A DNA stretch of 64,000 bases from assembly GCA_045106555.1 (NCBI GenBank), contig JBGCET010000002.1:135752-199751 (forward strand), given 5' to 3'. This document shows, piece by piece, positions 1 to 64,000 of this stretch. The stretch is from Lysobacterales bacterium (GTDB taxonomy: Bacteria > Pseudomonadota > Gammaproteobacteria > Xanthomonadales > SZUA-38). Under the pieces are notes generated by a model. The model made no database searches. It saw only the letters and a program-made list of their open reading frames with translations, and was not told where the DNA came from. A program made the position numbers and the translations under genes. The stretch's first letter is position 1, and the number at the start of each line of letters is the position of its first letter.

Positions 1-489
1 ACTGAGGCTAACCTTGGTGACGGTATTTTTCCCGCTCCTGATTATCTTTCCGCCGGTGGGAAGTGGGGTGTTGGGACGGATGCCAATACGCTGATTTCGG
101 TCAGCGAGGAGCTGCGAATGCTTGAACTCTCCCAGCGCTTGCGAGATCGTGAGCGAGTGGTCATGAGCAACGAACAAACCCCGTCCAACGGGCGCTTACT
201 CTATACCCAGGCAGCACAGGGTGGCGCCCAGGCGGCGGGCCGAAATTCTGGCAGTATCGAGGCAGGAAAGCTGGCGGACCTGGTGGCACTGGATGACGAG
301 GATTACTGGCTGACAGGGCTGACGGGTGACCGCGTTCTCGACACCTGGATTTTCGCCTGCACCGGTAACCCGGTCAGCGACGTGTGGTCGGCGGGTCGCC
401 ATATGGTTACCCAGGGACGGCATGTACAGCGAGATCGCATTGCCAAGCCATTTACCGAAACGATGAAATCACTCAGACAATCCCTGTGA
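1..489 (+). CDS. hutF: Formimidoylglutamate (N-formimino-L-glutamate) deiminase, C-terminal fragment; the 5' end lies upstream of the window
   Basis: Frame 1 is open from nt 1 to TGA 487-489. The translation TEANLGDGIFPAPDYLSAGGKWGVGTDANTLISVSEELRMLELSQRLRDRER...AGKLADLVALD...SAGRHMV tracks the C-terminal third of Pseudomonas-type HutF. hutC follows directly. Confidence 0.85.
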   Translation, partial: TEANLGDGIFPAPDYLSAGGKWGVGTDANTLISVSEELRMLELSQRLRDRERVVMSNEQTPSNGRLLYTQAAQGGAQAAGRNSGSIEAGKLADLVALDDEDYWLTGLTGDRVLDTWIFACTGNPVSDVWSAGRHMVTQGRHVQRDRIAKPFTETMKSLRQSL

Positions 490-1178
490 GCCAAACCTCC
501 CATTCCCAACTACGCGAATCCATCCTGACGCGAATCAAGTCGGGTGAATGGCAGCTGGGAGAACGCATCCCTGACGAAACCGCCCTGGCGGATGAGTACG
601 GCTGTGCCCGCACCACCGTCAACCGCGCGCTGCAGGCGTTGGCAAAGGAAGGGCTGCTGGTGCGCAAACGTAAGGGCGGCACCCGGGTGTGCCAAATGCC
701 GGTGCGCCAGGCCAAATTTGAGATCCCTATTGTTAGAGAACAAATTGAGGATGCCGGCAAGGATTACCGCCACAAGGTTGTGAGTAAGAAGTCCGTGGTG
801 CCGCCGGCGAACATTCGGTCCCGGCTGAAACTACCGGCGTCAGATCGAGCCTTTTACCTGGAGACGCTGTTTCTGGGTTCAGGCAAAGCGTTTGCGTTCG
901 AACAGCGCTGGGTCAACCTGCAGGCCGCACCAGAAATTCTTGAGGCTCCGCTGGACGATATCAGCGCCAATGAGTGGTTGGTGAAAAGCGTGCCATTTTC
1001 CAGTGCGCAGGTGGCGTTCAGTGCTACCAACGCTTCGGCCTGCGTAGCGAAAGTGATGGACGTAGAGCTTGGACGTGCATTGTTTACTGTCGATCGAACC
1101 ACCTGGCTGAATGAGGTTTTTATCACGGCAGTGCAGCTGCACTACTATCCGGGTTATCAGCTTACCTCGGAGGTTTAG
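486..1178 (+). CDS. hutC: GntR/HutC-family histidine utilization repressor
   Basis: GntR winged-helix segment RIPDETALADEYGCARTTVNRALQALAKEGLLVRKRKGGTRV plus a UTRA-like C-terminal domain. The likely start is GTG 486, which overlaps the hutF stop (GTGA). The ORF-track start at 384 lies inside hutF. Confidence 0.85.
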   Translation: MSQTSHSQLRESILTRIKSGEWQLGERIPDETALADEYGCARTTVNRALQALAKEGLLVRKRKGGTRVCQMPVRQAKFEIPIVREQIEDAGKDYRHKVVSKKSVVPPANIRSRLKLPASDRAFYLETLFLGSGKAFAFEQRWVNLQAAPEILEAPLDDISANEWLVKSVPFSSAQVAFSATNASACVAKVMDVELGRALFTVDRTTWLNEVFITAVQLHYYPGYQLTSEV

Positions 1179-1207
1179 CGCTTTCACGGCGCCGCCGGTT
1201 TTGGCTG

Positions 1208-2215
1208 GTGACCAATGTGTGGTGTGATGGGCGTATGCCAAAGCGCCAGCCCCATACGCCATTACAGAAGTTTATCGATGCCATGCCGGACATCTCCGGC
1301 AACACCGTGAACGGTTTGGGTGAGAATGAAAAGCGCCAGGCCTCACCCTTTTTCTGGCATCCACCTAAACGACAATCCCACGGAAAACTCCAGGCTGAGG
1401 TGATTGGGGAATTGCAATCGGTGCCAGAGCTGGCGACGATTTTCTCCCCTGACCCACCCGGTGGCCGTGGCCCGAAAGCCGTTGAGCAGGCTCAGCAGCC
1501 GCAGTCAGCCTCACCGTCACAGTGGAGCGCTCGCCTGAAGGAATTTGCGCTTGCTAACGAGGCCGACCTTGTGGGGATTGCTGCGATGGATCCAGCTTTC
1601 GTTTACGACGGTTACCAGCTCGCCGATCCCTGGGTCATTGTGGTGGGCGTGGGCATGAACTACGAGCAGCTGGCGCAAACTCCCGCCACTCGGGAAAATC
1701 CCATTGGGGCTGAAGTTGTGGGGGAAGAATACAATCGGGCGTCTCGCGCTTGCCGCAAGCTCGCCAACTTCATCCTTGAATCAGGTTTTGATGCTAAACC
1801 CTGGCCTGGGCCTTACGCTTCAGCCCTCAACATGGTGCCCGCTGCGATTGCAGCAGGCCTAGGGGAGTTGGGCAAACACGGATCCATTATTAATCGAACT
1901 CTGGGTTCACGATTCCGCCTGTCGGCGGTCACCACCTCGATGCCGCTGACGGCCGACCAGCCCGATGAGTTTGGCATTGACGACTACTGCAGCCGCTGCA
2001 ACGCCTGCACCCGGGCCTGTCCACCGGACGCTATTTTTGAAGAAAAACAAATGGTCCGGGGTGAACGCAAATGGTATGTAGATTTTGACCGGTGCATTCC
2101 GTACTTCGGCGAGACCTTTGGCTGCGGCATTTGCATTGTGCACTGCCCTTGGTCTCGGCCCGGCATTGCGGACAATATCCTGGCTAAGCTGAAGAAAAGA
2201 CAGCCAGACTCATAG
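1208..2215 (+). CDS. 4Fe-4S dicluster protein, epoxyqueuosine reductase (QueG)/reductive dehalogenase-like
   Basis: Two ferredoxin-type cysteine motifs, CSRCNACTRACPPDA and CGICIVHCPW. The core begins at LKEFALANEADLVGIA. The start is uncertain: GTG 1208, or ATG 1235 in the same frame. Confidence 0.6.
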   Translation: MTNVWCDGRMPKRQPHTPLQKFIDAMPDISGNTVNGLGENEKRQASPFFWHPPKRQSHGKLQAEVIGELQSVPELATIFSPDPPGGRGPKAVEQAQQPQSASPSQWSARLKEFALANEADLVGIAAMDPAFVYDGYQLADPWVIVVGVGMNYEQLAQTPATRENPIGAEVVGEEYNRASRACRKLANFILESGFDAKPWPGPYASALNMVPAAIAAGLGELGKHGSIINRTLGSRFRLSAVTTSMPLTADQPDEFGIDDYCSRCNACTRACPPDAIFEEKQMVRGERKWYVDFDRCIPYFGETFGCGICIVHCPWSRPGIADNILAKLKKRQPDS

Positions 2216-2228
2216 CGTAAAAACGTCG

Positions 2229-3086
2229 CTAGCCTGTGAAGGCTTGGCGGTAGTCAGCAACAAATTGCTGCAGGCTGCCCGGCGTGTGTCCCAGCAGGTT
2301 TTTCAAGTCATCGCTTTGTTCGTCCAGCGATCCTGCGGCTATTTCCCCAAACAGTTCGCACACGCCATTCAGCTGCCAGGGGTCTTTAACAAACCCTGAG
2401 AGCACTTCACGAAACTCCTCTGCCGACTGGGGTATGTACCGCACGGGCTTATCCAGCGTGTCGGACATAATTTGCGCGGCCTGTTCAAAGGTGATCAGGT
2501 CTGGACCGGTCAGCGCATAGGTTTGATTGCGGTGGGCCAAGTCGGTGAGTGAGATCGCTGCAGCGACGCCCACGTCGCGAGTATCCACCATGGCTGTTTT
2601 GGCTTGCCCCAGGGGCAATGCAAAAAGCCCGGCGTTAGCAATCGCGCCAGCATACATCAGCATGTTTTGCATATAAAAATTGGGCCGCAGAAACGTCCAC
2701 TGAAGATCAAGCGCGCTGATGTGCTGCTCGGTTTCATAATGACTGCGGGGAAAGGCCGCGGAAACCTCAGGGCCCGCTTCCATAGAAGACACTTTAACTA
2801 GGTGCTGCACACCGGCGGCGGCAGCCGCAGACGCAAACTGTCGTTCCATTGTGGGTTGTCCAGCGCTGTTGGCCACTACCAGCAACGCGCTGGTGACCCC
2901 GGCCAGGGCCTTTTGCACATCATCTTCGTTGGCCAGATCGCCAACCACCACCTCAATGTCTGCACCCGCTGAAGGTGAGAATTTGCTGGCATCACGAACC
3001 AGCACCCGATGGTCGATATGGTTTTGCGCCAAATGGGCGCTAGCTGCGCCGCCGACTCTACCCGTGGCTCCAAGTACTAAGATCAT
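2229..3086 (-). CDS. NmrA-family NAD(P)-binding oxidoreductase
   Basis: N-terminal Rossmann motif MILVLGATGRVGG. ATG 3086 overlaps the stop of the upstream MFS gene (ATGA). The longer ORF extending to 3140 is rejected. Confidence 0.8.
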   Translation of the reverse strand: MILVLGATGRVGGAASAHLAQNHIDHRVLVRDASKFSPSAGADIEVVVGDLANEDDVQKALAGVTSALLVVANSAGQPTMERQFASAAAAAGVQHLVKVSSMEAGPEVSAAFPRSHYETEQHISALDLQWTFLRPNFYMQNMLMYAGAIANAGLFALPLGQAKTAMVDTRDVGVAAAISLTDLAHRNQTYALTGPDLITFEQAAQIMSDTLDKPVRYIPQSAEEFREVLSGFVKDPWQLNGVCELFGEIAAGSLDEQSDDLKNLLGHTPGSLQQFVADYRQAFTG

Positions 3087-4315
3087 GGTGTATTCATCCG
3101 AGATTTTGAGGGGTTTGCCAACATCATGGCAGCGATACAAATTACTGCAACCATCACCACTGCGGTCATCAGGTTGAATGCAGATTGATAGTTGCCTGAC
3201 TGATCTCTAAGCAGTGCCACAATCCGGGTGCCGGCCCCGCCAGCGAGGGAGTCGAGCATCACCACGATGGCAAGAATCTTGCCGTAAGACGGTCCGGCGA
3301 AGTGCTCTGCTACCAGCAACTGAACCATCGTGAACGCGCCGCTGAAGCCGATGCCGGTAATGGCGGCATAAATGTACAACAGCGATACATCGTCAGCCTG
3401 GATAAATCGCAGCACCAGCAGTCCGGCTAACAAGGTGGCAATGGACAACAGCATCACTATCGACTTGTTCAGATAGTCGCTGAGCCCGCCAAAGCCCAGC
3501 TTGCCGACAATGGAGCAGAGAAAAAAGACCGAGAACATATCCGGCAATCGGGATCGTTCCACGCCTAAATCCCGACCTAAATAAAGGGCCTGATGTTGCA
3601 GCAGAGCAACGATGGAAAACCACAGCGCCGCGGTAGCAATCACAATGAGGTAAAACATAGGGCTTCGCAGCGCATTCGACAGGGTGACGCCTGGACCTGA
3701 TTGCGCAGACTGGGGGTCATCGATAATCGGTAGTTTGCCTGCTCCAGAGGTCTTATCACGAATCAGCCACCCTACTGCAGGCATACAAAACGCGGTGCCC
3801 GCGACAGCTACCCACAGCAGTGCCTGGCGCCAGCCTCCGGCTTCGATGCCTCGACTCAAAATTTGTGGGAACAGTGCCCCGCCCAGACTGGATGCCATCA
3901 GCAAGAGACCAGTGGCTCGCCCTCGTTGATCGTCAAACCAGCGCGTAAGGACCACCATACTGGCGGTTAATCCACACAGCGACAGGAACAGGCCAAACAT
4001 CAGGTAAACCGTCACCACCTGCCACAGGGTCTGGGCGACGCTGAACGTCAGCAGGCTGGCGAACAGGCCGACCAGGCCCAGGGTCAGAATGCGGTGAGGA
4101 GAAAATCGATCCAGCGCCACTCCCGCTGGCGGCGAGGTGACTGCGCCGAACACAAAAAACACGGTGGCAGGCAGGGTCAGCTGAGCCGTAGTCCAGCCAA
4201 ACTCATCGCCTAGCAACGGATAAATTAGCGGCAGGGTATGAACCACAATCCCGTTGGTTGTGGCGTAAACGCCCACCAGTCCCAGCAACACCCACCAGCG
4301 TTTTTGTACAGTCAT
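3083..4315 (-). CDS. MFS transporter
   Basis: 410 aa with about 12 hydrophobic segments and the typical MFS loop DRFSPHRIL. It is coupled to the downstream NmrA gene. Confidence 0.8.
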   Translation of the reverse strand: MTVQKRWWVLLGLVGVYATTNGIVVHTLPLIYPLLGDEFGWTTAQLTLPATVFFVFGAVTSPPAGVALDRFSPHRILTLGLVGLFASLLTFSVAQTLWQVVTVYLMFGLFLSLCGLTASMVVLTRWFDDQRGRATGLLLMASSLGGALFPQILSRGIEAGGWRQALLWVAVAGTAFCMPAVGWLIRDKTSGAGKLPIIDDPQSAQSGPGVTLSNALRSPMFYLIVIATAALWFSIVALLQHQALYLGRDLGVERSRLPDMFSVFFLCSIVGKLGFGGLSDYLNKSIVMLLSIATLLAGLLVLRFIQADDVSLLYIYAAITGIGFSGAFTMVQLLVAEHFAGPSYGKILAIVVMLDSLAGGAGTRIVALLRDQSGNYQSAFNLMTAVVMVAVICIAAMMLANPSKSRMNTP

Positions 4316-4435
4316 AGTGATGGCCGCAGAGTACCGGCTGGCATGGGTTCGTTGGTCCTACGCATAAGACCTCATCATTGCATTTATTCGGCAAATGGCC
4401 CAACGTCTGTCTGAATTACCGCCAGAACTTGGGCC

Positions 4436-5599
4436 GTGGCATTGCAGCAAGTAAAAATCGCGATTGTGGGCGGCGGCATTGGCGGCCTGGCAACGGCCGT
4501 AGCGTTGCATCAGCGAGGACTTACGCCCCACGTGTATGAACAGGCTCAGGCGCTTGGCGAGGTAGGCGCCGGGCTCACCATCAGCGCCAGCGCTACTTTG
4601 GCATTGAACGCCTTGAACCTAGGCGATCAACTCGCTGATCTTGAGCCCTATACGCCCCATTTCGGCGCGCTGGATCCGCAGTCGGGTGCAAGGCGCAGTT
4701 ACGAAGCGCGTGATCTTAAGGCCTATGTTGCCCGCTTTGGTGAGTCCACCCGCCACGTACATCGCGCAGACCTCCATCAGCTGTTGGCCAATGCATTGCC
4801 TGACGGCTGCGTGAGTACCCATCACCGCGTTGAGCGAATCGAAACTACCGAATCGGGTTCGCGACTGGTGTTTGCCGATCAGTCACCCGTCGAAGCAAAT
4901 CTTGTGGTGGCTTGTGACGGCTTGAAATCGGTAATTCGCGAGCAGCAGTTTTCGCCGGCACCAGCCACCTTTACCGGCTTCGTCGCGTGGCGTGGGCTGG
5001 TGGACCGGCAGGCGCTGCCAGATCTTTGTTTAGATCCGCATTTTGCGACCTTTGCCTCTAAAGATCGCTTGTTCGCCCGCTATCCCCTGCGCCGAGGGTC
5101 CCTGATTAACTATGTGGCCATTGCCCGTAAACCGGACTTCACCGCCGAGAGCTGGCACAGCCACGCGGAGATTGACGAGGTACTGGCAGAATTCGCCGGG
5201 TGGCACTCAGACGTTACCCGCCTGATTTCAGCCACGCCTGAGGGTTGCTGCATGAAATGGGCGCTTTACACCCGCCAGCCGCTGCAGCGCTGGGTCACCG
5301 ATCGGGTTTGCCTGCTGGGTGACGCCGCCCATCCCATGACGCCGTTTTACGGTATGGGCGCGGCTATGGCCATTGAGGATGGGCTGGTGTTGGCTCGCTG
5401 TCTGGCTGACAGCGTTGAGGTTGATCAGGCGTTAGCGCGTTTCGAAAAGGCACGGCTGGAACGCGGTAACCAGATGCAGCGGGTTAGCTTGGAGCGGGCC
5501 GAAACCTACATGGGGAAAAACCCTTCCCAGCGCCACAAACCGCCGGCTGCCGGGCTGCAGAACCAGATGGACTACAACCCGGCAACCGTGCCCGTCTAG
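4436..5599 (+). CDS. FAD-dependent aromatic-ring monooxygenase (salicylate/3-hydroxybenzoate hydroxylase-like)
   Basis: Dinucleotide-binding motif KIAIVGGGIGGLATA and FAD fingerprint GDAAHPMTPFYGMGAAMAIEDG. Confidence 0.85.
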   Translation: MALQQVKIAIVGGGIGGLATAVALHQRGLTPHVYEQAQALGEVGAGLTISASATLALNALNLGDQLADLEPYTPHFGALDPQSGARRSYEARDLKAYVARFGESTRHVHRADLHQLLANALPDGCVSTHHRVERIETTESGSRLVFADQSPVEANLVVACDGLKSVIREQQFSPAPATFTGFVAWRGLVDRQALPDLCLDPHFATFASKDRLFARYPLRRGSLINYVAIARKPDFTAESWHSHAEIDEVLAEFAGWHSDVTRLISATPEGCCMKWALYTRQPLQRWVTDRVCLLGDAAHPMTPFYGMGAAMAIEDGLVLARCLADSVEVDQALARFEKARLERGNQMQRVSLERAETYMGKNPSQRHKPPAAGLQNQMDYNPATVPV

Positions 5600-6684
5600 C
5601 CTCGCGGTGTGCCGATGGCCACTGGGCGAATGGGAGAGCCAGAAGCGCCTTTGGAACGCAGTGGCAATATCATTGTGCACGACAGCCAGACCTGATCTTT
5701 GGCCAGTTCGTCCAGCTTCATGTTCTGAATCTGATGAATGCCCGATTGGGTCAGGTTGTGGTGGTGGATGGCAAACGGCAGTCCTGCGGGCGTACCTTCC
5801 GGCGGTGGCGCCTTGCCCGCCAGCGCACCTTCGTTGACTGGGTCGGTGAACGGGTTATCCAACGCTACCAGCACCACCTGGCTTTCTTCAATCATCAGCG
5901 CCGCGTCATAGGACAGCCCGGGGCCTTTGGTGTAGTACTCGTCGGACTCCCAGATATCGCTCCAGCCGGTATAGATGTACAGCACGTCACCAGCCATCAA
6001 GCCTCGCCAGCCCAGACCCTGGGCCTCCAGCATGGCCTTGATGTCGTCAGCGGTAATCAGCTGGCCGGCTTTCAGCGCGTTGCCGCCGCCCAGATGAGCG
6101 CGAGCGTCCAGCAGAACGGCGCTGGTAACAATCGGTGGCACTTGCTCCATACCCAGCTTCAGCAGTGGCGATTGGGGTGTGGGCTTTACCTGCTGCTGGC
6201 TGTAGCCACCGTAGTAGCTGGCGTCGTCAGCCGGAAACGGTGGTGTGCCGTCCCAGGGCTTGCTTAAGTAAGCAAAATGGCCCAACGCGTCCATCTGGGT
6301 GCCCTGGGCGCCGGGTTCTCCAGTGGCAATCTGCTCGCCGTTAAACGCGTGCTGGGTATAAGGAATGCCGACGGTGGGGCGGTATTCATACTGCAAAGGC
6401 GCGCCAAACGGCGACTGTGTCATATCGTTGGCGCGCACATGAGACAGTTCATAGCTGCGAGCATTGGGTGCGCCAAGGTAGTGGCCGCAGCGGGCCCAGG
6501 TGCCGGCGCCAAGGGTGTTGGCCATGCCGCGTTGGTCGCCGTCAGGCCAGGGGCCGGTGTTCACCATCGCGGCAGACTTCTCGGTGACGGACGTTTCAGT
6601 GTTGCCGCCAGTGGAGCTGGCACAGCCGGCGAGCAAGGTCAAAGTGGCAGCGCCGGCTAAGGCCCAATTATTGGATAACTTCAT
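5596..6684 (-). CDS. Cyclase-family (arylformamidase-like) lipoprotein
   Basis: Lipobox LLAGC after a hydrophobic N-terminus. GTQMDALGHF resembles the cyclase-family metal motif. It is the last gene of the SDR-symporter operon. Confidence 0.6.
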   Translation of the reverse strand: MKLSNNWALAGAATLTLLAGCASSTGGNTETSVTEKSAAMVNTGPWPDGDQRGMANTLGAGTWARCGHYLGAPNARSYELSHVRANDMTQSPFGAPLQYEYRPTVGIPYTQHAFNGEQIATGEPGAQGTQMDALGHFAYLSKPWDGTPPFPADDASYYGGYSQQQVKPTPQSPLLKLGMEQVPPIVTSAVLLDARAHLGGGNALKAGQLITADDIKAMLEAQGLGWRGLMAGDVLYIYTGWSDIWESDEYYTKGPGLSYDAALMIEESQVVLVALDNPFTDPVNEGALAGKAPPPEGTPAGLPFAIHHHNLTQSGIHQIQNMKLDELAKDQVWLSCTMILPLRSKGASGSPIRPVAIGTPRG

Positions 6685-6724
6685 CGTTGTTTCTCCGGGT
6701 AACCATTAATCGTAATTTTTGGCG

Positions 6725-6838
6725 CTAGGGCTTTCTGCCAGTCCAGATCCGCCAGCAGTCAAACAACAACACGGCCAGCATTAAACCGGGTACGCCAAGC
6801 AACAGCCAGAAACTCTCCGCCGGTAATCCTAAAATCAT
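6725..6838 (-). CDS. Candidate 37-aa single-pass membrane micro-protein, below the ORF-track cutoff
   Basis: Own translation: MILGLPAESFWLLLGVPGLMLAVLLFDCWRIWTGRKP. The ATG overlaps the symporter stop (ATGA), and a GAGGA Shine-Dalgarno sequence sits 6 nt upstream. Confidence 0.4.
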   Translation of the reverse strand: MILGLPAESFWLLLGVPGLMLAVLLFDCWRIWTGRKP

Positions 6839-8277
6839 GCCGCGTCCTCAAAGTATTTATCGATGGCGTGCTGACTGACGGGTTTGGTGAACAGGGCCAC
6901 CGCCGCCATCAGCACCGCCGCCACTCCTAATCCTGCAACTCCGGGGTGCAGGCCTGCCGTCCAGGGTGCCCCTTTGAGCGTGCCGATAATCCATACAACA
7001 CAGGCCAACGTGCCACCAATGGAAGAAGTGAGGGCCGCTTCCCTGCTGAGTTTCTTCGATGTGAGTCCGATCAGCAACGGCAGGAAAAACGCCGAGCCCA
7101 CCAGGGCTATAGCGAATGACACGATGCGCAAGATGAGCGCAATGTCGGGTATCGCAAGGACAAACGCCACGGCCCCCACAACCACAATGGCCAGACGGGA
7201 AATCAACAGATACTGGCGTTCATCGCGCACCACGCCTCGGGGTTCGTCCCAGCAACGACGAACCAGATCATGGGCAATGGCAGACCCGGACATCAGTAGC
7301 AGAGAGTCTGTCGTGGACATGGCGGCGCTGGCGATGCCGGTAAGCGCGACGGCTGCCAGAGCGGGCGTTAACAGCTGGCCGACTAGTACTGGGAAAGCTT
7401 GATCTGGCGAGGCGATCTGGTCCCACACCAAAACCCGGGCAGCCGCGCCAAGATAAAAGTTGCCGTAGAGCAAAAAGACCATCACCAAACCGATGGTGAT
7501 GGGTATCGACATTCTGGCGATGCGGTCATCTCGGGCCGCAAACATTTTGGTCACCAGCTCAATCCGGGTGCTGTACGCCACAAACCAGATGAAATACCAG
7601 CTCAGCATGTAGCTGGTTGACCAGGCAACGCCGGTGGGGGAGGTCCAGCCTGGAGCCACCGCCTCCACCTGCGTGAGCACGGAGTTCCATCCACCGACTG
7701 CTTTGAAAACGAAGGGGACCAAAATCAGCAGGCCGGCCCACATGAAGAGAAACTGTGCGACATTGGTCCACACCACCGCCAGCAGGCCACCCAAGGCCAC
7801 GTAACCCACGAAGATAATGGTGCCAATCACCAAGCACAACATGAAATCCAAGCCCAACAGCTGCTCCAGAATGAACGCCATTCCGCGTAACTGGGCAATC
7901 AAATAGATGATACTGGATACCGCGACTACCAGGGCACTCCAGGCGCGCAGGCCACGGCTGTCAAACCGGTCGCCCATGTAGTCAGGAATGGTAAATCCAC
8001 CGGAACGGCGAAGTTTTTTGGCGAAGACATAAAAGATAATGGCCGCGCCACCAACAAAAGAAATGTACGGAAGGATGGCGACGCCGCCGAATTTGCCAGC
8101 AAAAGCGACCCCACTAAGAATGGCGCCGCCGTGCATGATGGCCGCCATGTTGGCCATAATCATGATCGGTAGCCCGAAGCTGCGCCCGGCTACCCAAAAA
8201 TCGGCACCGGAGGTTTGGCGACGAGATGCCACCAGGCCAATGACCACCACCAGCACAAGGTAGAGGCCAAAAATCAT
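6835..8277 (-). CDS. Sodium:solute symporter (SSS family)
   Basis: 480 aa and polytopic, with SSS-like N-terminal segments (DFWVAGRSFG..., GGFTIPDYMGDRF). Confidence 0.85.
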   Translation of the reverse strand: MIFGLYLVLVVVIGLVASRRQTSGADFWVAGRSFGLPIMIMANMAAIMHGGAILSGVAFAGKFGGVAILPYISFVGGAAIIFYVFAKKLRRSGGFTIPDYMGDRFDSRGLRAWSALVVAVSSIIYLIAQLRGMAFILEQLLGLDFMLCLVIGTIIFVGYVALGGLLAVVWTNVAQFLFMWAGLLILVPFVFKAVGGWNSVLTQVEAVAPGWTSPTGVAWSTSYMLSWYFIWFVAYSTRIELVTKMFAARDDRIARMSIPITIGLVMVFLLYGNFYLGAAARVLVWDQIASPDQAFPVLVGQLLTPALAAVALTGIASAAMSTTDSLLLMSGSAIAHDLVRRCWDEPRGVVRDERQYLLISRLAIVVVGAVAFVLAIPDIALILRIVSFAIALVGSAFFLPLLIGLTSKKLSREAALTSSIGGTLACVVWIIGTLKGAPWTAGLHPGVAGLGVAAVLMAAVALFTKPVSQHAIDKYFEDAA

Positions 8278-8432
8278 CAGACCCAGGGATTGCTGTTCCA
8301 GTGGCTTACCCTCTTTACGTGGTTCTGCAGATTACTTTATCGCTAAAGCATACCGCAAACGCGCCATGAGTTGGTGGTTACCAATCGAATCAGGATACGG
8401 GTTACAAAGGTGAACCAACACAATCCTTTTGG

Positions 8433-9185
8433 TTAGGCCGCCGTCCAGCCGCCGTCCACCCTTAAACTATGTCCGGTCACCATGGCTGATGCATCGCTGG
8501 CCAGATAAAGCGCGGCGGCGGCCACATCATTGGGTTGCCCCACTTTTCCCAAAGGAATCATGCGATTCACGAAAGTCTGAAACTCCGGGTCCGCGAGCAT
8601 GGGCCGGGTTAGCGGTGTTTCGATGAAAGTAGGGGCAACGGCATTGACCCGAATTTTGTGCTCCGCTAACTCAACGGCCATGGCCTTGGTCAGCCCCTCT
8701 ACGGCGTGTTTAGTCATACAGTAAACGCTGCGATTGGGGGATCCGATGTGGCCCATTTGTGACGACATGTTGATGATTGACCCGCCGCCGGAGGTTTTCA
8801 TCATTACCCGGGTGGCTGCTTGGGCAGTTTTAAACATTGCACTGACGTTAAGCGTCATCACATCATCCAGGGTTTCTGCATCAACTTCGACGAAGGGCTG
8901 GGGTCTATTGGTTCCCGCGTTGTTGATAAGAATATCCAGCGACGACATTTGATCTAGTTCCGCGATAAACTCGGGTTGGGTCACATCCTGCAGCCATCCC
9001 TCCACTCGGCCCCGGCTGACAGTATTAATCTCGTCAAGGTCTGACTGGGTGCGAGCGACAGCGCGCACCGAAGCGCCCGCCTGGTCCAGCAGCAAAGCGA
9101 TGGCGCGGCCAATACCTCGGCCAGCGCCAGTAACAACTGCCGTGCGGCCAGACAAATTAAACAGCTGGGTGATTGTGTCGTTCAT
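8433..9185 (-). CDS. SDR-family oxidoreductase
   Basis: Cofactor motif VVTGAGRGIGRAIA, catalytic YCMTK (YxxxK), and NNAG. Confidence 0.9.
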   Translation of the reverse strand: MNDTITQLFNLSGRTAVVTGAGRGIGRAIALLLDQAGASVRAVARTQSDLDEINTVSRGRVEGWLQDVTQPEFIAELDQMSSLDILINNAGTNRPQPFVEVDAETLDDVMTLNVSAMFKTAQAATRVMMKTSGGGSIINMSSQMGHIGSPNRSVYCMTKHAVEGLTKAMAVELAEHKIRVNAVAPTFIETPLTRPMLADPEFQTFVNRMIPLGKVGQPNDVAAAALYLASDASAMVTGHSLRVDGGWTAA

Positions 9186-9455
9186 GATATGGACTGTGTC
9201 TCAGCGATAAGACAGCCTTCACTGTCGCCGATTCGAAGTCAAATTGATGCGGCAAATCGTGGCGAATTATGCATTTTTGGTATGGGAGCTGACATTACAG
9301 GGTCAGTGGACGTGATTTATCCGGTGCATAATGAACGTTCTACGCCTGGGCTGAATTTTTAGGCCGAGGCCGCGTCCAATTTACCCAAGGGTATGACTAA
9401 AAGCGTCGAGCTAATGCAGCCGCCTTCAGCCCTCTTGAGACAGGAACATTTTTTG

Positions 9456-10745
9456 ATGATTCGTACAATGAAACACGGGATCAGTGATGACATCGCTGCA
9501 GATATGGACGCGAAGGTTCGTTCAACCGTTGAGGGCATCCTGGCCGACATCGGCAAGCGCGGCGATGTGGCCGTGGCGGAGCTTGCCCAACGTTTCGACA
9601 ACTATAGCGCAGCGTCCTTTCGTCTTAGCACCGAGGAGATTGACGCTTGCATTTCCCGCTTGCCGGAACAGACTCTGGAAGACATCCGTTTTGCCCAGGC
9701 CCAGGTGCGAAATTTTGCGCAGATTCAGCGCGATTCGATTCACGATGTCGAGCGCGAGACGTTCCCGGGCGTTGTTTTGGGTCACAAAAATATCCCCGTA
9801 TCCAGCGTTGGCTGCTATGTGCCGGGGGGACGTTACCCAATGGTTGCGTCGGCTCATATGAGTGTGGTTACCGCAAAGGTGGCTGGTGTGAAGCGCATCA
9901 TCGCCTGCGCGCCGCCTACTGACGGCAAGCCCCATGACGCGATTGTGGCTGCAATGCACTTGGCAGGGGCCGATGAAATCTACTGTTTGGGAGGTGTTCA
10001 GGCCGTGGGCGCTATGGCATTGGGTACCGATAGCATTGCGCCGGTAGACATTCTGGTCGGTCCAGGCAATGCCTACGTCGCAGAAGCCAAACGCCAGCTT
10101 TTTGGTCGAGTAGGAATCGATCTGTTTGCAGGGCCAACCGAAACCTTGGTGATTGCCGATGACAGCTGTGACGCTGAAATGGTAGCCACGGACCTGCTGG
10201 GGCAGGCTGAGCATGGCCCAAACTCACCCGCCATCCTGCTGACCGATTCCGACGTACTGGGACAACAAACCCAGGAAGAGATTGCTCGCCAGCTGACGAT
10301 ATTGCCCACCGCTGAGGTAGCGGGAAAAGCCTGGGAGGATTATGGTCAGATCATCGTCTGTGATACCCCGGAGGAGATGTTGTCGGAAGCCGACCGAATT
10401 GCGTCAGAGCACGTTCAGGTTATGACACGGAACGACGACTATTTTCTCGACAATATGCAAAATTACGGTGCGCTATTCCTCGGTCAGGAAACCAACGTGT
10501 CCTATGGCGATAAGGTTATTGGCACCAACCACACGCTACCTACCAAGCTCGCGGCTCGGTACACCGGTGGCCTTTGGGTGGGTAAGTTTATTAAAACCTG
10601 CACCTACCAACGGGTGACGCCAGAAGCCAGCGCAACGATCGGCGAATATTGCTCTCGTTTGTGTGAGTTAGAGGGGTTTGCAGGCCACAAGGCCCAGGCC
10701 GACCTGAGGGTCAGTCGTTATGGGCACCTGAAAGGGCAGGCGTGA
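9456..10745 (+). CDS. Histidinol dehydrogenase-family protein (HisD paralogue outside a his operon)
   Basis: [17 protein letters not shown] and GTNHTLPT match HisD catalytic motifs. The N-terminus aligns with E. coli HisD from about MIRTMKH. The ORF is open from 9393, so the start is uncertain (9393, 9456 or 9468). Confidence 0.85.
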
Positions 10746-10789
10746 CAGGTTAGCGGACTTGCTCAACGCGAGCCAAAAATCAGATTAGC

Positions 10790-11389
10790 TCAGGCGTCCG
10801 CTGAGCCAATGACTTTCAGGAAAAATGGTTGGCACTTTTCCAGATTCGCGCTGAGCTGTTCCTGGGAGGTTTGAATGGCCCGCGAAAACGACTCCATGGA
10901 TTCTGAAGTCAAATGGGTTTTCAGCGCCTCGTCAGTGCCGCCGTCATCGATATATTGAGCGCGTAAGTAGCCTGATATGATAAATACGGAAAACTCCGCA
11001 GCGACCATGAATAGCTTTTCCTCCTCGTCCTCAACCAGCTCAGGGTGCAGGGATACTCCACATACACCGTAATTGGCGATGGCCTGAACTATAGGGTGTG
11101 GCATCTCAGGCGTGGACAGAGTTGCTGCCACTGGCATCTCGCTAATAATATTCTCCAGCCCCCAGTTATCGATGCGGGTCGCCATTCCTGTGACGGCATG
11201 CAGCGCGCCCGCCAGCTTGTCGGTGTCTGAGCCGTCGACGCCAACCTCAAGCTGATCCATCCTGGCCAGCATTCCCCGTGCGGCGTTCAGTTTTGCCTCA
11301 TCGGGCATCCATGGGAGTTGCGCTTTTGCGACGCCCGAGATCAGAAGGGCGGCGGCAATGAGCAAGGAAAATAGATTGTTCATGAGCAT
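10790..11389 (-). CDS. Hypothetical secreted protein
   Basis: Signal peptide MLMNNLFSLLIAAALLISGVAKA. No recognisable domain. Confidence 0.55.
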   Translation of the reverse strand: MLMNNLFSLLIAAALLISGVAKAQLPWMPDEAKLNAARGMLARMDQLEVGVDGSDTDKLAGALHAVTGMATRIDNWGLENIISEMPVAATLSTPEMPHPIVQAIANYGVCGVSLHPELVEDEEEKLFMVAAEFSVFIISGYLRAQYIDDGGTDEALKTHLTSESMESFSRAIQTSQEQLSANLEKCQPFFLKVIGSADA

Positions 11390-11684
11390 CTTCAGTTAAC
11401 ACAATTGCGTAGTGATCACCTTACTACAGCTCGCAGAGTTTGGTCCGTAGTGTCCGAAAAAGCCTGTTTTTTGCCAGCTTGTCCAATATTTATGGCAATT
11501 TTGTCTAATCGCTTTGTCAACTAACTTTAAATAAGGTTAACGAGTGCAAAGCTGAGACACTGGCTCCCCCACTTGCCTCTATAGTAGCCGCTCTTCGCTA
11601 CCCAGATCAGACAACGATCGGCAAAGCGAGCACATAAAGACGGGCCCCACCAATGAGCGGTCCGCTTAGCTACTAGGGGTTACC

Positions 11685-13406
11685 ATGAAAGGATTAGGAA
11701 AGTACGGAGCGATGGCTGTTGGCCTCGGCTTCTTCTTGGTGTTCTTGCTGGCGGTGCTGGCAACCAACATTTGGTTTGCTAACACGCTGGTCGGGGATCT
11801 GGCTGCTGCCATCTCGCTGCTGCCCGCTGCCGATCAGGAGACCAGCCTGCTGGCGCAGAAGCAATTTAAGCTGCTGCAGATTGCCGCATTAATCATGGCG
11901 GTAGTCTACTTCGCCGGCATTATTTTCGCGCTGAGTCGCGACATTCAACGCAGAGACACAGAAGTTGAAGCCGCCAAAGCGGAAACCGACAACATTCTGG
12001 GTACGGTGACTGAGGGCCTTTTCCTGCTCGATAAGGATCTGGAAATCGGCATGCAGCAATCCGGTGCGTTGCGCGATATGTTTGGTGTTAAAGACGACCT
12101 GAACGGCAACTTCTTGGACTTCATCAACCGTTACGTTCCGGAGTCCACCCTGGACATCGCGCGGGACTTCATCGAACTGCTGTTTGGCGATCGAGTGAAG
12201 CAAAAGCTGATTGGTGACCTCAACCCCTTAACCGAAGTGGAAATCAGCATCGAGCGTCGCGATGGCTCGTTTGAAAGCCGCTTCCTTAACTTCCAGTTCC
12301 AGCGCGTATTGGTAGAGAAGAAGGTGTCACAGCTGCTGACCTCGGTAACCGACGTTACCCGCGAAGTGGTGCTGGCCCGTCAGCTGGAAGAAACCAAAGA
12401 GCAATCAGAAGCCCAGCTGGACCTTCTGGTTAGCATTCTCCACCTTGATCCGGCTCAGGTTCGCCGGTTTCTGGTCAACACCGAACACAGCCTGGACACG
12501 GTTAATGGTCTTCTTAAAGAGCAGACCAGTGGCCGGTCGGGAATTACCAACAAGCTGGCAGCCATCTTTAGAGACGCCCACAAGATTAAGGGTGAGGCCG
12601 CAGCATTGGAGATGCACTCCTTTGAGATTCTGGCTCACGAGTTTGAGGACAAGGTGGAAGAACTCCGGCGCAAGTCTGATACCTCAACCAAAGATCTGTT
12701 GACCTTGACGGTTCATCTGAAGGGCCTTTATGAGCACTTGGCTTCGGTACAGGACATGGTTCAACGGTTCTCCAGTCTCAGTGGTTCACACGAGCACACT
12801 CAGTCCGACGAGAACTCCGAGCCAGCGAATCCGTTGGCGCGATTGGGCAATCAGGTTGCTGAGCGCAATGGCGTGGAAGTGCGAGTTTCTCGGGTAGGCC
12901 TTGACGATGAAGAGATTCCTGAGCCCTACCGCGAGCTGGTGAACGATGCCGCAATTCAGCTGGTACGAAACTCCGTAGCCCACGGTATTGAGGGGCCGGC
13001 TCAGCGTCTGCGCCTGGGTAAGCGGGCTGAAGGTCAGGTGGTGGTAAGCGTTAACACCAGCGACGACGGCGAGCTGGTGCTTCAGGTGCGTGACGATGGG
13101 CGCGGGCTAAACATGGAGAAAATTCGCTCAACCGCCATTGAAAAGAAAATGATTACCTTTGAGCAGGCTAATCGACTGAATCACACCCAGGTTCTCGGGC
13201 TTCTGTTCCGACCCGGATTTTCCACTGCTGAGGAAGGCGGTAGAGACGCGGGTCGGGGCGTAGGCTTGGATGTAGTGGGTGCAGGCATGCGTGAGGCCAA
13301 GGGCCGGATCAGCGTGCAGCATCGCCAGGACCAGTTTTGTCAGTTCCGTCTCATTTTCCCGGCAGTCGCAGACTCCGGTGATGTCGCTGAATCAAGGTGG
13401 GGCTGA
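11685..13406 (+). CDS. Membrane-anchored CheA-like histidine kinase (2 TM, PAS-like, Hpt, CheA-type ATPase; no dimerisation or CheW-like domain)
   Basis: Two N-terminal hydrophobic helices. Hpt motif AHKIKGEAAALEMH. CheA-type N/G boxes QLVRNSVAHGIE, RDDGRGL and GRGVGLDVV. The protein ends about 45 aa after the G2 box. GGGG Shine-Dalgarno sequence before ATG 11685. Confidence 0.8.
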   Translation: MKGLGKYGAMAVGLGFFLVFLLAVLATNIWFANTLVGDLAAAISLLPAADQETSLLAQKQFKLLQIAALIMAVVYFAGIIFALSRDIQRRDTEVEAAKAETDNILGTVTEGLFLLDKDLEIGMQQSGALRDMFGVKDDLNGNFLDFINRYVPESTLDIARDFIELLFGDRVKQKLIGDLNPLTEVEISIERRDGSFESRFLNFQFQRVLVEKKVSQLLTSVTDVTREVVLARQLEETKEQSEAQLDLLVSILHLDPAQVRRFLVNTEHSLDTVNGLLKEQTSGRSGITNKLAAIFRDAHKIKGEAAALEMHSFEILAHEFEDKVEELRRKSDTSTKDLLTLTVHLKGLYEHLASVQDMVQRFSSLSGSHEHTQSDENSEPANPLARLGNQVAERNGVEVRVSRVGLDDEEIPEPYRELVNDAAIQLVRNSVAHGIEGPAQRLRLGKRAEGQVVVSVNTSDDGELVLQVRDDGRGLNMEKIRSTAIEKKMITFEQANRLNHTQVLGLLFRPGFSTAEEGGRDAGRGVGLDVVGAGMREAKGRISVQHRQDQFCQFRLIFPAVADSGDVAESRWG

Positions 13407-13786
13407 TGACCACGATGAAAATCATGGTTGTGGATGACTCCAACGTCATCCGCAACAAAATCAAAACCTGTCTGGGTGACACGCCGTTTGAGTTTGTGGG
13501 TGCTGCCACCAATGGTTTGGAGGCGGTTGAGCAGTTCAAGCTACTGAAACCCCACATGATCACGATGGACATCACCATGCCTCATCTTGATGGCATTGAA
13601 ACCATCAAACGGATTATGGCGATTGACGATCAGGTAAGAATTTTGGTGGTGTCGGCCCTGGCTGACAAGGCCACCGCTATCGAGGCCCTGAAACAGGGTG
13701 CCCATGGATTTTTGTGCAAACCGTTCAGTGATTTAGACATGGCTGAAGCGTTAGAAGAGCTGATGGAGGACCTGATCGATGCATGA
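13406..13786 (+). CDS. Single-domain CheY-like response regulator
   Basis: KIMVVDDS, ITMDITMPHLDG, VVSA and CKPF together give a complete receiver signature. The ATG overlaps the kinase stop (TGATG). Confidence 0.9.
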   Translation: MTTMKIMVVDDSNVIRNKIKTCLGDTPFEFVGAATNGLEAVEQFKLLKPHMITMDITMPHLDGIETIKRIMAIDDQVRILVVSALADKATAIEALKQGAHGFLCKPFSDLDMAEALEELMEDLIDA

Positions 13787-14219
13787 GAATGAGCTGCAGG
13801 TATTTATTGATGGTGCGGTGAACTACTTCACTACGGTTACGGACACGGTGGCTGAAGTTGGGTCTCCTTATCTGGTAGATACGCCTAAAAAATTGGAGTT
13901 CACCGGCATCATCGGAATCTCAGGGCGCAAGAAAGGAGTGGTGTATTTCACTGCGCCGCGGCCCATGTTGATTCGCCTGTTGGCCTACATGGGTGAGCAG
14001 GAAATGAACAACGATAACCTGGCGGACATGGTGGGCGAAGTGGCCAACACTCTGTCTGGAAACGCCAGAAAAGAATTTGGCAAAGACTTCATGATCTCGG
14101 TGCCCGTAGTGGTCTCTGGCGACAGCGAGCAAATCAAGGTGCCCAACGGGGTGAAGTCGTACGCAATACCGATCAGCTGGCGCAATCACTGCGCTTTCGT
14201 GGTCATCAGCATTGAATAA
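13779..14219 (+). CDS. CheX-like CheY-P phosphatase
   Basis: 146 aa with the CheX-family pattern (FTGIIGISGRKKGVVYF...MVGEVANTLSGNA...ISVPVVVSG). Overlaps the cheY-like gene by 8 nt. Confidence 0.75.
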   Translation: MHENELQVFIDGAVNYFTTVTDTVAEVGSPYLVDTPKKLEFTGIIGISGRKKGVVYFTAPRPMLIRLLAYMGEQEMNNDNLADMVGEVANTLSGNARKEFGKDFMISVPVVVSGDSEQIKVPNGVKSYAIPISWRNHCAFVVISIE

Positions 14220-14231
14220 TCGGGGAATATC

Positions 14232-15521
14232 ATGAAAAGGAATTTAGCAATAGTCGGCGCTATCGCCGGCTTAGGGTTTGTCGGCACCGCGTCCGCCAAC
14301 GAGGTGGATGCAATCAACGTCACCAATCTCATTTGGATGGGCATCTGCTGTTCACTGGTTTTGCTCATGCAGCCGGGTTTTGCGTTGCTGGAAAGTGGAC
14401 TGTCTCGATCAAAGAACGCCGTCAACGTGATCATGAAAAACTTTGCGGACCTGTGTATCGGTTCGTTAGCGTTTTGGGCCTTTGGTTACGGCCTGATGTT
14501 TGGCGATAATCCCACCGGGTTTTTTGGCATCAGCGATTTCATGGTGCAGCCAGAAAACGGTGAGGTGGCTCTGAACGTTCTGTATCAGATGCTGTTTGCG
14601 GCAACGGCTGCCACCATTGTGAGTGGCGCGGTCGCTGAGCGGATTCGGTTTATCCCCTATGTGATCGGTGCGGCGTTCATTATCGCAGTGATTTATCCGT
14701 TGTTCGGTGCCTGGGCATGGGGTGACGGTGGCTGGCTGCAAAACCTGGGTTTTGTCGACGCTGCGGGAGCCACAGTAGTTCACTCCATCGGTGGTTGGTG
14801 TGCCCTGGGAGCGGTGCTGGCACTGGGCCCAAGACTGGGTCGGTTCAGTCGCAAAGGCAAAGCGCGGGACATTCCTGGGCACAACCTGCCGATGTTTGCT
14901 TTGGGTTCATTCCTGCTATGGGTGGGTTGGTTTGGATTTAACGGTGGTGCTGCGGTGCGGGACTTCTCTAACCTGGGAACCATCTTGCTCAACACGCACT
15001 TGTCGGCAGCAGCAGGCGTGGCATCCGCACTATTTTTCATGCATCTGCTGAAGCAGCCTATTCTTATGACCACCAGCATTAACGGCGCCTTGGGCGGCCT
15101 GGTGGCGGTCACCGCTGGTTGTGCAACGATGACGCCAGGTGCGGCGTTGCTTACTGGCCTGGTGGCTGGTGGCGTAGTTGTATTTGGCACCACCGCATTG
15201 CTCAAGCTGCGTGTGGACGATGTGGTTGGCGCAATACCGGTGCACGGCATGTGTGGTGCCTGGGGAACCTTGGCGGCCGGCATGTTTTATGCCCCGGATA
15301 TGTTCTCTGTATACACCATGGTGGCGCAGATCATTGGCCTGGTAGCGGCATTCGCTTGGGCCTTCCCGCTGTCCTATGGCGTGTTCAAGTTGATTGACGT
15401 CACCCTGGGTCTGCGTGCCAGCACGCAACACGAGCAGCGTGGGATGGACTTCTCAGAGCACTACGAGACGGGCTATGCAGACTTCATCAATGCCGGTACT
15501 ACTCACCAGGCTAAGGCGTAG
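14232..15521 (+). CDS. amt: Ammonium transporter (Amt/AmtB family)
   Basis: Signal peptide followed by the Amt signatures DAAGATVVHSIGGWCALGAVLALGPRLGRF and GAIPVHGMCGAWGTLAAGMF. Acidic C-terminal tail RGMDFSEHYETGY. Starts 12 nt after the cheX-like gene. Confidence 0.92.
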   Translation: MKRNLAIVGAIAGLGFVGTASANEVDAINVTNLIWMGICCSLVLLMQPGFALLESGLSRSKNAVNVIMKNFADLCIGSLAFWAFGYGLMFGDNPTGFFGISDFMVQPENGEVALNVLYQMLFAATAATIVSGAVAERIRFIPYVIGAAFIIAVIYPLFGAWAWGDGGWLQNLGFVDAAGATVVHSIGGWCALGAVLALGPRLGRFSRKGKARDIPGHNLPMFALGSFLLWVGWFGFNGGAAVRDFSNLGTILLNTHLSAAAGVASALFFMHLLKQPILMTTSINGALGGLVAVTAGCATMTPGAALLTGLVAGGVVVFGTTALLKLRVDDVVGAIPVHGMCGAWGTLAAGMFYAPDMFSVYTMVAQIIGLVAAFAWAFPLSYGVFKLIDVTLGLRASTQHEQRGMDFSEHYETGYADFINAGTTHQAKA

Positions 15522-15523
15522 TC

Positions 15524-16240
15524 ATGACCGCTATTACAGCTAGAGCTCAGTCAGAAGAGCGTAATCAAAGGGCGGTGTTTGCCGCCCTGGCTCGAATGAC
15601 CAAAGACCGTACGTTGCTGCTGGAATGCTGGGAGTTTTTTGCCAGCAAGTTTCGCGGAACCCCGGTATTGGCGGTGAACGATTTTGTGGTGGGACTGGCC
15701 AATCATGTTGGCTTGGACTCCAATCAGAAACGTGCGATGACGGTGGCCTTATTTGCTGCCCTCAATCGTGATGTTGCCGAATTGCCGGAACTGCCGGCAA
15801 CGCTGAGGGACATGAAAGCGGATCGGCCTTCGGATGCTGAGAGAGCCACCGCTGCGGCGGAACAGGATGGGTCGTCGGCGTTCAGCCCTTCCCAGACCGT
15901 GTTTCAGGCCTTGCTGGGCGATTTTTGCTATCGCCTGGCGCGGCAAGATCCTGACGCAGCCACAGACCTGGCGGAAATTGTCGCAGAAAGCAGCCTGCCA
16001 ACCACCTTGGATGTCATGACCTACGCCAAGTTTGGCAAGTGGGCTGATGGCGGATTCGACATTGCCGCATGCCCGATTGATGTTCCGGAAGAGCACCTTG
16101 CCGATATTGTGCATCAATTTTACGTCGGTGCCTGTGAGGCGGTAGGCCCCATGGCCGTAGACCGGCTCTTAACCCGGGCGGTAGAAAATGCCAGCAAGCT
16201 TGCCGAGGCAGACCTGTTTCCGCCTGACCGATTGCTGTAG
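15524..16240 (+). CDS. Hypothetical cytoplasmic protein with no recognised domain, coupled to amt
   Basis: ATG lies 2 nt after the amt stop. 238 aa, acidic, predicted helical. Codon usage resembles the neighbouring genes. Confidence 0.6.
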   Translation: MTAITARAQSEERNQRAVFAALARMTKDRTLLLECWEFFASKFRGTPVLAVNDFVVGLANHVGLDSNQKRAMTVALFAALNRDVAELPELPATLRDMKADRPSDAERATAAAEQDGSSAFSPSQTVFQALLGDFCYRLARQDPDAATDLAEIVAESSLPTTLDVMTYAKFGKWADGGFDIAACPIDVPEEHLADIVHQFYVGACEAVGPMAVDRLLTRAVENASKLAEADLFPPDRLL

Positions 16241-16283
16241 TTCGGCCATCGGTCTGGTGGTTCTTAACGAACTGCTTCCCGAG

Positions 16284-16309
16284 TAAGGACCGTCAGCAGT
16301 GGGTCCTTA
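16284..16309. terminator. Inverted repeat between convergent operons (TAAGGACC-N10-GGTCCTTA)
   Basis: An 8-bp stem read directly from the sequence. It overlaps the HDOD stop codon. No clear U-tract. Confidence 0.3.
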
Positions 16310-17125
16310 ATCCTGGATTCCCTGAACCATCGCTTCAACGCGTTGGCGCTGTCTCGGCGTCGGCGCTGCTGCCGTGAGATCGGCGGCGATGGTTGATGGT
16401 TCGGTACCTTCGTCCTGGACGGCGATGGCCATGCGAGCGACATCGAGGGCGCAATGCAAGCGAGAGCTTGAGTGCGGCACAGGTTCATAAGCAGCCAATG
16501 TTGCTTCCGGCAATTGCCATGCCTGAGCGACGGCATACGTTACCTGTCGATGATCCATGCCAATGGCGGCCATCAGTAGACGGCCTAAGCTTTGCGGGGT
16601 GTCAGGCTGCGAATCACGTTGGGTCAACACGGCATGGGTCTGTGCCGGCACCAGGTAAGCTAACGCCAGCAGTCCGATGTTATGGCAAAGTCCCGCTTGA
16701 TATGCCAGGGTTCGTTCGTCTTCGGTGGCCTCGGTATCGCCGTCTATCACGCGACGCGTAGCATCAGCCATGAGCAGCGCGTTAATCCAGAACCGCCCGG
16801 TGTCGAAGGACTGGCAGTGAGCGGTATCGAATACGTGGTCGGCAGCCAGGGCTAGTGCCAACGAGCGGACGTTGTCCACACCCAGCACTCGGTTAACCAC
16901 TTCGTCGACACTTCCGACCGGATTACTCAGGCCAAAATAGGCGGAGTTAGCCAGCGCAACCAGCCTCGCGGAAATTCCCGGATCTTGCCCCACCACGGCG
17001 GCCACTTCTTCGCCGGTAACAAACTCGTCGTTAAGCTCGGTCAGAATCTTTTGCGCAACTTCAGGTAATGGGGGGAGTAAGTTCAGGCTTTCTGCCAGGG
17101 TGTGGGCTTTTTGTACAGCGCTCAT
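16307..17125 (-). CDS. HDOD domain signalling protein
   Basis: HDOD pattern LPPLPEVAQKIL...DPGISARLVALANSAYFGL...VLGVDNVRSLALA. The ATG overlaps the stop of the upstream GGDEF-EAL gene. Confidence 0.85.
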   Translation of the reverse strand: MSAVQKAHTLAESLNLLPPLPEVAQKILTELNDEFVTGEEVAAVVGQDPGISARLVALANSAYFGLSNPVGSVDEVVNRVLGVDNVRSLALALAADHVFDTAHCQSFDTGRFWINALLMADATRRVIDGDTEATEDERTLAYQAGLCHNIGLLALAYLVPAQTHAVLTQRDSQPDTPQSLGRLLMAAIGMDHRQVTYAVAQAWQLPEATLAAYEPVPHSSSRLHCALDVARMAIAVQDEGTEPSTIAADLTAAAPTPRQRQRVEAMVQGIQD

Positions 17126-20100
17126 CAGTTCGCTCCTGCAAGTAATGGTTTGTAGCTGTCGGACAACGGTGAAGTGTCAATCTGCGGAAAGTGGGGCATC
17201 AGAAGTTCAGGGCGGTGAATACCAAACCCCTGTCCGAAGTCTGCACCCAGGTCTCGGACCACTGCCAAAATTTCATCATTTTCGACGAACTCAACAATGG
17301 TCTTGATATTCAGAGAGTGGGCAATATCAATAATGGATTTAACGAAAATCTGGTCCGTTCGGTCTTTGACGATGTCACGAATAAACATGCCGTCAATTTT
17401 TAGGTAGTCCACGTTCAGACGTTTCAGATAGCCGAAAGAGGAAAGGCCACTGCCGAAATCGTCCAGTGCCAGCGCACAGCCCATTTCTTTGAGCGCGCAG
17501 ATCAGTTTTGCGGCCTCACTGACGCTCCGGATCACAGCCGTTTCGGTAATCTCAAAATTCACCATGCCCGGGGGCAGTTGAGAGTTCTCCATCAGGCTCA
17601 GCAGAGCCTGGGAAAACTTTGCATCACCCACGCTTGCGCCGGACAGGTTAACCCAATACCGTCGACCTTCGGCGTGGAAAGATTCGTGAACAAACAGGGT
17701 TTTCAGCAAGTTGCTTACCACCCACTCGTCAAGCTTGATGCTCAGCCCGTAGCGTTCGGCTGCGGGCAAAAAAGCACCCGGAGGCACCAGTTTCTGGGAT
17801 TCGATGTCGCGCATCCTTAGCAGCACTTCCATCCGCTCAGGTTCATTGCCAGCGCCATGCAGAGGAACAATTTTCTGCCCGAAGAGAGCGAATCGGTTGT
17901 TGTCCATGGCATCGTGAAGGCGCTGTACCCAGCGCATCTCTCCACGGTGCGCACGGGCCAAGTCTTTTTCCCCCTGTACCAGGTGAACCTGGTTTCTCCC
18001 AGCTTCCTTCGCCGCGTAGCAGGCAGCATCTGCCAACTGTTGTAACTCGTTTACATCGCCGCGTCGGCGGTCGATAGGCACGCAGCCGATACTAACGCCG
18101 ATGCGGAAAACTTGGGACTCCCACGGAAACAGCAGTTCGTCGACAACCTTACGCACCCGCTCCGCCTGATCCAAAACCTCGTCGACGGTGCGGTTGATAG
18201 CCAGGACGCCAAACTCGTCTCCACCCAACCTGCCGACGGAATCTTCGCTACCTACACATCCTTCAATGACGTTCGCCACCTCGCACAAGAGTTGGTCGCC
18301 GGCGGCATGGCCGCAGGTGTCGTTGACGATTTTGAACTGGTCCAGGTCCATGAACATCAGGTAACTTTTTGTTTTCTTAGTCGGCGCCGAGGACCAAACA
18401 TCGTTTAGGCGTTTCTCAAACGAGCGGCGGTTGAGGAGGCCAGTTAGCTCATCAAAATTCGCCTGGTACTCCAGCAGCCGATTGCTTTCCTCAAGGCGCT
18501 GGCGGGCCTCGTCAATTGAGCGCGTGCGTTCGGCAACCTCTTCGCGCAAACGACGATTGACGCTGGCAATTTGCTGAGTTCTCAGCTGAACAACAACAAA
18601 CACCAAAAGCACCGACGTGAGCGCCGCCAGACCCAGGAACCAGGGTCGCTGCCAAATGGGCGGAAGAACGGAAAATGACTGAACAACCGGTTCACTCCAC
18701 GTATTGCCTGACAGCCTGGCGCGCACCTGAAAGGTGTAGTCTCCGGCACCCAGGCTGGAGTATTGCACGCTGCTGATTTCAGTGGCGGTCGAATATCCGG
18801 CGTCCAACCCAGCCAGCATGTAGGAATATTGAACCTTGTAGGGGTCCAGCAATGACACTGCGCGATAGCTGAATGTCAGGCCGCCGTCTTCGGGTATTAC
18901 CGGTTCACCGGCAAGCAGTGCTTCGGGGTCTGATCCAACGTGGGCCTGGATAATGGCAACAGTAAGGTCTGGCGTGGTGGGCACGGGCAATGACGGATTC
19001 ATTTTTGTAGCGCCTGCAACGGTGCCAAGCCACAGGTCGCCACTACGATCGACATACGTTGCGTGGACATTGGATTCAGTGGCGACGAACCCGTTCAGCG
19101 GATAATGACGATAGATGTGCCGATTGGCCAAATTGATTTGATAAAGCCCTTCATCGGCCCCTACCAGCAGGCTGCCGTTTTCCATCGGGTGAATCAGGTA
19201 GACATTCTGACTCGCCAGTGGTGAACCTTCGCCTATGTTTTGCACATTACCCTTGCGATATCGAAATATGCCCCCGCCGCCGGTGCTGACCCAGGCCGTG
19301 CCGGGTTCGGTGACAATAACTTGGCCAATAAACGGATTGATCAGGTCATCGCTGTTGGGCAACCGCTCATGACGCAGTTGGCCTTGGCCGCCCAGGGTGA
19401 TCTGAAAAATGCCCTGGTTGCTTACGCCAGCCCAGATCTCGTTCTCGCCACTCGCGGCAATGGTGTAGATGCTGCCGTTGGCTGGAAAACTGCTGCGCTG
19501 CAGTTCGCCGGAGACAGGGTCTATGCGCAAGACGCCCGAACTCAGTGTGGACATCCACAAAGCGCCGTCAGGGGTCTCGGTCAGGTCCAGCAACTGCAGA
19601 CCCTCGGTGCCGGAAACCCGTTCAATGGACTGAAGATCCGGAGTTATCCGATATAACCCCAGCCCGCGAACCGCAGCCCACACAGCGCCGTCTTGATCGG
19701 ATAATAGGTCTCTGACAGGGCCTTTGGGCAAGTTCAATTGCGCATTCATGACTGTCAATTCGCCCTGATGCATCATCAATAACGAATCATCGGTGCCAAA
19801 CCAATAACGTCCCGCGCGATCCTGGGTGATACTCCACACCAACCGACCATCTCGGGACTCGTTCAGACTGTAGTGGGTGAATCGAAAGCCAAGAAATCGA
19901 ATCAGTCCTTTTGACGACCCCAGCCAGACGACGTCTTCACGATCGACATAAATGGACTGGATGTCGCCGGTGGGAAGTTGTTGAGTTCTTCCTTCCGGGT
20001 CGATCAGCCGGTCACCGTCGATCTGCCAGAATCCGTAGCGACTACCGGGAGATATCAGTTTGGCCTGTCGGGATAGAGGAACTTTTTTGCCGTTACTGAT

Positions 20101-20847
20101 GCCCCCGTACCACCCACTGCCGTCAGTGGTTGCGTAGCCCACCTGGCCGTCCGCCGATTGTCCAATGGTTGTTATGGAAGTATCGGTGGGCTGGAAATCA
20201 AGCGGGGTATCCCGGCGGGCCGTCCAGAGTTCGTTGCCGCTTCTCAGATAAATGGATTTGCGATCCATGATCAGTTGCTCGGTGGTCGTTGGCAGGCCCT
20301 CCAACCGTTGCCAGCGTTGGGCTGTCTGAGTCGGTGTCAGTTGCCACACGCCATTACCCAGCGTTGAGACCAGCGCAGCATTTGGGCTTAGGTTAACGAT
20401 GCCGGTGATCTGAGAGGGCGGGCCGGGCGGGGGATTAATAACCAGCATGACGCGATTATTGTTGACGATGGTGACGCCACCGGTTGAATCACCCGCCCAG
20501 ACGCGATTATCGGGGTCGATGGAAAGCGCGGTTAGGTGATTGCGTCGCATGCCTTGCGCAATCGTGAGGCTGACAAATTTAGTCCCATCGAAGCGGTTGA
20601 GTCCGCGCAGGGTGGTCATCCACAAGTAACCGTTGTGGTCCTGGGCTAGCGCGCTGGCATCAGCTTGGGACATGCCGTCGGCGGTGGAATACACACGAAA
20701 GGGCGGCGTGGGCTCGGCGCTGGCCGCCGCTTCCGTAGAGCTCAAGGTCGTCAGACCGACCCAAAAAATCGTCAGCAAACCTAACCATTCGGGTGCCAGG
20801 CTGCGTCTCGATGGCCGAATGGTTCGAGCCAAAGCCCGAGGCTGCAA
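17125..20847 (-). CDS. Periplasmic beta-propeller/Y_Y_Y sensor fused to GGDEF and EAL domains (c-di-GMP turnover)
   Basis: About 700 aa of repeated propeller blades, then a TM helix and coiled coil. GGDEF (RLGGDEFGVL) and EAL motifs (EITETAVI, LDDFGSGLSSFGYLKRL, DYLKIDGMF). The start is a non-ATG codon and is uncertain. Confidence 0.9.
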   Translation of the reverse strand: MQPRALARTIRPSRRSLAPEWLGLLTIFWVGLTTLSSTEAAASAEPTPPFRVYSTADGMSQADASALAQDHNGYLWMTTLRGLNRFDGTKFVSLTIAQGMRRNHLTALSIDPDNRVWAGDSTGGVTIVNNNRVMLVINPPPGPPSQITGIVNLSPNAALVSTLGNGVWQLTPTQTAQRWQRLEGLPTTTEQLIMDRKSIYLRSGNELWTARRDTPLDFQPTDTSITTIGQSADGQVGYATTDGSGWYGGISNGKKVPLSRQAKLISPGSRYGFWQIDGDRLIDPEGRTQQLPTGDIQSIYVDREDVVWLGSSKGLIRFLGFRFTHYSLNESRDGRLVWSITQDRAGRYWFGTDDSLLMMHQGELTVMNAQLNLPKGPVRDLLSDQDGAVWAAVRGLGLYRITPDLQSIERVSGTEGLQLLDLTETPDGALWMSTLSSGVLRIDPVSGELQRSSFPANGSIYTIAASGENEIWAGVSNQGIFQITLGGQGQLRHERLPNSDDLINPFIGQVIVTEPGTAWVSTGGGGIFRYRKGNVQNIGEGSPLASQNVYLIHPMENGSLLVGADEGLYQINLANRHIYRHYPLNGFVATESNVHATYVDRSGDLWLGTVAGATKMNPSLPVPTTPDLTVAIIQAHVGSDPEALLAGEPVIPEDGGLTFSYRAVSLLDPYKVQYSYMLAGLDAGYSTATEISSVQYSSLGAGDYTFQVRARLSGNTWSEPVVQSFSVLPPIWQRPWFLGLAALTSVLLVFVVVQLRTQQIASVNRRLREEVAERTRSIDEARQRLEESNRLLEYQANFDELTGLLNRRSFEKRLNDVWSSAPTKKTKSYLMFMDLDQFKIVNDTCGHAAGDQLLCEVANVIEGCVGSEDSVGRLGGDEFGVLAINRTVDEVLDQAERVRKVVDELLFPWESQVFRIGVSIGCVPIDRRRGDVNELQQLADAACYAAKEAGRNQVHLVQGEKDLARAHRGEMRWVQRLHDAMDNNRFALFGQKIVPLHGAGNEPERMEVLLRMRDIESQKLVPPGAFLPAAERYGLSIKLDEWVVSNLLKTLFVHESFHAEGRRYWVNLSGASVGDAKFSQALLSLMENSQLPPGMVNFEITETAVIRSVSEAAKLICALKEMGCALALDDFGSGLSSFGYLKRLNVDYLKIDGMFIRDIVKDRTDQIFVKSIIDIAHSLNIKTIVEFVENDEILAVVRDLGADFGQGFGIHRPELLMPHFPQIDTSPLSDSYKPLLAGAN

Positions 20848-20968
20848 TGACGGTTGCGCGTCGATAGTGGTGTCCTGCTTAGTTAGTCAAGCAGTTCGTT
20901 ATCGGCCACGCGGGGCGTTTCCTTTACTGGTGGTAAGGTTGAAAGCCCGCGTTTTCAGGCTGCGCCAG

Positions 20969-21688
20969 TCACCACGGGATGGTACTGCCGTCGTAGGACA
21001 GGAATTGGCCGCTAGTCTCCAGGGTCATCTCGTCAATTCTCGCCATGATTCCATCAACGGCGTCGTCCACTTCGACGTGGGCCTGGGATCCACCCATGTC
21101 GGTTTTTGCGTATCCTGGGTGCAGCGGATTAACAATAATACCCCGGGTTTTCAGTGCCAGAGCCAGATTGCGCGCGGTCATATTGGCGGCTGCTTTTGAC
21201 GCGGCATAGCCAAACATCTGGCCATGAGCCCCAGCGATGGATCCCACCACGCTGGTAATTACCACAATCTTCTTTTCTTCTGATGCCGCCACATTGTCGA
21301 CCAGCGTTTCGACCATTTTCATCGGGCCAATCACATTCACGGCATAGGGCGCGACCCAGTCTGCGGGATAGTCGGAGTTGCCAAACACCTGGTCAGCAAA
21401 CCCTGTGGTTGCTGGCGGGTTTTTGCCAAATATGCCGGCGTTATTGATGAGGATGTCGATGGGAATGGCGCCCAGGCTCTTGCCAAGATTCTCGATGTCA
21501 TTCAGGCGCGAAACATCCAACGTGTGGATGCTGATTTTTGGGTTGGTTTTTGACAGAGCCTTCAGAGCCACAGCTTCTTCAGGGTTGCGGCAGCAGGCCA
21601 GCACTTGGGTGTGCGCCATGGCAGAGAAGCGCTGGGTCATGGCCAACCCGAATCCACGGTTAGCGCCCGTTATCAAAACTGTAGACAT
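20969..21688 (-). CDS. SDR-family oxidoreductase (CsgA/C-factor-like subgroup)
   Basis: VLITGANRGFGLA and YAASKAAANM (YxxxK). Confidence 0.85.
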   Translation of the reverse strand: MSTVLITGANRGFGLAMTQRFSAMAHTQVLACCRNPEEAVALKALSKTNPKISIHTLDVSRLNDIENLGKSLGAIPIDILINNAGIFGKNPPATTGFADQVFGNSDYPADWVAPYAVNVIGPMKMVETLVDNVAASEEKKIVVITSVVGSIAGAHGQMFGYAASKAAANMTARNLALALKTRGIIVNPLHPGYAKTDMGGSQAHVEVDDAVDGIMARIDEMTLETSGQFLSYDGSTIPW

Positions 21689-21751
21689 GGCTCGATTGTC
21701 CGATTGAAGTATTGAGAGGATAACAGGCGGCCCGTGGGCCTGATACCGATG

Positions 21752-23428
21752 CTATGGCGTTCCCAGGGAATGGAGCGAGGCGTGAGCATCTAACACTTGA
21801 CGCAGCCGGTTGGCGAGATCGTGCCGGGTATAAGGCTTGCGCAGCAGGGGAATGGTTTCGTTGTTAGCGTTAGGGCCGAAGTAGCCCGAGGTCATCAGGA
21901 CGGCAATGTTGGGATGTTGATCGCGTATCCACCCGGCCAAGTGATATCCGTCAGTATTGCCGGGCATCACCTGATCGGTAAACACGGCGGAAATCGAATC
22001 GTCGGCATCGATCATTCGTTGTGCTTCCCGCGCGTTGGTCGCCAAACTGACCCGGTAACCCAGTGACTGGAGCATTTTCTGGCAGATATTTAAGAGCCCA
22101 GGTTCATCATCAACCGCCAGAACATGTTCATGGCCGACAGCCATGGTGGCAGGCTCGGTTGATAGGGCTGGCTCTTCAGCTGTCGCCCGTGCGATTTTCG
22201 GAAGCGTAATTGAAACGCGGGTTCCTTCACCGGCGCGAGAACTGAGCTGGATTTCACCCCCTGCCGTCTCGACGAAGTTCTGCACCATCGCCAGCCCAAG
22301 TCCCGACCCATTACCAACGTCTTTGGTACTGAAAAATGGCTGCAGAGCTTGCTCAAGAACCGGTTCGGTCATGCCTTCGCCGTTGTCGTGAATATCCACA
22401 TGGATGGCTTCATTGTGGGCCCATCCCGCGCCCGAACAATGCACATGGATGTGGATCTTACCGCCTTGGGGTAGTGCGTCTCTGGCATTGACACACACGT
22501 TCAGAATGGCGCTATCAAATTGGGCAGGGTCGACGCTGGCCACCGCGGCCCGGCTGTCGTCGGACAATGACAGTTCAATGCCCTTCTTGGCGACGGCGCG
22601 CCGAATCAGCGGCAGGCTCTCAGCAATCTGGGTAGCCAGGGGAATGGGTCTGGGGTCCAGCAGGCGTTGTCCTGACATGGTCTGCAGGTTATTGATGAGG
22701 TCTGCTCCGCCCAGAGTTGCCTGGCGAATATCCTGAACCAGTTTTCGCGTTGACGCTTGCTGTTCCAAACTATCTTCCAACAAATCCAGGTTGCCCATGA
22801 TGACCGCCAGTAAATTATTGAAATCATGGGCTACGCTGCCGGTTAGCCTGCCCATCAGATCAAACTGTTGTTTGCGGCTTAACGCTTCGTGGTGGGCTTC
22901 CAGGCGTACCCGAATACCCATGGCCAGTATGGTGATGGCCAGCATGGCCAGTGGCGCTTTGTATAACAGGTCTTTAACAGAGTATTCAGCGCTTAACCGC
23001 GCCGGAACCGGCAGGTCGAAATGGTAGACCAGGGCGATGCCAACCAGCGCTGAAAAACATACCAGGCAATACACCGCGCCGGATTTTCGGCCGGTTAATA
23101 TGACGGCTAACGCAGGGATGAGCAAAGCCCAGATTAGCCCGCCCGATTCCCGCCCGCCAGTATAAAAACCCAACCCCAGGACACACAGCAGCGAGCTTGT
23201 CAGCAACAAGTGTTCGGCATGGCGAATTTTCCCGCCTCTTTTGACATAAATGGGCGTGATGATGCTGGCAACCAGCGGCAGCATTACAAACCACACAAAA
23301 TCGGGTCGCCCGTTCAGGATGCCAACCAGTGAACCCCAGGTGATTACTGCGATGATGGTCAGAGCGCTGAGAAGAAAATACCGGGCGCTTTCTTTGTTGG
23401 TCAGTCGATGACTGCTGTCTCGTCTCAT
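21752..23428 (-). CDS. Hybrid sensor histidine kinase/response regulator
   Basis: Polytopic N-terminus, H-box SVAHDFNNLLAVIMGNL, an ATPase domain, and a C-terminal receiver (HVLAVDDEPGLL, VFTDQVMPG, LRKPY). Confidence 0.85.
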   Translation of the reverse strand: MRRDSSHRLTNKESARYFLLSALTIIAVITWGSLVGILNGRPDFVWFVMLPLVASIITPIYVKRGGKIRHAEHLLLTSSLLCVLGLGFYTGGRESGGLIWALLIPALAVILTGRKSGAVYCLVCFSALVGIALVYHFDLPVPARLSAEYSVKDLLYKAPLAMLAITILAMGIRVRLEAHHEALSRKQQFDLMGRLTGSVAHDFNNLLAVIMGNLDLLEDSLEQQASTRKLVQDIRQATLGGADLINNLQTMSGQRLLDPRPIPLATQIAESLPLIRRAVAKKGIELSLSDDSRAAVASVDPAQFDSAILNVCVNARDALPQGGKIHIHVHCSGAGWAHNEAIHVDIHDNGEGMTEPVLEQALQPFFSTKDVGNGSGLGLAMVQNFVETAGGEIQLSSRAGEGTRVSITLPKIARATAEEPALSTEPATMAVGHEHVLAVDDEPGLLNICQKMLQSLGYRVSLATNAREAQRMIDADDSISAVFTDQVMPGNTDGYHLAGWIRDQHPNIAVLMTSGYFGPNANNETIPLLRKPYTRHDLANRLRQVLDAHASLHSLGTP

Positions 23429-23841
23429 GTGTCGTTACCCTTCAGCGTCAGTAGCCGCGCTGCTTGGCTTGCCAAAGGCAGGCCAACACCGGGATCGCGC
23501 GCCTTTTTGCTCGCGTCAAAGGCGCTTCCGCGAGTTAACGACATGTGGAATGGATCACTGGACATTACTCATACACGACGTTTGCCTCGTTGCGTTAGAA
23601 CAAGCGTAAGTCCCAGGCGGCTACTAACAAATATTACGACACTCCCCAGTGCAAAAATAAGCGTTTTACGATCAAAATAGAATAAGGACAAAATTCGACC
23701 TTTTCGTGACTCAACGATCTTTGTCTGAGTTTTCAGTCCGAAGGACCCTGAGTGCGTACAGAAATGGCCGGCGATTCTGGGCGAAAAATAGGGGGCAAGA
23801 TCCGCTAACGCTGGCTGATGCACTTGGCGTAAACTCCCGCC

Positions 23842-25053
23842 ATGTTGGCATTTCTTCAACGTAATTTCCGCTGGATTGCTGGCGGATTTGTTCTGACGTT
23901 TTTTTCCAGTTTTGGCCAAACCTACTTTATTTCGGCGTCTGTCGCGGAATGGCAGGAGGCCTTTTCTCTGAGTCAGGGGCAGTTCGGGCGCCTTTACATG
24001 CTGGCGACGCTGGCAAGCGCCTGCTGCTTGCCGTTTGTTGGTCGTCTGGTAGACGTGGTGGCACCTCAGGTCGCCATTGTGATTGTCATGCCGTTGTTGG
24101 CCCTCGCCACACTGATGGCGGGCTTGGCCAACTCCGTGTTGATGCTGACAATATCGATTTTCCTGTTACGGCTGCTCGGCCAGGGCATGATGACCCACAT
24201 TGCGCTAACTACCACAGGCCGATGGTTTGTGGCTGGCCGAGGCCGGGCGGTATCACTGGTTGTTCTGGGCCATCAGGCGGGCGAGGCCAGCATTCCTTTG
24301 CTCTTTGCCACCTTGGCGTTGGCGTTTGGCTACCAGTGGGGGTGGGTGGCCGCGTCGTTGGCTTTGGTTATTGTCGGCCTGCCACTGGGTTACTGGGCCT
24401 TCCTGCGGCCCCGCAGCCCCCAGGCATCCCATGCCGACGACCCAGGGTCCCGTTTGCCCGCGCGTAGCTGGACCCGAGGTGAGGTCTTGCGAGACCCGGT
24501 ATTCTGGATCCTGCTGCTGGGTGTGTTGGCGCCCGCGTTTATTGGAACCACGATTTTTTACCACCAGGATTACCTGACTACGGTCAATCAATGGCCGCCG
24601 CAGCTGTATGCCACCTCGCTGATCCCCATGGCCGCCACTACGGTGGTTATGGCGTTGATAGTGGGCGGAATCATCGATGCGGTAGGCGCGGTTCGAGTGC
24701 TGCCGTTGTTTCTGATGCCTCTGGCAGCCGCGTGTTTTGCCCTTTCGGTTGCGGGCCCTCAGTGGTCCTTGTTCCTGGTGATGATCTTGCTGGGAATCAG
24801 CTACGGCGTGTCCTCGACGCTCTTGGGGTCATTGTGGCCGGAAGTTTATGGGCCGGACAATCTGGGCGCCATTCGGTCGGTGATTGTGGCAGCCATGGTG
24901 CTCGCAACGGCGGCCGGGCCAGGAATTACCGGCACTTTGCTGGACTGGGGCGTTGCTCTGTCAACGCAAATGGTATGGCTGGGGGGATATTGCCTGATTG
25001 CCACCTTGGCCATGAGTGTGGCGTCCAGAAAGCTTACCCTCAGGCAGTTGTAG
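23842..25053 (+). CDS. MFS transporter
   Basis: 403 aa with about 12 hydrophobic segments. Confidence 0.8.
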   Translation: MLAFLQRNFRWIAGGFVLTFFSSFGQTYFISASVAEWQEAFSLSQGQFGRLYMLATLASACCLPFVGRLVDVVAPQVAIVIVMPLLALATLMAGLANSVLMLTISIFLLRLLGQGMMTHIALTTTGRWFVAGRGRAVSLVVLGHQAGEASIPLLFATLALAFGYQWGWVAASLALVIVGLPLGYWAFLRPRSPQASHADDPGSRLPARSWTRGEVLRDPVFWILLLGVLAPAFIGTTIFYHQDYLTTVNQWPPQLYATSLIPMAATTVVMALIVGGIIDAVGAVRVLPLFLMPLAAACFALSVAGPQWSLFLVMILLGISYGVSSTLLGSLWPEVYGPDNLGAIRSVIVAAMVLATAAGPGITGTLLDWGVALSTQMVWLGGYCLIATLAMSVASRKLTLRQL

Positions 25054-25066
25054 GTACCCTGACGGA

Positions 25067-26485
25067 TTAAGGGTCCAGCGCAATGCCTTTGCTGAAAACT
25101 CGATGAATATTGCGGGTATTGCTGATGTTCTCCAGCGGATTGCCGTTGAGCAACACCAAGTCCGCGCGAAAGCCCTCCTGAATAAGGCCCATCTCGCTTT
25201 CCAACGAAAAAAACTGCGCAGGTCGGGTTGTTGCACTTGCCAGCACTTCCAGGGCAGGTAGGCCCGCCTCCCTCAACAGCTCCAGTTCGCGGTGCAGGCT
25301 ATAGCCGGGAATAGCGAATCCAATGGGCGTATCGGTACCCGCCGCAAATGGCACCCCGGCGCGAAACATCTCGCCGGTTAAGAACATGGCGAATTTTGTG
25401 GCAGTGAGGTCTCTGACTCTGGGGTTGGCCCGCTGGAATTGAGCGTAAGTGTCCCATTCGCCGCGGATGGGCTGGGGCATCTGAGCCAAAGCCGACTGCC
25501 AATCGCCTCGGGTGTAGGGGGGCTGCAGACCGAACGCGTTCAGGCGCAGCGTTGGTGCCTGTAGGGTATTTCGCAGAGCGTTCATCGTCTCCAGGCATCG
25601 AGCGCGGTCATAGTTGCTTATGGCTTCGGCAATCTGTTCTCGCCGTACAGCGGTGCGAAGTTCAAACCCGCTGGCATCTCCGGCGCCGGCGACCATCTCT
25701 TTACGTCGATCAAGCAGGGCCTTCGCGTTAGATGCACAATCGAGTTCTATGTTGCGCAGGTGCTGAATACCATCCACCAAAGCTCCAGATACACGGGCCG
25801 ACATAACCAGCGGCACATGGGATTCAATCGGCAGCTTATGCTCTCGCGCGGCGTCGACCAAGGCGTGGAAAATTTCCGGCGTGACCAGCTCATAGATCTT
25901 GATGAAATCAGCGCCGCTGTCTTTCAAGTGTTTCACGATCTGGCGTGCCTGGTCTGCCGACGCCACGGGTGTGCCCAGTTCTTCTCGACCTACGCCGTCA
26001 TAAACCACTCTGGGTCCATCCAGCAATGGGCCGGAGAAAAACACTCGAGGTGCCCGCGTTCCCGGGGTTCTGAGGTGATTCACTACCGGCAGCAGTTTTT
26101 CCAGCGTGCCGCCGGTGTCGCGGACGCTGGTAATGCCAAACTTTAAAAACAGTTCGGGCATCGCGGCTGTCAGACCGTCGGTATAGGTCAGGTGAACATG
26201 AAAATCCCATAATCCGGGGATCAGAAACTTGCCATCACCATCAATACGCCGACTGACCGGTGGCAATGGATCATCCACTGACTGGACGTGGGTAATGGTA
26301 TCGCCACGGAAGACCACGTTCTGACGGTCTTTTTTGCCGTTGACAGGATCAATGGTCGTGACGTTGATGATAGCGACGGCGCGACTGTTACCCGTTGGGT
26401 TTCCGGCGCAGCCAGCAACAGTGATCAGCAGGCTTATCAGCACGATGCTTAGGAAACCAACGAGCGTACAGGGCCGGTGTGACAT
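25067..26485 (-). CDS. Metal-dependent amidohydrolase-family lipoprotein
   Basis: Lipobox ITVAGC, HxH metal motif LWDFHVHLTY, and GTDTPIGFAIPGYSLHRELELL. Start chosen at ATG 26485 (AGGGG Shine-Dalgarno sequence). The ORF is open to 26554. Confidence 0.8.
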   Translation of the reverse strand: MSHRPCTLVGFLSIVLISLLITVAGCAGNPTGNSRAVAIINVTTIDPVNGKKDRQNVVFRGDTITHVQSVDDPLPPVSRRIDGDGKFLIPGLWDFHVHLTYTDGLTAAMPELFLKFGITSVRDTGGTLEKLLPVVNHLRTPGTRAPRVFFSGPLLDGPRVVYDGVGREELGTPVASADQARQIVKHLKDSGADFIKIYELVTPEIFHALVDAAREHKLPIESHVPLVMSARVSGALVDGIQHLRNIELDCASNAKALLDRRKEMVAGAGDASGFELRTAVRREQIAEAISNYDRARCLETMNALRNTLQAPTLRLNAFGLQPPYTRGDWQSALAQMPQPIRGEWDTYAQFQRANPRVRDLTATKFAMFLTGEMFRAGVPFAAGTDTPIGFAIPGYSLHRELELLREAGLPALEVLASATTRPAQFFSLESEMGLIQEGFRADLVLLNGNPLENISNTRNIHRVFSKGIALDP

Positions 26486-26537
26486 AAACCCCTGAGGTGC
26501 AATCTCAGAGCAGGCACTCCCACCGCTTTTCAGCATG

Positions 26538-27365
26538 TCAGACCCCATCATCAAGAAAACTGCTTGTGCATTGCGCTATTTCCACCGCGGCTTCATCCAG
26601 CACCGCCTGAGTAATGTGGAGCTTTTCCACCAGTTCAGCGTTAGCCAGCAGTTTCGCCGCTCGGCGAGTGGGCTTAAGCAAGATCGATTGGGTGGCAATC
26701 AACAGACATCGAGCCGACAGTTCGGCTAGCTGGGCTTCCACGTCATGACTGAAGGCGGCATAAAATGCCGCATTCATGTTCCCCATGGGGCGGAGCTGTT
26801 CCACAAAAAGCTCAACGGCCCGATCCAGACCCAGGCTGTCCAGGCGATTGGTAACATTAAAGTCCCAGGCGGGAAGCAATGCATCGAGGGATCGGGGTAA
26901 GGGGTGGGGTATGACCAATTCTTTTTTGTATTGAGCTCGGGTTTCAGGTTCGAAAGCGGGTATATCGACCAGGACTACGTTGTTGACCTGGTCAGGTCGC
27001 AGCAACGCCATCTCGGCGGCCACCAGACAGCCTGTGTGGAATCCAAGAACATCAATCGGCTGGTTGGGTGACAGCGTGTCGGAAACGGCGATTGCGGCCA
27101 GGGCAAAATCGGTAATGCTGGGTTTGTCACTGGCGGGGTCGGAAGCGCCGAAACCCGGATAATCGGGTGCAACGACGCGACGCCCCGCTATCAGGTGAGG
27201 CGCCAGCGTGTTAAACGCGGCGCCGCTGTATGGCGAGGGGTGCAGGCAGTACAAATCAGAATGGTTTGTGGAACGCTGGCCCAGGCCCCAGCCATGCCAA
27301 TGCATCTGGCCGAAAGGCCCCGGGCAATAGCCGCGTTCAGACCGCTGCCGGGCATCGGCGTCCAT
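26538..27365 (-). CDS. Alpha/beta-hydrolase-fold protein, epoxide-hydrolase-like subgroup, with His at the nucleophile elbow
   Basis: LYCLHPSPYSG / VVAPDYPGFGASD / VLGFHTGCLVAAEMA read as the alpha/beta-fold core. The ATG overlaps the IclR stop by 1 nt. Confidence 0.75.
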   Translation of the reverse strand: MDADARQRSERGYCPGPFGQMHWHGWGLGQRSTNHSDLYCLHPSPYSGAAFNTLAPHLIAGRRVVAPDYPGFGASDPASDKPSITDFALAAIAVSDTLSPNQPIDVLGFHTGCLVAAEMALLRPDQVNNVVLVDIPAFEPETRAQYKKELVIPHPLPRSLDALLPAWDFNVTNRLDSLGLDRAVELFVEQLRPMGNMNAAFYAAFSHDVEAQLAELSARCLLIATQSILLKPTRRAAKLLANAELVEKLHITQAVLDEAAVEIAQCTSSFLDDGV

Positions 27366-28120
27366 TACCGGGCCGCGCCAATTTTGAAGTAAGTTTTGAT
27401 GCCGTATTTTCGGGTGAGCCTTTTCAGATCTTTATGATGCTGTTGCTGGTTTTGCCGAATCCGTTCGCTGGGGCCTACAACTCCGATAACCATGACGTCC
27501 TGGGATAACAGCCCGGTGACCGGTGTACACACCGCCCCAATGCCCTGGATGAAAACATCACACATGGTGACGGTTCCCCGCTGGACGAGATGTTGTCGAA
27601 CATCCTTTATGCGGTCTAGCGCTGCCTGCTGAGGTTTATGCGTGTTGACGAAGTTGTCCATGCGCGCGTCGTCAAGTACTGACAGTGCAGTCAGGCCAGT
27701 CAGTGATGTTGATGCCGGCATCAACAGACCCACACGAACACTCACCCCTACCGCGTGACGACACTCCAGGCCGTGGACGATTTTCACCTGATCGCCGGTG
27801 AGGCGACTGAGGTTAATCGTCTCTTTGGTGCAGTCGTTGAGGTCGCTGACGAGGTCCAGCATGCGGCTGTCGCGCTCCAGATATTCCCGGGCCCATTCGA
27901 TGCTGGAAACCAGTTTTCTTGATGGCGTGTACGTCCAGTCCTCAGGGTTGTAATCAGCGTAACCCAGGTCATGCATGCTCTTGAGCAGGGCATGGGAGCT
28001 GGTCAGGGGGTAACCCAGCTGACGAGAAATCTCCTTCGCCGCCAGCGGCTCGCGCTGATCGTCAAACAGTTCGAGGATTTCAAACACTCGGCGTACCGAT
28101 TTGATGGTGCTGTCAGACAT
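27365..28120 (-). CDS. IclR-family transcriptional regulator
   Basis: N-terminal HTH VFEILELF...KEISRQLGYPLTSSHALLKSM and an IclR effector-domain-like C-terminus. Confidence 0.85.
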   Translation of the reverse strand: MSDSTIKSVRRVFEILELFDDQREPLAAKEISRQLGYPLTSSHALLKSMHDLGYADYNPEDWTYTPSRKLVSSIEWAREYLERDSRMLDLVSDLNDCTKETINLSRLTGDQVKIVHGLECRHAVGVSVRVGLLMPASTSLTGLTALSVLDDARMDNFVNTHKPQQAALDRIKDVRQHLVQRGTVTMCDVFIQGIGAVCTPVTGLLSQDVMVIGVVGPSERIRQNQQQHHKDLKRLTRKYGIKTYFKIGAAR

Positions 28121-28170
28121 GATGTGCCAGGAAATTCAGGTGTGCCACATGATACCGGATTCGGCGCCAA

Positions 28171-28992
28171 TCAGGCCGCCATCCGCAAGAGTGCAGACTC
28201 TATGACCTGGGCCACGTCATTGGTTTTGTAATCAAGATAGCCATGATTCCAGTCGGGCAAATCGATCAAGGTTCCATTCTTAAGGTGGCCCAAGGTTCGC
28301 GGCGTCATTTTGTAGAGGTCGTCGCCCGGATTCAGCAGGGTGACTGGATGGGGTAGTGATTCAATAGCCTCGATGAATCGCTCGTTGTAATCAAACACCG
28401 CTGACGACCCCCAGCCGTAATGTTGGTTCCAGCGCACTATTTCCGCCAGGCTCTCAGCTTTCATAGGCAGTGACATTTCTGGCGCTGAATTTGATGCCAC
28501 CATCCGCCACAGATCTTTGAATCGAGTGCCGTCATCATCAAGAGGCGCCGGCGTCATCGATTGTCGAATAGCGGTGACATCATCGGAAGACAGCGTGGCG
28601 GCAGAGGACAGGATCAACGCGCCCACGTGTTCGGGGCGTTGACGGGTCGCGGCGACAGCGAGCTTCGCGCCGGCGTGAATGCCAAACAGGTTGACCTTGC
28701 CATGGGAGCGCAGCAGGTCGAGCTGGTCTACTACCTGCCAAATAGCCGTCGCGTACTGCTCGGCAGCAATGGGCACGGGTGGTGGGCAGGATTCGCCGTG
28801 GCCAGGGAAATCCGGGGCAACAGCAATACGTGTTTCGCTGACCACTTCAATAAGACGCGAAAAATTCCGCCCAGATTGAGGAAACATGTGGAGCAACACC
28901 AGTGGCGTCTGTGATGGATTATCAGGGCCCGCAAATCGCAAATGAATTTGACCGTAATCGCCGTCGATAAAGGTTCGTTTCGCCTTAGTCAT
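28171..28992 (-). CDS. Alpha/beta-hydrolase-fold protein, paralogous type, with His at the nucleophile elbow
   Basis: LVLLHMFPQSGRNF / AVAPDFPGHGES / NLFGIHAGAKLAVA. Start chosen at ATG 28992 (MTKAKRTFIDG). The ORF extension to 29169 overlaps the upstream gene. Confidence 0.75.
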   Translation of the reverse strand: MTKAKRTFIDGDYGQIHLRFAGPDNPSQTPLVLLHMFPQSGRNFSRLIEVVSETRIAVAPDFPGHGESCPPPVPIAAEQYATAIWQVVDQLDLLRSHGKVNLFGIHAGAKLAVAATRQRPEHVGALILSSAATLSSDDVTAIRQSMTPAPLDDDGTRFKDLWRMVASNSAPEMSLPMKAESLAEIVRWNQHYGWGSSAVFDYNERFIEAIESLPHPVTLLNPGDDLYKMTPRTLGHLKNGTLIDLPDWNHGYLDYKTNDVAQVIESALLRMAA

Positions 28993-29003
28993 GTTTGTCG
29001 GCG

Positions 29004-29987
29004 CTACTGAACAAACTCGAGCTGAAAACCCTCGCTGTCTTCCACCAGCATCGATTGATCGGCTTTTATGCATGGGCTGACCGATGGGCCAGGCGGCCTG
29101 ACAATGGTCAACCCAAAGGCGGTCGCTCGCCGATGAACCTCTTCGATATTGGTGGTTGTGAATGTCCACATCACAACCCCGCGACTGCTGGCGGTTTGCG
29201 CAGCGGCCGTCGGGCGGTTCAGGTCAAAATGATCCATGAACACCAGGTAACCGGTATTGGCGCCGGGAGCAAATGCCTGTACAAAGCGTTCCTTGGCGCC
29301 TTCCGGTAACAGCAGGCCAGAACGTTCGCCGATATCGAAGGTGGCGTCGCGACGGATCTCATAACCCATTACCGTCTCCAGCATCTCAGCCATCCGATCG
29401 GCATCAGCCACGTTGCGCGCTGAGTAGGCGGCGCCCCCCAGGCCGGTTCCTTGATCAATAGGCCCAACTGGGATAAACATGTCCGGCCGTTTCACCCCTA
29501 ACAGCAAGATATTCTCCGGTGCTTTGTAGAGAATTTCGGCCGACACATACGATTGTCCGTCCGGGCTAGTGAAGGTCATTTCTTTGACCCCGATGGTGGA
29601 TTCTACGCCGATGCGTTTCATGACCTCTTCATGGGCGTAGAGATCGTTCATCGGAAAACTCACCGTCACGCCACCGAGATCGTGACCGCTGTGACTGGTT
29701 CGAACCTGGGGCCGCTCTGGAGTAACGTTGATTACTCGCAGCTGGACATTGGCACCGTCTCCCGCCTTGCCGTATCCGCGGATCTGTAACAGGACGGCAG
29801 GGTCCACACCCAAGTAATCGGCTGCATCTCCCAGGCTCGGCGCGGCGTCGTCGCAGATGGTCAGTCCGTACCCTTGAGCGAGTAGTTCATCCACCCTGTC
29901 CATCTCAGCGGTAACGTAAGTAACAGTGTGCAGCGGCCCGACCAATGCCTCAGCGGGGCGGCTCTTGGGTACAAAAATATCTTCCAT
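29004..29987 (-). CDS. Two-domain VOC (glyoxalase/extradiol-dioxygenase)-like protein, tentative
   Basis: 327-aa ORF packed between the amine oxidase and the alpha/beta-fold gene. The assignment rests only on overall beta-alpha-beta-rich pattern and context. No diagnostic motif was verified. Confidence 0.45.
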   Translation of the reverse strand: MEDIFVPKSRPAEALVGPLHTVTYVTAEMDRVDELLAQGYGLTICDDAAPSLGDAADYLGVDPAVLLQIRGYGKAGDGANVQLRVINVTPERPQVRTSHSGHDLGGVTVSFPMNDLYAHEEVMKRIGVESTIGVKEMTFTSPDGQSYVSAEILYKAPENILLLGVKRPDMFIPVGPIDQGTGLGGAAYSARNVADADRMAEMLETVMGYEIRRDATFDIGERSGLLLPEGAKERFVQAFAPGANTGYLVFMDHFDLNRPTAAAQTASSRGVVMWTFTTTNIEEVHRRATAFGLTIVRPPGPSVSPCIKADQSMLVEDSEGFQLEFVQ

Positions 29988-30010
29988 TTGGGTAAATCCT
30001 TGCTGTCGTG

Positions 30011-31507
30011 TCAGACGAGTTTTTCGAGAATTTCAAACGCCGCGCGTTCACCAGATTCCATCGCTCCTTCCATGCCGCGATTCATTACTGCGGTATGTTC
30101 GCCGGCAAAGTGAAGGCGTTTCCAGGGCGCTCTCATTTGGCGCGAGAAGCGGGTAATTTGTCCTGGTTTCCAGTAGGCATATGCGCCGCCAAAAAACGGC
30201 GAGCGGTTCCAGGAAAATACCTTCAGCAGTTTCAGTGCGCCCCGGGTTGACGGGCGAATCCGTGCGAGATCATCGACGATGAGCTGGGCCGCCTGGGCTG
30301 GCGCCATTCGGTCAAGGTATTGAGCCATGGTGCCATTCACAAAAGACAGGCAGCTGGTGATGTCGTCAGGTTTACTTGGATCGTTTTGCAACGCCATGAA
30401 ACGCCCGGGCGTGCGGTCCGTCCACATGCTGGGTGGCAGTTTGTCTTTTTCCCAGTATGGCTTGGTGGCTTTGAAGTGGGCTTGAAATACAGGGGTGTAG
30501 CCCAGTTCGTTCACAGCCTGGGCCTGCAGACCCTCAAGGTTTGGGCTGATATCTACGTGACGCAACGCGCTAAAGGCCAACGTACACAGACAGAAGCGAG
30601 CGTGATAACGGGTGCCATCGGCTGTCGTGACGGTGACGCCACCGGCCTGGGAATCAATGCCCCGTACGTGTTGGCCCAGAATCGGCGGCGACGTAAGTCC
30701 GCCTGCCATGGCTTCGGGAATGCGCTGATTACCGCCTGCCGCCGCCATGGAGCCTGCCGACGAGCCACTGTACAGCGAGCGCACCAGGTTGCTGGACTGG
30801 TATCCCATCAACGCCGACAGGTCGTGGGTGTTGCTGCCGTAGCTCATGTTGGTTCCGGCGCCCAGCTTAATGGCTTGAGGATTAATCCCTCGCTGAACCA
30901 TCAGGTCATGAACCGAGATATCGTGGGCTGCATAGGCGCCGCTTTGCCAGGCGGCCAGATCACCCTTAGGCAGCGGGTTGTGCGCTTCTCCGTAAAGCAT
31001 GAACTGCACAATATGCAGCGGTAATTGGCGCATCTCCGGTTGGGAAAACGGGTTTGCCGCATGGTCAGCCCATTGGTCCGGGGTAATGACATTTCCGCCC
31101 ACGTGGTACAGGAACTTGCCGGGCCGTCCTTCCGTTCTTGGCCGTGATTTCTGCATGGGCACCTTGTATTTTTGTGCGGCATACAGCAGGCGGGCATATT
31201 GAGAGCCAATACCGCTGCCGCCCATTTCCGGGAAGCCAGGAATTTCGCTGGCGTCCGCGGTATGCACTCGGCCGCCAATGCGCTGGGTGCCCTCGATAAT
31301 GCGTACGGAAAATCCGGCTTCCTGCAAAATCAGCGCAGCGTTCAAGCCAGATAAGCCGGCGCCAATGATCAGCACATCGTCCCGCGTTGGCTGGGCCAGG
31401 GTTTGTCCTGCTGATAGGCTGAGGGCACCGGCGGACAGTGCCATGGCTCTTAAGGCCTGGCGTCTGGACCATCCGCTACGCGGCGATTTTTGGCTTGGGC
31501 GGCTCAT
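30011..31507 (-). CDS. Tat-exported flavin-containing amine oxidase
   Basis: Twin-arginine signal SRRQALRAMALSAGAL, FAD motif DVLIIGAGLSGLNAALIL...GGRV, and C-terminal RLHFAGEHTA...GMEGAMESGERAA. Confidence 0.85.
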   Translation of the reverse strand: MSRPSQKSPRSGWSRRQALRAMALSAGALSLSAGQTLAQPTRDDVLIIGAGLSGLNAALILQEAGFSVRIIEGTQRIGGRVHTADASEIPGFPEMGGSGIGSQYARLLYAAQKYKVPMQKSRPRTEGRPGKFLYHVGGNVITPDQWADHAANPFSQPEMRQLPLHIVQFMLYGEAHNPLPKGDLAAWQSGAYAAHDISVHDLMVQRGINPQAIKLGAGTNMSYGSNTHDLSALMGYQSSNLVRSLYSGSSAGSMAAAGGNQRIPEAMAGGLTSPPILGQHVRGIDSQAGGVTVTTADGTRYHARFCLCTLAFSALRHVDISPNLEGLQAQAVNELGYTPVFQAHFKATKPYWEKDKLPPSMWTDRTPGRFMALQNDPSKPDDITSCLSFVNGTMAQYLDRMAPAQAAQLIVDDLARIRPSTRGALKLLKVFSWNRSPFFGGAYAYWKPGQITRFSRQMRAPWKRLHFAGEHTAVMNRGMEGAMESGERAAFEILEKLV

Positions 31508-31547
31508 GAATTGTTGTCCTTATGGCTGGCTTGACTTGCACATATGC

Positions 31548-31562
31548 GTGTACATTGTACAC
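31548..31562. promoter_or_regulatory. Perfect palindrome GTGTACA-T-TGTACAC in a divergent promoter region (candidate operator)
   Basis: Read directly from the sequence. It lies between the amine-oxidase start (31507, minus strand) and ATG 31587 (plus strand). TTGACT occurs at 31531-31536. Confidence 0.3.
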
Positions 31563-31586
31563 ATACGAGCAAATTCAGAGGGTAAA

Positions 31587-32852
31587 ATGAATCGATTGAG
31601 CATACCATTGGTGCTCGCTGCGAGTCTTCTGGCGTCGGGACTTGTGCAGGCAAGCTGCCAATCGGCGCCAACCCAGAAATGTCTGCTTGTTCAGGCGGGT
31701 CAAGGGCTGGAGGCCATTGATGAGTCGACAAGCCGAATTGATGGGATGATGGAGCTCGCGGCAGCGCTGGCTGCGGGCGGTGATCAGCGCGAAGCGTTTG
31801 TCCTGCTGCTGCGTGCTGCGGTGAGCGCGGGTGCTCAGCCCGAGATCAGTCGCCGAGCAGAACTCATGGCCAGCGTGAGTCAGGCGGTTTCAGATCATGT
31901 GACCCTTGGCGCTGGGCGCAGAGCTGCGACCCAGATGGCCGAAGCGGCTCTTTTGGCCGTAGACGGCGTGCAGTCCGAAGACAAACGGGTGGATTTACGA
32001 GGGAAGTCGCTGGTCGCGCTAGCCTCCGCGAGTGATCCCGGTCGCGCCCTCAAGCAGGCCCAAGCTCTGGCCGAAGGCAGCGATAACGCGGCCTCTTATA
32101 AAGCCCGCACGCTAAAAGCGCTGGCATCCATTGCAGGCCGTTCCGACCCTGACCAGGGCAAGGCAATACTGACATCGATCACGATGGGCCTTAGCTACTA
32201 TCAGGCCACAGCGTACGCCGACCTGGCACTGGCGGCGGCGCAACGCCAAGACACCCGCGGCGCCCTAGCGTTGCTGCCAACCGCGGTGGAAATTGCCCGA
32301 GCTCAGGACGAAGGATATTTTGTCGGTGGAGCCTTGCGCGAAGCCGCGATGGCTTACCTGGCCGCGGGCCAGAACGCGACCGCTGATGCGCTGTTCGACG
32401 AGGCGGTTCGGGGCGCCAAGGCGGCGGGCTCGGTGCAACAACAGGCAAGGGCCATTAGCCGAATCGCATCAGACCTGGCTGATGTACAGCGCTTTGATCA
32501 GGCCCGCTTATTGCTACCCCAGGCGGTGACGTTGGCCCGCGAGGAATCGGCCGAACCTCTCAGGATGTGGTGTTTTTACGAAATTGCCGGGTCGGCAGCG
32601 GCGTCGGGTGATCTGAATCTGGCACAGAAACTCCTGCAAGAGATTTCCCCGGAGGTGGCTTTTTCCGGCCGCCCTCTCCTCGCTGCGGCTCAGCGGGATG
32701 TGGCGTGGGGAATGGCAAGACATGGCAAGACCACTCAAGCCATCGCGCTGGCCCAGGACATCACTTCAGCTCGGGAACGGGTACAGGCGCTGTCGAGAAT
32801 CGTCCGGATGATGGCGGATCCAGCGATGACCGCGCTGCCTCGTTACCTGTGA
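31587..32852 (+). CDS. Secreted alanine-rich helical-repeat (TPR-like) protein
   Basis: Signal peptide MNRLSIPLVLAASLLASGLVQA. Recurrent ...AR(A/T)xxALxxIAxxL... helical units. The ORF-track start at 31278 overlaps the amine oxidase and is rejected. Confidence 0.6.
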   Translation: MNRLSIPLVLAASLLASGLVQASCQSAPTQKCLLVQAGQGLEAIDESTSRIDGMMELAAALAAGGDQREAFVLLLRAAVSAGAQPEISRRAELMASVSQAVSDHVTLGAGRRAATQMAEAALLAVDGVQSEDKRVDLRGKSLVALASASDPGRALKQAQALAEGSDNAASYKARTLKALASIAGRSDPDQGKAILTSITMGLSYYQATAYADLALAAAQRQDTRGALALLPTAVEIARAQDEGYFVGGALREAAMAYLAAGQNATADALFDEAVRGAKAAGSVQQQARAISRIASDLADVQRFDQARLLLPQAVTLAREESAEPLRMWCFYEIAGSAAASGDLNLAQKLLQEISPEVAFSGRPLLAAAQRDVAWGMARHGKTTQAIALAQDITSARERVQALSRIVRMMADPAMTALPRYL

Positions 32853-32859
32853 CGGTGCA

Positions 32860-33156
32860 CTAGTCGGGCATTTCTACCAGTTGGACTTCAACCTCAGCCA
32901 AGCCTTCGCGCAGTTTTTTCACCTCAGCGTATTCTTCTGAGTCCCAAAAAGCGCGGGCTGTGGCTCGGTCTGGCCACTTGGAAATAGCGATGGAGGTATA
33001 CCCCTCGAGGGTGCCCTCCAGCAGTTCTGCTCCCGGGGCCAGCACCAGGTATTGACCGCCAAATTTCTTCACCAGCGCCGCTGCAGCGCTGCCATAGCCG
33101 GTGCGAAACTTGTCTCGGTCATGGATTTTTGCCGCAATAATCATGTAGGCCGCCAT
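32860..33156 (-). CDS. DUF1330 family protein
   Basis: 98 aa. MAAYMIIAAKIHDRDKF...YGSAAAALVKKFGGQYLV...AISKWPDRATARAFWDSEEY matches the DUF1330 pattern. Confidence 0.75.
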   Translation of the reverse strand: MAAYMIIAAKIHDRDKFRTGYGSAAAALVKKFGGQYLVLAPGAELLEGTLEGYTSIAISKWPDRATARAFWDSEEYAEVKKLREGLAEVEVQLVEMPD

Positions 33157-33175
33157 AGCGTGTAATGTCCTTTGT

Positions 33176-33622
33176 TTAAGGCTGTGTTTCTACCTGTAGG
33201 TAATCGATGATAGCGCTTCGATCTGCCGCTTTCGCGACGCCGGCAAACGCCATGATGGTGCCAGGTACTTTGCCGGTTGGGCTTGTGATGAACGCATCAA
33301 TTTGTTCGCGACTCCATACGATGTCTGCGGCTTTCAACGCGTCAGAATAGCCGAAGCCCTCAGCGCTTGCTGCGCTGCGTCCGAAAAGGCCGCTGAGGTT
33401 TGGGCCCACTCGATGGCCCTGATCTTTCTTCAGGGCATGGCAGGCTTGGCACTGTAAGAACAGAATTTTTCCTCGGCGCAAAGTGGCCTCACTGACCGCA
33501 GGCGAAGTCGACGCTGCGGGATCTGGCGAGGTTTGGCCGTTGCTGCAGGCTGGTATGGCAATTAACGCCAGCAAAACAGTGGGTAGCGAAATGACGTTTG
33601 GAATCTGCATGGAAAGGTTCAC
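33176..33622 (-). CDS. Class I c-type cytochrome (c2-like), probable lipoprotein
   Basis: Haem motif CQACH, GPNLSGLFGR, distal Met region GTIMAFAG, and N-terminal LIAIPAC. Confidence 0.85.
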   Translation of the reverse strand: MNLSMQIPNVISLPTVLLALIAIPACSNGQTSPDPAASTSPAVSEATLRRGKILFLQCQACHALKKDQGHRVGPNLSGLFGRSAASAEGFGYSDALKAADIVWSREQIDAFITSPTGKVPGTIMAFAGVAKAADRSAIIDYLQVETQP

Positions 33623-33763
33623 CTTGGGGTGCTCGTCGGCCTCTGTTGGGCCATTGTTGGATTAAATCGTATCACATATGAGTCTGTATCATACTCAGAT
33701 GTAAATGCACGACGCCTGCTTTGTGTATACTGTCTGCCCCTAAAATACCTCAGGTAGATTCAG

Positions 33764-34477
33764 ATGCGAAGTTCCGACGACTTTACCCGCGGTGGTGTTT
33801 TCCTGGCTTTGGCGGTGATTTTTACGATCGTGCTGACCGCTTGCTCCAGCAATCCCAATCGCACCCCCTTGAGTAGCGCTGATCATCTTGCCCGGGTACT
33901 TGGCTGGTGGCCGGGTGACTACAACAACGATAGGCAGTTGGCAGTTTTAACAAAGGCAGGCAAACCCATTTGGCGTGAAGACGGTTCTGGCAAGCCGGGT
34001 CACATAGAGGTGACGTCCCACTATCGCGAGGTCAATTTGCCCCAATTCGGATCTCACGTTTTGTATGTGGAAGAAACTAAGCATGGCGATCCCAAGCTGA
34101 TGTTTCGCCAGCGCATATACACCTTCGACATTGATCCCCAAAGCGACGACATTACGGTCAAGCTATGGAACTTCAAAGACAAGCAGGGGTATGTTGGGGC
34201 CTATCAGGATCTGTCGATGATTGCCGACCTTCAACCGAGCGAAATGTCGCCTTTACCGGATCAATGCGATCTGACGATTCGCCAGCAGGCGGATCGTTAT
34301 CACATGACAATGCCGGCCAAGGCCTGTGCATTTGGCGGCCGATATTTTGACTATCAGGTGTTACTGGGCCCGGATACGTTCTGGTTCAGGGACCGCATTG
34401 TGGACCTGGAAACCGACGAAGTCAGGGAATCTGCTGGCGGCTTTACCTATCATGAGCTAGACCAAATCAATGGGTAG
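33764..34477 (+). CDS. CpcT/CpeT-family (bilin-lyase-like beta-barrel) lipoprotein
   Basis: Lipobox VLTAC. LGWWPGDYNNDRQ and HIEVTSHYREV...FGSHVLYVEE...MFRQRIYTF resemble the CpcT/CpeT signature. Confidence 0.6.
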   Translation: MRSSDDFTRGGVFLALAVIFTIVLTACSSNPNRTPLSSADHLARVLGWWPGDYNNDRQLAVLTKAGKPIWREDGSGKPGHIEVTSHYREVNLPQFGSHVLYVEETKHGDPKLMFRQRIYTFDIDPQSDDITVKLWNFKDKQGYVGAYQDLSMIADLQPSEMSPLPDQCDLTIRQQADRYHMTMPAKACAFGGRYFDYQVLLGPDTFWFRDRIVDLETDEVRESAGGFTYHELDQING

Positions 34478-35390
34478 TTCGTTGCCAGTTGCTGCAGCCT
34501 TCGCACTGTTTTTGCCAACGTTCGTGGCTAACGCACAAACACCGGGTACAACGTTCCAGGACTGCCAGGACTGCCCGGAAATGACGGTGATCCCCAGTGG
34601 CAAAGCCTGGCTTGGGGTGGAACCTTTCGAGGCTAATACCAAACGCGGGGATGTTGCGTTGCGCGAAGTCACCATTAGTTATGGATTGGCTGTGGGAGCC
34701 AAAGAGATTACTCGCGCGCAATATCGCACCTTCATGGAAGCGTCTGATCATCAGATGGCTACCGCGGGCTGCAATACCTGGGGCGTCAATCGAATATTAG
34801 GGTATGTGAAATCTCACACCTGGAATGCGCCGGGTTTTCCGCAAAACGAACAGCACCCGGTGGTATGCGTCAGTCATGTGGATGCAACCGCCTACGTGGA
34901 ATGGCTCAGCGAAAAAACCGGCAAATCCTATCGGCTGCTGTCCTCTACTGAATATGAGTATGCAGCCCGGGCGGGTACCCGTGGTCCCTGGTTCTGGGGC
35001 TTAAGTGCCGCCCAGGCCTGCGAATACGCCAATGTCGGTGACGACAATTTTCGACGAAGCTTCGACTACGCCCCCGTGTTTAACTGCGACGATGGCTACC
35101 TGCATACGGCTCCGGTGGGGTCGTACAAGCCCAACGCCTGGGGCTTATACGACATGCTGGGCAACGCATGGGAGTGGACCCAGGACTGCCTGCATCGTGA
35201 CACCACTAACATTCCTCTGGATGGGTCGTCGTGGCTGGAAGAAGACGGTGGTGAGTGTGATCGACGTATTCCCCGCGGCGGTGGCTGGGTCTCCGGAACC
35301 GACTGGATCCGTGCGGGCGCTCAGGCGGGCGACCTGGCCCCCTATCACAGCCAGCTGCTGGGCTTCAGAGTCGGGTTGACGCTAGACTAG
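34470..35390 (+). CDS. Formylglycine-generating-enzyme (FGE/SUMF1/PvdO) family protein, secreted
   Basis: Signal peptide. YRLLSSTEYEYAARAG, WGLYDMLGNAWEW, RGGGWVSG and LLGFRVG. Overlaps the upstream CpcT-like gene by 8 nt. Confidence 0.85.
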   Translation: MGSSLPVAAAFALFLPTFVANAQTPGTTFQDCQDCPEMTVIPSGKAWLGVEPFEANTKRGDVALREVTISYGLAVGAKEITRAQYRTFMEASDHQMATAGCNTWGVNRILGYVKSHTWNAPGFPQNEQHPVVCVSHVDATAYVEWLSEKTGKSYRLLSSTEYEYAARAGTRGPWFWGLSAAQACEYANVGDDNFRRSFDYAPVFNCDDGYLHTAPVGSYKPNAWGLYDMLGNAWEWTQDCLHRDTTNIPLDGSSWLEEDGGECDRRIPRGGGWVSGTDWIRAGAQAGDLAPYHSQLLGFRVGLTLD

Positions 35391-35440
35391 CCCGTCGAGA
35401 GATAGGTTTGAAAGGTGCTATCGCCCGATGTGCCACAAAC

Positions 35441-36487
35441 TTATAGCTCACTGAGAACCTCCCGAAACTCATATCCTTCGCGGTGACAGTGGGCGCCAAT
35501 GCCCTGGGTGTTAAAACCAAAGCGGCGTGAGTCCACGTCATGCACGGTGTACACCAACGAGCGGGGTTCGCCGGTTTTACGAAAGGAAAAGTACATGAAA
35601 TCAGGGCGGTCAGAATAAAAGGGGTATTGTTTGTCTCTCAGCAGACCGGTAAACGATTGACTGTCGGACTGACGGGTCAGTTCAAAGGTTCCGCCCTGAC
35701 TCAGCAGCCGAATGTTTGCTTGAGTCTGGGTAATGGCGCCCTGGTCATCACGGAAGCTCACCTCGCAAAAAAAGACCTTGGCGCGTCTCATTTGAGTAAA
35801 CGCCCCCGGCTTGTTGCCGGCAGCATGTTCGCCGCTGGAAACATAATAAGACCCGTCTTCACGCCAATAGGTGTCTTCAGACAGCACTAGGTTATGGACA
35901 GAATACCGGCGTTTTTCTCCCTCACCGAAGAAACACGCCCTATCGTCCATGGCGCCATGAAACTGTCCACCCACTCGACGCCACTGCACCGAGCAGTTGG
36001 CCTCCGGAAGAATGTCGCTCATGAATTGGACGTCGTCGACCGACAACGATTCCCATTTTTTGGGGTCTTCATGAGCACCCAGCCACGCGTCTTTATCCCT
36101 GAAAAACTGCTGGTGCATCAGGATATGAGGATTGCCAGGCTCGGTAGAGAATGTCACTAGCCTTTGGCGAAATACTTTCGCTGGGTTGTTGTCGCGATAT
36201 TCCTCAACGTAATAAACGTGGTCACCAAACTCCGCTGCGTGAACGCGGTGATGAATGGTGTGGACCCGGATCTGGCGATCGGACTCCGCTATGGAGACCC
36301 GTCGGTCGGCTTCAAACCAGCGCTGCTCTTCGTTATCAAATTCGCCCTCAAACCATTCGCTGAGCACCTTAATATCTCGCGCCATCGGGTCAGCGGCGTC
36401 ATCGGCAAACACCGCCTGGCCGGCAGAGAGAAGGCCGGCACCCGCTGCCAGTTGCAAAGCCATTAGCAGTCCCCGTTTCATCATCAT
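35441..36487 (-). CDS. CpcT/CpeT-like domain protein, secreted, with an extra C-terminal domain
   Basis: Signal peptide. LSEWFEGEFDNEEQ and IRVHTIHHRV...FGDHVYYVEEYRD...VFRQRLVTF. Lies 19 nt downstream of the second amine oxidase. Confidence 0.6.
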   Translation of the reverse strand: MMMKRGLLMALQLAAGAGLLSAGQAVFADDAADPMARDIKVLSEWFEGEFDNEEQRWFEADRRVSIAESDRQIRVHTIHHRVHAAEFGDHVYYVEEYRDNNPAKVFRQRLVTFSTEPGNPHILMHQQFFRDKDAWLGAHEDPKKWESLSVDDVQFMSDILPEANCSVQWRRVGGQFHGAMDDRACFFGEGEKRRYSVHNLVLSEDTYWREDGSYYVSSGEHAAGNKPGAFTQMRRAKVFFCEVSFRDDQGAITQTQANIRLLSQGGTFELTRQSDSQSFTGLLRDKQYPFYSDRPDFMYFSFRKTGEPRSLVYTVHDVDSRRFGFNTQGIGAHCHREGYEFREVLSEL

Positions 36488-36506
36488 CTCTCCTGGTTTG
36501 CTGTTT

Positions 36507-37964
36507 TCAAACGGCGCTCAATACACTGATCGCCGCCCGTTCGCCGGATTCAAAAGCGCCTTCCATGCCACGCTCCAGCAATGCGGTGTGCTCCCCGCAG
36601 AATTCGATATTGCCGTGATTATCACGCATGTGTGCGGCATATTGGGTGACCTGTCCTGGCCGCCAGAACACCCAGTCACCGGCGCCATGGACATCCCGAT
36701 GGCAGGACTGCACCAATACCGGCTCCAGAGCGCCCTTCAACGCCGGGCGCACTGCTTCGAGTTCGCGAGTGGTGTAGTCCATTACCTGTTGGTCGGTCAT
36801 GAAATTGTATTTGTACGCCTCATCGCCATTGATGAAGGCAATGGCAGAGGACGGCGCGCCCTTTTCTCCTCGGCCCAGCACCGCAAAACGTTCAAAACTG
36901 CCGTCTGCCCAGATGTTTTTGGGCAAGCCGTCGTCTTCCCAGAAAGGCCGTTTCAACAGATAGTGCACCTGGATGGAAATCCCGTAGTCGATTTCGTCGA
37001 TTGCCGCTGCCATCCGCTCGGGAAGCCGCGGAAAAAACTTCACGTCCTTCATTACCGGATAGGGCATGGAACAAACCACTTTTTTTGATCGGTAGCGTGT
37101 GCCATCGCCGCAATGGGTGATGACCTCAGATCCTCGGTCTTCGAATGCGTAAACCGTCTTGCCAGTAAGTACGCCGTTTTCCAGGCTTTCAGCCATCGCC
37201 GCAGGCATGCGTGAATTGCCGCCTTCAACCTGCAGTACGGGTGGCCGATCCTTCGCGGCGTCTGAGACTCGGGAGTTGAATTCTCCAACCGCGTATCGAC
37301 GAAGTTCATGCAGTGCCGACGTGTTGTCCAGGTGATCGGTGTGCACGATGGTGTTCATCAGGCGAATCGTTTCGTCGTTATAACCCAGGTAACGCCGTAG
37401 GTATTCGCTCTGGGGAATATCGTATTTGGCAAACTCCGGTTTGATCCAGGCGTCCAGGGGCTGGCCCGACAAGGGGTTGTCTCGATGGGACAGCTCGAAC
37501 AACATTCGGTTGGGCATCATTTCCCGGTCTTTGCCGGACAGCGGATTGAGTTCGTGGGTCGGCCAGGCTTCGGCGGAAATGTCCTGCCCACGGATGCGGT
37601 AATACCAACCAGACCTCGTGGCCAGCTGGTTGGGTTCAATCAGTTTCAGCTTGTGGCGTTTAGCGGCTTGAATCATCCGCGCATAGTTGCCGCCAATCAG
37701 TTCTCCCGCGGCTTCTGGCTTACCGGGAATATCCATCAATGTGTAAACCCGGCCGCCGATGCGTTGGCGACCTTCCAGGGTTTGCACATTCATCCCGTTA
37801 TCTTCCAGCAAGGTGGCGGCCTGGAGGCCCGAAAGGCCTGCGCCCACCACGATGACATCGTGGACCGGGGTTGCTTTGCCGAATACCGGCAGAACCGGGG
37901 TCAACGCGGCTGCCACGCTCCCCTGCAGGAGTTGTCGGCGTTTGCTGGAAATCGGTGAATTCAT
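36507..37964 (-). CDS. Tat-exported flavin-containing amine oxidase (second paralogue)
   Basis: SKRRQLLQGSVAAAL twin-arginine signal, DVIVVGAGLSGLQAATLL...GGRV, and IEFCGEHTA...GMEGAFESGERAA. Confidence 0.85.
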   Translation of the reverse strand: MNSPISSKRRQLLQGSVAAALTPVLPVFGKATPVHDVIVVGAGLSGLQAATLLEDNGMNVQTLEGRQRIGGRVYTLMDIPGKPEAAGELIGGNYARMIQAAKRHKLKLIEPNQLATRSGWYYRIRGQDISAEAWPTHELNPLSGKDREMMPNRMLFELSHRDNPLSGQPLDAWIKPEFAKYDIPQSEYLRRYLGYNDETIRLMNTIVHTDHLDNTSALHELRRYAVGEFNSRVSDAAKDRPPVLQVEGGNSRMPAAMAESLENGVLTGKTVYAFEDRGSEVITHCGDGTRYRSKKVVCSMPYPVMKDVKFFPRLPERMAAAIDEIDYGISIQVHYLLKRPFWEDDGLPKNIWADGSFERFAVLGRGEKGAPSSAIAFINGDEAYKYNFMTDQQVMDYTTRELEAVRPALKGALEPVLVQSCHRDVHGAGDWVFWRPGQVTQYAAHMRDNHGNIEFCGEHTALLERGMEGAFESGERAAISVLSAV

Positions 37965-38151
37965 GACTACTTACCCTAAGTCGATATTTACATGCGTGAA
38001 CACAATATACCGCTACGTGTAGACAATTCCCACAGTTGGCATTGTCTGTTGACGACATGTCGGCTTTTTTGTCTGATTTTGAGATTGCCGGCGTGTATCC
38101 AATGTGATCAAGCTGGAGTCCAATCAGGGACTGTTCGGATGGGTGGCGGCA

Positions 38152-38180
38152 TTGACGTTGGGGGTTGAGGCTGCTTTAAT
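38152..38180 (+). promoter_or_regulatory. Candidate sigma70 promoter of the tetR-ABC operon
   Basis: TTGACG (38152-38157), a 17-nt spacer, then TTTAAT (38175-38180). The -10 element overlaps the operator palindrome. Confidence 0.4.
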
Positions 38181-38210
38181 GACCATGGTCATTTAAAAAC
38201 CATGGTCATT
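38178..38210. promoter_or_regulatory. Tandem operator: perfect 16-bp palindrome AATGACCATGGTCATT, then a second copy AAAAACCATGGTCATT one nt later
   Basis: Read directly from the sequence (38178-38193 and 38195-38210). It sits immediately upstream of the tetR Shine-Dalgarno sequence and start codon, which is typical TetR autoregulatory geometry. Confidence 0.55.
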
Positions 38211-38221
38211 ACGAGGTGGAG

Positions 38222-38800
38222 ATGAACTGGCGTCAGCAACAAAAAGTAGAGCTGAAACAGGCCCTGTATGCGTGCGCGGTCAGACTGTTCGAAGCCCAAG
38301 GTTTTGAGTCTACGACCGTAGCTCAAATTACCACTGAACTGGGTGTGGCCAAGGGGACATTCTTCAACCACTTCCCCAGCAAAGAACATGTCATTGAGCA
38401 GTGGTACGACGCGATTACGACGGACTGCCTGGCGGCGGCGAAAACCGCTTCTTTTGCCAGCGCTGAGCTGGCAATAGCGAGCCTGTTTTCGGAGATGTCT
38501 GGGCGAGCCACGGCGTCTCCCGAACTGCTTATGGCGAAAGCTGGCAACGTGATAAACCCCCTTTTGGTTGGCGCTGAAATGCGTCAGGTAAAGCAGGTGG
38601 CGGACTATGTTCGAACCCAATGCCAGGCCGGTGTTGAGCGTGGTGAACTCAGGGCGGATACCGACATCCACTTTGTCGCTGATCTTCTGGTGGCCTTGCT
38701 GACAGGGACCTCCCGCGCTTGGGTAAGCTCTCAACCCCGTTTTGATTTCCCCGACCTCATCCGCAGGAGAGTTCAGTTCGTATTTGAGGCGGCCCGGTGA
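38222..38800 (+). CDS. TetR-family transcriptional regulator
   Basis: HTH TTVAQITTELGVAKGTFFNHFPSKE. ATG 38222 is preceded by GAGGTGGAG. GTG 38216 is the alternative start. Confidence 0.85.
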   Translation: MNWRQQQKVELKQALYACAVRLFEAQGFESTTVAQITTELGVAKGTFFNHFPSKEHVIEQWYDAITTDCLAAAKTASFASAELAIASLFSEMSGRATASPELLMAKAGNVINPLLVGAEMRQVKQVADYVRTQCQAGVERGELRADTDIHFVADLLVALLTGTSRAWVSSQPRFDFPDLIRRRVQFVFEAAR

Positions 38801-39687
38801 GCGTATTGTCGATCTGCCATTTAAGTCACACCTATGCCGGCGGCGTGCAGGCCTTGAACGATCTCAGTATGGAGCTCGGGCCCGGCATGTTCGGATTACT
38901 GGGACCCAACGGCGCTGGCAAGTCCTCATTGATGCGAATTATTGCAACCTTGCAAACCCCCAGTCAGGGCGACGTGCATTTTGGTGATATTGACGTCCTC
39001 AAACAGCCTCAGCGACTCAGGCGGGTGTTGGGCTATCTCCCCCAGGATTTTGGCGTCTATCCGCGAGGCTCTGCGATGGAGATGTTAAATCACATTGCCG
39101 TGTTGAAAGGGATAAGCTCGCGCAAACAGCGCCGGCAGCTCGTTGAGCACCTGCTGCATTTGACCAATCTATTTGACGTACGAAAAAAGCGACTGGCGGG
39201 GTTTTCCGGTGGCATGCGCCAACGGTTTGGCATTGCCCAGGCGTTGATTGGCAATCCCAGACTGTTGATTGTTGACGAACCCACTGCCGGGCTGGATCCC
39301 CAGGAGCGCCATCGGTTTCATAACTTGTTGGCGGAAGTGGCTCAGGATGTTGTGGTGGTGCTGTCAACCCACATCGTGGAAGACGTGGACGACCTGTGCC
39401 CGCGGATGGGTGTGCTCAGGGCCGGTCAAATCGTGGCTCAGGGTAAGCCTGCGGACCTGCGCAATGCCCTGGTCGGCACCCTGTGGGAAAAAGCGATTGA
39501 ACCCAAGGACCTTCAGGCAGTGGAGGCGCGTCACGAGGTGATTTCCCACCATCTATCCGCCGGTAAGCGGGTGGTCCGGGTTCGGGCGACGCAATATCCT
39601 GGCGACGACTTCCAACGCAGCGATCCGACGCTTGAGGACGTGTACTTTTGCGCCATAGCCCAAGCCACGGCAGTGGCAACGGCTTAG
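38797..39687 (+). CDS. ABC transporter ATP-binding protein
   Basis: Walker A GPNGAGKSS, signature FSGGMRQR, Walker B LLIVDEPTAGLD. The GTG start overlaps the tetR stop (GTGA). Confidence 0.9.
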   Translation: MSVLSICHLSHTYAGGVQALNDLSMELGPGMFGLLGPNGAGKSSLMRIIATLQTPSQGDVHFGDIDVLKQPQRLRRVLGYLPQDFGVYPRGSAMEMLNHIAVLKGISSRKQRRQLVEHLLHLTNLFDVRKKRLAGFSGGMRQRFGIAQALIGNPRLLIVDEPTAGLDPQERHRFHNLLAEVAQDVVVVLSTHIVEDVDDLCPRMGVLRAGQIVAQGKPADLRNALVGTLWEKAIEPKDLQAVEARHEVISHHLSAGKRVVRVRATQYPGDDFQRSDPTLEDVYFCAIAQATAVATA

Positions 39688-39690
39688 ACA

Positions 39691-42600
39691 ATGACGGGAC
39701 GCATTGCCTGGCTTGAGTGGCACTATCAGGCGCGATCCGTGGCTGCGTTGCTGGCACTTGCCGTTTCGTTGGGCTTGGGGTTTTTGCTGACCGCCAATGC
39801 GGGAGAGTTTCAGTCCTTTGCCCCCGGCGGAATGGTGCTGGCCAACTCTCCCCACGCACTTGTCGAAAATTTGATCAAAATCGGATTGTTGGCCGTGTTT
39901 GCCATGCCGGCCATCATTGGCGGTGCAGTGCTACGGGACTTGGAATCAGGTATGTCTCCGTTGATCTACAGCACACCAGTGAGCACTTGGCAGTTCTTGC
40001 TCGGACGCTTTGCCGGCTCTTTTGGTGTTCTGGCGGTGGTGGCAGCAGGCGCTCCAGTTGGTTTTCTGCTTGGCACCTTTTGGCCCTGGGCCGACCCATC
40101 ATTGCTGGGCCCCACCCGGCTTCACCACTATGGCTTTGGCTACATTGTCATCATGTTGCCGACATTGTTGTTCACCGCGGCGTTGGTTTTCGCCGTAGCG
40201 GTGATTGCTCGTCGAATGATCTACGTTTACCTGATGGTGATGGCCCTGCTCGCTTTATCGTTGATCGGCGGTGAAGCCAATCTGATTCATCCCGTGGTTG
40301 ATCCATTTTTGTACGAAGTGTTTGAGCGTCAGACCCGCTACTTGAGTGCCGCCGAGCGCAATCAACAGCTGGTTAAAATCGACACGTTGATGCTGCTTAG
40401 CCGAGCGCTATGGGGAACTCTGGCGCTGGCGGCCTTGGCGCTGGCTTGGCGGCGCTTTTCATTTTCCCCAGTGATGAGGGGAGAAAAACCTCCGGCTGAG
40501 ATGAAGGGCGAGTCCCATCAGTTCAACTCCTTGTCGGCGGACTGGAAAATCTCACCACTATGGGAGAGTGCTACCTCTTGGCGTCAACTCAGGGTCTTGA
40601 TGGTGTGGGAAATTCGACAAGTCTTAATGAGTCGGCCCTTTCTCATTCTCCTCGCGATCAGCTTCACTCTGTTGGTGTTGAGTTTAGTGAGTCGCGAGGT
40701 CCACTATGGTGTGCAGGCCCTGCCGGTAACCCGGCTGATGATTGGGTCTTTGTCGTCGCTAATCCTGGCGCTGATGGTTGTCCTGGCTTTTTACAGTTCG
40801 GAGATTATCTGGCGGGAGCGTCGCTGTGGATTCAATGGCGTGTTGGACGCAATGCCGGTCCCCAGTGTCGTTGTGATCAGCAGCAAGATCTCAGCGTTGT
40901 TGGTGGTAATGGCAATGATCGTTGGATTGGGCGTCGTGATCGCGGTTGGGGTTCAGATTGGCAGCGGCTACTATCATTTTGAGCCACTGCTTTACCTTGA
41001 GCGGGGCCTGTTTTTCAACACGCTTCCTTACCTTTGTTTGGCCGTGCTGACCTGTTTTTTTCAGGTGCTTGGCAGCCATCGCTTTGTCGGGCTGCTGATG
41101 TTTGCTGTTTTTATGGCGGCGCTTGTGGGTTCTCGAGATCTATTCGGTGTAGAACATCCATTGCTGAGTTTCGGCCTGCCAGCGGTGCCGGCGCCCATGT
41201 CGGACATGAGCGGCGCACGAGAGTTTATGGCCTTGGGATATTGGGTACGAGCCTATTGGTTTTGCCTGGCGGGGCTGTTTTTGATGGCCACCGTTGCACT
41301 TTGGCAGCGAGGTATCCTGCAGCCACTGCGGCTCAGGTTGCGCAGGCTTACGCGTCAAACCAGCGTGCTGCCGATGGTTTCGGCAGCGTTGCTGGCCCTG
41401 GGAGCCGTGGGCGTCGGCGCTGTCATCTATCACAACACCAATATTGTCAATCGTTATGTCACCAATGCGGATGCTGAGGTAATGCAGGTGAACTATGAGC
41501 GCAACTACCAGAGGTTCTCGAGCTTACCGATGCCGTCCATCACTGCGGTGACTATGGCAGTGGACCTTTACCCCTTGCAACGTCGAGTAACGGTGGCGGG
41601 GGAGCACCTCTTGCGCAACCGCCACGAACAGCCTCTGACGCGCATTGATGTGGTTTTTCCGCCCGACCTTGACCTGGTCTCCGTCACCTTGGACGTTGCC
41701 GCAGCCCAATCTCAAGCCAGTGAACTGGCTACGTATGTCACGTTCGAACTTGATCAGCCGATGCTGCCTGAACAGCAGATCACCTTGCAATTCGAGGCCC
41801 AGCTCCAGCACGTAGGGTTCGCTCATGATGCTCCCGACACCGCGCTGGTTCGTAACGGGATTTTTATCGGCAACGAACGGTTTAGCCCCCACATCGGGTA
41901 TAACCCAGATTACGTCTTAGACGATGTTCGAGACCGTCAACATTATGGATTGGCGCCGTTGGCGAGGCGGCCGCTGTTAGAGGACACCCGACAACACAAC
42001 GTCAATCCAACCCGGGCTGACAGCACCTTTATTGACTTTGAGAGCACCGTTTCAACCATAGCCGGTCAGACCGCGATTACCTCGGGCAACCTCATTGAGC
42101 GCTGGGAAGAGGGCGAGCGGGCCTATTTTCACTACAAAATGAGTGGGCCTATTCGAAACCTGTACGCCTATTCTTCAGCGCACTATGACGTTGTGCGTGA
42201 TCAGGTCAACGGCTGGGATCTGGAAGTCTTTCATCACCCTGGACATGATAAGAATGTAGGACGAATGCTGGACGCAGCGAAAGACAGCCTTGCGTATTTC
42301 AGTGAAGTCTTTAGCCCGTATCAGTACCAGAAGCTCACGATTGCCGAATTCCCGGCCTATCGGGCATTTGCCCAATCCTTTCCTGACACCATCTTTTTTT
42401 CCGAGGATCTGGGGTTCCTGGATCAGATCGGCCCTCAAGATCTGGACATGCCGTACTACATTACGGCCCACGAAGTGGCGCATCAATGGTGGGGTCATCA
42501 GTTGACCGCGGCGAATACTCAGGGAGATGGGTTTCTGCACGAAACGTTGGCGCAATATTCCGCCATGTTGGTGATGCGCAACCGATATGGGCGCGACACG

Positions 42601-43263
42601 GTCCGTCGATTTCTCAAATTTGAGCTGGATCGCTATTTGTCGGCTCGAGCCAACGATCCGCAAGGTGAGCTGCCGCTATATCGCGTGGAAAAACAAAAAT
42701 ACATCCACTATCGCAAGGGCTCTATCGTGATGTATGCGTTGGCGACGTATTTGGGTGAGGGGGTGGTCAATCGTTCGTTAGCGCAGCTGCTGCGGCTGCG
42801 CGCATTCAGCGCGTCACCCTACGCCATCTCCACGGATTTTCTGAAAATACTCAAAGCCCAGGCCAAACCAGAACAGCATGGGCTGATTGAGGACATGCTG
42901 GAAAACATCACGCTATTTGATCTTCAGCTGCATCGCGCCGATGTAAGAGCTGCAGAACACGGCGGCTTCCGGGTCACTGCGCACGTCGATGTGGCGAAGT
43001 TTTACGCCAACGGCGAGGGCGAGGAAACCGAGGCGCCGTTGGATATGGCCGTGGATATCGGCCTGTTCAGACGCAGTCCCGACGCGGCAGATTTTACCGA
43101 GGACGACCTGATTGCGCTTAAGCCTGTTGACCTGACCAGCGGCTCGTCGACCGTTGAAATTGTTGTCAGTGAGCAGCCTGCGGTTGTTGTTATCGACCCG
43201 TACTACAAGCTGATTGATCGTCAAATGGGGGACAACGAGGTGGCGGTAACGACATCAAACTGA
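39691..43263 (+). CDS. Fusion protein: polytopic ABC-2-type permease (N-terminal ~560 aa) plus M1-family zinc metallopeptidase domain (C-terminal ~600 aa)
   Basis: Uninterrupted 1190-aa ORF starting 3 nt after the ATPase stop. It has many hydrophobic segments up to about residue 560, then HEVAHQWWGH...FLHETLAQY (a gluzincin HExxH...E site). Confidence 0.85.
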   Translation: MTGRIAWLEWHYQARSVAALLALAVSLGLGFLLTANAGEFQSFAPGGMVLANSPHALVENLIKIGLLAVFAMPAIIGGAVLRDLESGMSPLIYSTPVSTWQFLLGRFAGSFGVLAVVAAGAPVGFLLGTFWPWADPSLLGPTRLHHYGFGYIVIMLPTLLFTAALVFAVAVIARRMIYVYLMVMALLALSLIGGEANLIHPVVDPFLYEVFERQTRYLSAAERNQQLVKIDTLMLLSRALWGTLALAALALAWRRFSFSPVMRGEKPPAEMKGESHQFNSLSADWKISPLWESATSWRQLRVLMVWEIRQVLMSRPFLILLAISFTLLVLSLVSREVHYGVQALPVTRLMIGSLSSLILALMVVLAFYSSEIIWRERRCGFNGVLDAMPVPSVVVISSKISALLVVMAMIVGLGVVIAVGVQIGSGYYHFEPLLYLERGLFFNTLPYLCLAVLTCFFQVLGSHRFVGLLMFAVFMAALVGSRDLFGVEHPLLSFGLPAVPAPMSDMSGAREFMALGYWVRAYWFCLAGLFLMATVALWQRGILQPLRLRLRRLTRQTSVLPMVSAALLALGAVGVGAVIYHNTNIVNRYVTNADAEVMQVNYERNYQRFSSLPMPSITAVTMAVDLYPLQRRVTVAGEHLLRNRHEQPLTRIDVVFPPDLDLVSVTLDVAAAQSQASELATYVTFELDQPMLPEQQITLQFEAQLQHVGFAHDAPDTALVRNGIFIGNERFSPHIGYNPDYVLDDVRDRQHYGLAPLARRPLLEDTRQHNVNPTRADSTFIDFESTVSTIAGQTAITSGNLIERWEEGERAYFHYKMSGPIRNLYAYSSAHYDVVRDQVNGWDLEVFHHPGHDKNVGRMLDAAKDSLAYFSEVFSPYQYQKLTIAEFPAYRAFAQSFPDTIFFSEDLGFLDQIGPQDLDMPYYITAHEVAHQWWGHQLTAANTQGDGFLHETLAQYSAMLVMRNRYGRDTVRRFLKFELDRYLSARANDPQGELPLYRVEKQKYIHYRKGSIVMYALATYLGEGVVNRSLAQLLRLRAFSASPYAISTDFLKILKAQAKPEQHGLIEDMLENITLFDLQLHRADVRAAEHGGFRVTAHVDVAKFYANGEGEETEAPLDMAVDIGLFRRSPDAADFTEDDLIALKPVDLTSGSSTVEIVVSEQPAVVVIDPYYKLIDRQMGDNEVAVTTSN

Positions 43264-43296
43264 GGTCAGTCGTTGACAGCTTGTTGTGGCCCAAAT

Positions 43297-44688
43297 TCAG
43301 GGCCTTTCAAAACCATCTTGGAATAGCGCAGGTATTTCAACGTCACCGCCAGAGATAACCAGCGGGCCGTTGTCTGCGGGGTCCAGCCAGGGTTGCAGGC
43401 GCTCAGCGTCTGTATTGCCACTGCGCCAGGCAGCGGCAAAACGGCCGTAGCAGTCAAACGAAATATTGCTGCAGGATGCCGCACCGCCAGACAGAAAGCC
43501 GATAACCCCCTTGTTATCGGGATGAAAAAGGGCCGACCCGGAAGAGCCGGGCTCGGTGGTGCCGTCTTCCCAGTTGTCGACAGTCCAGTGAGTGTTGGTG
43601 TTATCCGCAATAATGCAGTTGCTGGCGTAAGACAGGGCATCGGTATTGAAGCTGATCGCCTTTTCGTCCACTCGGGGATGATGAATGCCTACGCTTCCTT
43701 GAGGGATGGTGTCAGATCGGTCCCACCCAGCCCAGTGGACGTTGAAGGATGTGGGGGGTGTAGAGCTTAATTCGAGTAACGCCATGTCGGTTTGTCGGTC
43801 ACTGGCGCGAAACACGGCCCCCGACACAGACTCCATTCTGGAGCCTCCCGATAGCTGGCCGCAGGTGGGTGATTCATAATTCCACAAAGTGACCACGGAT
43901 GCGGCGTTGGACGGATTTATTCCACAATGAAAAGCAGTTAAGAAATAGGGCGTGAAACTCCCTTCAGCGTCCATCACCATCGTTCCCGTACACGTATCGA
44001 TGCCGCTTCGGGTGTAAGCTGCGACTGAACGGATTTCGTCTCGCCAAAGATCACCTTCGGGGCATACTACGTCGTTGTTGCATGCACCCTGCTTGCTCAG
44101 TCCAGGGCCGCCAAAAACGTTGAATACGTCGCGAAAGCCTCGGCTTACTCGAATAAGCTCCAGTTGCAACGTTGGGGTGGCACCGGTAGGAATAAAAAGT
44201 TCTACGGTGACGGTATCCCCGGGCATTGGTGGTGACCAAAACTGGCCATGGTCTGCGTTGTCATCGTCGGTGTAAGGGCCATCAAAATAGTTGGGCATTG
44301 CTTTGGTGTTGCTAATGAAATACAGCGTTGCCCCCACGGGCAACTGAAATTGTTGAAAGCCAAAATTCAAATCGGTGGCGCCCTCAGCAGCAAATCCCAT
44401 TCGCCAGAGCTGGCCACCGTCAACGACAGACCATTGTCCATGGGTGGTGGGAGAGATGTTGAGGTCCGTTGGGCGCGCAAACCGCACCGCCACGCCGCGC
44501 TTGGCATCCCGGTCCGCTGCCGCTTTTTCCAGCGCCGGGTCTAAACCCGGTAACCGGTACGGCTGGGCGCTGGGCAGCGTTAGACCAAAGCTTTTGGGTG
44601 TCTGGCCTTCTCGAGCCCCTGTAGTCGCAGGCAGAGCCAGAAGCAGGGCGAATAAAAAAAACCATGGAGTCGGCTGGAAACGGACCAC
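43297..44688 (-). CDS. Lysyl endopeptidase-like secreted S1 serine protease (Achromobacter protease I family) with pro-region
   Basis: CNNDVVCPEGD, FLTAFHCG, WAGWDR, IHHP, TEPGSSGSALF and WLDPA parallel Achromobacter protease I. GTG 44688 gives the signal peptide MVRFQPTPWFFLFALLLALPATTGA. The ORF is open to TTG 44778. Confidence 0.85.
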   Translation of the reverse strand: MVRFQPTPWFFLFALLLALPATTGAREGQTPKSFGLTLPSAQPYRLPGLDPALEKAAADRDAKRGVAVRFARPTDLNISPTTHGQWSVVDGGQLWRMGFAAEGATDLNFGFQQFQLPVGATLYFISNTKAMPNYFDGPYTDDDNADHGQFWSPPMPGDTVTVELFIPTGATPTLQLELIRVSRGFRDVFNVFGGPGLSKQGACNNDVVCPEGDLWRDEIRSVAAYTRSGIDTCTGTMVMDAEGSFTPYFLTAFHCGINPSNAASVVTLWNYESPTCGQLSGGSRMESVSGAVFRASDRQTDMALLELSSTPPTSFNVHWAGWDRSDTIPQGSVGIHHPRVDEKAISFNTDALSYASNCIIADNTNTHWTVDNWEDGTTEPGSSGSALFHPDNKGVIGFLSGGAASCSNISFDCYGRFAAAWRSGNTDAERLQPWLDPADNGPLVISGGDVEIPALFQDGFERP

Positions 44689-44790
44689 AAGAAGACCTGT
44701 AAAAAACCACGAGGAGACGATGGTAGCCCACCCGGTACGCCAAAAACCGGACCGAGTTGGCAGTCGGTCAGGCCTCAAAAGCGTTATCGA

Positions 44791-47532
44791 TCAGGCCGCG
44801 ACGGGCTTAAAGGTCTTCAGCGCCCCGCTGGTTGTTTCCACGCAGGCGGGCAGTAATTCCAGCATTTGCCTGACCTGCTCAACCTTGCTTTCTGCGGCCG
44901 CAACCTCAATGGTTTCACATAGGTTTCGGACGCTGACAGCGCCCAGGCTAGCGCTGGTAGATTTGAGTTCGTGAGCGTGTGCGGCCACCTGTTCCAAGTT
45001 CTGAGCCCTGAGCGCCTGGCGGATTTTCTTAATCCCCTCTGGCGCATCGGCGATATACGACTGCACCAGTTCATCAAGGCCTGTTCCCATCAGCTGGCAT
45101 AATTTCTGAAGTGTCGCCTCGTCCAGGTCTTTACCGGCCTCCTGTTTCAAGGACGCTGACGGCGTCACAGTTTTTGAACTGCGATGGGTTCCCTGTAGCG
45201 CATCTAGCGGGTCGGTAGCGCTCTCGCTGCCATCCTCGGCGTGGGCCATCAAGCGCCGCAGCGTTTCAGCAATAAGTTGTCGATCCAAAGGCTTGGACAG
45301 ATAGGCGTCCATACCTGCACCCAAGCACTTCTCAACATCTCCCGACATGGCGTTTGCTGTCATGGCAATGATGGGAAGGCGAGCAAGGTTATTGCGTTCT
45401 TCAATTTCACGCCATTGGCGGGTCGCCGTGTAACCATCCATGATCGGCATCATGCAGTCCATTAATGCGGCATCAAAATGCCCCTTCTCCATCGCTGCCA
45501 GCGCTTCCCGACCGTTGGTTGCGACCTCAAATTCAAGTCCAAGAGACTTCATCAGTGTGGTCGCCACGTTGAGGTTGATGTGATTGTCTTCGACTAAGAG
45601 CACCCGAGCTTTGATGGTTTGGATTTCCACATATTCGTTGGCGTCTACCGCACGCTGAGTCTGCTCTGCGGTCGCGTCAGCGGTTCGTTCCACCAGTTCG
45701 CTGATGGCCTCGGCCAATTGTTCAGTAGAGCAGCTGGCCGATACAGCGCTGATGTTGTCCAACGTTTTCAACGACTCGGGCACCTTGCCGCCCGCGTTAA
45801 GAATCAGGCAGGGTCGGCCGATTTTTGGATGATTGGATAATTTCTTTGCCAGTACCAGCCCCTGGGGTCCAGTGGAGGTAGCGTCGATGGCCAGCAGGTC
45901 AATATCGTTATAGCCACCTTCATCATGGCCTCGTTTGACTTTCCCCACGGCATCCTGAGGGCTGCTTGCCAGATCAACATTGCAGCCGCTGTTCTGGGCA
46001 AAGCGAGCGGCTCTGTTTTGAAAGACTTCGTCGTTGGTCACCATCAACATCCGCACGCCAGCGAGTTTTCGGGCCTCCGGTGCAATATCGCCAACGGCTT
46101 TTTTTAGCGGAATCTCAAACCAGAATTCAGAACCTTTGTTCTTCTTCGATACAACGCCAATATCACCGCCCATCAGCTCAACCATTTGCTTGCAGATGAC
46201 CAGCCCCATTCCGCTGCCGCCAAAGTTGCGGGTCACAGATGCATCAGCCTGCGTAAATGGCTGAAACAATTTTTCTATCGTGTCCTCATCGATGCCAACG
46301 CCAGTGTCCTTAATGCTGAATCGGAGCCGGTATTCCGCCACACTTTCACTGCGGGTGGTGACGTTGATCTGAACCATGCCGTCTTCAGTGAACTTCACCG
46401 CGTTGCTCACCAGGTTGGTGAGTATCTGGCGAAGCCGTACCGGGTCACCACGAACTGCGGCTCGAACGCCGGTGTCAATATGGCTTTTTAGCGCCACGTT
46501 TTTTCTGGCCGCAGATTGCCCCAGGAGTTTGGTAACAGAGTCCACTAATTCGTTGAGGTTAAACCCAACCGTCTCCAATTCCAGCTTGCCAGCCTGCATT
46601 TTTGAATAATCCAGCATGCTGTCAATGATCGTCAGGAGATGTCGGGATGAGCTCAAGATCGTACTCATATGAGCGCGTTGCTCTTCATTCAGTTCCGACC
46701 CCCGCATCAAATCCAGCAGCGGAAGTATGCCGTTAAGCGGCGTACGAATTTCATGGCTGACTGTAGCGAGAAATTCGTCTTTCGCTAAGCCTGCCTGTTG
46801 TGCCTGGCGACTTAACTCGCCCATCTCTTCTTTGATGGCGTTGCGTTCCCGGGCCATGCGTTGACGGGCGCCCTCAGCCTGGGCCGCCTGATCTTGGGCT
46901 TTGCCCAGTGCAACCGCCTGTTCTTCCACCTGGCGTCGAAGCCGGGAGCGGTCGTCAAACAGCCCGCCGGGTCGACTGGTGCAAAACATGACGACCAGGG
47001 CAGTCAGCAGTGCCGTCACGGACGCCGGCAGGGTCCACAGGTCGGTCACAGCAAGGGTCACAGTTAAGGGCAAAACGGCAGTCAGAGTAAACAGACATTG
47101 GGCCAAAAAAGAACAGGAAAAAAGGACCACGCCGGCGGCCATCGCTGCCAGCGTCAGGCTGGTGATCAGATAGAGAGACCGGGGGCTGTCGGGCTCGATG
47201 AACAGCAGAGCACAGGCTCCCCAGCCGGCACCGACCGCTGCGGCATACAGCAGGAAGTAGCGGCGCCAGACGGTGACGTCGGGCAATTGATCGTCGTTCT
47301 TTGCCGAAACCCACCGGACCGTCAAGACCGTTATTGTCAGCAGGCTAAAATAGCCCGCAACGACCCAACCAAACTGGGCGTTTCCGGTCATGCCCATGGT
47401 GATGGCCAATGCCAGACCGGGAATCAAAATAATCAGCTGATAAAGCGAAAGGCTCTGACTCCAGCGCACGGCGTCAAGCGCGCGTCGATCAGCCATGTCC
47501 AGCTGATCGGTTTCAGTTGCGGTCGTGTTCAA
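44791..47532 (-). CDS. Hybrid sensor histidine kinase (6 TM, HisKA, HATPase, degenerate REC, REC, Hpt)
   Basis: H-box [11 protein letters not shown], an ATPase domain, receiver [11 protein letters not shown] / [12 protein letters not shown] / LSKP, and C-terminal Hpt [14 protein letters not shown]. Confidence 0.9.
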
Positions 47533-47658
47533 GAGTCTCCCCCGAGGCTCTGAGGGCGCTTGTCATTGTCAGCGCCGGCCAGAAAATAGTTCCAGAACCT
47601 CGATCCTAGCTGTCAGCCAGTAGGGGCCGCAAGGCGGCCTAACATAGATTCACATTCG

Positions 47659-49632
47659 TCAAATGGGGTTTGTCGACGGCTCGCTTGCCTCAGACTCATA
47701 GATAATCTGGCTGTTTCGCTTAACCGTTAGCGGATGATAGCCGGGTTTGGCGGCTTCAAATATCCGCTGGGCCATTGCCTGTTGGTTATTGTCTACGAGG
47801 GCCTGATAGAGCGGTCTGAGAAATTTATTGCGGCCGATGCTCATCAGGAAATTCTCCAGTCGCCCCATGGCCGGCTGATAGTCGTTATTGATGGCGATCA
47901 TCAGCCAGCTGAAGGCTATTTCATTATTAGTAGAGGCGGTCAGTTCGAATGCGCGGTCGAGCTCGTCCAGCTGTTTTGCCGTTAACGATTGCGGCAGGTT
48001 GTCGAGAAAGTACTTCCATTCATGAGCGGTCCAATCTGTGGTGTTGATATCGGCCGCGTTGACGGTGCCTGCCTGCCAGTCAGTCAGCAGCGGATCAATA
48101 TTGGTAAAGGCGTTTGAGGTCGGCGTCGGTGCACCCTCTGGAATTCCGGGCTCGTAAATCCACTGAGCAATACGTTCACTATTGAGCTGTTCGCTGTGGG
48201 TCGTGAGAAGAGTTTTCTCCAGATGCTCTACAAAACTCTCGGTGGTCAGGCTACGAAATTGAAAGGTGTCGAAATAGCTGCGAAGGAAGGCGTCAAAATC
48301 TTCCCGCCCGACATTGTTTTCCAGTTCGTACAGGAACAACGAGCCCTTCTCGTAGGGCACGCTGGAAAACGCGTCATCCGGATCACGGTCGCGCATGTCC
48401 AGAGCCAGGATCTGGTCCGCGGTGTCCATGTCGGCCATTTCAGCCGTTAAGTCGGCCAAACCCAGCGCCATCTCCATCGCGTAACGATCATCGCCGTAGA
48501 CAAACTGCATGATTCGGTTGGTCAGATAGGTGGTGAAACCTTCGTTGAGCCACAGATCGCGCCATGTGGCATTGGTCACAAGATTGCCAGACCAGGAATG
48601 GGCCAGCTCGTGAGCAATCAGTGACACAAGAGACTTATCGCCAGCAATAACGGTGGGTGTAATGAAACTGAGACGGGGATTTTCCATCCCGCCAAAGGGA
48701 AAGCTCGGCGGTAGAATCAGCAGATCGTAACGGTCCCACTGATAGGGGCCATAGCGCGACTCGGTGGCCTCCAGCATGGTTTCCGTGTCGGCGAACTCCG
48801 CCGCGGCGGCGGCGAGAATTTCTTTTTCCGCGTAGACCCCTGTGCGTTCCCCCATGGCCTGAAATTCCAAGTCTCCCACTGCCAGTGCCAGCAGGTAAGA
48901 GGGGATGGCTTGGGGCATTTCGAAGTGATACACACCGTTGGGTGAGGCCGCGGGTGAATTGTTGGCGCTCATCACGGCCCTGAGAGCCGTCGGAACCCTG
49001 ATCGTTGCATTGTAGGTAAGCCGCACTGCCGGGGTGTCTTGCAGCGGTACAAAACTCCGCGCATGGATGGCCTGAGCTTGGGTGAACAAAAATGGTTGCT
49101 GTTTGCCGGCGGTCTGGCGTGGCGCAAGCCACTGAAGGCCTGACGCATCAGGTGCCGTCCGATAGCGAATTTCCACTACATTTGCTGCAGGCGGCAGCGA
49201 GATTGCCAGCGCAGTCCCGAGTACCGGGTGAGGGTCAGCCAATGAAAACTCCACCCTGGCCCGTTTTTCGGCGGAGCCAGCCAGTACTTCCATGACCGTT
49301 AAATCCCGGGTGTCCAGAATCAACGCCGGATTACCGCCGCCCTGGCGTTCAATGGTCAGCGTCGCTGAACCCTCCAGAACTTGGCGTTTAAAATCCACCG
49401 TAAGATCCAGGTCCACATTGCGGGTCAGGTACGCGTCAACATTGGCGAACGAGTGATAGTCGACCCCTGGCGTGGGTCCAGTATCCGGGGCGGTCGCTGG
49501 ATCCGGCATGCCCGCCGGGCTAGTTTTATCGGTTGTGGTGTTGGCTTCTGGAACGCCCGAGTCTGGGCTGTTGCAACCGCCAGCAATCAACGCAAGAAGT
49601 ATCAGTGGGAGGGAATAATTTCGGTGGCTCAC
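47659..49632 (-). CDS. M1-family zinc aminopeptidase lipoprotein (leukotriene-A4-hydrolase/cold-active aminopeptidase-like)
   Basis: FGGMENPRL exopeptidase motif and HELAHSWSGN-x-WLNEG zinc site. GTG 49632 is preceded by AAGGAG and gives the lipobox LIAGGC. The ORF is open to 49689. Confidence 0.85.
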   Translation of the reverse strand: MSHRNYSLPLILLALIAGGCNSPDSGVPEANTTTDKTSPAGMPDPATAPDTGPTPGVDYHSFANVDAYLTRNVDLDLTVDFKRQVLEGSATLTIERQGGGNPALILDTRDLTVMEVLAGSAEKRARVEFSLADPHPVLGTALAISLPPAANVVEIRYRTAPDASGLQWLAPRQTAGKQQPFLFTQAQAIHARSFVPLQDTPAVRLTYNATIRVPTALRAVMSANNSPAASPNGVYHFEMPQAIPSYLLALAVGDLEFQAMGERTGVYAEKEILAAAAAEFADTETMLEATESRYGPYQWDRYDLLILPPSFPFGGMENPRLSFITPTVIAGDKSLVSLIAHELAHSWSGNLVTNATWRDLWLNEGFTTYLTNRIMQFVYGDDRYAMEMALGLADLTAEMADMDTADQILALDMRDRDPDDAFSSVPYEKGSLFLYELENNVGREDFDAFLRSYFDTFQFRSLTTESFVEHLEKTLLTTHSEQLNSERIAQWIYEPGIPEGAPTPTSNAFTNIDPLLTDWQAGTVNAADINTTDWTAHEWKYFLDNLPQSLTAKQLDELDRAFELTASTNNEIAFSWLMIAINNDYQPAMGRLENFLMSIGRNKFLRPLYQALVDNNQQAMAQRIFEAAKPGYHPLTVKRNSQIIYESEASEPSTNPI

Positions 49633-49722
49633 GGACAACTCCTTGCGGTGAAATTCATGCATGAGAAGGATAACGACGCTGGCGATCAATGTCAGTAGAA
49701 ACGTCCGGTGTCTTATCGGTCG

Positions 49723-50928
49723 CTATGCTGGTGGCCAGGGCTCTCCGTCCGATGTGGTGACCACTATTTTGGCGGCTGCCTGCCGCGCTTTCGATCGGGC
49801 ACCGTCGACGTCGGCATCCCTGGCCAGACAAACGCCCATGCGCCGTCGTCCAACCACTTCTGGCTTGCCAAACAGTCGCAGGTCGGTGCCGGCTTCGGCA
49901 AGAGCTTCGGGCAGCCCCTGAAAGCGAGGGGCTTTTCCGTCACCTTGCACCAGAACGACGGCAGAGGCCGTGGGTCCGCGCTGCTGGATCTGGGGGATTG
50001 GCAATCCAAGAATCGCCCGAACATGCAGGGCAAACTGAGACAGATCCTGGGACATCAAAGTGACCAGGCCAGTATCGTGGGGCCGGGGAGAGACCTCGGA
50101 AAATAGCACCTCATCACCGCGAACGAACAGTTCAACGCCAAAAAGGCCGCGGCCGCCCAGTGCACCGGTAATCGTGCCGGCAATGGTCTCGGCCTGCTGC
50201 CGGGCCGCCTGAGACATTGCCTGGGGCTGCCAGGACTCGCGATAATCGCCATCTTCCTGACGATGGCCGATGGGTTGGCAAAAGGATGTTCCTGCGGCAT
50301 GACGCACGGTGAGCAGAGTAATTTCGTAATCGAAGGGTACAAAACCCTCAACGATGCACCGCCCTGCGCCAGTGCGGCCGCCGCTTTGCGCATATTGCCA
50401 GGCGGCTTCCGCCTCGGCTTCACTGTGCACGGTACTTTGGCCTTTGCCCGAGGAACTCATCACCGGTTTGATGACAAAGGGATATCCCACCTTTCCGATA
50501 GCTTGGCGATACTCGGGTTCGGTATCCACAAACTGATAAGGCGACGTGGGCAGATTCAACTCTTCGGCCGCCAGGCGCCGAATGCCTTCCCGGTCCATCG
50601 TCAAGCGGGCGGCTCTGGCGGTGGGGATTACCTGAAAGCCCTCAGTTTCCAGTGCCTGAAGCGTAGGCGTGTGGATGGCTTCGATTTCCGGCACGATTAG
50701 GGTGGGTTGTTCCTGTTCAATCACTTCACGTAGGGCAACGGGATCCAGCATGTTGATGACATGAGCCCTGTGAGCCACCTGCATGGCGGGTGCGCCGGCG
50801 TAGCGATCCACGGCAATAACCTCCACGCCCAGCCGCTGCGCTTCTATCACCACTTCTTTGCCCAGTTCGCCAGAGCCCAGCAGAAGGAGGCGAATGGCGT
50901 TGTCTGATTCAGGCGTTCCGAATTCCAT
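49723..50928 (-). CDS. purT: Formate-dependent phosphoribosylglycinamide formyltransferase (GAR transformylase 2)
   Basis: Near-collinear with E. coli PurT: [66 protein letters not shown]. The alternative start is at 50943. Confidence 0.92.
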
Positions 50929-51054
50929 ATCAATTTCTCGCAAAAGGTTGGCGGATTATACAGCCCGCAATCTGCAGTGAGGGCGTACACTATGCTGCGG
51001 CTGATCTGTCCTTTGCTGCTAGCCACCTGACCATGGCCGAGACCAGGAGTTTGA

Positions 51055-52260
51055 GTGCTAAATCGAAACCTGTCCCTACTGTTTTTCTGTCAATTGATTG
51101 CCGTTACGGGTTCCGTGGTGATGGTAACCCTTGGCAGCATTATTGGGGCTCAACTCACCACGTCGCCCGCTCTGGCAACATTGCCCATCTCTCTGACCAT
51201 TGTTACTACCGCGGTCACCACCATACCCGCGGCAATTTTCATGCGGCGATACGGTCGTCGATGGGGTTTTGCATTGGGTTGTGTCACTGCGATGGCGGCT
51301 GCGCTGCTTACCCTGGTGGCGATCGGGCGCGCGAGTTTTGTCGGCTTTACCTGCGCTATGGCGCTATTTGGGATCAATATGGCGTTTGCCCAGCAGTACC
51401 GGTTTGCCGCCATCGAAAGCGCTGAACCGTCGTTTGCGGGTCGCGCGGTGTCGTTTGTATTGTTGGGCGCGGTGGGTGGCGCGTTACTGGGCCCGACGCT
51501 GGTGAAGTACTCTTCAACGATGAGTCCCGATGCGCCGTACGGTTTGGCAATGGGCGCCATTGCCGGCTGCTATTTGCTGGCGTTGCTATTGGTGCTGGGG
51601 TTGAATTTTGCCAAATCTCAGGTCAAAGCGGAGAGAGAGTCAACGGGTAGGCCACTGTCGGCGATCGTTCGCCAGCCAGTGTTTATCGTGGCCGTATTCG
51701 GCGGCACTATTGGCTATGGAGTGATGAGTTTTCTGATGACCGCAACGCCGCTGAGCATGCATGAGGTGGATGGTTATTCACTGGCGCAGACGGCCGGCGT
51801 GATCCAGGCCCATGTGCTGGGTATGTATCTCCCTTCCCTGGTATCGGGGTGGTTAATCGATAGGCTCGGCGTCGTAAAGATGATGATTGTGGGCGCGCTG
51901 ACCCTGGTGGGCGCATTGGCCACCGGCATGGATGGCCATACTATGGGCCACTACACCGTTTCCCTAATTCTGCTGGGAGTCGGCTGGAATTTCCTGTACG
52001 TGGGTGGCACAACGATGCTGACCTTCAGCTACAAGGATTCGGAGCGGTTTCGGGCCCAGGCGGTGAACGAATTTTGTGTGTTCGGCACAGCCGCCAGCGC
52101 ATCGTTGCTGGCCGGAACAACCATGCATTGGTTTGGCTGGTTTACGACAGCGGCGGTGCCGCTACCGTTATTGGCGGTAGTATTGTTGGCCCTGTTCTGG
52201 GTGCGTACAGACCCGCTGCTGCGGCGGGCAGCCCCTGCAGCAGGTCCAGCTGCCGACTAA
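51055..52260 (+). CDS. MFS transporter
   Basis: 401 aa with about 12 hydrophobic segments. GTG start. Confidence 0.8.
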   Translation: MLNRNLSLLFFCQLIAVTGSVVMVTLGSIIGAQLTTSPALATLPISLTIVTTAVTTIPAAIFMRRYGRRWGFALGCVTAMAAALLTLVAIGRASFVGFTCAMALFGINMAFAQQYRFAAIESAEPSFAGRAVSFVLLGAVGGALLGPTLVKYSSTMSPDAPYGLAMGAIAGCYLLALLLVLGLNFAKSQVKAERESTGRPLSAIVRQPVFIVAVFGGTIGYGVMSFLMTATPLSMHEVDGYSLAQTAGVIQAHVLGMYLPSLVSGWLIDRLGVVKMMIVGALTLVGALATGMDGHTMGHYTVSLILLGVGWNFLYVGGTTMLTFSYKDSERFRAQAVNEFCVFGTAASASLLAGTTMHWFGWFTTAAVPLPLLAVVLLALFWVRTDPLLRRAAPAAGPAAD

Positions 52261-52276
52261 ATGCAAAACGGCGCAA

Positions 52277-52669
52277 TCAATTGGCAGTAATTTGATTGAC
52301 CGGAAATTCTCGCACCACCGATTCTCCCCAGCCGGCCAGCGCGCCGTCAACAAACACGAGAGGCGTGGTTTCATCGAAGGTGGTGTCGCCGTCGGAGTGG
52401 CGATGTTGGGTTCGATAGCGCAGCACGATGATCTCGCGGCCATCACTCATGAATCCTTCCGAATGATCGGGCCGTCCAAGATCCAGCTTTACCTGTTCCA
52501 GCGCTGTACCCAGCCGAAGATCGGCGATGTAGGTCTGGTTATCTTCCTGTCGATGTTCCCAAGAATTGCTGTGGTATTCCCAGTTGTCGTCCGGGTCGGT
52601 GACAATAACGCAACCGGAGAGCAGCAGCACAGAAAACGCGGCAAAGGCCAGGTGGTATCGAAGTTTCAT
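52277..52669 (-). CDS. Small lipoprotein, DUF3192-like
   Basis: Lipobox LLLSGC. LGRPDHSEGF...IIVLRYRTQ...DGDTTFDETTPLVFVDGALAGWGE resembles the DUF3192 pattern. Confidence 0.6.
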   Translation of the reverse strand: MKLRYHLAFAAFSVLLLSGCVIVTDPDDNWEYHSNSWEHRQEDNQTYIADLRLGTALEQVKLDLGRPDHSEGFMSDGREIIVLRYRTQHRHSDGDTTFDETTPLVFVDGALAGWGESVVREFPVNQITAN

Positions 52670-52763
52670 GATTGCCTCGCGGGCTTGTTAACGAAAGATA
52701 GACGGATTGTGTGGCCATAGCGCGTTCAAGGGACAGTGACGCAAGTCATGGGTCCTGCGCCGT

Positions 52764-55700
52764 TCAGGTTGGGCTGCCGGCGGCTTGCAGGTCCCAATCC
52801 TTGTCGGTGGCAGCATCTTTTGCGGATAAGAGCAGGTACACATTGGGTAAAACGAAAAGGGTGAAGAACGTCCCCAGCAGCATGCCGACGACCAAAATGA
52901 TGCCAATGCTGTTGCGCGCCTCAGCGCCAGCCCCTGATACCAGCACCAGGGGAAAGTGACCCAAGACCGTGGCGCCGGTGGTCATCAAAACCGGTCTTAG
53001 GCGAGTCGATGCTGACTCTCTGATGGCTGCGAATCGATCCATTCCGTCGGCGCGCAGCTGGTGGGCGAATTCCACAACCAAGATGGCGTTTTTCGCCACC
53101 AGCCCCACCAGAGTAATCAGGCCTACCTGGGAGTAAATATTGATCGTGGTCAAGTTGAGAAAAGAAATAACCATTGCGCCGCTCAACGCCAGCGGAACGG
53201 ATCCCACCAGTACCACCAGCGGGTCGCGAAAGCTATTGAACTGCAGTGCAAGCACCAGGAACACCACAACCAAAGAAATGGCCAGAACCCCAACCATGGT
53301 ATTGCCCTCTTTACGCAGCTGGCGGGATTCGCCGGCGTAGTCGATGCTGTACGTTGGTGGCAATAGGTCAGCTGCGGCCTGTTCCAGTGCGGACAGAGAC
53401 TGTTCTTTGGTGGTTCCGGGCATGGCGGCGCCATATACGCGAAACGCGTTGGATTGCCCAAATCGCGTGCGCGCCCGGGGAGCCACTTCATGGCTTAACC
53501 GGGCGAAAGCGCCAATCGGCACAAGGATCTCGTCAGGCGTTCGAATGTTCAGGTTCAGCAGGGCCGCAGGATCCGACCGGTCGATCGGGTCCAGCATGGG
53601 GATAACGCGAAATGCCTTGCCGTTGTCGTCAAAGCGATTAACGAAATTTCCCGACATCAGCACCCCTAGCTGCTGACTGACGCTAGCCATATCCAGCCCC
53701 AAATCGTTGATTCGCTGACGATCAAAGATCAGTCGAGTCTGGGGTAAATCGATTTTCAGGTCGGTGTCGGCATAGAGAAATTTCCCGCTGGCGTTAGCCG
53801 CGCTTACCAGCGCCCAGGCCATCGGCAACATTGCCTGGGCGCTTTCGGGCGATCGCACCACCAGTTCAATATCAAAATTACCGGCGGTGGGCAGGGGTGC
53901 CGGCAGAAAAGGAAAGGCCTTGATGCCGCTGACCGAGGTTAGCCGCGTGAAAGCCATTTGTTGGGCTTGCTGGACCGTGGTGCTGCGCTGTTCCGGACTG
54001 ACCAGCTGCTGGCCGCCAAAACCGCCGGCGGTTTGTATGATTTGCCACATATCTTGCGCGCCCGGAATTTCCCGCATGATCGACACCGCGTCGCGGGTGT
54101 GGGTTTGGGTATATTCCAACGACGCCTCGGGCGCGGACTCAATGACGACATCAACGGTGCTCTCGTCTTCCGTAGGCGCCAGCTCTTGTTGCGATAGAAG
54201 ATAAAACGGTACAACCAGCAACGAGAGGCCAAGTGCCAGAACCAGCACCTGAGCACGGGCATCCAGACAGCGGTCCAGGCACCGTAGATAGATCCGCTGG
54301 ACCCGCTCAAACAGATGATTGATGTGTTGAGTAAAGGCCCCTTCTTTGCCGCCCTCAGGCGCCAGCGCTGCGCTCATGATGGGCGACAGGGTGATGGCGA
54401 CAACGCCAGACACCAGCACCGCAGTGGCCAACGCAAAAGAAAACTCTCTGAACAACACGCCGGACAATCCGTCGACAAACCCAATCGGTGCATACACCGC
54501 GGCCAGCGTCAGCGTCATTCCCACGACAGGAGTAAGCAGCTGGCGAGAGCTGGCCAATGCGGCCTCGCGGCGGCCATAACCCTCGCGCATGTAACGACCA
54601 ACGTTTTCCACCACCACGATGGCGTCATCCACCACCAGGCCCACTGACAGCACGATCGCCAGCACCGTTAGCAGGTTCAGGGAATAACCAAACAGGGACA
54701 TGGCCGCTGCGGCGCCCAACAAAGAAATGGGTATGGCCACCAGCGGCACCAGGGCAGCGCGAAGCGAGCCCATAAACACCACCACCACCAATCCCACCAG
54801 GGCGATGGTTTCCGTCAGGGTGACAAAAATCTCTCGCAGCGCATTGCGCATATAGAGCGTTCCATCATAGGCAGTAGTAATTGCCAGGCCGCTGGGTAGC
54901 CGAGACTCCAGTGTGCTCAACACCTCGTATAGCCCGTTACCAATCTCAATTTCGTTGGCGCCGGGTAGCGGCCAGATGGAAATGAATACCGCACTGTCAT
55001 CGTTCAGGCGGGCGATGGTTGTGCCTTCTTGCTCGCCCCGTTCCACCCGGGAAATGTCGGCCAAAGTGACCTGGACGCCATCGCGCTCACGAACCACCAA
55101 AGATGCAAAATCGGCCACGCTTTGGAGCGTGGTGTTGGACAGAATGTTGATCCGCTGGTCGAGGCTTTCGCTGCGCCCCAACGTTGAAATAACGTTGTTA
55201 CGGGTGAGCGCGTTGCGTACGTCCAGAGTGCTGAGGTTGTATTGAGCCAGCCGATCCGGGTTTAGCCACACTCGCATGGCGGGTTGACGGCCGCCTTCAA
55301 GGTCCACCCGCTGTACTCCTGGTATGGCGGCAATAGCGGGGTTCACCTCGCGAACCAAATAGTCGGTTACCGAGCCACGGGTGTAGGGCGGCTCAATGAG
55401 CACATTCAGATAAAACGCAGCAAAGGGGCTGTCCGCCCGAACGACAGTAACCGCTGGATCTTCTGCGCCCGCGGGCAGTTCGAAGGCGATTTGATTTAAG
55501 CGGGCGGTGAGCTCTGCCAGTGCCGCAGAGCTGTCTTCGTTCATCTCCAGCCAAACGTTGACGGTGCTGAAGCCCGAAGTCGTTACCGAGTCGATGTAAT
55601 CCACTCCGGGCATGGTGGATGCGATGCGTTCGATCGGTTCGGTAATAAACCCTTCAACAATTTCTGAAGAGGCACCCACATAGGGGGTGGCGATGCGCAG

Positions 55701-55859
55701 CGACGCGCTCTCTATGCGGGGGAACTGAAGTACAGGTAAATCCACGGCCGCTTTGGCGCCGATGATGAGCAGTGCCAGGGAAACCACGATCGACACCACC
55801 GGACGTTGTACAAAAATGTCGGTGATTCTCGGCCTGCGCGCTGCCGTGGTGTCACTCAT
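52764..55859 (-). CDS. RND efflux transporter permease (AcrB/HAE1-like)
   Basis: 1031 aa with AcrB-type N-terminus ITDIFVQRPVVSIVVSLALLIIG, 12 TM segments and two large periplasmic loops. Confidence 0.92.
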   Translation of the reverse strand: MSDTTAARRPRITDIFVQRPVVSIVVSLALLIIGAKAAVDLPVLQFPRIESASLRIATPYVGASSEIVEGFITEPIERIASTMPGVDYIDSVTTSGFSTVNVWLEMNEDSSAALAELTARLNQIAFELPAGAEDPAVTVVRADSPFAAFYLNVLIEPPYTRGSVTDYLVREVNPAIAAIPGVQRVDLEGGRQPAMRVWLNPDRLAQYNLSTLDVRNALTRNNVISTLGRSESLDQRINILSNTTLQSVADFASLVVRERDGVQVTLADISRVERGEQEGTTIARLNDDSAVFISIWPLPGANEIEIGNGLYEVLSTLESRLPSGLAITTAYDGTLYMRNALREIFVTLTETIALVGLVVVVFMGSLRAALVPLVAIPISLLGAAAAMSLFGYSLNLLTVLAIVLSVGLVVDDAIVVVENVGRYMREGYGRREAALASSRQLLTPVVGMTLTLAAVYAPIGFVDGLSGVLFREFSFALATAVLVSGVVAITLSPIMSAALAPEGGKEGAFTQHINHLFERVQRIYLRCLDRCLDARAQVLVLALGLSLLVVPFYLLSQQELAPTEDESTVDVVIESAPEASLEYTQTHTRDAVSIMREIPGAQDMWQIIQTAGGFGGQQLVSPEQRSTTVQQAQQMAFTRLTSVSGIKAFPFLPAPLPTAGNFDIELVVRSPESAQAMLPMAWALVSAANASGKFLYADTDLKIDLPQTRLIFDRQRINDLGLDMASVSQQLGVLMSGNFVNRFDDNGKAFRVIPMLDPIDRSDPAALLNLNIRTPDEILVPIGAFARLSHEVAPRARTRFGQSNAFRVYGAAMPGTTKEQSLSALEQAAADLLPPTYSIDYAGESRQLRKEGNTMVGVLAISLVVVFLVLALQFNSFRDPLVVLVGSVPLALSGAMVISFLNLTTINIYSQVGLITLVGLVAKNAILVVEFAHQLRADGMDRFAAIRESASTRLRPVLMTTGATVLGHFPLVLVSGAGAEARNSIGIILVVGMLLGTFFTLFVLPNVYLLLSAKDAATDKDWDLQAAGSPT

Positions 55860-55867
55860 GTCTGGCC

Positions 55868-56965
55868 TTAGTCCTGGGTCGAGGGCTGAGCGACATTTAC
55901 CAGCAGTTCGTCTCGTAGCTTGAACGCGCCGGTTGCCGCAATCGTTTCGCCCTGGGACAGCCCTTCGGCAACAAAGGCTTGATTGGCGACAACACCGAAA
56001 AGCTTCACCGCCCGCCGGCTGGCGCGGTAGGCCGCATCAGCGCCCGCTTCCGCGTCTTTGAGGGTAAATACATGAACACCAAACGTGTCCTCGCGGACGG
56101 CTCGGGCCGGTATCACCAGCGCCTGTCGCGGTTCACCGACCACCACAGCCACGGTGACAATAGCGCCCGGAAGGTTTGCCAGTTGAGGGCTGTTTACGCT
56201 GGCTCGCAAGGCCAATGACCGAGAGCCAACGTCGACGCCGGGCGCTCTTGCGATCACCACGGCGGGGAGTTCACCCACCGAGTCGTCAATGATCGTGACC
56301 TCGGTATTCAGCGCGATATTGCCATGGCGCTGGGGAAGGGAAAAATCGACCCACACATCGTCACTCAGTCCAAACAGCGTCGTAATCTCGGTGCCTGCCG
56401 CCAGATAGCCGCCCGCCTCCCAGCGTTCAAGCCCAACCCGCCCGGTGAACGGCGCACGCAACTGCTTCTTGACGATGATGGCCCTGATCCGCTGGGCCTC
56501 TGCCCGCGCGGCATCCCGTTGGGCCAGCGCATTGTCCATCGCCTGACGGGAAATTGCGTTGCCGTCAATCAGGTCCTCGTTGCGAGCCAATGTGCGTTGT
56601 GCCAGTGATTCTTGGGCATTGGCCCCCGCGAGCTGCGCGCGTTCTTCCGATATATCCTGCTGGATCAGCAACTGGCCTTTAGCCACCTGGGCGCCGGCGG
56701 TGAATCCCACCTCCACAATGGCTCCGGCTAACGGGTTTCGAAGCGTAACCGTGCGAACCGGCACAACCTGGCCGACCACCTTTGCCGTTGGAGCGTATTG
56801 CGCCGCCTCAGCAACGGCAGTAACAACGGTCTCAGAGGGCTCGGGGAAGGACTCACCGAAGGCAATGGCGGCGCTGATTTGACCAAACTTAACGAACCCC
56901 AGTCCGGCAACCAGAGCAACCCAGCAGAAAAAGACCAGCAACCATCGACGCAGTGTCAGATTCAT
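55868..56965 (-). CDS. RND periplasmic adaptor (membrane fusion protein)
   Basis: N-terminal anchor, coiled-coil hairpin region, and lipoyl/beta-barrel motifs (LRAPFTGRVG). Lies 8 nt upstream of the RND gene. Confidence 0.85.
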   Translation of the reverse strand: MNLTLRRWLLVFFCWVALVAGLGFVKFGQISAAIAFGESFPEPSETVVTAVAEAAQYAPTAKVVGQVVPVRTVTLRNPLAGAIVEVGFTAGAQVAKGQLLIQQDISEERAQLAGANAQESLAQRTLARNEDLIDGNAISRQAMDNALAQRDAARAEAQRIRAIIVKKQLRAPFTGRVGLERWEAGGYLAAGTEITTLFGLSDDVWVDFSLPQRHGNIALNTEVTIIDDSVGELPAVVIARAPGVDVGSRSLALRASVNSPQLANLPGAIVTVAVVVGEPRQALVIPARAVREDTFGVHVFTLKDAEAGADAAYRASRRAVKLFGVVANQAFVAEGLSQGETIAATGAFKLRDELLVNVAQPSTQD

Positions 56966-57193
56966 CGATCAGCGCTGCCCAAAGTCATGGCCTGATGTCG
57001 GCTGGAGGTGTCGATTATCAGGTCGCTGCTTGGACAATGCATCGGGATGAGTCACCTTGTCGTCGTAGATGTGTGGAGCGTTCGGGCGGATTTCGCCGTA
57101 AGATAACGGACCCACAACGAACCGGCCACTACAATACTACAGCGTCTGTCCAAGTCACCGTTTATCCGCGACCCTGTTCTCATTCCGGGGCTT

Positions 57194-58237
57194 TTGTTGC
57201 TGCTCTCACTGCCTGCGGTTCGAGCGGCGGATCCGCCGGTCCACATTGCTATTGTTGAACAACGCATCATGGGTTCTACGGTCAGTGTGAATGGCACGGT
57301 TACCTCGCCCCGCAGCGCGTTGCTGTCCAGCCCGGTGGCCGGGTTGGTCTCAGCGATCCAGGTCGAGGAGGGTGATCGTGTTGACGAAGGCACCACGCTG
57401 CTGGCTTTGGACGATGAGTTGGCTCAATTGGCCGTGGACCAGGCTGAAGCCGAAGTTCACCAACGCACAGCGGAACTTGATGACGCAAAACGCCGTCTTG
57501 CTCAGGCCCAAACTGTTGGCGCCAAGCGGGGTATTGCTCAAAACGATATCGACGCGCTAGCGGCAGAAGTGGTATCCGACACGGCGGTGTTGTCAGCGGC
57601 CACTGTGACGTTCCGCCGCCAGCAGGCGTTAATGAGTCGACACACTATCAAGGCGCCGTTCAATGGTGCCATCAGTGAGCGCCTGGTTGAGCTGGGTGAG
57701 TGGGTGAACCCGGGTAACGGTGTATTGCGTTTGGTGATGACTGAAAATCTTCGCTTTGATTTTCAGGTGGGGCAAGATTACTACTCGCAGATTGCCAAAG
57801 GCGCTGGCATGACAATTTCCCTGGATGCGATTCCCGGCCAAACGTTTCCCGGCCAGGTTGTCGCTATTGTGCCGGTGAAAGATCCCAGTGCCAGAACGTT
57901 TCTGGTGCGTGCTCGCCTGAACCCGCTCAATGATCGCAGCAACGCCATCATTACCCCCGGAATGTCTGCTACCGGCTTGCTGGCATTGGGAGACCGCAGC
58001 CGCAAGCTGGTGATTCCGCGAGACGCCATTGTTCGATTTCCTGACGGCGGGGTGACGGTCTGGGTGGTGGATACCGAGACACAACCGCCCACGGTCAACG
58101 AACGGCGTGTGGCCACTGGCGTCAAATTCGATGGCATGGTGGAAATTCCCACGGGTCTATCCGCTGGCGAGGCTGTCGTGGTGCTGGGTAACGAGACGCT
58201 GCAGGCCGGACAGGCCGTCACCCTGGCCCCGCAATAA
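57194..58237 (+). CDS. RND periplasmic adaptor (membrane fusion protein), second system
   Basis: Coiled-coil region and IKAPFNGAISER. The stop overlaps the downstream RND start. The 5' end is uncertain: TTG 57194, with the frame open from 57107. Confidence 0.8.
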   Translation: MLLLSLPAVRAADPPVHIAIVEQRIMGSTVSVNGTVTSPRSALLSSPVAGLVSAIQVEEGDRVDEGTTLLALDDELAQLAVDQAEAEVHQRTAELDDAKRRLAQAQTVGAKRGIAQNDIDALAAEVVSDTAVLSAATVTFRRQQALMSRHTIKAPFNGAISERLVELGEWVNPGNGVLRLVMTENLRFDFQVGQDYYSQIAKGAGMTISLDAIPGQTFPGQVVAIVPVKDPSARTFLVRARLNPLNDRSNAIITPGMSATGLLALGDRSRKLVIPRDAIVRFPDGGVTVWVVDTETQPPTVNERRVATGVKFDGMVEIPTGLSAGEAVVVLGNETLQAGQAVTLAPQ

Positions 58238-61200
58238 TGTTTGAAGCCATAGTCAGAAACGGCATTCTGATGACGGTGGCCGCACTGATAGTTTGTGTCC
58301 TTGGCCTGTTGGCAGCGTTTCGTGTGCCTGTTCAGATGATTCCCGATCTAGAGGTTCGAACCGTATCGATTCGGACCGCCTGGCCGGGCGCAACGCCCCA
58401 GGACGTAGAAAAAGAAATTTTGATCGAGCAGGAAGAGTACCTGCGGGCATTGCCAAACCTGCAGCGACTAGAATCGTCCGCCAGCAGCGGCAGCGCGGTG
58501 ATCGAGCTGGATTTCCCCTTTGGCGTTGACATGACGCAGACGCTGATCGCGGTGAATAACGCGCTTAACCAGGTTCCGACTTACCCGGAAAATGTGGATG
58601 AGCCTCGGGTATTCGCCAATTCGTTTTCGGCAAACTCGTTCATGTATTTCGGTATCGGGCCGCTGCCGGGCAATCCGCAAAACGTCGACATGGACATGAT
58701 GCGGGATTTCGTCCAGGACAATGTGCGGACCCGCTTGTCAGGCGTTCCCGGGGTGTCTCTGGTCAACATTGGCGGTGGTGCAGAACGTCAAATTCGAATT
58801 CTTCTTGATGCCGTGCGTCTGGCCGACCGGGGTTTGACCATTGCCAACGTTCGAGACGCCATTCGGTCTCGCAATCGGGATATTTCCGGGGGGGATATCA
58901 GCGGCGGAAAACGCCGTTACCTGCTGCGAACCATGGGTCGTTTCGACTCTCTCGAGTCTTTACGCGAGCTGATTATTGAGCAACGGGGAGATGCGCTGAT
59001 TCGCCTACGCGATGTGGCTACGGTGGAGCTGGATCATTCCGAAGTGGACACGCTCGCATACCTGAATGGTCAGCCGGTTCTGTTTACCTCGGTGAGTCGC
59101 GAGGCCGGTTCTAACGTCATCGATATCAAATACGCCATGTTCGATGCGGTGGAAGAGGTTACACGCGATCTCCTGATTCCCAGGGGCATGACGATGCAGT
59201 TGATTGCAGAGGACGCGGGGTATGTCGAGGCGTCCATTGCCAACGTTTGGCTCAACCTGTCATTGGGGGCGCTGTTTGCCACCCTGGTGATGTTTGCATT
59301 CTTGCGTTCGGCGAAGGCCACGCTCGTTGGCGTATTGGGCATCCCGGTTTGCACCATAGCGGCGTTCCTTGGGTTGTTGGCTGCTGGTCGAACCATTAAC
59401 GTCATTTCCCTGGCGGGGGTGGCGTTTGCCATCGGCATGACGCTGGATAACAGCATCGTGGTGATCGAAGCCATTGAGCTCAAACGCCGGCAGGGCCTGG
59501 ATCGATTCAAGGCGGCGGTTGAAGGCGTGCGCAGCGTTTGGTCTGCGGTTCTGGCCTCCACCCTGACCACGGTGCTGGTTTTCCTGCCGGTGCTGTTTAT
59601 CAAGGAAGAGGCCGGTCAGCTGTATTCTGACGTGGCCATTGCGGTGTCGGCGGCGATTGCGGCATCCATGCTGGTTGCCACCACCTTGATCCCCACCGCC
59701 AGCGCTCGGCTGTCATTTGGCACTGAACATCGGTCAGCCGCCGGCAGCGGCGACGGGGTGCTTAGGATGATCAACCGCCTGATTGGGTCTGCACGTCGCC
59801 GCTGGATCACTGTTGTTACCTCCGTAACTGCCAGTCTGGCGGTGATTGTGTTGTTGACGCCATCGGCTGAATACTTGCCCGAGGGTGAGGAGCCGAAGGC
59901 ATTTGCCGTTATGAGCGCGCCGCCGGGATATAACCTGGAGACGATGCGTGAAATCGGCCTTGAACTGCAAAGCCTGTTGCTGCCGCATGTGAATGCTGAT
60001 CCGGCAAATTTTGATCGGGGAGAAAGCCCTTTTCCGCCGATCAAGTACCTCAACACCCGGTTTGTCGCAGACAGCATACGGGTGATTTCCGAGCCGGTCA
60101 GGGACAACGACATTGAAGCCCTCATGAGCGCGTTAACGGAGCGTTTTGGACAATACCCTGGGATGCGTGGGTTTGCTGCCCGTGGGTCAATTATTTCCAG
60201 CAATGATGGCGGTACTCGCAGTATCAATCTGGATGTCTCTGGCCCCAGCCTGGCGGTAGTGTATGACGCTGCGCTCACCACGTACCGCCGAGCGCAAGAG
60301 GTGCTGGGCAATCCGCGAATTCAAACCAGTCCATCGGCTCTGTCCCTGTCCCAGCCTTTGCTGGAGATCCACCCGAACTGGGCACGGGCAGCAGAGTTGG
60401 GATTGAGTGTCGGCGAGGTGGGTTATGCGATAGCGGCGCTGACCGACGGTGCATTTGTGGACGAGTACTTTGAAGACGACAACAAGCTGGACATTTATCT
60501 TTACGATTCCAGTGGCGGTAACGTTGACGTCGACAGCCTGTCCGAATTGCCTATCGTGATGCCCCAGGGCAACAGTTTGCCACTGGCGGCCATCGCTGAT
60601 ATCCGACAGACGGTGGACAGCAACACCATTCGTCGGATTAACGGCCAACGAACGGTGACGTTAAACGTGATTCCTCCCGCTTCCATTGCGTTGGAAGATG
60701 GCGTAGACATTGTTCGCCGCGATGTTGTGCAATATTTGCGGGAAACCGGCGACCTGCCACCGGAGGTCAATATGACGATTTCCGGTGCCAGCGATCAACT
60801 GGACGCCACCCGTGTCGCACTGGCAACGAATCTGCCCGTGGCGCTCATTATTGTGTTCTTGCTGTTGGTCGCCATCTTTAAACACTGGGGTTATCCGCTG
60901 TTGATCATGACGACAATCCCGCTGGGCATCGCAGGCGGTATTGTTGGCTTGGCATTGCTGAACCTGCTGGGGGCCGCCATGGGCGCATTGGGTTTACCTG
61001 CGGTGAGGCAGCCGTTTGACATGATTTCGATGCTGGGATTTCTCATCTTGATGGGTACCGTTGTCAACAATCCAATCTTGATTGTGGACCGAGCCATTGC
61101 CAACATGAAAGACAGCAACATGGGCGCCCTTGGCGCGGTTCAGGAAGCGATCCGGTCACGCCTGCGCCCCATCGCGATGTCTACACTGACCACCGTTTGT

Positions 61201-61368
61201 GGCCTTTCCCCGCTGGTTTTCATTCCGGGTGCAGGCACCGAGCTGTATCGTGGCGTCGGCGTTATTGTGTTGTTCGGCATTCTTGGCGCAGCCGTGGTTT
61301 CTGTCACCATGCTGCCAGCCCTGACGGTATCGGTGCTGAGCGCAAGCCGTCCGAAACCGGCCCGCTGA
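58237..61368 (+). CDS. RND efflux transporter permease, second system
   Basis: 1043 aa with AcrB-type topology. The ATG overlaps the adaptor stop (TAATG). Confidence 0.92.
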   Translation: MFEAIVRNGILMTVAALIVCVLGLLAAFRVPVQMIPDLEVRTVSIRTAWPGATPQDVEKEILIEQEEYLRALPNLQRLESSASSGSAVIELDFPFGVDMTQTLIAVNNALNQVPTYPENVDEPRVFANSFSANSFMYFGIGPLPGNPQNVDMDMMRDFVQDNVRTRLSGVPGVSLVNIGGGAERQIRILLDAVRLADRGLTIANVRDAIRSRNRDISGGDISGGKRRYLLRTMGRFDSLESLRELIIEQRGDALIRLRDVATVELDHSEVDTLAYLNGQPVLFTSVSREAGSNVIDIKYAMFDAVEEVTRDLLIPRGMTMQLIAEDAGYVEASIANVWLNLSLGALFATLVMFAFLRSAKATLVGVLGIPVCTIAAFLGLLAAGRTINVISLAGVAFAIGMTLDNSIVVIEAIELKRRQGLDRFKAAVEGVRSVWSAVLASTLTTVLVFLPVLFIKEEAGQLYSDVAIAVSAAIAASMLVATTLIPTASARLSFGTEHRSAAGSGDGVLRMINRLIGSARRRWITVVTSVTASLAVIVLLTPSAEYLPEGEEPKAFAVMSAPPGYNLETMREIGLELQSLLLPHVNADPANFDRGESPFPPIKYLNTRFVADSIRVISEPVRDNDIEALMSALTERFGQYPGMRGFAARGSIISSNDGGTRSINLDVSGPSLAVVYDAALTTYRRAQEVLGNPRIQTSPSALSLSQPLLEIHPNWARAAELGLSVGEVGYAIAALTDGAFVDEYFEDDNKLDIYLYDSSGGNVDVDSLSELPIVMPQGNSLPLAAIADIRQTVDSNTIRRINGQRTVTLNVIPPASIALEDGVDIVRRDVVQYLRETGDLPPEVNMTISGASDQLDATRVALATNLPVALIIVFLLLVAIFKHWGYPLLIMTTIPLGIAGGIVGLALLNLLGAAMGALGLPAVRQPFDMISMLGFLILMGTVVNNPILIVDRAIANMKDSNMGALGAVQEAIRSRLRPIAMSTLTTVCGLSPLVFIPGAGTELYRGVGVIVLFGILGAAVVSVTMLPALTVSVLSASRPKPAR

Positions 61369-61369
61369 A

Positions 61370-63700
61370 TTGCCTGCTTCTAACCCTTCAGCCACGACGC
61401 AGCGCCAGGCGCTGGATCTTTTCTACCAATGCCTTGAACGCCCGGAGGAAGATCGTCGCGGCTGGCTCGAAAGTCAGTGTCGCGAGCACCCTGAGCTGCT
61501 GGCGATTGTGCTCAAGCTGCTGGTCGCCGATCAAATCGACGATACGGTGCTGGATCACCCAGTGCGCAACACAGTCCAAGCCGCTGCCGGGGATCGTACG
61601 GGCCCCTTTGAGCTGATCGAGGAGATCGGTGCCGGCGGCGCGGGTCGGGTTTTTCGGGCGCGCCGAGCTGATGGTGAGTTTGAGCAGGAAGTGGCAGTAA
61701 AACTGTTTGAAACTCAAAGCCTTCGGGGCCCGTTGCTGGAACGGTTTCACGCTGAGCGCCAGATCCTGGCCAGTCTTGAGCATCCGGGCATCGCCCGCTT
61801 GATCGACGGCGGCACCGCGGACAACGGCTTGCCTTATGTTGCCATGGAGCTAATTCGCGGCCATCCCATTACCACCTACTGCGCAAACGAGCAGCTGGAT
61901 ATCGCGGATCGCTTGGCGCTGATTCAACGCGTGTGTGACGCGCTGGAAGTAGCCCATGGACGCGGCATTGTTCATCGCGATATTAAGCCTGGCAACGTGT
62001 TGGTCGGAGAAGACGGGGAGCCCAAGATTATTGATTTTGGCATCGCCAAAGTGATGGACCCATTGGCGTTAGGTTTGCCTGACTCCAAAACCCTCACACG
62101 ATTTCAAGCATTAACTCCGGAATACGCCAGTCCGGAGCAAGTGCGGGGCGAGACGGTGGGGTTAACCACCGACGTGTACTCATTGGGGGTGTTGGCCTAC
62201 GAGATCTTGACCGGCGTTCGTCCGTATCAAATTTCCACCTTGACGCCGGCAGAAGTTGAACGCACGGTATGTCACAGTATTCCCGATGATCCCAGCGTCA
62301 GAGTTTCGCGACGGCGCTCGGCACCACCGCTGGGCCTCAGTGACATTAGGGATCTAACAGGGAAGCTGCGCGGCGATGTGGATCGCATTGTCATGACGGC
62401 GCTGCACAAAGAGCCTGCCGGTCGTTATCGATCAGCGGCGGCGCTATCTCGAGATATAGAGCGCTATTTGTCGGGCCATCCCGTGCAGGCGCGAGGGGCG
62501 TCTAAACTCTATCGCGCTGGAAAATTTCTTCAGCGCAATCGAACGGTTTCGCTGTCGCTGGCAACAGTGCTGTTGGCGCTGTCGGTGGCTTTGGTCAGCG
62601 TCTCGCGAAGTGCCCAGAAAGCTCGCCAGGAGGCCGATAGAGCCGAAGCGGCGCGGTCATTTTTGTTTGATATGGTGGCCAAGTCCGATCCATTTACCAG
62701 TGGTGGGGACAAGACCCTGTCTGACGCCGTCGATGAGGCGATTGAGTCTATCGACAGCCAGTTTGCCGAGCAGCCGGATATTGAGGCGGAATTGCGCTAC
62801 ACCCTGGGTAATGCGCTTTCCAGCCAGGCCAAATACGACAGTGCCAAGGTTCAGCTGCAGCTTGCGCTGGACTACTTTCAGGTGCACGGGCCGATTCAGA
62901 AAGAGGCGTTGACCCTAACATCTATCGCCAGGATTTTGTGGGAAGACGGTGACTATGAGGCGGCCCGGACGCAGTATGAAACGGCCATTAAATTAGTGGA
63001 TGCTGATCCGGCGCCTGAGGCGCAGACCATTACCGTTGAGATCATGAGCGACCTGGCGGGGCTGTTGCCCCACTTGGAGCAGCAGATTGAAGCCATAGCT
63101 CTGGCCCAGGAGGCCCTCGGTCGGGTCGATCAGGGAGTCAACCTTGAACCGTTGAACCGGGCAATACTGTACAACAACCTGGCCGTCGCTTTTGATTTCA
63201 ATGAACAGTACGAAGAATCTATCAACGCCTACGAAAAGAGTATTTCTTTCCACCGGACAGCCGGCCCTGCGCACCCAGACCTGGCAATAGCGATCAACAA
63301 CGTCGCCCAGACCTACGAACTGGTGGGCAACATGGACGCAGCATTGGCCAAATCCGAAGAAGCCTACCGCATGGTTGAGGAAATCTTGGGTGACGCCCAT
63401 ACCGAAACGTTGCTGATTCGACATAACCTGGGCAGCTTGATGATTAACGCTGGGAAATTTGAAGCGGCTGCGACTCATTTGATCGAAGCGGCAAAGGGTG
63501 CGGAACTCGGCTACGGCGGGGATCACCTGTATACGGGCAGGTTCCGATACAAAGCTGCCTTGGCCCTGCACAAGCTCGGCCAACTCCATGCAGCGCGAAA
63601 GCACGCTGTCAGAGCAAGGGAAATTTACGCCATCAATGACGACGTACCTGAGTCGTGGCTGCAAGACTTGCAAGACCTGACCGTCTCGTTGAATCAGTAA
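61370..63700 (+). CDS. Hanks-type Ser/Thr protein kinase with one TM helix and a C-terminal TPR-repeat domain
   Basis: G-loop IGAGGAGRVF, VAVKL, HRDIKPGNVLV, IIDFGIAK and YASPEQ. TM helix VSLSLATVLLALSVALVSV, followed by TPR-like repeats. The TTG start lies 2 nt after the RND stop. Confidence 0.85.
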   Translation: MPASNPSATTQRQALDLFYQCLERPEEDRRGWLESQCREHPELLAIVLKLLVADQIDDTVLDHPVRNTVQAAAGDRTGPFELIEEIGAGGAGRVFRARRADGEFEQEVAVKLFETQSLRGPLLERFHAERQILASLEHPGIARLIDGGTADNGLPYVAMELIRGHPITTYCANEQLDIADRLALIQRVCDALEVAHGRGIVHRDIKPGNVLVGEDGEPKIIDFGIAKVMDPLALGLPDSKTLTRFQALTPEYASPEQVRGETVGLTTDVYSLGVLAYEILTGVRPYQISTLTPAEVERTVCHSIPDDPSVRVSRRRSAPPLGLSDIRDLTGKLRGDVDRIVMTALHKEPAGRYRSAAALSRDIERYLSGHPVQARGASKLYRAGKFLQRNRTVSLSLATVLLALSVALVSVSRSAQKARQEADRAEAARSFLFDMVAKSDPFTSGGDKTLSDAVDEAIESIDSQFAEQPDIEAELRYTLGNALSSQAKYDSAKVQLQLALDYFQVHGPIQKEALTLTSIARILWEDGDYEAARTQYETAIKLVDADPAPEAQTITVEIMSDLAGLLPHLEQQIEAIALAQEALGRVDQGVNLEPLNRAILYNNLAVAFDFNEQYEESINAYEKSISFHRTAGPAHPDLAIAINNVAQTYELVGNMDAALAKSEEAYRMVEEILGDAHTETLLIRHNLGSLMINAGKFEAAATHLIEAAKGAELGYGGDHLYTGRFRYKAALALHKLGQLHAARKHAVRAREIYAINDDVPESWLQDLQDLTVSLNQ

Positions 63701-63763
63701 GCGAAGGGTTTTTCCGTTAAGCCTCTACCTTAAGTATTTTCCTTAGACACGGACCGGGGAAAA

Positions 63764-63789
63764 CACTGCCCGCGGTGACGCGGGCAGTG
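63764..63789. terminator. Perfect 11-bp stem-loop CACTGCCCGCG-GTGA-CGCGGGCAGTG; likely terminator of the minus-strand MscS-family gene, possibly bidirectional
   Basis: Read directly from the sequence. On the minus strand the hairpin is followed by TTTTCCCC. Confidence 0.5.
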
Positions 63790-63819
63790 GGGCGTTGCTG
63801 TAGAGAGGTGACGCGTTGG

Positions 63820-64000
63820 TTAGTCCTTGTGCTCAAACACATGAACATCCCGCTGGGGAAACGGAATGCTGATGCCTGCCGCATCCAGCGCTTTCTTCAC
63901 TCGCTCATTGATGTCGTGGGATGCAGGCGGGTACTTTGCCGCCTCCACCCAAGGTCGAACGGCGAGGTTAACGCTGCTGTCGCCAAGCTCCGACACAGTG
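63820..64000 (-). CDS. MscS-family mechanosensitive channel, C-terminal fragment; the 5' end lies beyond the window
   Basis: Own translation of the minus strand: TVSELGDSSVNLAVRPWVEAAKYPPASHDINERVKKALDAAGISIPFPQRDVHVFEHKD*. This parallels the E. coli MscS C-terminus (ELGASSINFVVRVW...DAAGISFPYPQMDV). It is absent from the ORF track because it has no start codon in the window. Confidence 0.85.
   Translation of the reverse strand, partial: TVSELGDSSVNLAVRPWVEAAKYPPASHDINERVKKALDAAGISIPFPQRDVHVFEHKD

Follow-up and report, generated by a model that had tools for sequence, protein, structure and literature searches.

The locus examined here raises a simple question. In one marine gammaproteobacterial clade, an operon encoding a kinase, a CheY-like receiver and CheX also encodes a receptor-type ammonium channel and an undescribed partner protein; what are these two proteins doing there? 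The window, i.e. the whole 64,000-nucleotide stretch of Lysobacterales DNA that was analysed, contains five tightly coupled genes on the plus strand: the kinase (11685-13406, 573 aa), the receiver (13406-13786, 126 aa from the ATG at 13406, with an alternative GTG start at 13397), CheX (13779-14219, 146 aa), the ammonium channel Amt (14232-15521, 429 aa) and the partner, here called the orphan (15524-16240, 238 aa). The receiver start overlaps the kinase stop (TGATG at 13404-13408), the receiver stop (13784-13786) and the CheX ATG at 13779 generate an 8-nt overlap, the amt ATG at 14232 follows a 12-nt gap (tcggggaatatc) in which GGGG resembles a Shine-Dalgarno sequence, and 2 nt precede the orphan ATG at 15524. 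Re-reading of the sequence thus bears out, in every detail, the co-directional genes and coupling junctions given in the preliminary description of this DNA. The sole promoter-sized gap ahead of the cluster is the 295-nt intergenic region at 11390-11684. Scans of the cluster and this upstream region for sigma-70 consensus promoters and terminators gave hits at or below chance level and are uninformative on transcription, and a sigma-54 scan of the same sequences gave no match. The element TGGC..TTGC at 11561-11577 is a sigma-54 near-miss, its spacing being one base too long.

One answer would be that an ordinary amtB and a chemotaxis-like operon have come to lie side by side by chance, or in this strain only, for which just the prior of fluid gene order can be invoked. 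This explanation is refuted by the comparative data and is hardly tenable. The kinase-receiver-CheX triad is a widespread cassette, in which CheX follows the receiver in 80 of 80 kinase-family loci where the contig permits and which stands without Amt in 74 of 80 reference loci; Amt and the orphan are carried by one clade alone. That clade comprises 11 independent loci, in the order kinase-receiver-CheX-Amt-orphan or with these genes arranged divergently, so that the co-occurrence of amt with the triad, for which the preliminary description had proposed a neighbourhood survey, is not strain-specific. The adjacency is kept, in these two gene orders, down to 38–43% kinase identity, through complete turnover of the flanking genes, which are unrelated between loci, and through one inversion to the divergent orientation. 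Amt-linked kinases are monophyletic in 40 of 40 bootstraps (tree of 83 kinases), triad-linked Amts in 100 of 100 (tree of 28 orphan-paired Amts), and the major groupings of the two trees agree. Since the adjacency recurs in 11 loci forming a monophyletic clade, it is not due to chance; the same monophyly implies that the linkage arose once, and its persistence could partly reflect inheritance. Carriers of the complete cluster include the cultured Eionea flava as well as Arenicella MAGs. Neither half of the locus is, moreover, what a chance juxtaposition presupposes: the Amt scores 170.7 bits against the AmtB equivalog model NF007947, far under its cutoff of 657, and neither the cluster nor the neighbouring genes that were scanned include one for MCP, CheW, CheR or CheB.

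What kind of Amt is this, then? The protein matches Ammonium_transp (E=3e-113) and exceeds the cutoff of TIGR00836, shows no second domain in Pfam and has a signal-peptide-like N-terminus; its score of 339.8 bits stays under the 514 required by TIGR03644 and places it outside the marine-subtype ammonium transporters. The twin histidines and pore signatures previously noticed are indeed present (H184 in VVHSIGGW, H338 in VHGMCGAWG). Alignment to Sd-Amt1 and Ks-Amt5 indicates that W163 and F122/F236 are retained alongside them as selectivity elements, the vestibule Ser being replaced by Ala240. Both reference proteins belong to the ammonium receptor (AmR) class, after Pflueger et al. 2018/2024: Ks-Amt5 from Kuenenia is an Amt-histidine kinase fusion (PDB 6EU6) and Sd-Amt1 from Shewanella denitrificans an Amt-HAMP-GGDEF protein with a diguanylate cyclase output (PDB 8QJ3/8QPF; PMC11152129). 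In a phmmer search of the PDB, these two proven receptors were the nearest solved structures (6EU6, 300 bits; 8QJ3, 296 bits), as against 197 bits for Af-Amt1 and 154 bits for AmtB, which vindicates the earlier comparison with Ks-Amt5.

The AmR signature, QX6EX15NX2D[F/T]X54-60TX2[S/T] (residue definitions from PMC11152129), is found in the window Amt with two minor deviations: the Asp is followed by an aliphatic residue, L74, where the signature has F/T, and the spacer counts 53 residues in place of 54-60. All N1/N2 ligands are conserved (Q47, E54, N70, D73, T128, S131), as are the switch residues F50, K69 and Y143, the exit-constricting N284 and an elongated loop 5; with Ks-Amt5 and Sd-Amt1 the protein thus shares the N1/N2 ligands, the equivalents of F25/E29/K44/Y119 and of Asn269, and the loop. 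The L74-type residue and the spacer pattern are common to all triad-linked Amts, and the full ligand set is carried by 10 of the 10 tested. By contrast, AmtB and Af-Amt1 are without the N1/N2 pocket (PMC11152129). Judged by its signature, the window Amt is therefore probably of the receptor type. Approximately 30% of Amts overall carry the same signature, working transporters among them, for instance plant AMT1 (PMC11152129), and it is hence no proof of a sensor-only role; a regular-expression search found it in 117 of the 120 nearest Amts. Unlike Ks-Amt5 and Sd-Amt1, the window Amt is not fused to a transducer module, consisting of Ammonium_transp alone and ending ~30 residues past TM11. The possibility that its nearest relatives are fused sensor Amts was ruled out, 120 of 120 being stand-alone; cluster 2 of the 2024 study likewise holds single-domain Amts (PMC11152129).

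A search with E. coli GlnK as a tblastn query found nothing in the 64-kb window, in agreement with the preliminary description, nor in the first 87 related loci, nor, at E<=1e-4, in 28 further loci (L088-L115). An adjacent glnK is likewise missing beside Ks-Amt5 and Sd-Amt1. Canonical proteobacterial ammonium uptake pairs AmtB with GlnK, which provides PII control. The window Amt is similarly encoded with a small soluble cytoplasmic protein across a coupled junction, and its C-terminal region is conserved; however, the partner is no PII but a 238-aa, all-alpha protein unrelated to PII, whose gene lies downstream. This orphan has no Pfam, NCBIfam or PHROG match. Its AF2 model (pLDDT 87.5) is that of a soluble, all-alpha protein made of two helical domains (1-96 and 122-238) separated by a disordered linker, for which no fold match was found in the PDB (best E=2.5). 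A motif is conserved in the C-terminal part (H197-x2-Y200-x3-C204-E205-x2-G208-P209-x3-D213). With homologues in 808 representative clusters at E<=1e-3, the orphan founds an unannotated protein family of about 800 representative clusters. Fusions were also sought as a clue to function, but each of the best 150 matches listed in a full-sensitivity search is a stand-alone protein, with a length between 136 and 357 aa.

What the preliminary description had called an orphan ORF is no incidental neighbour: the gene lies directly downstream of amt in 37 of 37 testable loci, whether or not the kinase is present, and its product is the obligate partner of this Amt subfamily. Since Amt-orphan pairs are widespread without any kinase nearby, the ancestral unit is the pair and not the five-gene cluster, and the pair works without the kinase/CheY/CheX relay. 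In addition, the Asn and Asp ligands are missing from one branch of orphan-paired Amts, of the Sphaerotilus type, so that the role of the orphan is not tied to N1/N2.

The kinase had been described as CheA-type, an assignment that holds in part. Both an Hpt (P1) phosphodonor domain (PF01627, E=6e-7) and a CheA-type HATPase_c (P4) domain (PF02518, E=2e-11) are present, within a layout comprising a TM helical hairpin, a PAS-like domain (~111-223), a coiled coil, the Hpt four-helix bundle (256-368, with the phospho-His H299 within HKIKG), a linker and the HATPase_c domain (383-560; overall pLDDT of the AF2 model, 79). H299, K302 and G303 (the HxxKG motif), the N-box and the G1 and G2 boxes are invariant. 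On the other hand, the kinase has no Pfam match to the CheW-like P5 domain or to P3, both present in 100% of CheAs (PMC10542144): its C-terminus lies ~13 aa past the ATPase domain in the AF2 model, which also shows only a disordered linker (369-382) between the Hpt bundle and HATPase_c and no P3 dimerisation domain (H-kinase_dim). NCBIfam CheA models align to residues 386-560 with scores far under their cutoffs. The window system thus resembles CheA-CheY-CheX by its Hpt phosphodonor, CheA-like ATPase, single-domain CheY and CheX, all with intact catalytic motifs, and differs from it by a kinase that is devoid of CheW/P5, P3 and P2, is anchored in the membrane and contains a PAS-like domain. 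Because the CheW and P3 domains are missing, the protein is a membrane-anchored Hpt histidine kinase and no CheA in the strict sense.

This kinase family typically carries its own PilJ-type periplasmic sensor, and the PilJ domain is confined to kinases unlinked to Amt. The periplasmic loop measures 157-205 aa in the unlinked kinases (303 aa in one of them), 103-116 aa in the Amt-linked Arenicella/Marinicella group and 38-39 aa in the window clade. In the window kinase, hydropathy places 39 aa between TM1 and TM2, and the AF2 model reduces the region to a bare hairpin, in which both helices are extended and joined by a turn of ~4 residues. Shrinkage of the periplasmic sensor therefore accompanies Amt linkage and is seen in the linked clade alone. 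A PilJ P-box-like motif was considered as a further discriminator and set aside as too weak (19 of 74 unlinked versus 0 of 9 linked kinases), loop length being the robust measure. The cytoplasmic PAS-like domain is retained in the kinase and could be its true input.

Two interpretations of this pattern can be confronted. Either the Amt-orphan pair gives a kinase without a sensor domain of its own access to an ammonium signal, which is probably the case, or the genes are co-expressed and nothing more: Amt and orphan would form a self-contained uptake unit, the orphan being a GlnK-like gate or chaperone, and the kinase of an unrelated, co-transcribed cassette would sense something else through its PAS-like domain, with no information flowing between Amt and kinase. 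The latter interpretation accommodates the fact that pair and triad each commonly exist without the other, the persistence of the PAS-like domain and the possibility that signature-bearing Amts are true transporters (PMC11152129). Yet it does not explain how the kinase can dispense with its sensor, nor why the loss is restricted to the linked clade, and it sits uneasily with the agreement between Amt and kinase trees and with a linkage that outlasts divergence to 38% kinase identity, replacement of all flanks and inversion. Mere co-expression consequently appears rather unlikely, though it deserves serious attention.

Downstream of the kinase, the receiver (Response_reg PF00072, E=5e-27) is a single-domain, CheY-like protein in which Pfam detects no output domain. 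Its phospho-acceptor pocket is intact, with the DD of MVVDD, the phospho-Asp in ITMDITMP and the Lys in FLCKP, and these motifs are kept in 9 of 9 Amt-linked loci tested. CheX (PF13690, E=1.5e-21) contains the catalytic D-x3-E-x2-N motif (DMVGEVAN), conserved throughout the Amt-linked clade, and is predicted from its sequence to be the phosphatase of phosphorylated CheY. A receiver without an output domain must act on a protein, and that protein might be encoded in the cluster itself. The wiring would then be reversed, the phospho-receiver or the kinase binding the orphan or the Amt C-terminal region and gating ammonium uptake in place of GlnK. Such a scheme would suit the absence of glnK from window and related loci, the downstream position of amt and orphan, a frequent place for the targets of an operon's regulators, and the genomic slot of an Amt regulator that the orphan occupies at all 37 loci. 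It would, however, leave the conserved N1/N2 receptor pocket unused and the kinase with no evident input apart from its PAS-like domain, and REC-EAL and PilZ genes adjoining related clusters suggest other targets. Reverse wiring is accordingly deemed improbable.

As targets of the receiver, the motor or the adjacent c-di-GMP enzymes had been put forward. Nothing points to the flagellar motor, whereas c-di-GMP genes are enriched beside Amt-linked loci. In the window, an HDOD gene (16307-17125) and a Reg_prop/Y_Y_Y-GGDEF-EAL gene (17125-20847), both identified by Pfam on the minus strand, converge on the cluster, a linkage limited to the window lineage; at the cluster edges of relatives are REC-EAL (L003, L004) or PilZ (L008, L090) genes, as against one or two such genes in the 71 loci without Amt. 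The Arenicella, L009, L023 and Eionea loci have no c-di-GMP genes nearby. The association is weak, and the HDOD and GGDEF-EAL proteins are possible c-di-GMP output partners.

Transporter/kinase co-sensing is established for BceS-BceAB, GraS-VraG and DctA-DcuS, and the precedent includes loop-less kinases (PMC3023708, PMC7951975, PMC5703999). Like BceS and GraS, the window kinase has two TM helices with almost no extracytoplasmic loop and is genetically coupled to a transport-family protein (11 loci), which would provide ligand recognition; unlike in Bce-like systems, the transporter is of the Amt family and the kinase is of the Hpt type instead of HisKA. PstSCAB-PhoU-PhoR is another such co-sensing system. 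By analogy with PhoU, the orphan would fit as a soluble adaptor between transporter and kinase, albeit with a fold unlike PhoU or anything in the PDB.

Direct observation covers gene content and motifs, the conserved linkage, co-inheritance and the loss of the sensor domain. Because the Amt is of the receptor type, its linkage to the triad conserved and monophyletic, sensor loss tracks that linkage, the relay motifs are intact, the junctions tight, glnK absent, co-sensing has precedents and c-di-GMP genes are enriched, I tentatively propose, at somewhat under an even chance of being right, that Amt and orphan serve an intramembrane-type Hpt kinase as its co-sensor, together forming a split ammonium receptor with a CheY/CheX relay and c-di-GMP as a possible output. 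I infer ammonium binding without net transport, contact of Amt or orphan with the kinase, the direction of the signal and the output. The trimeric Amt would admit NH4+ through its normal selectivity filter and divert it into the lateral N1/N2 pocket (E54, N70, D73, T128, S131), as in Ks-Amt5 and Sd-Amt1. The resulting conformational change would be read by the cytoplasmic orphan and/or the TM hairpin of the kinase, which, having lost its own periplasmic sensor, would alter its autophosphorylation on H299. The phosphoryl group would pass from H299 to the receiver, to be reset by CheX, and the phosphorylated receiver would act through protein-protein contact, most likely on proteins that turn over or read c-di-GMP. 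Such a receptor would resemble Ks-Amt5 and Sd-Amt1 in having a kinase and possibly c-di-GMP downstream, and would differ from them in using as transducer an Hpt-type kinase that is encoded separately and has a TM hairpin of its own, and in having the orphan as an extra obligate partner.

So far, just two Amt-based receptors for ammonium have been characterised in bacteria, both of them fusions. A 2026 paper notes that, anammox bacteria aside, there is still no direct evidence that an Amt senses external ammonia (PMC12918730), and the 2024 structural study left open the role of many unfused Amts that carry the receptor signature (PMC11152129). The present locus offers a concrete, genetically testable candidate answer, namely a split receptor whose kinase, relay and resetting phosphatase are defined, and brings to light a partner protein that had escaped notice although it goes with this Amt subfamily at every locus examined; since the cultured E. 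flava has the complete cluster, the hypothesis can be tested directly. A broader and more doubtful idea is that the orphan founds a new, widespread class of Amt-binding transducers, which would read N1/N2 occupancy or Amt conformation on behalf of lineage-specific effectors, here an Hpt kinase/CheY/CheX relay controlling c-di-GMP. In function the orphan would then parallel GlnK or PhoU, while its all-alpha fold is without a match, and many unfused cluster 2 bacterial Amts would be ammonium receptors in two pieces and not transporters. If the split receptor exists, the principle of the transporter as co-sensor would reach into nitrogen sensing, and in marine Gammaproteobacteria the availability of ammonium would be tied to control by second messengers.

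The segment at 11685-16240 of the window, which comes from a Lysobacterales MAG, was called as five ORFs, all co-directional. Domain scans identified a kinase of 573 aa (Hpt + HATPase_c), a single-domain receiver, a CheX phosphatase, an Amt of 429 aa (TIGR00836, above cutoff) and an orphan ORF of 238 aa (15524-16240) that has no match in Pfam, NCBIfam or PHROGs. Reading of the junctions bore out the compact layout reported in the preliminary description: the kinase stop overlaps the receiver start (TGATG at 13404-13408), the receiver and CheX genes overlap by 8 nt, and amt and the orphan are preceded by gaps of 12 nt, holding a GGGG Shine-Dalgarno-like run, and 2 nt, respectively. The single promoter-sized gap, of 295 nt, lies upstream of the kinase, so none stands directly before amt, as had been claimed. 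The reported absence of glnK from the window was confirmed by tblastn with GlnK, which also gave no match in the first 87 related loci and none at E<=1e-4 in a further set (L088-L115). Scans for consensus promoters, terminators and sigma-54 sites stayed at chance level and are left out of the argument; a sigma-54-like element upstream of the kinase (TGGCTC…CTTGCC, 11561-11577), whose GG-GC spacing is one base over consensus, is probably non-functional. On the minus strand lie a divergent 199-aa ORF (10790-11389) with a signal-peptide-like N-terminus, no Pfam or NCBIfam match and, among the related loci, a homolog only in a copy of the same contig (L001), and, 5.5 kb downstream of the cluster, a hybrid histidine kinase gene (HisKA-HATPase_c-REC, 21752-23428).

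Over all PDB sequences, the best matches of the window Amt are two characterised fused ammonium receptors, Ks-Amt5 (6EU6, 300 bits) and Sd-Amt1 (8QJ3/8QPF, 296 bits), as against 197 bits for Af-Amt1 and 154 bits for E. coli AmtB, and the protein scores under the cutoffs of the AmtB equivalog and 'marine subtype' models. Pflueger et al. (2024) defined the receptor site, the lateral ammonium-binding pocket N1/N2, and proposed the signature QX6EX15NX2D[F/T]X54-60TX2[S/T] (PMC11152129). By alignment, all the N1/N2 ligands are present (Q47, E54, N70, D73, T128, S131), as are F50, K69 and Y143, which match switch residues F25, K44 and Y119 of Sd-Amt1, and N284, the counterpart of the exit-constricting Asn269; the elongated loop 5 of Ks-Amt5 is also found. 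The window Amt departs from the signature at L74 (not F/T) and in the spacer (53), and Ala240 (14949-14951) replaces the Ser that, in the vestibule, belongs to the Trp/Ser site for recruiting ammonium (AmtB S219, Sd-Amt1 S225). Ala also occupies this position in the Amt of the related locus L004. Judged by these residues the Amt is of receptor type, a signature that permits a receptor role and is no proof of one, because about 30% of all Amts, functional plant transporters among them, fall in the same cluster (PMC11152129).

The kinase belongs to a large family (491 matches among scored candidates, 571 relatives in GTDB species representatives) whose members are membrane-anchored and in many cases have a periplasmic domain of the PilJ/NarX type (PF13675). 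For the window kinase, AF2 modelling (pLDDT 79) gave, from N to C terminus, a transmembrane helical hairpin, a PAS-like alpha/beta domain (~111-223), a coiled coil and an Hpt bundle (256-368), which a short disordered linker connects to the ATPase domain. Neither a CheW nor a P3 dimerisation domain was found in the kinase; since a survey of CheA architectures puts both in 100% of CheAs (PMC10542144), the earlier label 'CheA-like' holds solely for the Hpt-ATPase chemistry, and the protein is not a CheA. In the 80 reference loci, a CheY-like receiver and then CheX follow the kinase without exception, as far as the contigs reach, and the HxxKG, N-box, G1/G2, receiver DD/D/K and CheX D-x3-E-x2-N motifs are intact throughout the clade. 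The kinase-receiver-CheX signalling cassette appears to be modular, its partners being interchangeable. In other clades of the cassette, 19 loci (e.g. L047:3712-5061) have a Ser/Thr protein kinase gene (Pfam Pkinase) directly upstream, and a ~630-aa protein with a TonB_C domain is encoded at 33 loci (e.g. L018:8764-10656).

Of the 80 reference loci, L008-L012 and L023 alone have the Amt-orphan pair beside the cassette; with the window, L003, L004, L090 and Eionea flava L091 (GCA_052983335.1), the linked loci number 11. The adjacency is thus not unique to the strain, the point on which a neighbourhood survey had been proposed, and is confined to one clade. Flanking genes differ wholly among linked loci, and two of these, the Marinicella-like L008 and L090, have the pair in divergent orientation, upstream of the kinase. 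In an NJ tree of 83 kinases the linked ones are monophyletic in 40/40 bootstraps, the lone unlinked member of their clade (L006) being on a contig that ends just after the receiver gene. The L006/L007 kinase (GCA_054033175.1, Logan SRR33956860; 674 aa), nearest to the window clade at 48% identity, comes from contigs that both break off at this point; a Y1 transposase gene lies on the same contig. Linked Amts are monophyletic in 100/100 bootstraps among 28 orphan-paired Amts, and the major groupings of this NJ tree are those of the kinase tree. These patterns fit a single capture of the Amt-orphan pair, which was then inherited jointly with kinases that have diverged to as little as 38-43% identity. 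The linkage is old, co-inherited and specific to one clade. The 11 linked loci and the monophyly in both trees exclude chance adjacency.

The loop between TM1 and TM2 spans 157-205 aa (303 aa in one case) in unlinked kinases. It is down to 103-116 aa in the group of Arenicella/Marinicella/Eionea type and to 38-39 aa in the kinases of L003, L004 and the window; the PilJ domain was detected solely in unlinked kinases. Where Amt is linked, the kinase has lost its own periplasmic sensor. The pattern is that of intramembrane-sensing kinases, which in BceS-BceAB, GraS-VraG and DctA-DcuS depend on a transporter as co-sensor (PMC3023708, PMC7951975, PMC5703999). A tentative reading, which I favour while holding it somewhat short of probable, is that the cluster is a split ammonium receptor in which Amt and orphan sense for the Hpt kinase: Amt would supply ligand recognition to a kinase whose periplasmic sensor is gone, the orphan would likely be an adaptor alongside it, and CheY/CheX would form a fast, resettable relay. 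That the genes are co-expressed only, with no signalling between Amt and kinase, seems rather unlikely beside the loop shortening, and is a reading that a signature shared with plant transporters would also allow.

The ORF that the preliminary description listed as an orphan is not incidental to the cluster. A word-indexed search with its profile returned 47 clusters, and an exhaustive one raised the number of representative clusters to 808 (E<=1e-3), of which 578 reach <=1e-10 and 101 reach <=1e-30; without exception, the best 150 of the 808 matches are unfused proteins, 136-357 aa long. In 37/37 loci with readable upstream DNA, the orphan gene comes a few bases after the end of an Amt gene (nine from the kinase survey, L088-L093, 20 metagenomic loci out of 22, the other two being truncated, and two randomly chosen distant members), and at most of these no kinase/CheY/CheX is nearby. 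For this Amt subfamily the orphan is an obligate partner. Every N1/N2 ligand is retained in 22/28 orphan-paired Amts; in a Sphaerotilus-type branch the Asn and Asp are lost. At Sphaerotilus loci (L088:6782-14380, L089), where the Amt reads …MKIYLGTC… at the lost ligands, the pair adjoins PAS, Roadblock/LC7, Ras-like GTPase (MglA/MglB-like) and bactofilin genes. The orphan AF2 model (pLDDT 87.5) is all-alpha; its two helical domains are joined by a disordered linker, and it finds no fold match in the PDB; the C-terminal domain carries a conserved motif, H-x2-Y-x3-CE-x2-GP-x3-D. The strict pairing would also suit a reverse wiring, with the orphan as the means by which the relay would gate Amt, an account that, set against the sensor loss of the kinase, I consider improbable.

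As to output, the receiver is without an effector domain. Adjacent c-di-GMP enzymes, one of the targets suggested in the preliminary description, are possible partners. EAL-type genes lie at the cluster edge in the window clade, a REC-EAL phosphodiesterase following the orphan at L003:11157-12332 and L004:12618-13778, and the Marinicella-like loci have a PilZ gene next after CheX (L008:12713-13126, L090:557-988); near 71 unlinked triads only one GGDEF and one HDOD gene occur. In the window, HDOD and GGDEF-EAL genes (16307-20847, minus strand) converge on the cluster and look like a two-gene operon 66 nt from the orphan stop. The HDOD start (17125) overlaps by 1 base the stop of the 1240-aa Reg_prop/Y_Y_Y-GGDEF-EAL gene. 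A c-di-GMP output is suggestive only, because c-di-GMP genes are missing from the Arenicella, L009, L023 and Eionea loci. Several Amt-linked loci, the window not among them, have directly next to the kinase a gene for a Gcw_chp/TorF-like putative outer-membrane porin (PF09694; L003:5856-6491, L004:7261-7920, L008:8883-9524, L090:4102-4812, L011:8130-8618), which could be an outer-membrane route of ammonium entry.

Amt-based ammonium receptors and transporter co-sensing are known already; the protein family of the orphan is new. Neither Pflueger paper looks at which genes surround unfused Amts that bear the signature, a literature search pairing CheX with an ammonium transporter found nothing relevant, and a 2026 paper takes the view that sensing of external ammonia by Amts is still unproven outside anammox bacteria (PMC12918730). 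The interest of the cluster lies chiefly in its occurrence in cultured species, through which the role of unfused receptor-type Amts becomes testable.

Follow-up and report, generated by a model that had tools for sequence, protein, structure and literature searches.

The first gene of a five-gene operon in the window (the whole 64-kb stretch of DNA that was analysed) encodes a membrane-anchored kinase in which a PAS-fold domain is followed by only two of the domains of CheA, the phospho-accepting Hpt (P1) and the ATP-binding P4. We consider it likely, with a probability of about 80%, that this protein is a class-III-type kinase (HKIII) and that it heads a self-contained, array-independent module of the CheA-CheY-CheX kind. 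A sequence-only reading of the same DNA had described the protein as CheA-type P1 and P4 re-anchored in the membrane behind a PAS-like segment, and the results of Pfam, NCBIfam, PDB profile comparison and AlphaFold2 all agree with that description. The features are listed in Table 1.

Table 1. Features of the kinase gene and of the operon that it heads (coordinates in the window)
Feature	Coordinates	Strand	Evidence
Sensor kinase with TM hairpin, PAS-fold domain, Hpt and CheA-type ATPase	11685..13406	+	ORF, Pfam, PDB, AlphaFold2
TM helix 1, residues 8-26	11706..11762	+	Kyte-Doolittle 19-residue window 2.52; inside model helix 8-43
External helical hairpin, residues 27-65, about 39 residues	11763..11879	+	Alignment with PilJ-bearing homologues, loop lengths
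TM helix 2, residues 66-84, running on as cytoplasmic helix to 107	11880..11936	+	Hydropathy and model
Cytoplasmic PAS-fold domain, residues ~108-224	12006..12356	+	Model topology beta-beta-alpha4-beta3
Linker helix between PAS and Hpt, residues 225-252	12357..12440	+	Model; L230 and L234 invariant
Hpt (CheA-P1-like) four-helix bundle, residues 256-369	12450..12791	+	Pfam, PDB profile, model
Flexible Hpt-P4 linker, 13 residues, 370-382, where CheA has P2 and P3	12792..12830	+	Model
CheA-P4-type ATP-binding domain, residues 383-560	12831..13364	+	PDB, Foldseek, invariant residues
CheY-like single-domain response regulator	13406..13786	+	Pfam Response_reg 94.6 bits; alternative GTG start 13397
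CheX-family CheY-P phosphatase	13779..14219	+	Pfam CheX 76.7 bits
Amt-family ammonium channel, 429 aa	14232..15521	+	Pfam Ammonium_transp 379 bits; TIGR00836 above cutoff
Conserved all-alpha 238-aa protein, last operon gene	15524..16240	+	AlphaFold2 pLDDT 77, all helical

The kinase ORF is real and its product has 573 aa; an exact-sequence database look-up returned no record of it. All motifs quoted in the earlier description were located in the ORF, namely HKIKGE (residues 299-304), LVRNSVAHGIE (426-436), DDGRGL (470-475) and GRGVGLDVV (523-531), together with the PAS-like segment ILGTVTEGLFLLDKDLEIG (104-122). The AlphaFold2 model of the monomer (pLDDT 88.7) consists, in order, of a TM helical hairpin (helices 8-43 and 48-107), an alpha/beta domain of PAS topology (111-223), the linker helix (225-252), the four-helix Hpt (256-369), a low-confidence linker (370-382), P4 (383-560) and a tail of 13 residues. 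As had been predicted, the Pfam scan (E<=1) matched Hpt (residues 261-352, 30.0 bits, cutoff 24.6) and HATPase_c (residues 423-560, 44.6 bits, cutoff 26.4) in the kinase, and found none of H-kinase_dim, CheW and HisKA.

The presence of a P1-type domain was confirmed at several levels. The helices of the Hpt bundle span residues 256-278, 284-307, 311-329 and 335-369 in the model, with His299 of HKIKGE on helix 2, and the family profile matched the region to CheA P1 structures (1tqg, 1.3e-9; 2ld6, 1.9e-9; 1i5n, 3.4e-7). Among 97 homologues H299, K302, G303, N429, H433, D470xGxG and G523xGxG are all invariant, so that the proposed phospho-His is supported by Pfam, by structural matches and by conservation. 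The P4 domain carries the N box (N429), G1 (D470xGxG), F box and G2 (G523xGxG), and the invariant residues predict that the kinase is catalytically competent. For the assignment of the catalytic region to CheA P4, three sources agree: the match to NCBIfam CheA models is confined to residues 386-560, which is P4; CheA P4 structures in the PDB were matched at E values of 1e-25 to 1e-27 when the query was the kinase sequence alone, and of about 1e-44 to 1e-51 when it was the family profile; and Foldseek aligned the domain with isolated CheA P4 chains (target-normalised TM 0.75-0.84, rmsd 2.1-3.8 Å).

Neither P3 nor P5 was found. For P3, there was no match by Pfam, NCBIfam or PDB profile and no such bundle in the AlphaFold2 model; because P3 is often missed by HMMER (Berry et al., 2023), the case for its absence is carried chiefly by the model and by the 13-residue linker, which has no secondary structure, a pLDDT of about 54 (371-380) and no conservation among homologues. 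The distance between Hpt and P4 had been given as about 25 residues; the gap is indeed short, but the figure itself should be 13 (model) or about 32 (HMM boundaries). In the structure of T. maritima CheA P3-P4-P5 (1b3q_A), chain residues 71-246 (P4) were matched and P3 and P5 were left uncovered, and in neither 1b3q nor 4xiv did the family profile align with P3. The profile alignment with E. coli CheA, unlike that with T. maritima CheA, extends about 40 residues upstream of P4, which we read as linker slippage. P5 is absent as well, for the kinase ends 13 residues past P4 in the model and Pfam gave no CheW match.

The claimed PAS-like segment takes up a PAS fold in the model (residues 111-223), and this domain is the best-conserved part of the kinase family, with I104, T107, G111, F113, L114, G122, S126, L175, F205 and R207 invariant in 97 sequences. 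No Pfam PAS model recognises it, and the 25 Pfam families met most often in 65 family members include no PAS family. A D-x-T motif (TDVT, 222-225) closes the domain. The helix of residues 225-252 in the model is a candidate signalling helix that may also serve in dimerisation.

The operon runs from the kinase through the CheY-like receiver, the CheX phosphatase and the Amt ammonium channel to the 238-aa protein, with genes that overlap or lie 2-12 nt apart. The cheY-like and cheX genes directly 3' of the kinase had been left out of the sequence-only reading. The ATG of the receiver at 13406 overlaps the TGA stop of the kinase, and the two genes are in all likelihood translationally coupled. 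The nearest NCBIfam models of the receiver are the CheB N-terminus and CheY, and it keeps the DD acid pocket, the phospho-Asp in TMDITMP, and the S, F and K residues; in CheX the active-site motif D-x3-E-x2-N is intact (DMVGEVAN, residues 83-90). Promoter and terminator scans gave sites that were no commoner than in shuffled sequence, and the sigma-54 pattern was not enriched, its single look-alike upstream of the kinase being wrongly spaced. Downstream, HDOD and GGDEF-EAL genes lie on the other strand; being conserved only in the closest relative (L002), they were rejected as parts of the system.

From this gene content a simple signalling path can be proposed. P4 would bind ATP and phosphorylate His299 of the Hpt domain, in the same chain or, if the kinase is a dimer, in the partner chain; the phosphoryl group would then pass from Hpt to the Asp of the co-translated receiver, from which CheX would strip it rapidly, giving a fast-turnover output as in chemotaxis without MCPs, CheW, P3 or P5. 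Input through the TM/PAS module of the kinase itself would alter the presentation of Hpt to P4. If the kinase does form a dimer, the contacts would be made, as PAS-linked class I kinases make them, by the TM helices, the PAS domain and the linker helix that the D-x-T motif leads, and not by a P3 bundle. We infer the autophosphorylation, phosphotransfer and CheX steps from homology and from the established chemistry of CheA P1/P4, CheY and CheX.

The membrane part of the kinase differs from that of most relatives. Two TM helices had been proposed with a very short external loop between them; the helices hold, but the loop, at about 39 residues, is longer than that wording implied. Like the NarX/NarQ and PilJ sensors, 17 of 65 family members (Pfam) have a four-helix periplasmic PilJ domain (PF13675) with an AGRQRML-type box, and the window kinase does not; past the membrane, everything in it is unrelated to the HAMP-HisKA_3 part of NarX. 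When it is aligned with the PilJ-bearing homologues, only the TM-flanking segments are kept and the missing segment is exactly the PilJ domain, including the AGRQRML box. By this alignment, the 39-aa hairpin is the remnant of a deleted PilJ/NarX-type periplasmic sensor, a lineage-specific condition and not an ancestral design. The kinase loops are 36-125 aa long in all loci with Amt after CheX (23/23), while in loci without Amt they are 161-206 aa wherever the length could be computed. The co-occurrence of a short loop with a downstream Amt gene is thus perfect (23/23 loci), and across the compared loci the apparent deletion of the sensor coincides with the acquisition of the Amt gene. Only the lineage of the window and that of Arenicella have Amt in the operon (after CheX in L001-L012, L014-L021 and L082), and there the order kinase-receiver-CheX-Amt-238-aa gene is held between kinases that are only 39-46% identical. 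Sensor loss and Amt linkage look particular to the lineage of the window kinase.

These observations bear on an extension of the array-independent module, not a replacement for it, in which the kinase, having no ligand sensor of its own, uses the co-operonic Amt as an ammonium co-sensor, possibly through the 238-aa protein, and the module turns ammonium flux into a level of CheY-P. We regard such transporter-coupled sensing as rather unlikely, although several features speak for it: the strict pairing of loop length with Amt, the deletion of precisely the PilJ domain, the gene order kept across divergent kinases, the spacing of 2-12 nt or overlap between genes, and a nitrogen theme elsewhere in the family, where PilJ/NarX-type sensors and a triad beside napEDABC occur. 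BceS-BceAB and DcuS-DctA are transporter-dependent, intramembrane-sensing kinase systems, and the window kinase resembles them in its short external loop and genetically linked transporter. Amt proteins fused to signalling domains (Ks-Amt5, Sd-Amt1) act as ammonium sensors; unlike these, Amt and kinase are separate proteins here, and the channel resembles an ordinary transporter: its twin histidines and its C-terminal motif of the GlnK-binding type are intact (VDAAGATVVH, PVHG, GMDFSEH). Moreover, the correlation probably reflects one ancestral event in two sister lineages and so counts as one observation, and co-transcription under nitrogen limitation would account for the linkage without physical coupling. 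The 238-aa protein has no recognisable fold, with no Pfam or NCBIfam match and no Foldseek match in the PDB better than E=2; it has only 4 close homologues, and orthologues at 22-29% identity (tblastn) follow Amt in the Arenicella loci. That a nitrate-type sensor was given up and the kinase hard-wired to Amt and the all-alpha protein, in a circuit from ammonium flux through a CheA-type kinase to CheY/CheX, is accordingly a tentative proposal; if true, it would be a minimal one-operon path, free of any chemoreceptor array, by which nutrient transport could steer motility or surface behaviour. The conserved linkage offers ammonium as a candidate signal for the HKIII class.

No MCP, CheW, CheR or CheB partner is present with the window kinase. 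The claim that no cheW or MCP gene lies nearby holds for the entire window, in which no CheW or MCPsignal match was found (47 of 49 greedy-called ORFs of at least 90 aa scanned), nor was one found in five annotated homologous loci; tblastn with hand-written MCP, CheW and PilT probes, run without a positive control, returned nothing in 1.24 Mb over 85 loci. A kinase without P3 and P5 that is membrane-anchored and has a PAS-fold domain cannot dock to a CheW/MCP array, and its input must therefore come through its own N-terminal module, as had been deduced; both points follow from the domain content. It could still work inside an array if P3 and P5 were supplied by another polypeptide, as in CheA3/CheA4 of Rhodobacter sphaeroides. 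Bipartite CheAs do exist (Berry et al., 2023), and in this genome the partner search covered the 64-kb window. This arrangement is nevertheless very improbable: there is no P3/P5 or CheW ORF in the window or beside the homologues, the kinase has its own membrane anchor and sensor domains, and in Noviherbaspirillum and Janthinobacterium the kinase-receiver-CheX triad is a stand-alone three-gene unit amid housekeeping genes. HKIII genes are also said to occur in genomes without any chemotaxis genes, as the one passage found that cites the class states too.

In its overall plan the kinase resembles PAS-linked class I kinases of the FixL/YF1 type, having a sensor, a PAS domain, a D-x-T-led helix, a His-bearing helical bundle and an ATPase, and it might be read as a class I kinase or phosphorelay protein with a divergent HisKA/DHp dimer, the Hpt call being spurious. 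Foldseek aligned the full-length kinase over about 480 columns with the PAS-kinases 4gcz, 4i5s and 4r3a (8a6x was also aligned globally), and the Pfam Hpt score of 30 bits is modest. However, those global alignments have an rmsd of about 20-26 Å and a TM of 0.17-0.21. With the family profile, CheA P1 structures were matched at 1e-9, whereas no DHp region was; Hpt was found in 65/65 members, and in the model four helices of one chain form a bundle that has H-x2-K-G on helix 2. Class I kinases were matched by the family profile at E values of 1e-3 to 1e-7, with similarity confined to the G2 region, while the match to the CheA-type ATPase is some 20 or more orders of magnitude better than that to any class I kinase. 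We hence judge a class I identity to be highly unlikely: the His belongs to a four-helix Hpt bundle that is monomeric, where class I kinases have a two-helix DHp, and the ATPase is of the CheA type. That a kinase can work without a dimeric DHp has a precedent in EL346, a monomeric LOV kinase.

The same architecture recurs in homologues, with receiver and CheX adjoining, as was revealed by the survey of relatives and their gene context that had been suggested. A PAS+Hpt query retrieved 1629 clusters (50% identity) at E<=1e-3; 548 of them remain when the cutoff is tightened to E<=1e-30, giving a family of at least 548 clusters at 50% identity. A genome scan, for which the query was an 11-sequence alignment of the PAS region (residue conservation was taken from the 97-sequence alignment), found family signature peptides in 136 species genomes. 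Pfam detected Hpt in 65/65 and HATPase_c in 64/65 family members, and H-kinase_dim, CheW and HisKA are outside the 25 most frequent Pfam families of these members. The order kinase-receiver-CheX is kept in every related locus long enough to show it (85 loci). Across these sequences, the P1+P4-only architecture is a widespread family trait and not an accident. A truncated or frameshifted cheA, or a mis-assembly, for which one could cite the source being a metagenome-assembled genome, is effectively refuted by hundreds of independent clusters and 136 species genomes in which architecture and length class are the same, by the invariant catalytic residues, by the downstream gene overlapping the kinase stop codon, and by relatives at 83-91% identity with the same boundaries.

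The window kinase is like CheA of E. coli and T. maritima in having a P1-type Hpt whose helix 2 bears the phospho-His, a P4 (28-34% identical), a CheY-type substrate and a CheX-type phosphatase. Unlike CheA, it lacks P2, P3 and P5, and its TM helices and PAS-fold sensor are not known from any CheA. It falls outside the definition of CheA; P3 and P5 were present in 100% of 13,673 CheAs (Berry et al., 2023). Four core domains are regarded as necessary for CheA; this family suggests that P1 and P4 suffice behind a membrane/PAS sensor that drives CheY/CheX. It could serve as a minimal test-bed for the regulation of a CheA-type ATPase without an array and for the need for dimerisation, and the compact member in the window (573 aa, without a periplasmic domain) is suited to biochemistry and structural work.

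HKIII proteins, a class that Adebali et al. reportedly described in 2017, are reported to combine sensory domains with Hpt and a CheA-like kinase domain, without a dimerisation or CheW domain, to be partnered with a single-domain receiver and CheX, and to have a narrow range, mainly Gamma- and Betaproteobacteria. The window kinase shares with them a CheA-like catalytic domain, the phospho-His of Hpt, the absence of H-kinase_dim/HisKA, sensory domains of its own (two TM helices and a PAS fold) and the receiver and CheX neighbours. Judged by these reported features of the class, we take it to match HKIII, and thus to be a further member and not a new kind. Of the two findings that would have told against the sequence-only reading, a cryptic P3 or P5 was not detected, but the family has presumably been described already as HKIII. 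An unorthodox soluble chemoreceptor is said to accompany HKIII in many instances, and so is not obligatory; the window kinase has no adjacent gene of this type, and none was seen beside any locus (the window, five annotated loci, and 85 loci searched by tblastn with a hand-written probe that had no positive control). It also differs from HKIII in having no periplasmic sensor domain, only the 39-aa hairpin, and in being co-operonic with Amt and the 238-aa protein. Type IV pilus motility has reportedly been proposed as the HKIII output. The window contains neither pilus nor flagellar genes, and no pil genes lie within 8-10 kb on either side of the loci.

HKIII has so far been described by computation only, and we know of no experimental characterisation. 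Our literature search for HKIII in the kinase sense found one citing passage, in which such kinases are placed in genomes without chemotaxis genes, alongside a type IV pilus marker; leads concerning P. syringae two-component systems, McvR of Xanthomonas and MiST 4.0 were set aside as not being about this kinase family. The family occurs in Lysobacterales, Steroidobacteraceae, Janthinobacterium and Noviherbaspirillum, which is compatible with the range HKIII is said to have. One kinase-receiver-CheX triad lies directly after napEDABC.

All of the motifs quoted in the sequence-only reading were found in the translated kinase, and the HMM scan proposed there gave the pattern it expected: the only Pfam matches were Hpt (residues 261-352, 30.0 bits) and HATPase_c (423-560, 44.6 bits), and H-kinase_dim, CheW and HisKA gave no match in the kinase even at E<=1. 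NCBIfam CheA models aligned to residues 386-560 only, corresponding to CheA positions ~354-537, which is the ATPase domain P4. PDB sequence searches retrieved CheA P4 at 1e-25 to 1e-27 with the single kinase sequence, and the same chains at ~1e-44 to 1e-51 with a profile of 97 family sequences. In 1b3q_A (T. maritima CheA P3-P4-P5, 379 aa), the profile covered chain residues 71-246 only, and P3 (dimerisation) and P5 (CheW-like) were unmatched. With the same profile, the Hpt region matched CheA P1 structures (1tqg 1.3e-9, 2ld6 1.9e-9, 1i5n 3.4e-7), and similarity to class I kinases in PDB was confined to the surroundings of the G2 box (1e-7 or worse). The best non-CheA match was 6ff6 'BRIC1', aligned to the Hpt region (query ~256-350) in two stretches at E 5e-15, which outscores CheA P1 itself.

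An AlphaFold2 model of the kinase, built from an alignment of 97 homologues, was confident (mean pLDDT 88.7, pTM 0.67). It gives an alpha/beta domain in PAS order where a PAS-like segment had been claimed, and Foldseek matched its P4 to crystal structures of the isolated CheA domain with an rmsd of 2.1-3.8 A across ~176 columns. A P3 hairpin requires two helices of ~26-28 residues (Berry et al. 2023), and the model leaves no space for such a hairpin or for a P5 domain. The absence of both, first read by eye, is thus borne out by Pfam, NCBIfam, the PDB profile and the model, of which the structural argument is the stronger for P3 because HMMER often misses P3 in true CheAs (Berry et al. 2023). 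The one hint of an extension was an alignment of 18 profile positions to a stretch of ~40 residues before P4 in E. coli CheA; this looks like slippage within the linker, and T. maritima CheA did not show it. The PAS-fold domain is closed by TDVT (222-225), in which D223 is invariant. A similar motif, D-I-T, precedes the coiled-coil linker in FixL/YF1-type kinases, a likeness hinting that dimerisation could come from the PAS domain and linker helices.

Features of the window (nucleotides) and of the kinase and its predicted structure (residues)
Feature	Position	Strand	Remarks
Kinase ORF	11685-13406	+	573 aa
CheY-like receiver	ATG at 13406		126 aa; Response_reg 94.6 bits
CheX phosphatase	13779-14219		Pfam CheX 76.7 bits; overlaps receiver 3' end
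Amt ammonium channel	14232-15521		379 bits; begins 12 nt after CheX
238-aa protein	15524-16240	+	no Pfam/NCBIfam family; 2 nt after Amt; last operon gene
HDOD protein + 1240-aa Reg_prop/Y_Y_Y-GGDEF-EAL protein	16307-20847	-	convergent with operon
MASE6-HisKA-HATPase-REC hybrid kinase	21752-23428	-	
CpeT/CpcT-family protein	33764-34477	+	DUF1001, phycobilin-lyase-type
CpeT/CpcT-family protein	35441-36487	-	DUF1001, phycobilin-lyase-type
TetR regulator, ABC ATPase, ABC-2 membrane domain/Peptidase_M1 fusion	38216-43263	+	in this order; fusion 1190 aa
Unorthodox HisKA-HATPase-REC-Hpt kinase	44791-47532	-	
Ser/Thr kinase with TPR repeats	61370-63700	+	
Two long helices	residues 8-43, 48-107		enclose hydrophobic TM segments 8-26, 66-84
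Motif ILGTVTEGLFLLDKDLEIG	residues 104-122		
PAS-fold alpha/beta domain	residues 111-223		two strands, four helices, three strands (model)
Linker helix	residues 225-252		model
Hpt bundle, four helices	residues 256-278, 284-307, 311-329, 335-369		second bears His299 (model)
Motif HKIKGE	residues 299-304		
Unstructured stretch	residues 370-382		13 residues; pLDDT ~54 at 371-380
P4 fold	residues 383-560		model
Motif LVRNSVAHGIE	residues 426-436		
Motif DDGRGL	residues 470-475		
Motif GRGVGLDVV	residues 523-531		
C-terminal tail	after P4		13 residues (model)

In a word-indexed search, homologues with E<=1e-5 numbered at least 491, and the database entry identical to the kinase carries the annotation 'ATP-binding protein, MAG: Lysobacterales bacterium'. 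Residues 95-375 alone (PAS fold and Hpt), a query that excludes ordinary CheAs, gave 1629 clusters at 50% identity with E<=1e-3 in an exhaustive HMMER search, 548 of them at E<=1e-30. Invariant in the 97 aligned members are the phospho-acceptor H299 with K302 and G303, the N box (N429, H433), G1 (D470xGxG), G2 (G523xGxG) and a dozen positions of the PAS-fold domain. When 65 members were scanned one by one against Pfam, all 65 matched Hpt, 64 matched HATPase_c and 17 matched PilJ (PF13675); the P1 + P4 architecture is a family trait and no accident. H-kinase_dim, CheW and all PAS families fell outside the 25 most frequent Pfam matches of these members, which means that Pfam's present PAS models miss the conserved cytoplasmic domain. 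Out of 185,579 species genomes, 136 contained two signature peptides of the PAS-fold domain; they belong to Arenicella, Steroidobacteraceae, Cellvibrionaceae, Reinekea, Lysobacterales, Noviherbaspirillum and others, a narrow distribution within Gamma- and Betaproteobacteria. In L020, from an uncultured gammaproteobacterium, two paralogous family kinases share one locus (4514-6019 and 7932-9413).

At 13404-13406, the TGA that ends the kinase overlaps the receiver start. The receiver, closest among NCBIfam models to the CheB N-terminus and to CheY, retains the acid pocket, Asp, S, F and K, and CheX has its active-site motif D-x3-E-x2-N as DMVGEVAN. The order kinase-receiver-CheX was found at every locus with enough flanking DNA (80 genome loci and five annotated loci), and in Noviherbaspirillum and Janthinobacterium this triad stands alone amid housekeeping genes. 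The sequence-only reading was right on anatomy and incomplete on the pathway, having overlooked the adjoining receiver and CheX genes. Its statement that no cheW or MCP gene is nearby holds across the 64-kb window, in which no CheW or MCP-signalling domain was detected (47 of 49 greedy-called ORFs of >=90 aa scanned); these domains were also absent from the five annotated homologous loci. MCP, CheW and PilT probes, which were memory-derived sequences used with no positive control, had no match in 1.24 Mb of loci. Upstream of the kinase, CTGGCTCCCCCACTTGCC at 11559-11576 (+) resembles a sigma-54 -24/-12 element; its GG-to-GC spacing is one base over the sigma-54 norm and the pattern is unenriched in the window.

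Among 13,673 surveyed CheAs, all had Hpt, P3, P4 and CheW domains, and CheA was defined as HATPase_c plus CheW (Berry, Andrianova and Zhulin, 2023). Under that definition the kinase, lacking a CheW domain, is not a CheA. Class III histidine kinases (HKIII), described by Adebali et al. (2017), reportedly combine sensory domains with a CheA-like kinase domain and no dimerisation domain, act with a single-domain response regulator and CheX, often with a soluble chemoreceptor, and occur in genomes without chemotaxis genes; pilT is said to accompany them in all cases, which led to the proposal that they act in type IV pilus motility. The kinase matches the domain and receiver-CheX features of this description point for point and is probably an HKIII member. 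The architecture thus appears to belong to an already described family, a result that the sequence-only reading had named as refuting it, and is not novel as a class; its characterisation is computational only, and we know of no experimental work on it. An article citing Adebali et al. (2017) confirms that HKIII occur in genomes without chemotaxis genes and together with pilT, a type IV pilus marker.

To the observed domain order, catalytic motifs, lack of P3 and P5, conserved triad and operon packing, the biochemistry of CheA, CheY and CheX would add a route in which P4 phosphorylates His299 with ATP, the phosphoryl group passes to the receiver Asp and CheX rapidly resets the receiver, with the TM/PAS module presumably controlling the kinase via the 225-252 helix.

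The lineage-specific twist is sensor deletion together with Amt linkage, which deserves modest follow-up. The loop joining the two TM helices is 161-206 residues long in most relatives, and 17 of the 65 scanned members have there a four-helix sensor of the PilJ/NarX type that includes an AGRQRML box. The loop is 96-125 residues in the Arenicella lineage and 36-39 in the window lineage (the window, loci L001 and L002, and proteins P0003-P0005), where only membrane-adjacent stubs are retained in the alignment. Amt follows CheX in 23 loci, all from these two short-loop lineages, and in no long-loop locus; the 238-aa protein comes next in nearly all of them. Window and Arenicella kinases are 39-46% identical (33-39% to the rest of the family) and the lineages are probably sisters, so the correlation of short loop and Amt is likely a single ancestral event. 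Retention of the five-gene order across such divergence argues for functional linkage. With its conserved Asp, its two pore histidines and its C-terminal motif intact, Amt looks like a functioning transporter; it may be a co-sensor or may merely be co-expressed. The 238-aa protein has an all-helical AlphaFold2 model (pLDDT 77), no PDB fold match by Foldseek and four close homologues only, its Arenicella orthologues after Amt being 22-29% identical.

In Agaribacterium haliotis (L084, 3203-10935), napEDABC (periplasmic nitrate reductase) is immediately followed by a PilJ-type kinase with its receiver and CheX, an arrangement hinting that PilJ-bearing members sense nitrate or nitrite. At L085 (10842-12734), whose kinase P0072 (656 aa) has a short N-terminus, the gene after CheX encodes a TonB_C-domain protein of 630 aa in place of Amt, another membrane-transport-related gene attached to the triad.

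The HDOD and GGDEF-EAL genes of the window are probably outside the system, because they are kept only in the closest relative, L002. Elsewhere in this non-cyanobacterial, gammaproteobacterial genome, the two CpeT/CpcT-family genes enclose an FGE-sulfatase-like gene (34470-35390) and adjoin a flavin amine oxidase gene (36507-37964).

Follow-up and report, generated by a model that had tools for sequence, protein, structure and literature searches.

Paralogue-specific pairing of Tat-type flavin amine oxidoreductases with CpcT-fold barrel proteins in a putative catabolic island of a Lysobacterales bacterium

Within the 64,000-nucleotide stretch analysed here (the window), positions 30011 to 37964 encode two flavin amine oxidoreductases (FAOs), two exported CpcT-fold barrel proteins and a lipoprotein cytochrome c, and across genomes each oxidoreductase paralogue keeps to its own barrel paralogue. 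With some reservation, we favour a reading in which this region forms the periplasmic heart of a conserved island devoted to the catabolism of an amine or amide, where electrons would pass to cytochrome c and the CpcT-fold proteins would serve as ligand-handling partners.

All eight genes listed for the module by an earlier note are present, with coordinates and families as described there (ORFs and Pfam), and its spacings are right: CpcT-A and the FGE-like gene overlap by 8 nt, and a gap of 19 nt separates oxB from CpcT-B. The cytochrome c gene and DUF1330 are likewise 19 nt apart. The conserved functional unit nevertheless reaches left past that note's limit, to about 25067, taking in an amidohydrolase, hydrolases, an IclR regulator and a VOC protein. 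From left to right, the genes are:

25067..26485 (−): amidohydrolase-superfamily lipoprotein; Pfam Amidohydro_1/3
26538..27365 (−): abH1, alpha/beta hydrolase; Pfam Abhydrolase_1
27365..28120 (−): IclR-family regulator, PcaR/PobR-like; Pfam HTH_IclR and IclR_C
28171..28992 (−): abH2, alpha/beta hydrolase; Pfam Abhydrolase_1
29004..29987 (−): VOC331, two-domain VOC superfamily; Pfam Glyoxalase, E=2e-5
30011..31507 (−): oxA, 498 aa; Pfam Amino_oxidase, E=3e-54
31590..32852 (+): helical-repeat protein, 420 aa; TPR_12, 28 bits, under the cut-off of 30
32860..33156 (−): DUF1330 protein; Pfam DUF1330, E=9e-21
33176..33622 (−): cytochrome c lipoprotein; Pfam Cytochrom_C, E=4e-6
33764..34477 (+): CpcT-A, 237 aa; Pfam CpeT, 72 bits against a cut-off of 21
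34470..35390 (+): FGE-like protein, 306 aa; Pfam FGE-sulfatase, E=4e-45
35441..36487 (−): CpcT-B, 348 aa; Pfam CpeT, 73 bits
36507..37964 (−): oxB, 485 aa; Pfam Amino_oxidase, E=7e-46

Some starts have alternatives. NCBI places that of CpcT-B two codons later (346 aa), and another gene caller shortens the FGE-like protein to 269 aa; the 306-aa start of the latter gives a signal peptide and agrees with the PvdO alignment. The amidohydrolase likely starts at MSHRPC..., its ORF extending to 26554, and abH2 at M60 of a longer ORF reaching 29169. Export of the module's products, as claimed earlier, agrees with signals read from the translations, the exception being DUF1330, which has none.

Linkage was surveyed in 79 genome loci with CpcT-B homologues from Gamma- and Alphaproteobacteria and Bacteroidota (about 51 from Pseudomonadota, 28 from Bacteroidota). 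An FAO gene lies directly upstream of the CpcT-B homologue, and co-directional with it, in 61 of the 74 testable loci, the other 13 having no adjacent FAO; the median gap between the two ORFs is about 10 nt, and several pairs overlap by 4–8 nt. The pairs are paralogue-specific, with 49 of oxB followed by CpcT-B, nine of oxA followed by CpcT-A and none crossed, which bears out the description of the module as duplicated. CpcT-A homologues from the independent contexts L085 and L086 adjoin an FAO too. This clustering is much beyond chance expectation, and the survey also shows that genes for Tat-FAOs, CpcT-like proteins and FGE-like proteins are repeatedly linked outside cyanobacteria, on which the earlier note had depended. 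OxB is the core enzyme of its pair with CpcT-B, and CpcT-A appears, from gene pairing, to be the cognate partner of oxA-type enzymes.

The surroundings of the module bear a catabolic signature, since an IclR regulator, hydrolases, VOC proteins, transporters and a Zn-ADH are found around it; the recurring neighbours are the amidohydrolase, IclR, alpha/beta hydrolases, VOC, Zn-ADH, MFS, a TonB receptor and a nitrilase-type CN-hydrolase. The amidohydrolase carries a lipobox (ITVAGC, read from the translation), and its PDB relatives include prolidase-like 2p9b, phenylurea hydrolase, ochratoxin amidohydrolases and Arg carboxypeptidases; it is probably a periplasmic enzyme of the prolidase, arginine-carboxypeptidase or ochratoxinase type. 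Its orthologues occur in 23 of the 79 loci, often in the order amidohydrolase-cytc-oxB-CpcTB, those of abH2 in 18 and those of abH1 in eight. The IclR regulator, which scores 53 bits against NCBIfam pcaR_pcaU, below the cut-off, has orthologues in 13 of the 79, as well as in L085 and L086. VOC331, with orthologues in 27 loci, has no signal peptide and its profile matches two-domain glyoxalase I, GLOD4 and HPPD weakly; this glyoxalase I-, HPPD- or extradiol-dioxygenase-like protein probably acts downstream, in the cytoplasm. DUF1330, which recurs in 13 of the 79 loci, mostly beside VOC331 and an alpha/beta hydrolase, is probably cytoplasmic as well because it lacks a signal peptide. The helical-repeat protein (signal peptide MNRLSIPLVLAASLLASGLVQA) is secreted, weakly TPR-like and associated with the half of the module that contains oxA, its homologues adjoining oxA-type FAOs in L001, L016, L025, L027, L085 and L086 and sharing a C-terminal ...PRYL.

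The two FAOs are paralogues with 33% identity. Their translations begin with Tat-type signals, ...GWSRRQALRAM... in oxA (motif SRRQAL) and ...SSKRRQLLQG... in oxB (motif KRRQLL), and an RR motif is found in 97 of 102 FAOs of the loci. The AF2 model of oxB (pLDDT 84.5) has its nearest folds in MAO-A/B, bacterial MAO, LAAO and NicA2, with TM values of 0.7–0.8. While the flavin-N5 residue is a lysine in MAO-B (Lys296) and NicA2 (Lys340), Gln332 of oxB aligns at this position, oxA also has a Gln, and the comparison of 104 FAOs, those of the loci including the two window enzymes, gives Gln in 101 and His in three. Work from the Stull laboratory ties this lysine to O2 reactivity, and its loss, to Glu in Pseudomonas sp. 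GL-RE-19, is tied to the lowest O2 reactivity measured (PMC12224317). As oxA and oxB are without the O2-activating lysine, O2 is most likely not their acceptor.

The proposed acceptor of both enzymes is the cytochrome c, a monoheme class I, c2/c550-like lipoprotein with a lipobox (...AIPAC) and a haem motif (CQACH), both read from the translation, whose best match among NCBIfam models, c-550 CycA, reaches 82 bits and falls short of the cut-off. A monoheme cytochrome c is encoded no more than 3 kb from CpcT-B in 52 of the 79 loci, and a single CxxCH is present in 46 of 46 homologues. In the window, it shares its own transcription unit with DUF1330, outside both oxidase operons; oxA is 1.7 kb away and oxB 2.9 kb. 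The earlier idea that this cytochrome takes the electrons fits published Tat-FAOs with an adjacent CytC, which are cytochrome-c-dependent dehydrogenases (PMC12224317), and oxA and oxB may be likened to NicA2 and Pnao, flavoenzymes that reduce the cytochrome c CycN. Because the window FAOs are only remote relatives of these (Pnao, 7u6l, E~1e-12; NicA2, 20% identity), the analogy rests on context and not on clade membership.

It is possible, though unlikely, that oxA and oxB are instead true periplasmic or secreted oxidases of the LAAO/MAO type, producing H2O2 from O2 for nitrogen scavenging or antagonism, with the cytochrome c and the barrels serving otherwise. Their closest relatives by sequence and structure, MAO-A/B, LAAOs and putrescine oxidase, are genuine oxidases, yet the O2-promoting lysine of the N5 position is missing from all 104 FAOs. 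Tat-FAOs whose genes have no CytC close by were found to be rapidly reoxidized by O2 (PMC12224317), and 27 of the 79 loci show no cytochrome c up to 3 kb from CpcT-B, but it is adjacent in two thirds of them, often in the same operon, and a natural fusion joins a CpcT domain to cytochrome c. A recurring neighbour in 12 loci is an AhpC peroxiredoxin, whose presence in some Bacteroidota loci could mean that some H2O2 is made.

The CpcT/CpeT assignment of the barrels is upheld at family and fold level: both exceed the Pfam threshold, the CpcT-B profile matches CpcT (4o4o) with E=1e-10, and Foldseek aligns its AF2 model (pLDDT 90) to the same structure with a TMt of 0.81. The two proteins share 30% identity over 186 aa and carry conserved Cys pairs and their own Sec or lipoprotein signals. 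CpcT-A is a single-domain CpcT-fold lipoprotein (lipobox ...VLTAC), and CpcT-B, with a Sec-type signal cleaved between ...AVFA and DD (both read from translations), has an N-terminal calyx barrel of the CpcT fold (residues ~35–235) and an extra C-terminal beta domain (~236–340). Its invariant residues include R107, R109, D211, C241, QGG264-266 and C334, of which D211, R107 and R109 correspond to D163, R66 and R68 of CpcT, whereas Tyr65 of CpcT becomes Phe or Ile in the cluster barrels. Zhou et al. (2014) reportedly proposed D163 as catalytic, and the conserved calyx Asp would fit just as well if the barrel were itself catalytic, in the manner of a lyase or hydrolase. The retention of the Asp with the two Arg suggests a carboxylate-bearing ligand. 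Natural fusions link a signal, DUF1838, a CpcT-A-like domain and cytochrome c (P0345), or VOC and a CpcT-B-like domain (P0273, P0366). To annotate these proteins as ‘chromophore lyase’ is probably wrong.

The earlier note's suggestion of cofactor handling, taken here as a periplasmic system that matures a chromophore or cofactor, seems to us improbable. In it, CpcT-like lyases would join a conjugated molecule to a thiol in a protein or peptide, and the PvdO-like protein and FAOs would oxidize the chromophore, as in pyoverdine maturation. The invariance of the Asp and two Arg would suit it, and the FGE-like protein, with a signal cleaved between ...FVANA and QT (read from the translation), is closest to PvdO (PDB 5hha, E=5e-46), whose target is a chromophore in the periplasm and for which no electron acceptor is known (PMC6206403). 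It nevertheless scores 201 bits against the NCBIfam PvdO equivalog, whose cut-off is 500, and the catalytic Cys pair of FGE proved absent from all 22 orthologues, which have eight conserved Cys, none after G270-G271. Being present in only 21 of the 79 loci, often in the order FGE-oxB-CpcTB-cytc or oxB-CpcTB-cytc-FGE, it counts as accessory. Neither the window nor the set of recurrent neighbours includes an acceptor protein, NRPS, pvdP, pvdM, pvdN or bilin-synthesis gene; the large ORFs of the window include no sulfatase, phycobiliprotein or pyoverdine/NRPS gene, in line with the lack of the first two noted earlier. The replacement of Tyr65 and the catabolic neighbours, with IclR, uptake transporters and hydrolases, argue in the same direction. 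There is thus no sign of chromophore or cofactor maturation in this cluster, whose conserved neighbours are catabolic in character.

It is very doubtful that the barrels, with a bound tetrapyrrole (haem or bilin) or other redox-active ligand, relay electrons from flavin to cytochrome c or help the two to dock. CpcT and plant CRL do hold bilins in their calyx (4o4s; PMC11606413), and cytochrome c is fused to DUF1838 and CpcT in one protein and, as a lipoprotein, directly follows the CpcT-A homologue in L085. However, no axial-ligand His, Met or Cys is conserved in common between CpcT-A and CpcT-B, H76 of CpcT-B aligning with a Thr in CpcT-A, and NicA2-type FAOs pass electrons to their cytochrome c directly, with no adaptor (PMC12224317). 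Fortuitous co-location, or mere inheritance among close relatives of one metagenome-assembled genome, has only the metagenomic origin of most loci in its favour and is refuted by the linkage counts and paralogue-specific pairing, the gene pair being kept across two phyla at 30–60% protein identity in otherwise different neighbourhoods.

Under the favoured reading of a catabolic island, the amidohydrolase lipoprotein may act first, freeing an amine from an amide conjugate. OxA and oxB would fold with FAD in the cytoplasm, be exported by Tat and oxidize a C–N bond of the substrate in the periplasm, the two electrons passing one by one to the membrane-anchored monoheme cytochrome c, most likely not to O2, and on to the respiratory chain, as with NicA2/Pnao and CycN. 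OxB would work with the two-domain CpcT-B and oxA with the lipoprotein CpcT-A, the barrels being ligand handlers and not bilin lyases: the calyx may hold the substrate or a reactive imine or oxo product, giving the ligand to, or taking it from, the flavoenzyme and cytochrome. A precedent for such a ligand-handling partner is offered by PvdM homologues, non-catalytic periplasmic proteins translationally coupled to Tat FAD oxidoreductases and believed to guide substrates to oxidases of the periplasm (PMC9305348). The PvdO-like protein may bring an extra oxidation step in some lineages, and the products, once imported, would be handled in the cytoplasm by VOC enzymes, alpha/beta hydrolases and DUF1330, with IclR as the regulator. 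While the pairing of flavoenzyme and cytochrome is already known, having been described recently, no earlier description is known of a CpcT-fold barrel as partner in such a system.

The cluster at 30011-37964 of the window comprises eight genes, all of which were found, with the families that the earlier note had given them, by open reading frame (ORF) and Pfam analysis.

Genes of the cluster (window coordinates, strand, product).
30011-31507, minus strand: oxA, flavoprotein amine oxidoreductase (FAO) of 498 aa; Amino_oxidase, E=3e-54
31590-32852, plus strand: secreted helical-repeat protein; TPR_12 match, sub-threshold only
32860-33156, minus strand: DUF1330 protein without a signal peptide
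33176-33622, minus strand: cytochrome c with a CQACH haem motif; Pfam Cytochrom_C
33764-34477, plus strand: CpcT-A, CpcT/CpeT-like barrel; CpeT, 72.0 bits (cut-off 21)
34470-35390, plus strand: FGE-fold, PvdO-like protein; PF03781 FGE-sulfatase, E=4e-45
35441-36487, minus strand: CpcT-B, CpcT/CpeT-like barrel; CpeT, 73.3 bits (cut-off 21)
36507-37964, minus strand: oxB, FAO; Amino_oxidase, E=7e-46

The two FAOs share 33% identity and the two barrels 30%. The earlier note had described Tat signals on both oxidases and export of both barrels, and the translations agree: the N-termini of oxA and oxB are of the Tat type (SRRQAL and KRRQLL) and those of CpcT-B and the FGE-like protein of the Sec type, as read from the sequence, while CpcT-A and the cytochrome c carry lipoprotein signals (VLTAC and AIPAC, respectively). 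The 19 nt between oxB and CpcT-B and the 8-nt overlap of CpcT-A with the FGE-like gene are also as claimed. The overlap depends on the longer of two starts of the FGE-like gene, 34470 (306 aa, NCBI) as opposed to ~34581 (269 aa, another caller), and its signal peptide and alignment to PvdO support the longer one. For CpcT-B, the longest ORF starts at 36487 (348 aa) and the NCBI product at 36481 (346 aa). The NCBI products are MFK7954669-676 (Lysobacterales MAG), among which both barrels are named ‘chromophore lyase CpcT/CpeT’. An NCBIfam search returned no equivalog for any cluster protein, and a scan for promoters and terminators gave nothing informative.

CpcT-B belongs to a family of ~340-aa homologues, mainly from MAGs, and an FAO gene adjoins the barrel gene in all five homologue contigs compared (33-61% identity), whose neighbourhoods otherwise differ. 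With one genome scanned per species, 79 related loci emerged, which were searched with the window proteins by tblastn and which belong, by record title, to Gammaproteobacteria (~24), unclassified Pseudomonadota (7), Burkholderiales (1), Alphaproteobacteria (19) and Bacteroidota (28). The co-occurrence outside Cyanobacteria that the earlier note had proposed checking proved recurrent, since 61 of the 74 loci with sufficient upstream sequence have an FAO directly upstream of the barrel and in the same orientation. The gap between the two ORFs has a median of ~10 nt, with several overlaps of 4-8 nt. Two or more FAOs occur in 44/79 loci, and 52/79 have a cytochrome c gene within 3 kb, often directly flanking the oxB-CpcT-B pair; PvdO-like (21), CpcT-A (19), amidohydrolase (23), VOC331-type (27), DUF1330 (13) and IclR (13) genes recur in smaller numbers of the 79. 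Pairing is paralogue-specific, with 49 oxB-CpcT-B pairs, nine oxA-CpcT-A pairs and no crossed pair, so the duplicated module recognized by the earlier note is real, and chance is excluded as the cause of the clustering. Two CpcT-A homologues looked up separately also have an FAO alongside; in Sphingorhabdus sp. EL138 (L085) CpcT-A is directly followed by a lipoprotein cytochrome c, and in the other locus (L086) the FAO is followed by a helical-repeat protein. In the window, the oxA/CpcT-A pair is split by the helical-repeat, DUF1330 and cytochrome genes, and the cytochrome c gene forms a separate transcription unit 1.7-2.9 kb from the FAOs. All 46 cytochrome c homologues contain one CxxCH motif.

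Both flavoenzymes match the PF01593 profile and contain the FAD-binding GxGxxG motif, as VVGAGLSGL; the oxB family numbers 1236 proteins at E<=1e-20. An alternative to a dehydrogenase function is that oxA and oxB are true oxidases. Their top PDB sequence matches are MAO-B (E ~1e-26 to 1e-28), with LAAOs and putrescine oxidase ranking next, and the AF2 model of oxB (pLDDT 84.5) has a MAO-like two-domain fold and aligns in Foldseek with MAO-A/B, bacterial MAO, LAAOs, PAO and NicA2 at TM 0.7-0.8 and ~20-24% identity; no characterized close relative of oxA or oxB was found among these sequence and structure matches. Against MAO-B, oxB lacks the aromatic-cage tyrosines, has Gly in place of Cys397, the covalent FAD link, and aligns Gln332 with the flavin-N5 lysine (K296; K340 in NicA2). 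Among 104 FAOs, comprising sequences from the related loci and the window's oxA and oxB, the N5 position is occupied by Gln in 101, His in three and Lys in none. In contrast, the N5 lysine is retained in nearly all FAOs studied by Akram et al. 2025, and in the one subclade that has Glu there, the replacement coincides with the lowest O2 reactivity measured (PMC12224317). The Arg of the R-G-M-E-G-A motif, in the active site, is invariant across the 104, which is compatible with an amino-acid-like substrate, and a Tat-type RR motif is present in 97/102 FAOs.

The same authors found that bacterial Tat-FAOs act as cytochrome-c-dependent dehydrogenases when a cytochrome c gene lies next to theirs, as in NicA2/Pnao-CycN; they call the prediction of FAO dehydrogenase function unreliable at present, with an adjacent CytC gene as the better predictor, and the substrates of most FAOs studied as still to be found (PMC12224317). 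The paper makes no mention of CpcT-like genes or of a Gln variant. Like NicA2/Pnao-CycN (PMC12224317, PMC9396064), the window family combines Tat-exported FAO enzymes, two paralogues in one pathway, a nearby gene for a small class I cytochrome c and a catabolic context, and under this paradigm it fits the cytochrome-c-linked FAO kind by context. Unlike that system, its FAO paralogues each have a cognate CpcT-fold partner, and its cytochrome is usually a lipoprotein, encoded in the window outside both FAO operons. Kinship in sequence is remote (Pnao, 7u6l, E~1e-12; NicA2, 20% identity).

For the barrels, the earlier note's assignment to the CpcT/CpeT family was upheld, not only by the Pfam scores but also by the family profile of CpcT-B, which matches CpcT 4o4o at E=1e-10; single-sequence PDB searches with CpcT-B and VOC331 gave no match, and profiles were needed. 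Structure prediction bore out the calyx fold: in the AF2 model of CpcT-B (pLDDT 90), the N-terminal domain resembles the calyx beta-barrel of CpcT 4o4o/4o4s (TMt 0.81), with further matches to plant CRL 6lix and phage CpeT 5hi8. A C-terminal beta domain (residues ~236-340, ~110 aa) is additional to the CpcT fold, and a structure search found no PDB match for it. The window barrels share with CpcT/CpeT lyases (PF06206) an N-terminal G-x-[FY]-x-N-x-x-Q motif and a YVEE strand. In the profile alignment, invariant D211 corresponds to CpcT Asp163, invariant R107 and R109 of the R-x-R motif to R66 and R68, H76 to H33, and C165 and C185 to the CpcT Cys pair, while Tyr65 is replaced by Phe or Ile in the barrel family. 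Tyr65 and Asp163 of Nostoc CpcT were reportedly proposed for catalysis by Zhou et al. in 2014, in whose work Arg residues are said to anchor the bilin propionates. The conserved Asp and Arg-x-Arg, together with the dicarboxylate tetrapyrrole held in the CpcT calyx, suggest that the ligand of the window barrels may likewise carry a carboxylate.

Unlike the lyases, the window barrels are exported proteins of non-photosynthetic heterotrophs (Proteobacteria and Bacteroidota), and their genes are tightly linked to those for FAOs and cytochrome c. As the earlier note had stated, phycobiliprotein and sulfatase genes are absent from the window ORFs scanned, and bilin genes were not found near the barrels either. 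The plant homologues CRL and SSG7 illustrate that the CpcT fold serves non-lyase functions (PMC11606413). A bilin-lyase role is unlikely for the barrels, as for CRL, and the name ‘chromophore lyase’ is here probably a misannotation. Relatives of CpcT-B among 1.84 billion cluster representatives number 170 at E<=1e-30 and 638 at E<=1e-10. They include a fusion of a signal peptide, DUF1838, a CpcT-A-like domain and a C-terminal cytochrome c (P0345), two fusions of an exported VOC domain with a CpcT-B-like protein (P0273 and P0366) and a tandem CpcT (P0263). These fusions give the barrel a functional tie to the cytochrome and to the VOC and DUF1838 families, which recur in the genomic islands. 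FAO-CpcT fusions were looked for separately, and none was seen among the matches listed. No paper linking CpcT or CpeT to amine oxidases was found in the searchable literature.

The closest PDB match of the FGE-like protein is PvdO (5hha, E=5e-46), and its score against the NCBIfam PvdO equivalog is 201 bits, below the cut-off of 500. PvdO has an essential Glu. In human FGE, the catalytic, Cu-binding Cys pair sits in what we take to be the corresponding C-terminal segment; here, eight cysteines are kept in 22 orthologues (the window protein and 21 others), and no cysteine lies C-terminal to G270-G271 in any of them. FGE function with a kept catalytic pair, which the earlier note had left to be checked, therefore falls, the pair being absent from 22/22 orthologues, and sulfatase genes are also absent from the recurrent neighbours. 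A second alternative is that the cluster is a chromophore maturation system. PvdO is needed for the final oxidation of the pyoverdine fluorophore; it has no detectable cofactor, shows no activity in purified form and may depend on a partner for electron transport (PMC6206403). The window protein resembles it in being a periplasmic protein of FGE fold that lacks the catalytic cysteines of FGE, and in its association with periplasmic oxidation. Unlike PvdO, it has no pvdP, pvdM, pvdN or NRPS context (no pvdP or pyoverdine genes occur in the window or the recurrent neighbourhood) and in this family its gene often lies inside FAO-CpcT-cytochrome c operons, ordered FGE-oxB-CpcTB-cytc in Flavobacteriaceae and oxB-CpcTB-cytc-FGE in Alphaproteobacteria. 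The gene is dispensable in most lineages. A Tsi3-type T6SS immunity protein (bioRxiv 10.1101/2021.05.21.445229) was also considered and rejected, because there is no vgrG or tse3 context and the gene lies within FAO operons.

Clustering of all ORFs of the 79 loci brought out additional families that recur around the pairs.

Families recurrent beside the FAO-CpcT pairs (number of loci).
DUF1838, often Tat-signalled and multi-copy (up to four in tandem), the commonest extra neighbour: 33
Two-domain VOC proteins: 31 and 26
Zn-ADH: 27
MFS transporter: 27
Small VOC proteins: 25
Alpha/beta hydrolases: 21
TonB-dependent receptors: 20
Lipoprotein CN-hydrolase: 19
Short, signal-less, weakly CpcT-like protein of ~190 aa (hhalign probability 31% against the CpcT-B profile): 16

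Leftward extension of the conserved set in the window (coordinates, product).
29004-29987: VOC331, VOC protein
28171-28992: abH2, alpha/beta hydrolase
27365-28120: IclR regulator
26538-27365: abH1, alpha/beta hydrolase
25067-26485: lipoprotein amidohydrolase of the prolidase / Arg-carboxypeptidase / ochratoxinase type

DUF1838 genes occur, for example, at 15896-20197 in L005 and 2543-3583 in L010, and Maribacter algarum (L060) has ~16 consecutive genes from recurrent families. The ~190-aa protein (e.g. L080, 13132-13701; also L058 and L060) begins with a G-S-L-D-N-Q-E-Q segment reminiscent of CpcT, has no Pfam match and may be a highly divergent cytoplasmic CpcT-like protein. The VOC331 profile gave only generic VOC matches in the PDB, which pointed to no particular function, and no window homologues of DUF1838, the TonB receptor, Zn-ADH or CN-hydrolase were found. 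An MFS transporter gene (23842-25053) adjoins the cluster; its subfamily differs from the MFS recurrent in related loci, its membership is uncertain, and it is not counted among the parts of the island.

Other genes of the window were rejected as island members. The HisD-like (9393-10745), SDR, SSF, GntR and TetR/ABC genes are non-recurrent, L003 excepted: the divergent SDR/histidinol-dehydrogenase-like pair at 8433-10745 has a counterpart there (4294-6455; 74% and 59% identity), where an FAO-CpcT pair and DUF1838 genes lie a few kb away, and is absent from the other loci. Directly downstream of the cluster, a region non-recurrent in related loci (38216-43263) encodes a TetR regulator (38216-38800), an ABC ATPase (38797-39687) and an unusual 1190-aa fusion, in which an ABC-2-type permease region is joined to an M1 aminopeptidase domain at the C terminus (39691-43263). 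Next come genes for a trypsin-like serine protease (43297-44778), a hybrid histidine kinase that carries receiver and Hpt domains (44791-47532) and another M1/leukotriene-A4-hydrolase-like peptidase (47659-49689), so that peptidase genes are enriched beside the amine-oxidation cluster. A 1240-aa GGDEF-EAL protein with Reg_prop and Y_Y_Y sensor domains (17125-20847) and the adjoining HDOD-domain protein (16307-17125) are ordinary signalling content, unrelated to the cluster.

The cluster is most economically read as a periplasmic module for the catabolism of an amine or amide. The lipoprotein amidohydrolase may free an amine, which the two Tat-exported FAOs would oxidize, with the lipoprotein cytochrome c as their electron acceptor; each FAO would act together with its own CpcT-fold barrel. 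The products would be imported, and cytoplasmic VOC enzymes, hydrolases and DUF1330, controlled by IclR, would process them. The tight, paralogue-specific and probably translationally coupled pairing suggests that each barrel is the physical partner of its FAO. An analogy, and no more, is offered by PvdM homologues, non-catalytic periplasmic binding proteins translationally coupled to a Tat FAD oxidoreductase, proposed to channel substrate and to stop its loss from the periplasm (PMC9305348). Both systems have a Tat-flavoenzyme-coupled partner with TonB and MFS transporter genes nearby; the partner there has a dipeptidase-like fold instead of the CpcT calyx, and the flavoenzyme is a DAO/glycine oxidase instead of an FAO. 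That the barrels are instead a haem- or bilin-binding electron relay ranks low, because CpcT-A and CpcT-B have no candidate axial ligand in common. The earlier note's ‘periplasmic oxidation or cofactor-handling system’ stands in part, as an oxidation system, with recurrent linkage, and loses its cofactor-handling part. By context, the system is of the cytochrome-c-linked FAO dehydrogenase kind, with a previously undescribed CpcT-fold partner and an N5 Lys-to-Gln signature.

Some hosts are available in culture (Hirschia maritima DSM 19733, Maribacter algarum, M. vaceletii, Spongiivirga sp., Algimonas porphyrae and Sphingorhabdus sp. EL138), which makes direct experiment feasible. The host names of L010, L013, L021, L022, L026, L058 and L069, such as Spongiivirga, Maribacter vaceletii and Candidatus Foliamicus, or the bins RHO, COS, CAR and PNGco, suggest association with sponges, corals or other marine hosts; such record names may hint at a host-derived substrate.

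A bolder reading, which we rate as less likely than not, is that a widespread, so far unrecognized clade of periplasmic lysine-less flavoprotein amine dehydrogenases, with cytochrome c as respiratory acceptor, has CpcT-fold (DUF1001) calyx proteins as its obligatory and paralogue-specific partners or subunits. If so, the ‘bilin lyase’ fold would gain its first physiological role beyond phycobilisomes and plastids, and the island, with its VOC and DUF1838 families, would represent a new pathway for the catabolism of a marine amine or amide metabolite that may come from a host. PvdO-like FGE-fold proteins would join cytochrome-c-linked periplasmic oxidation, which bears on the electron acceptor of PvdO; the presence of such a protein beside a cytochrome c and flavoenzymes is a lead on the oxidant source of cofactor-less PvdO-type proteins. 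The N5 Lys-to-Gln change is a simple signature that could help to predict FAO dehydrogenase function. The pairing also gives a testable context to many ‘chromophore lyase CpcT/CpeT’ annotations in non-photosynthetic bacteria and may shed light on what the plant homologues CRL and SSG7 do.
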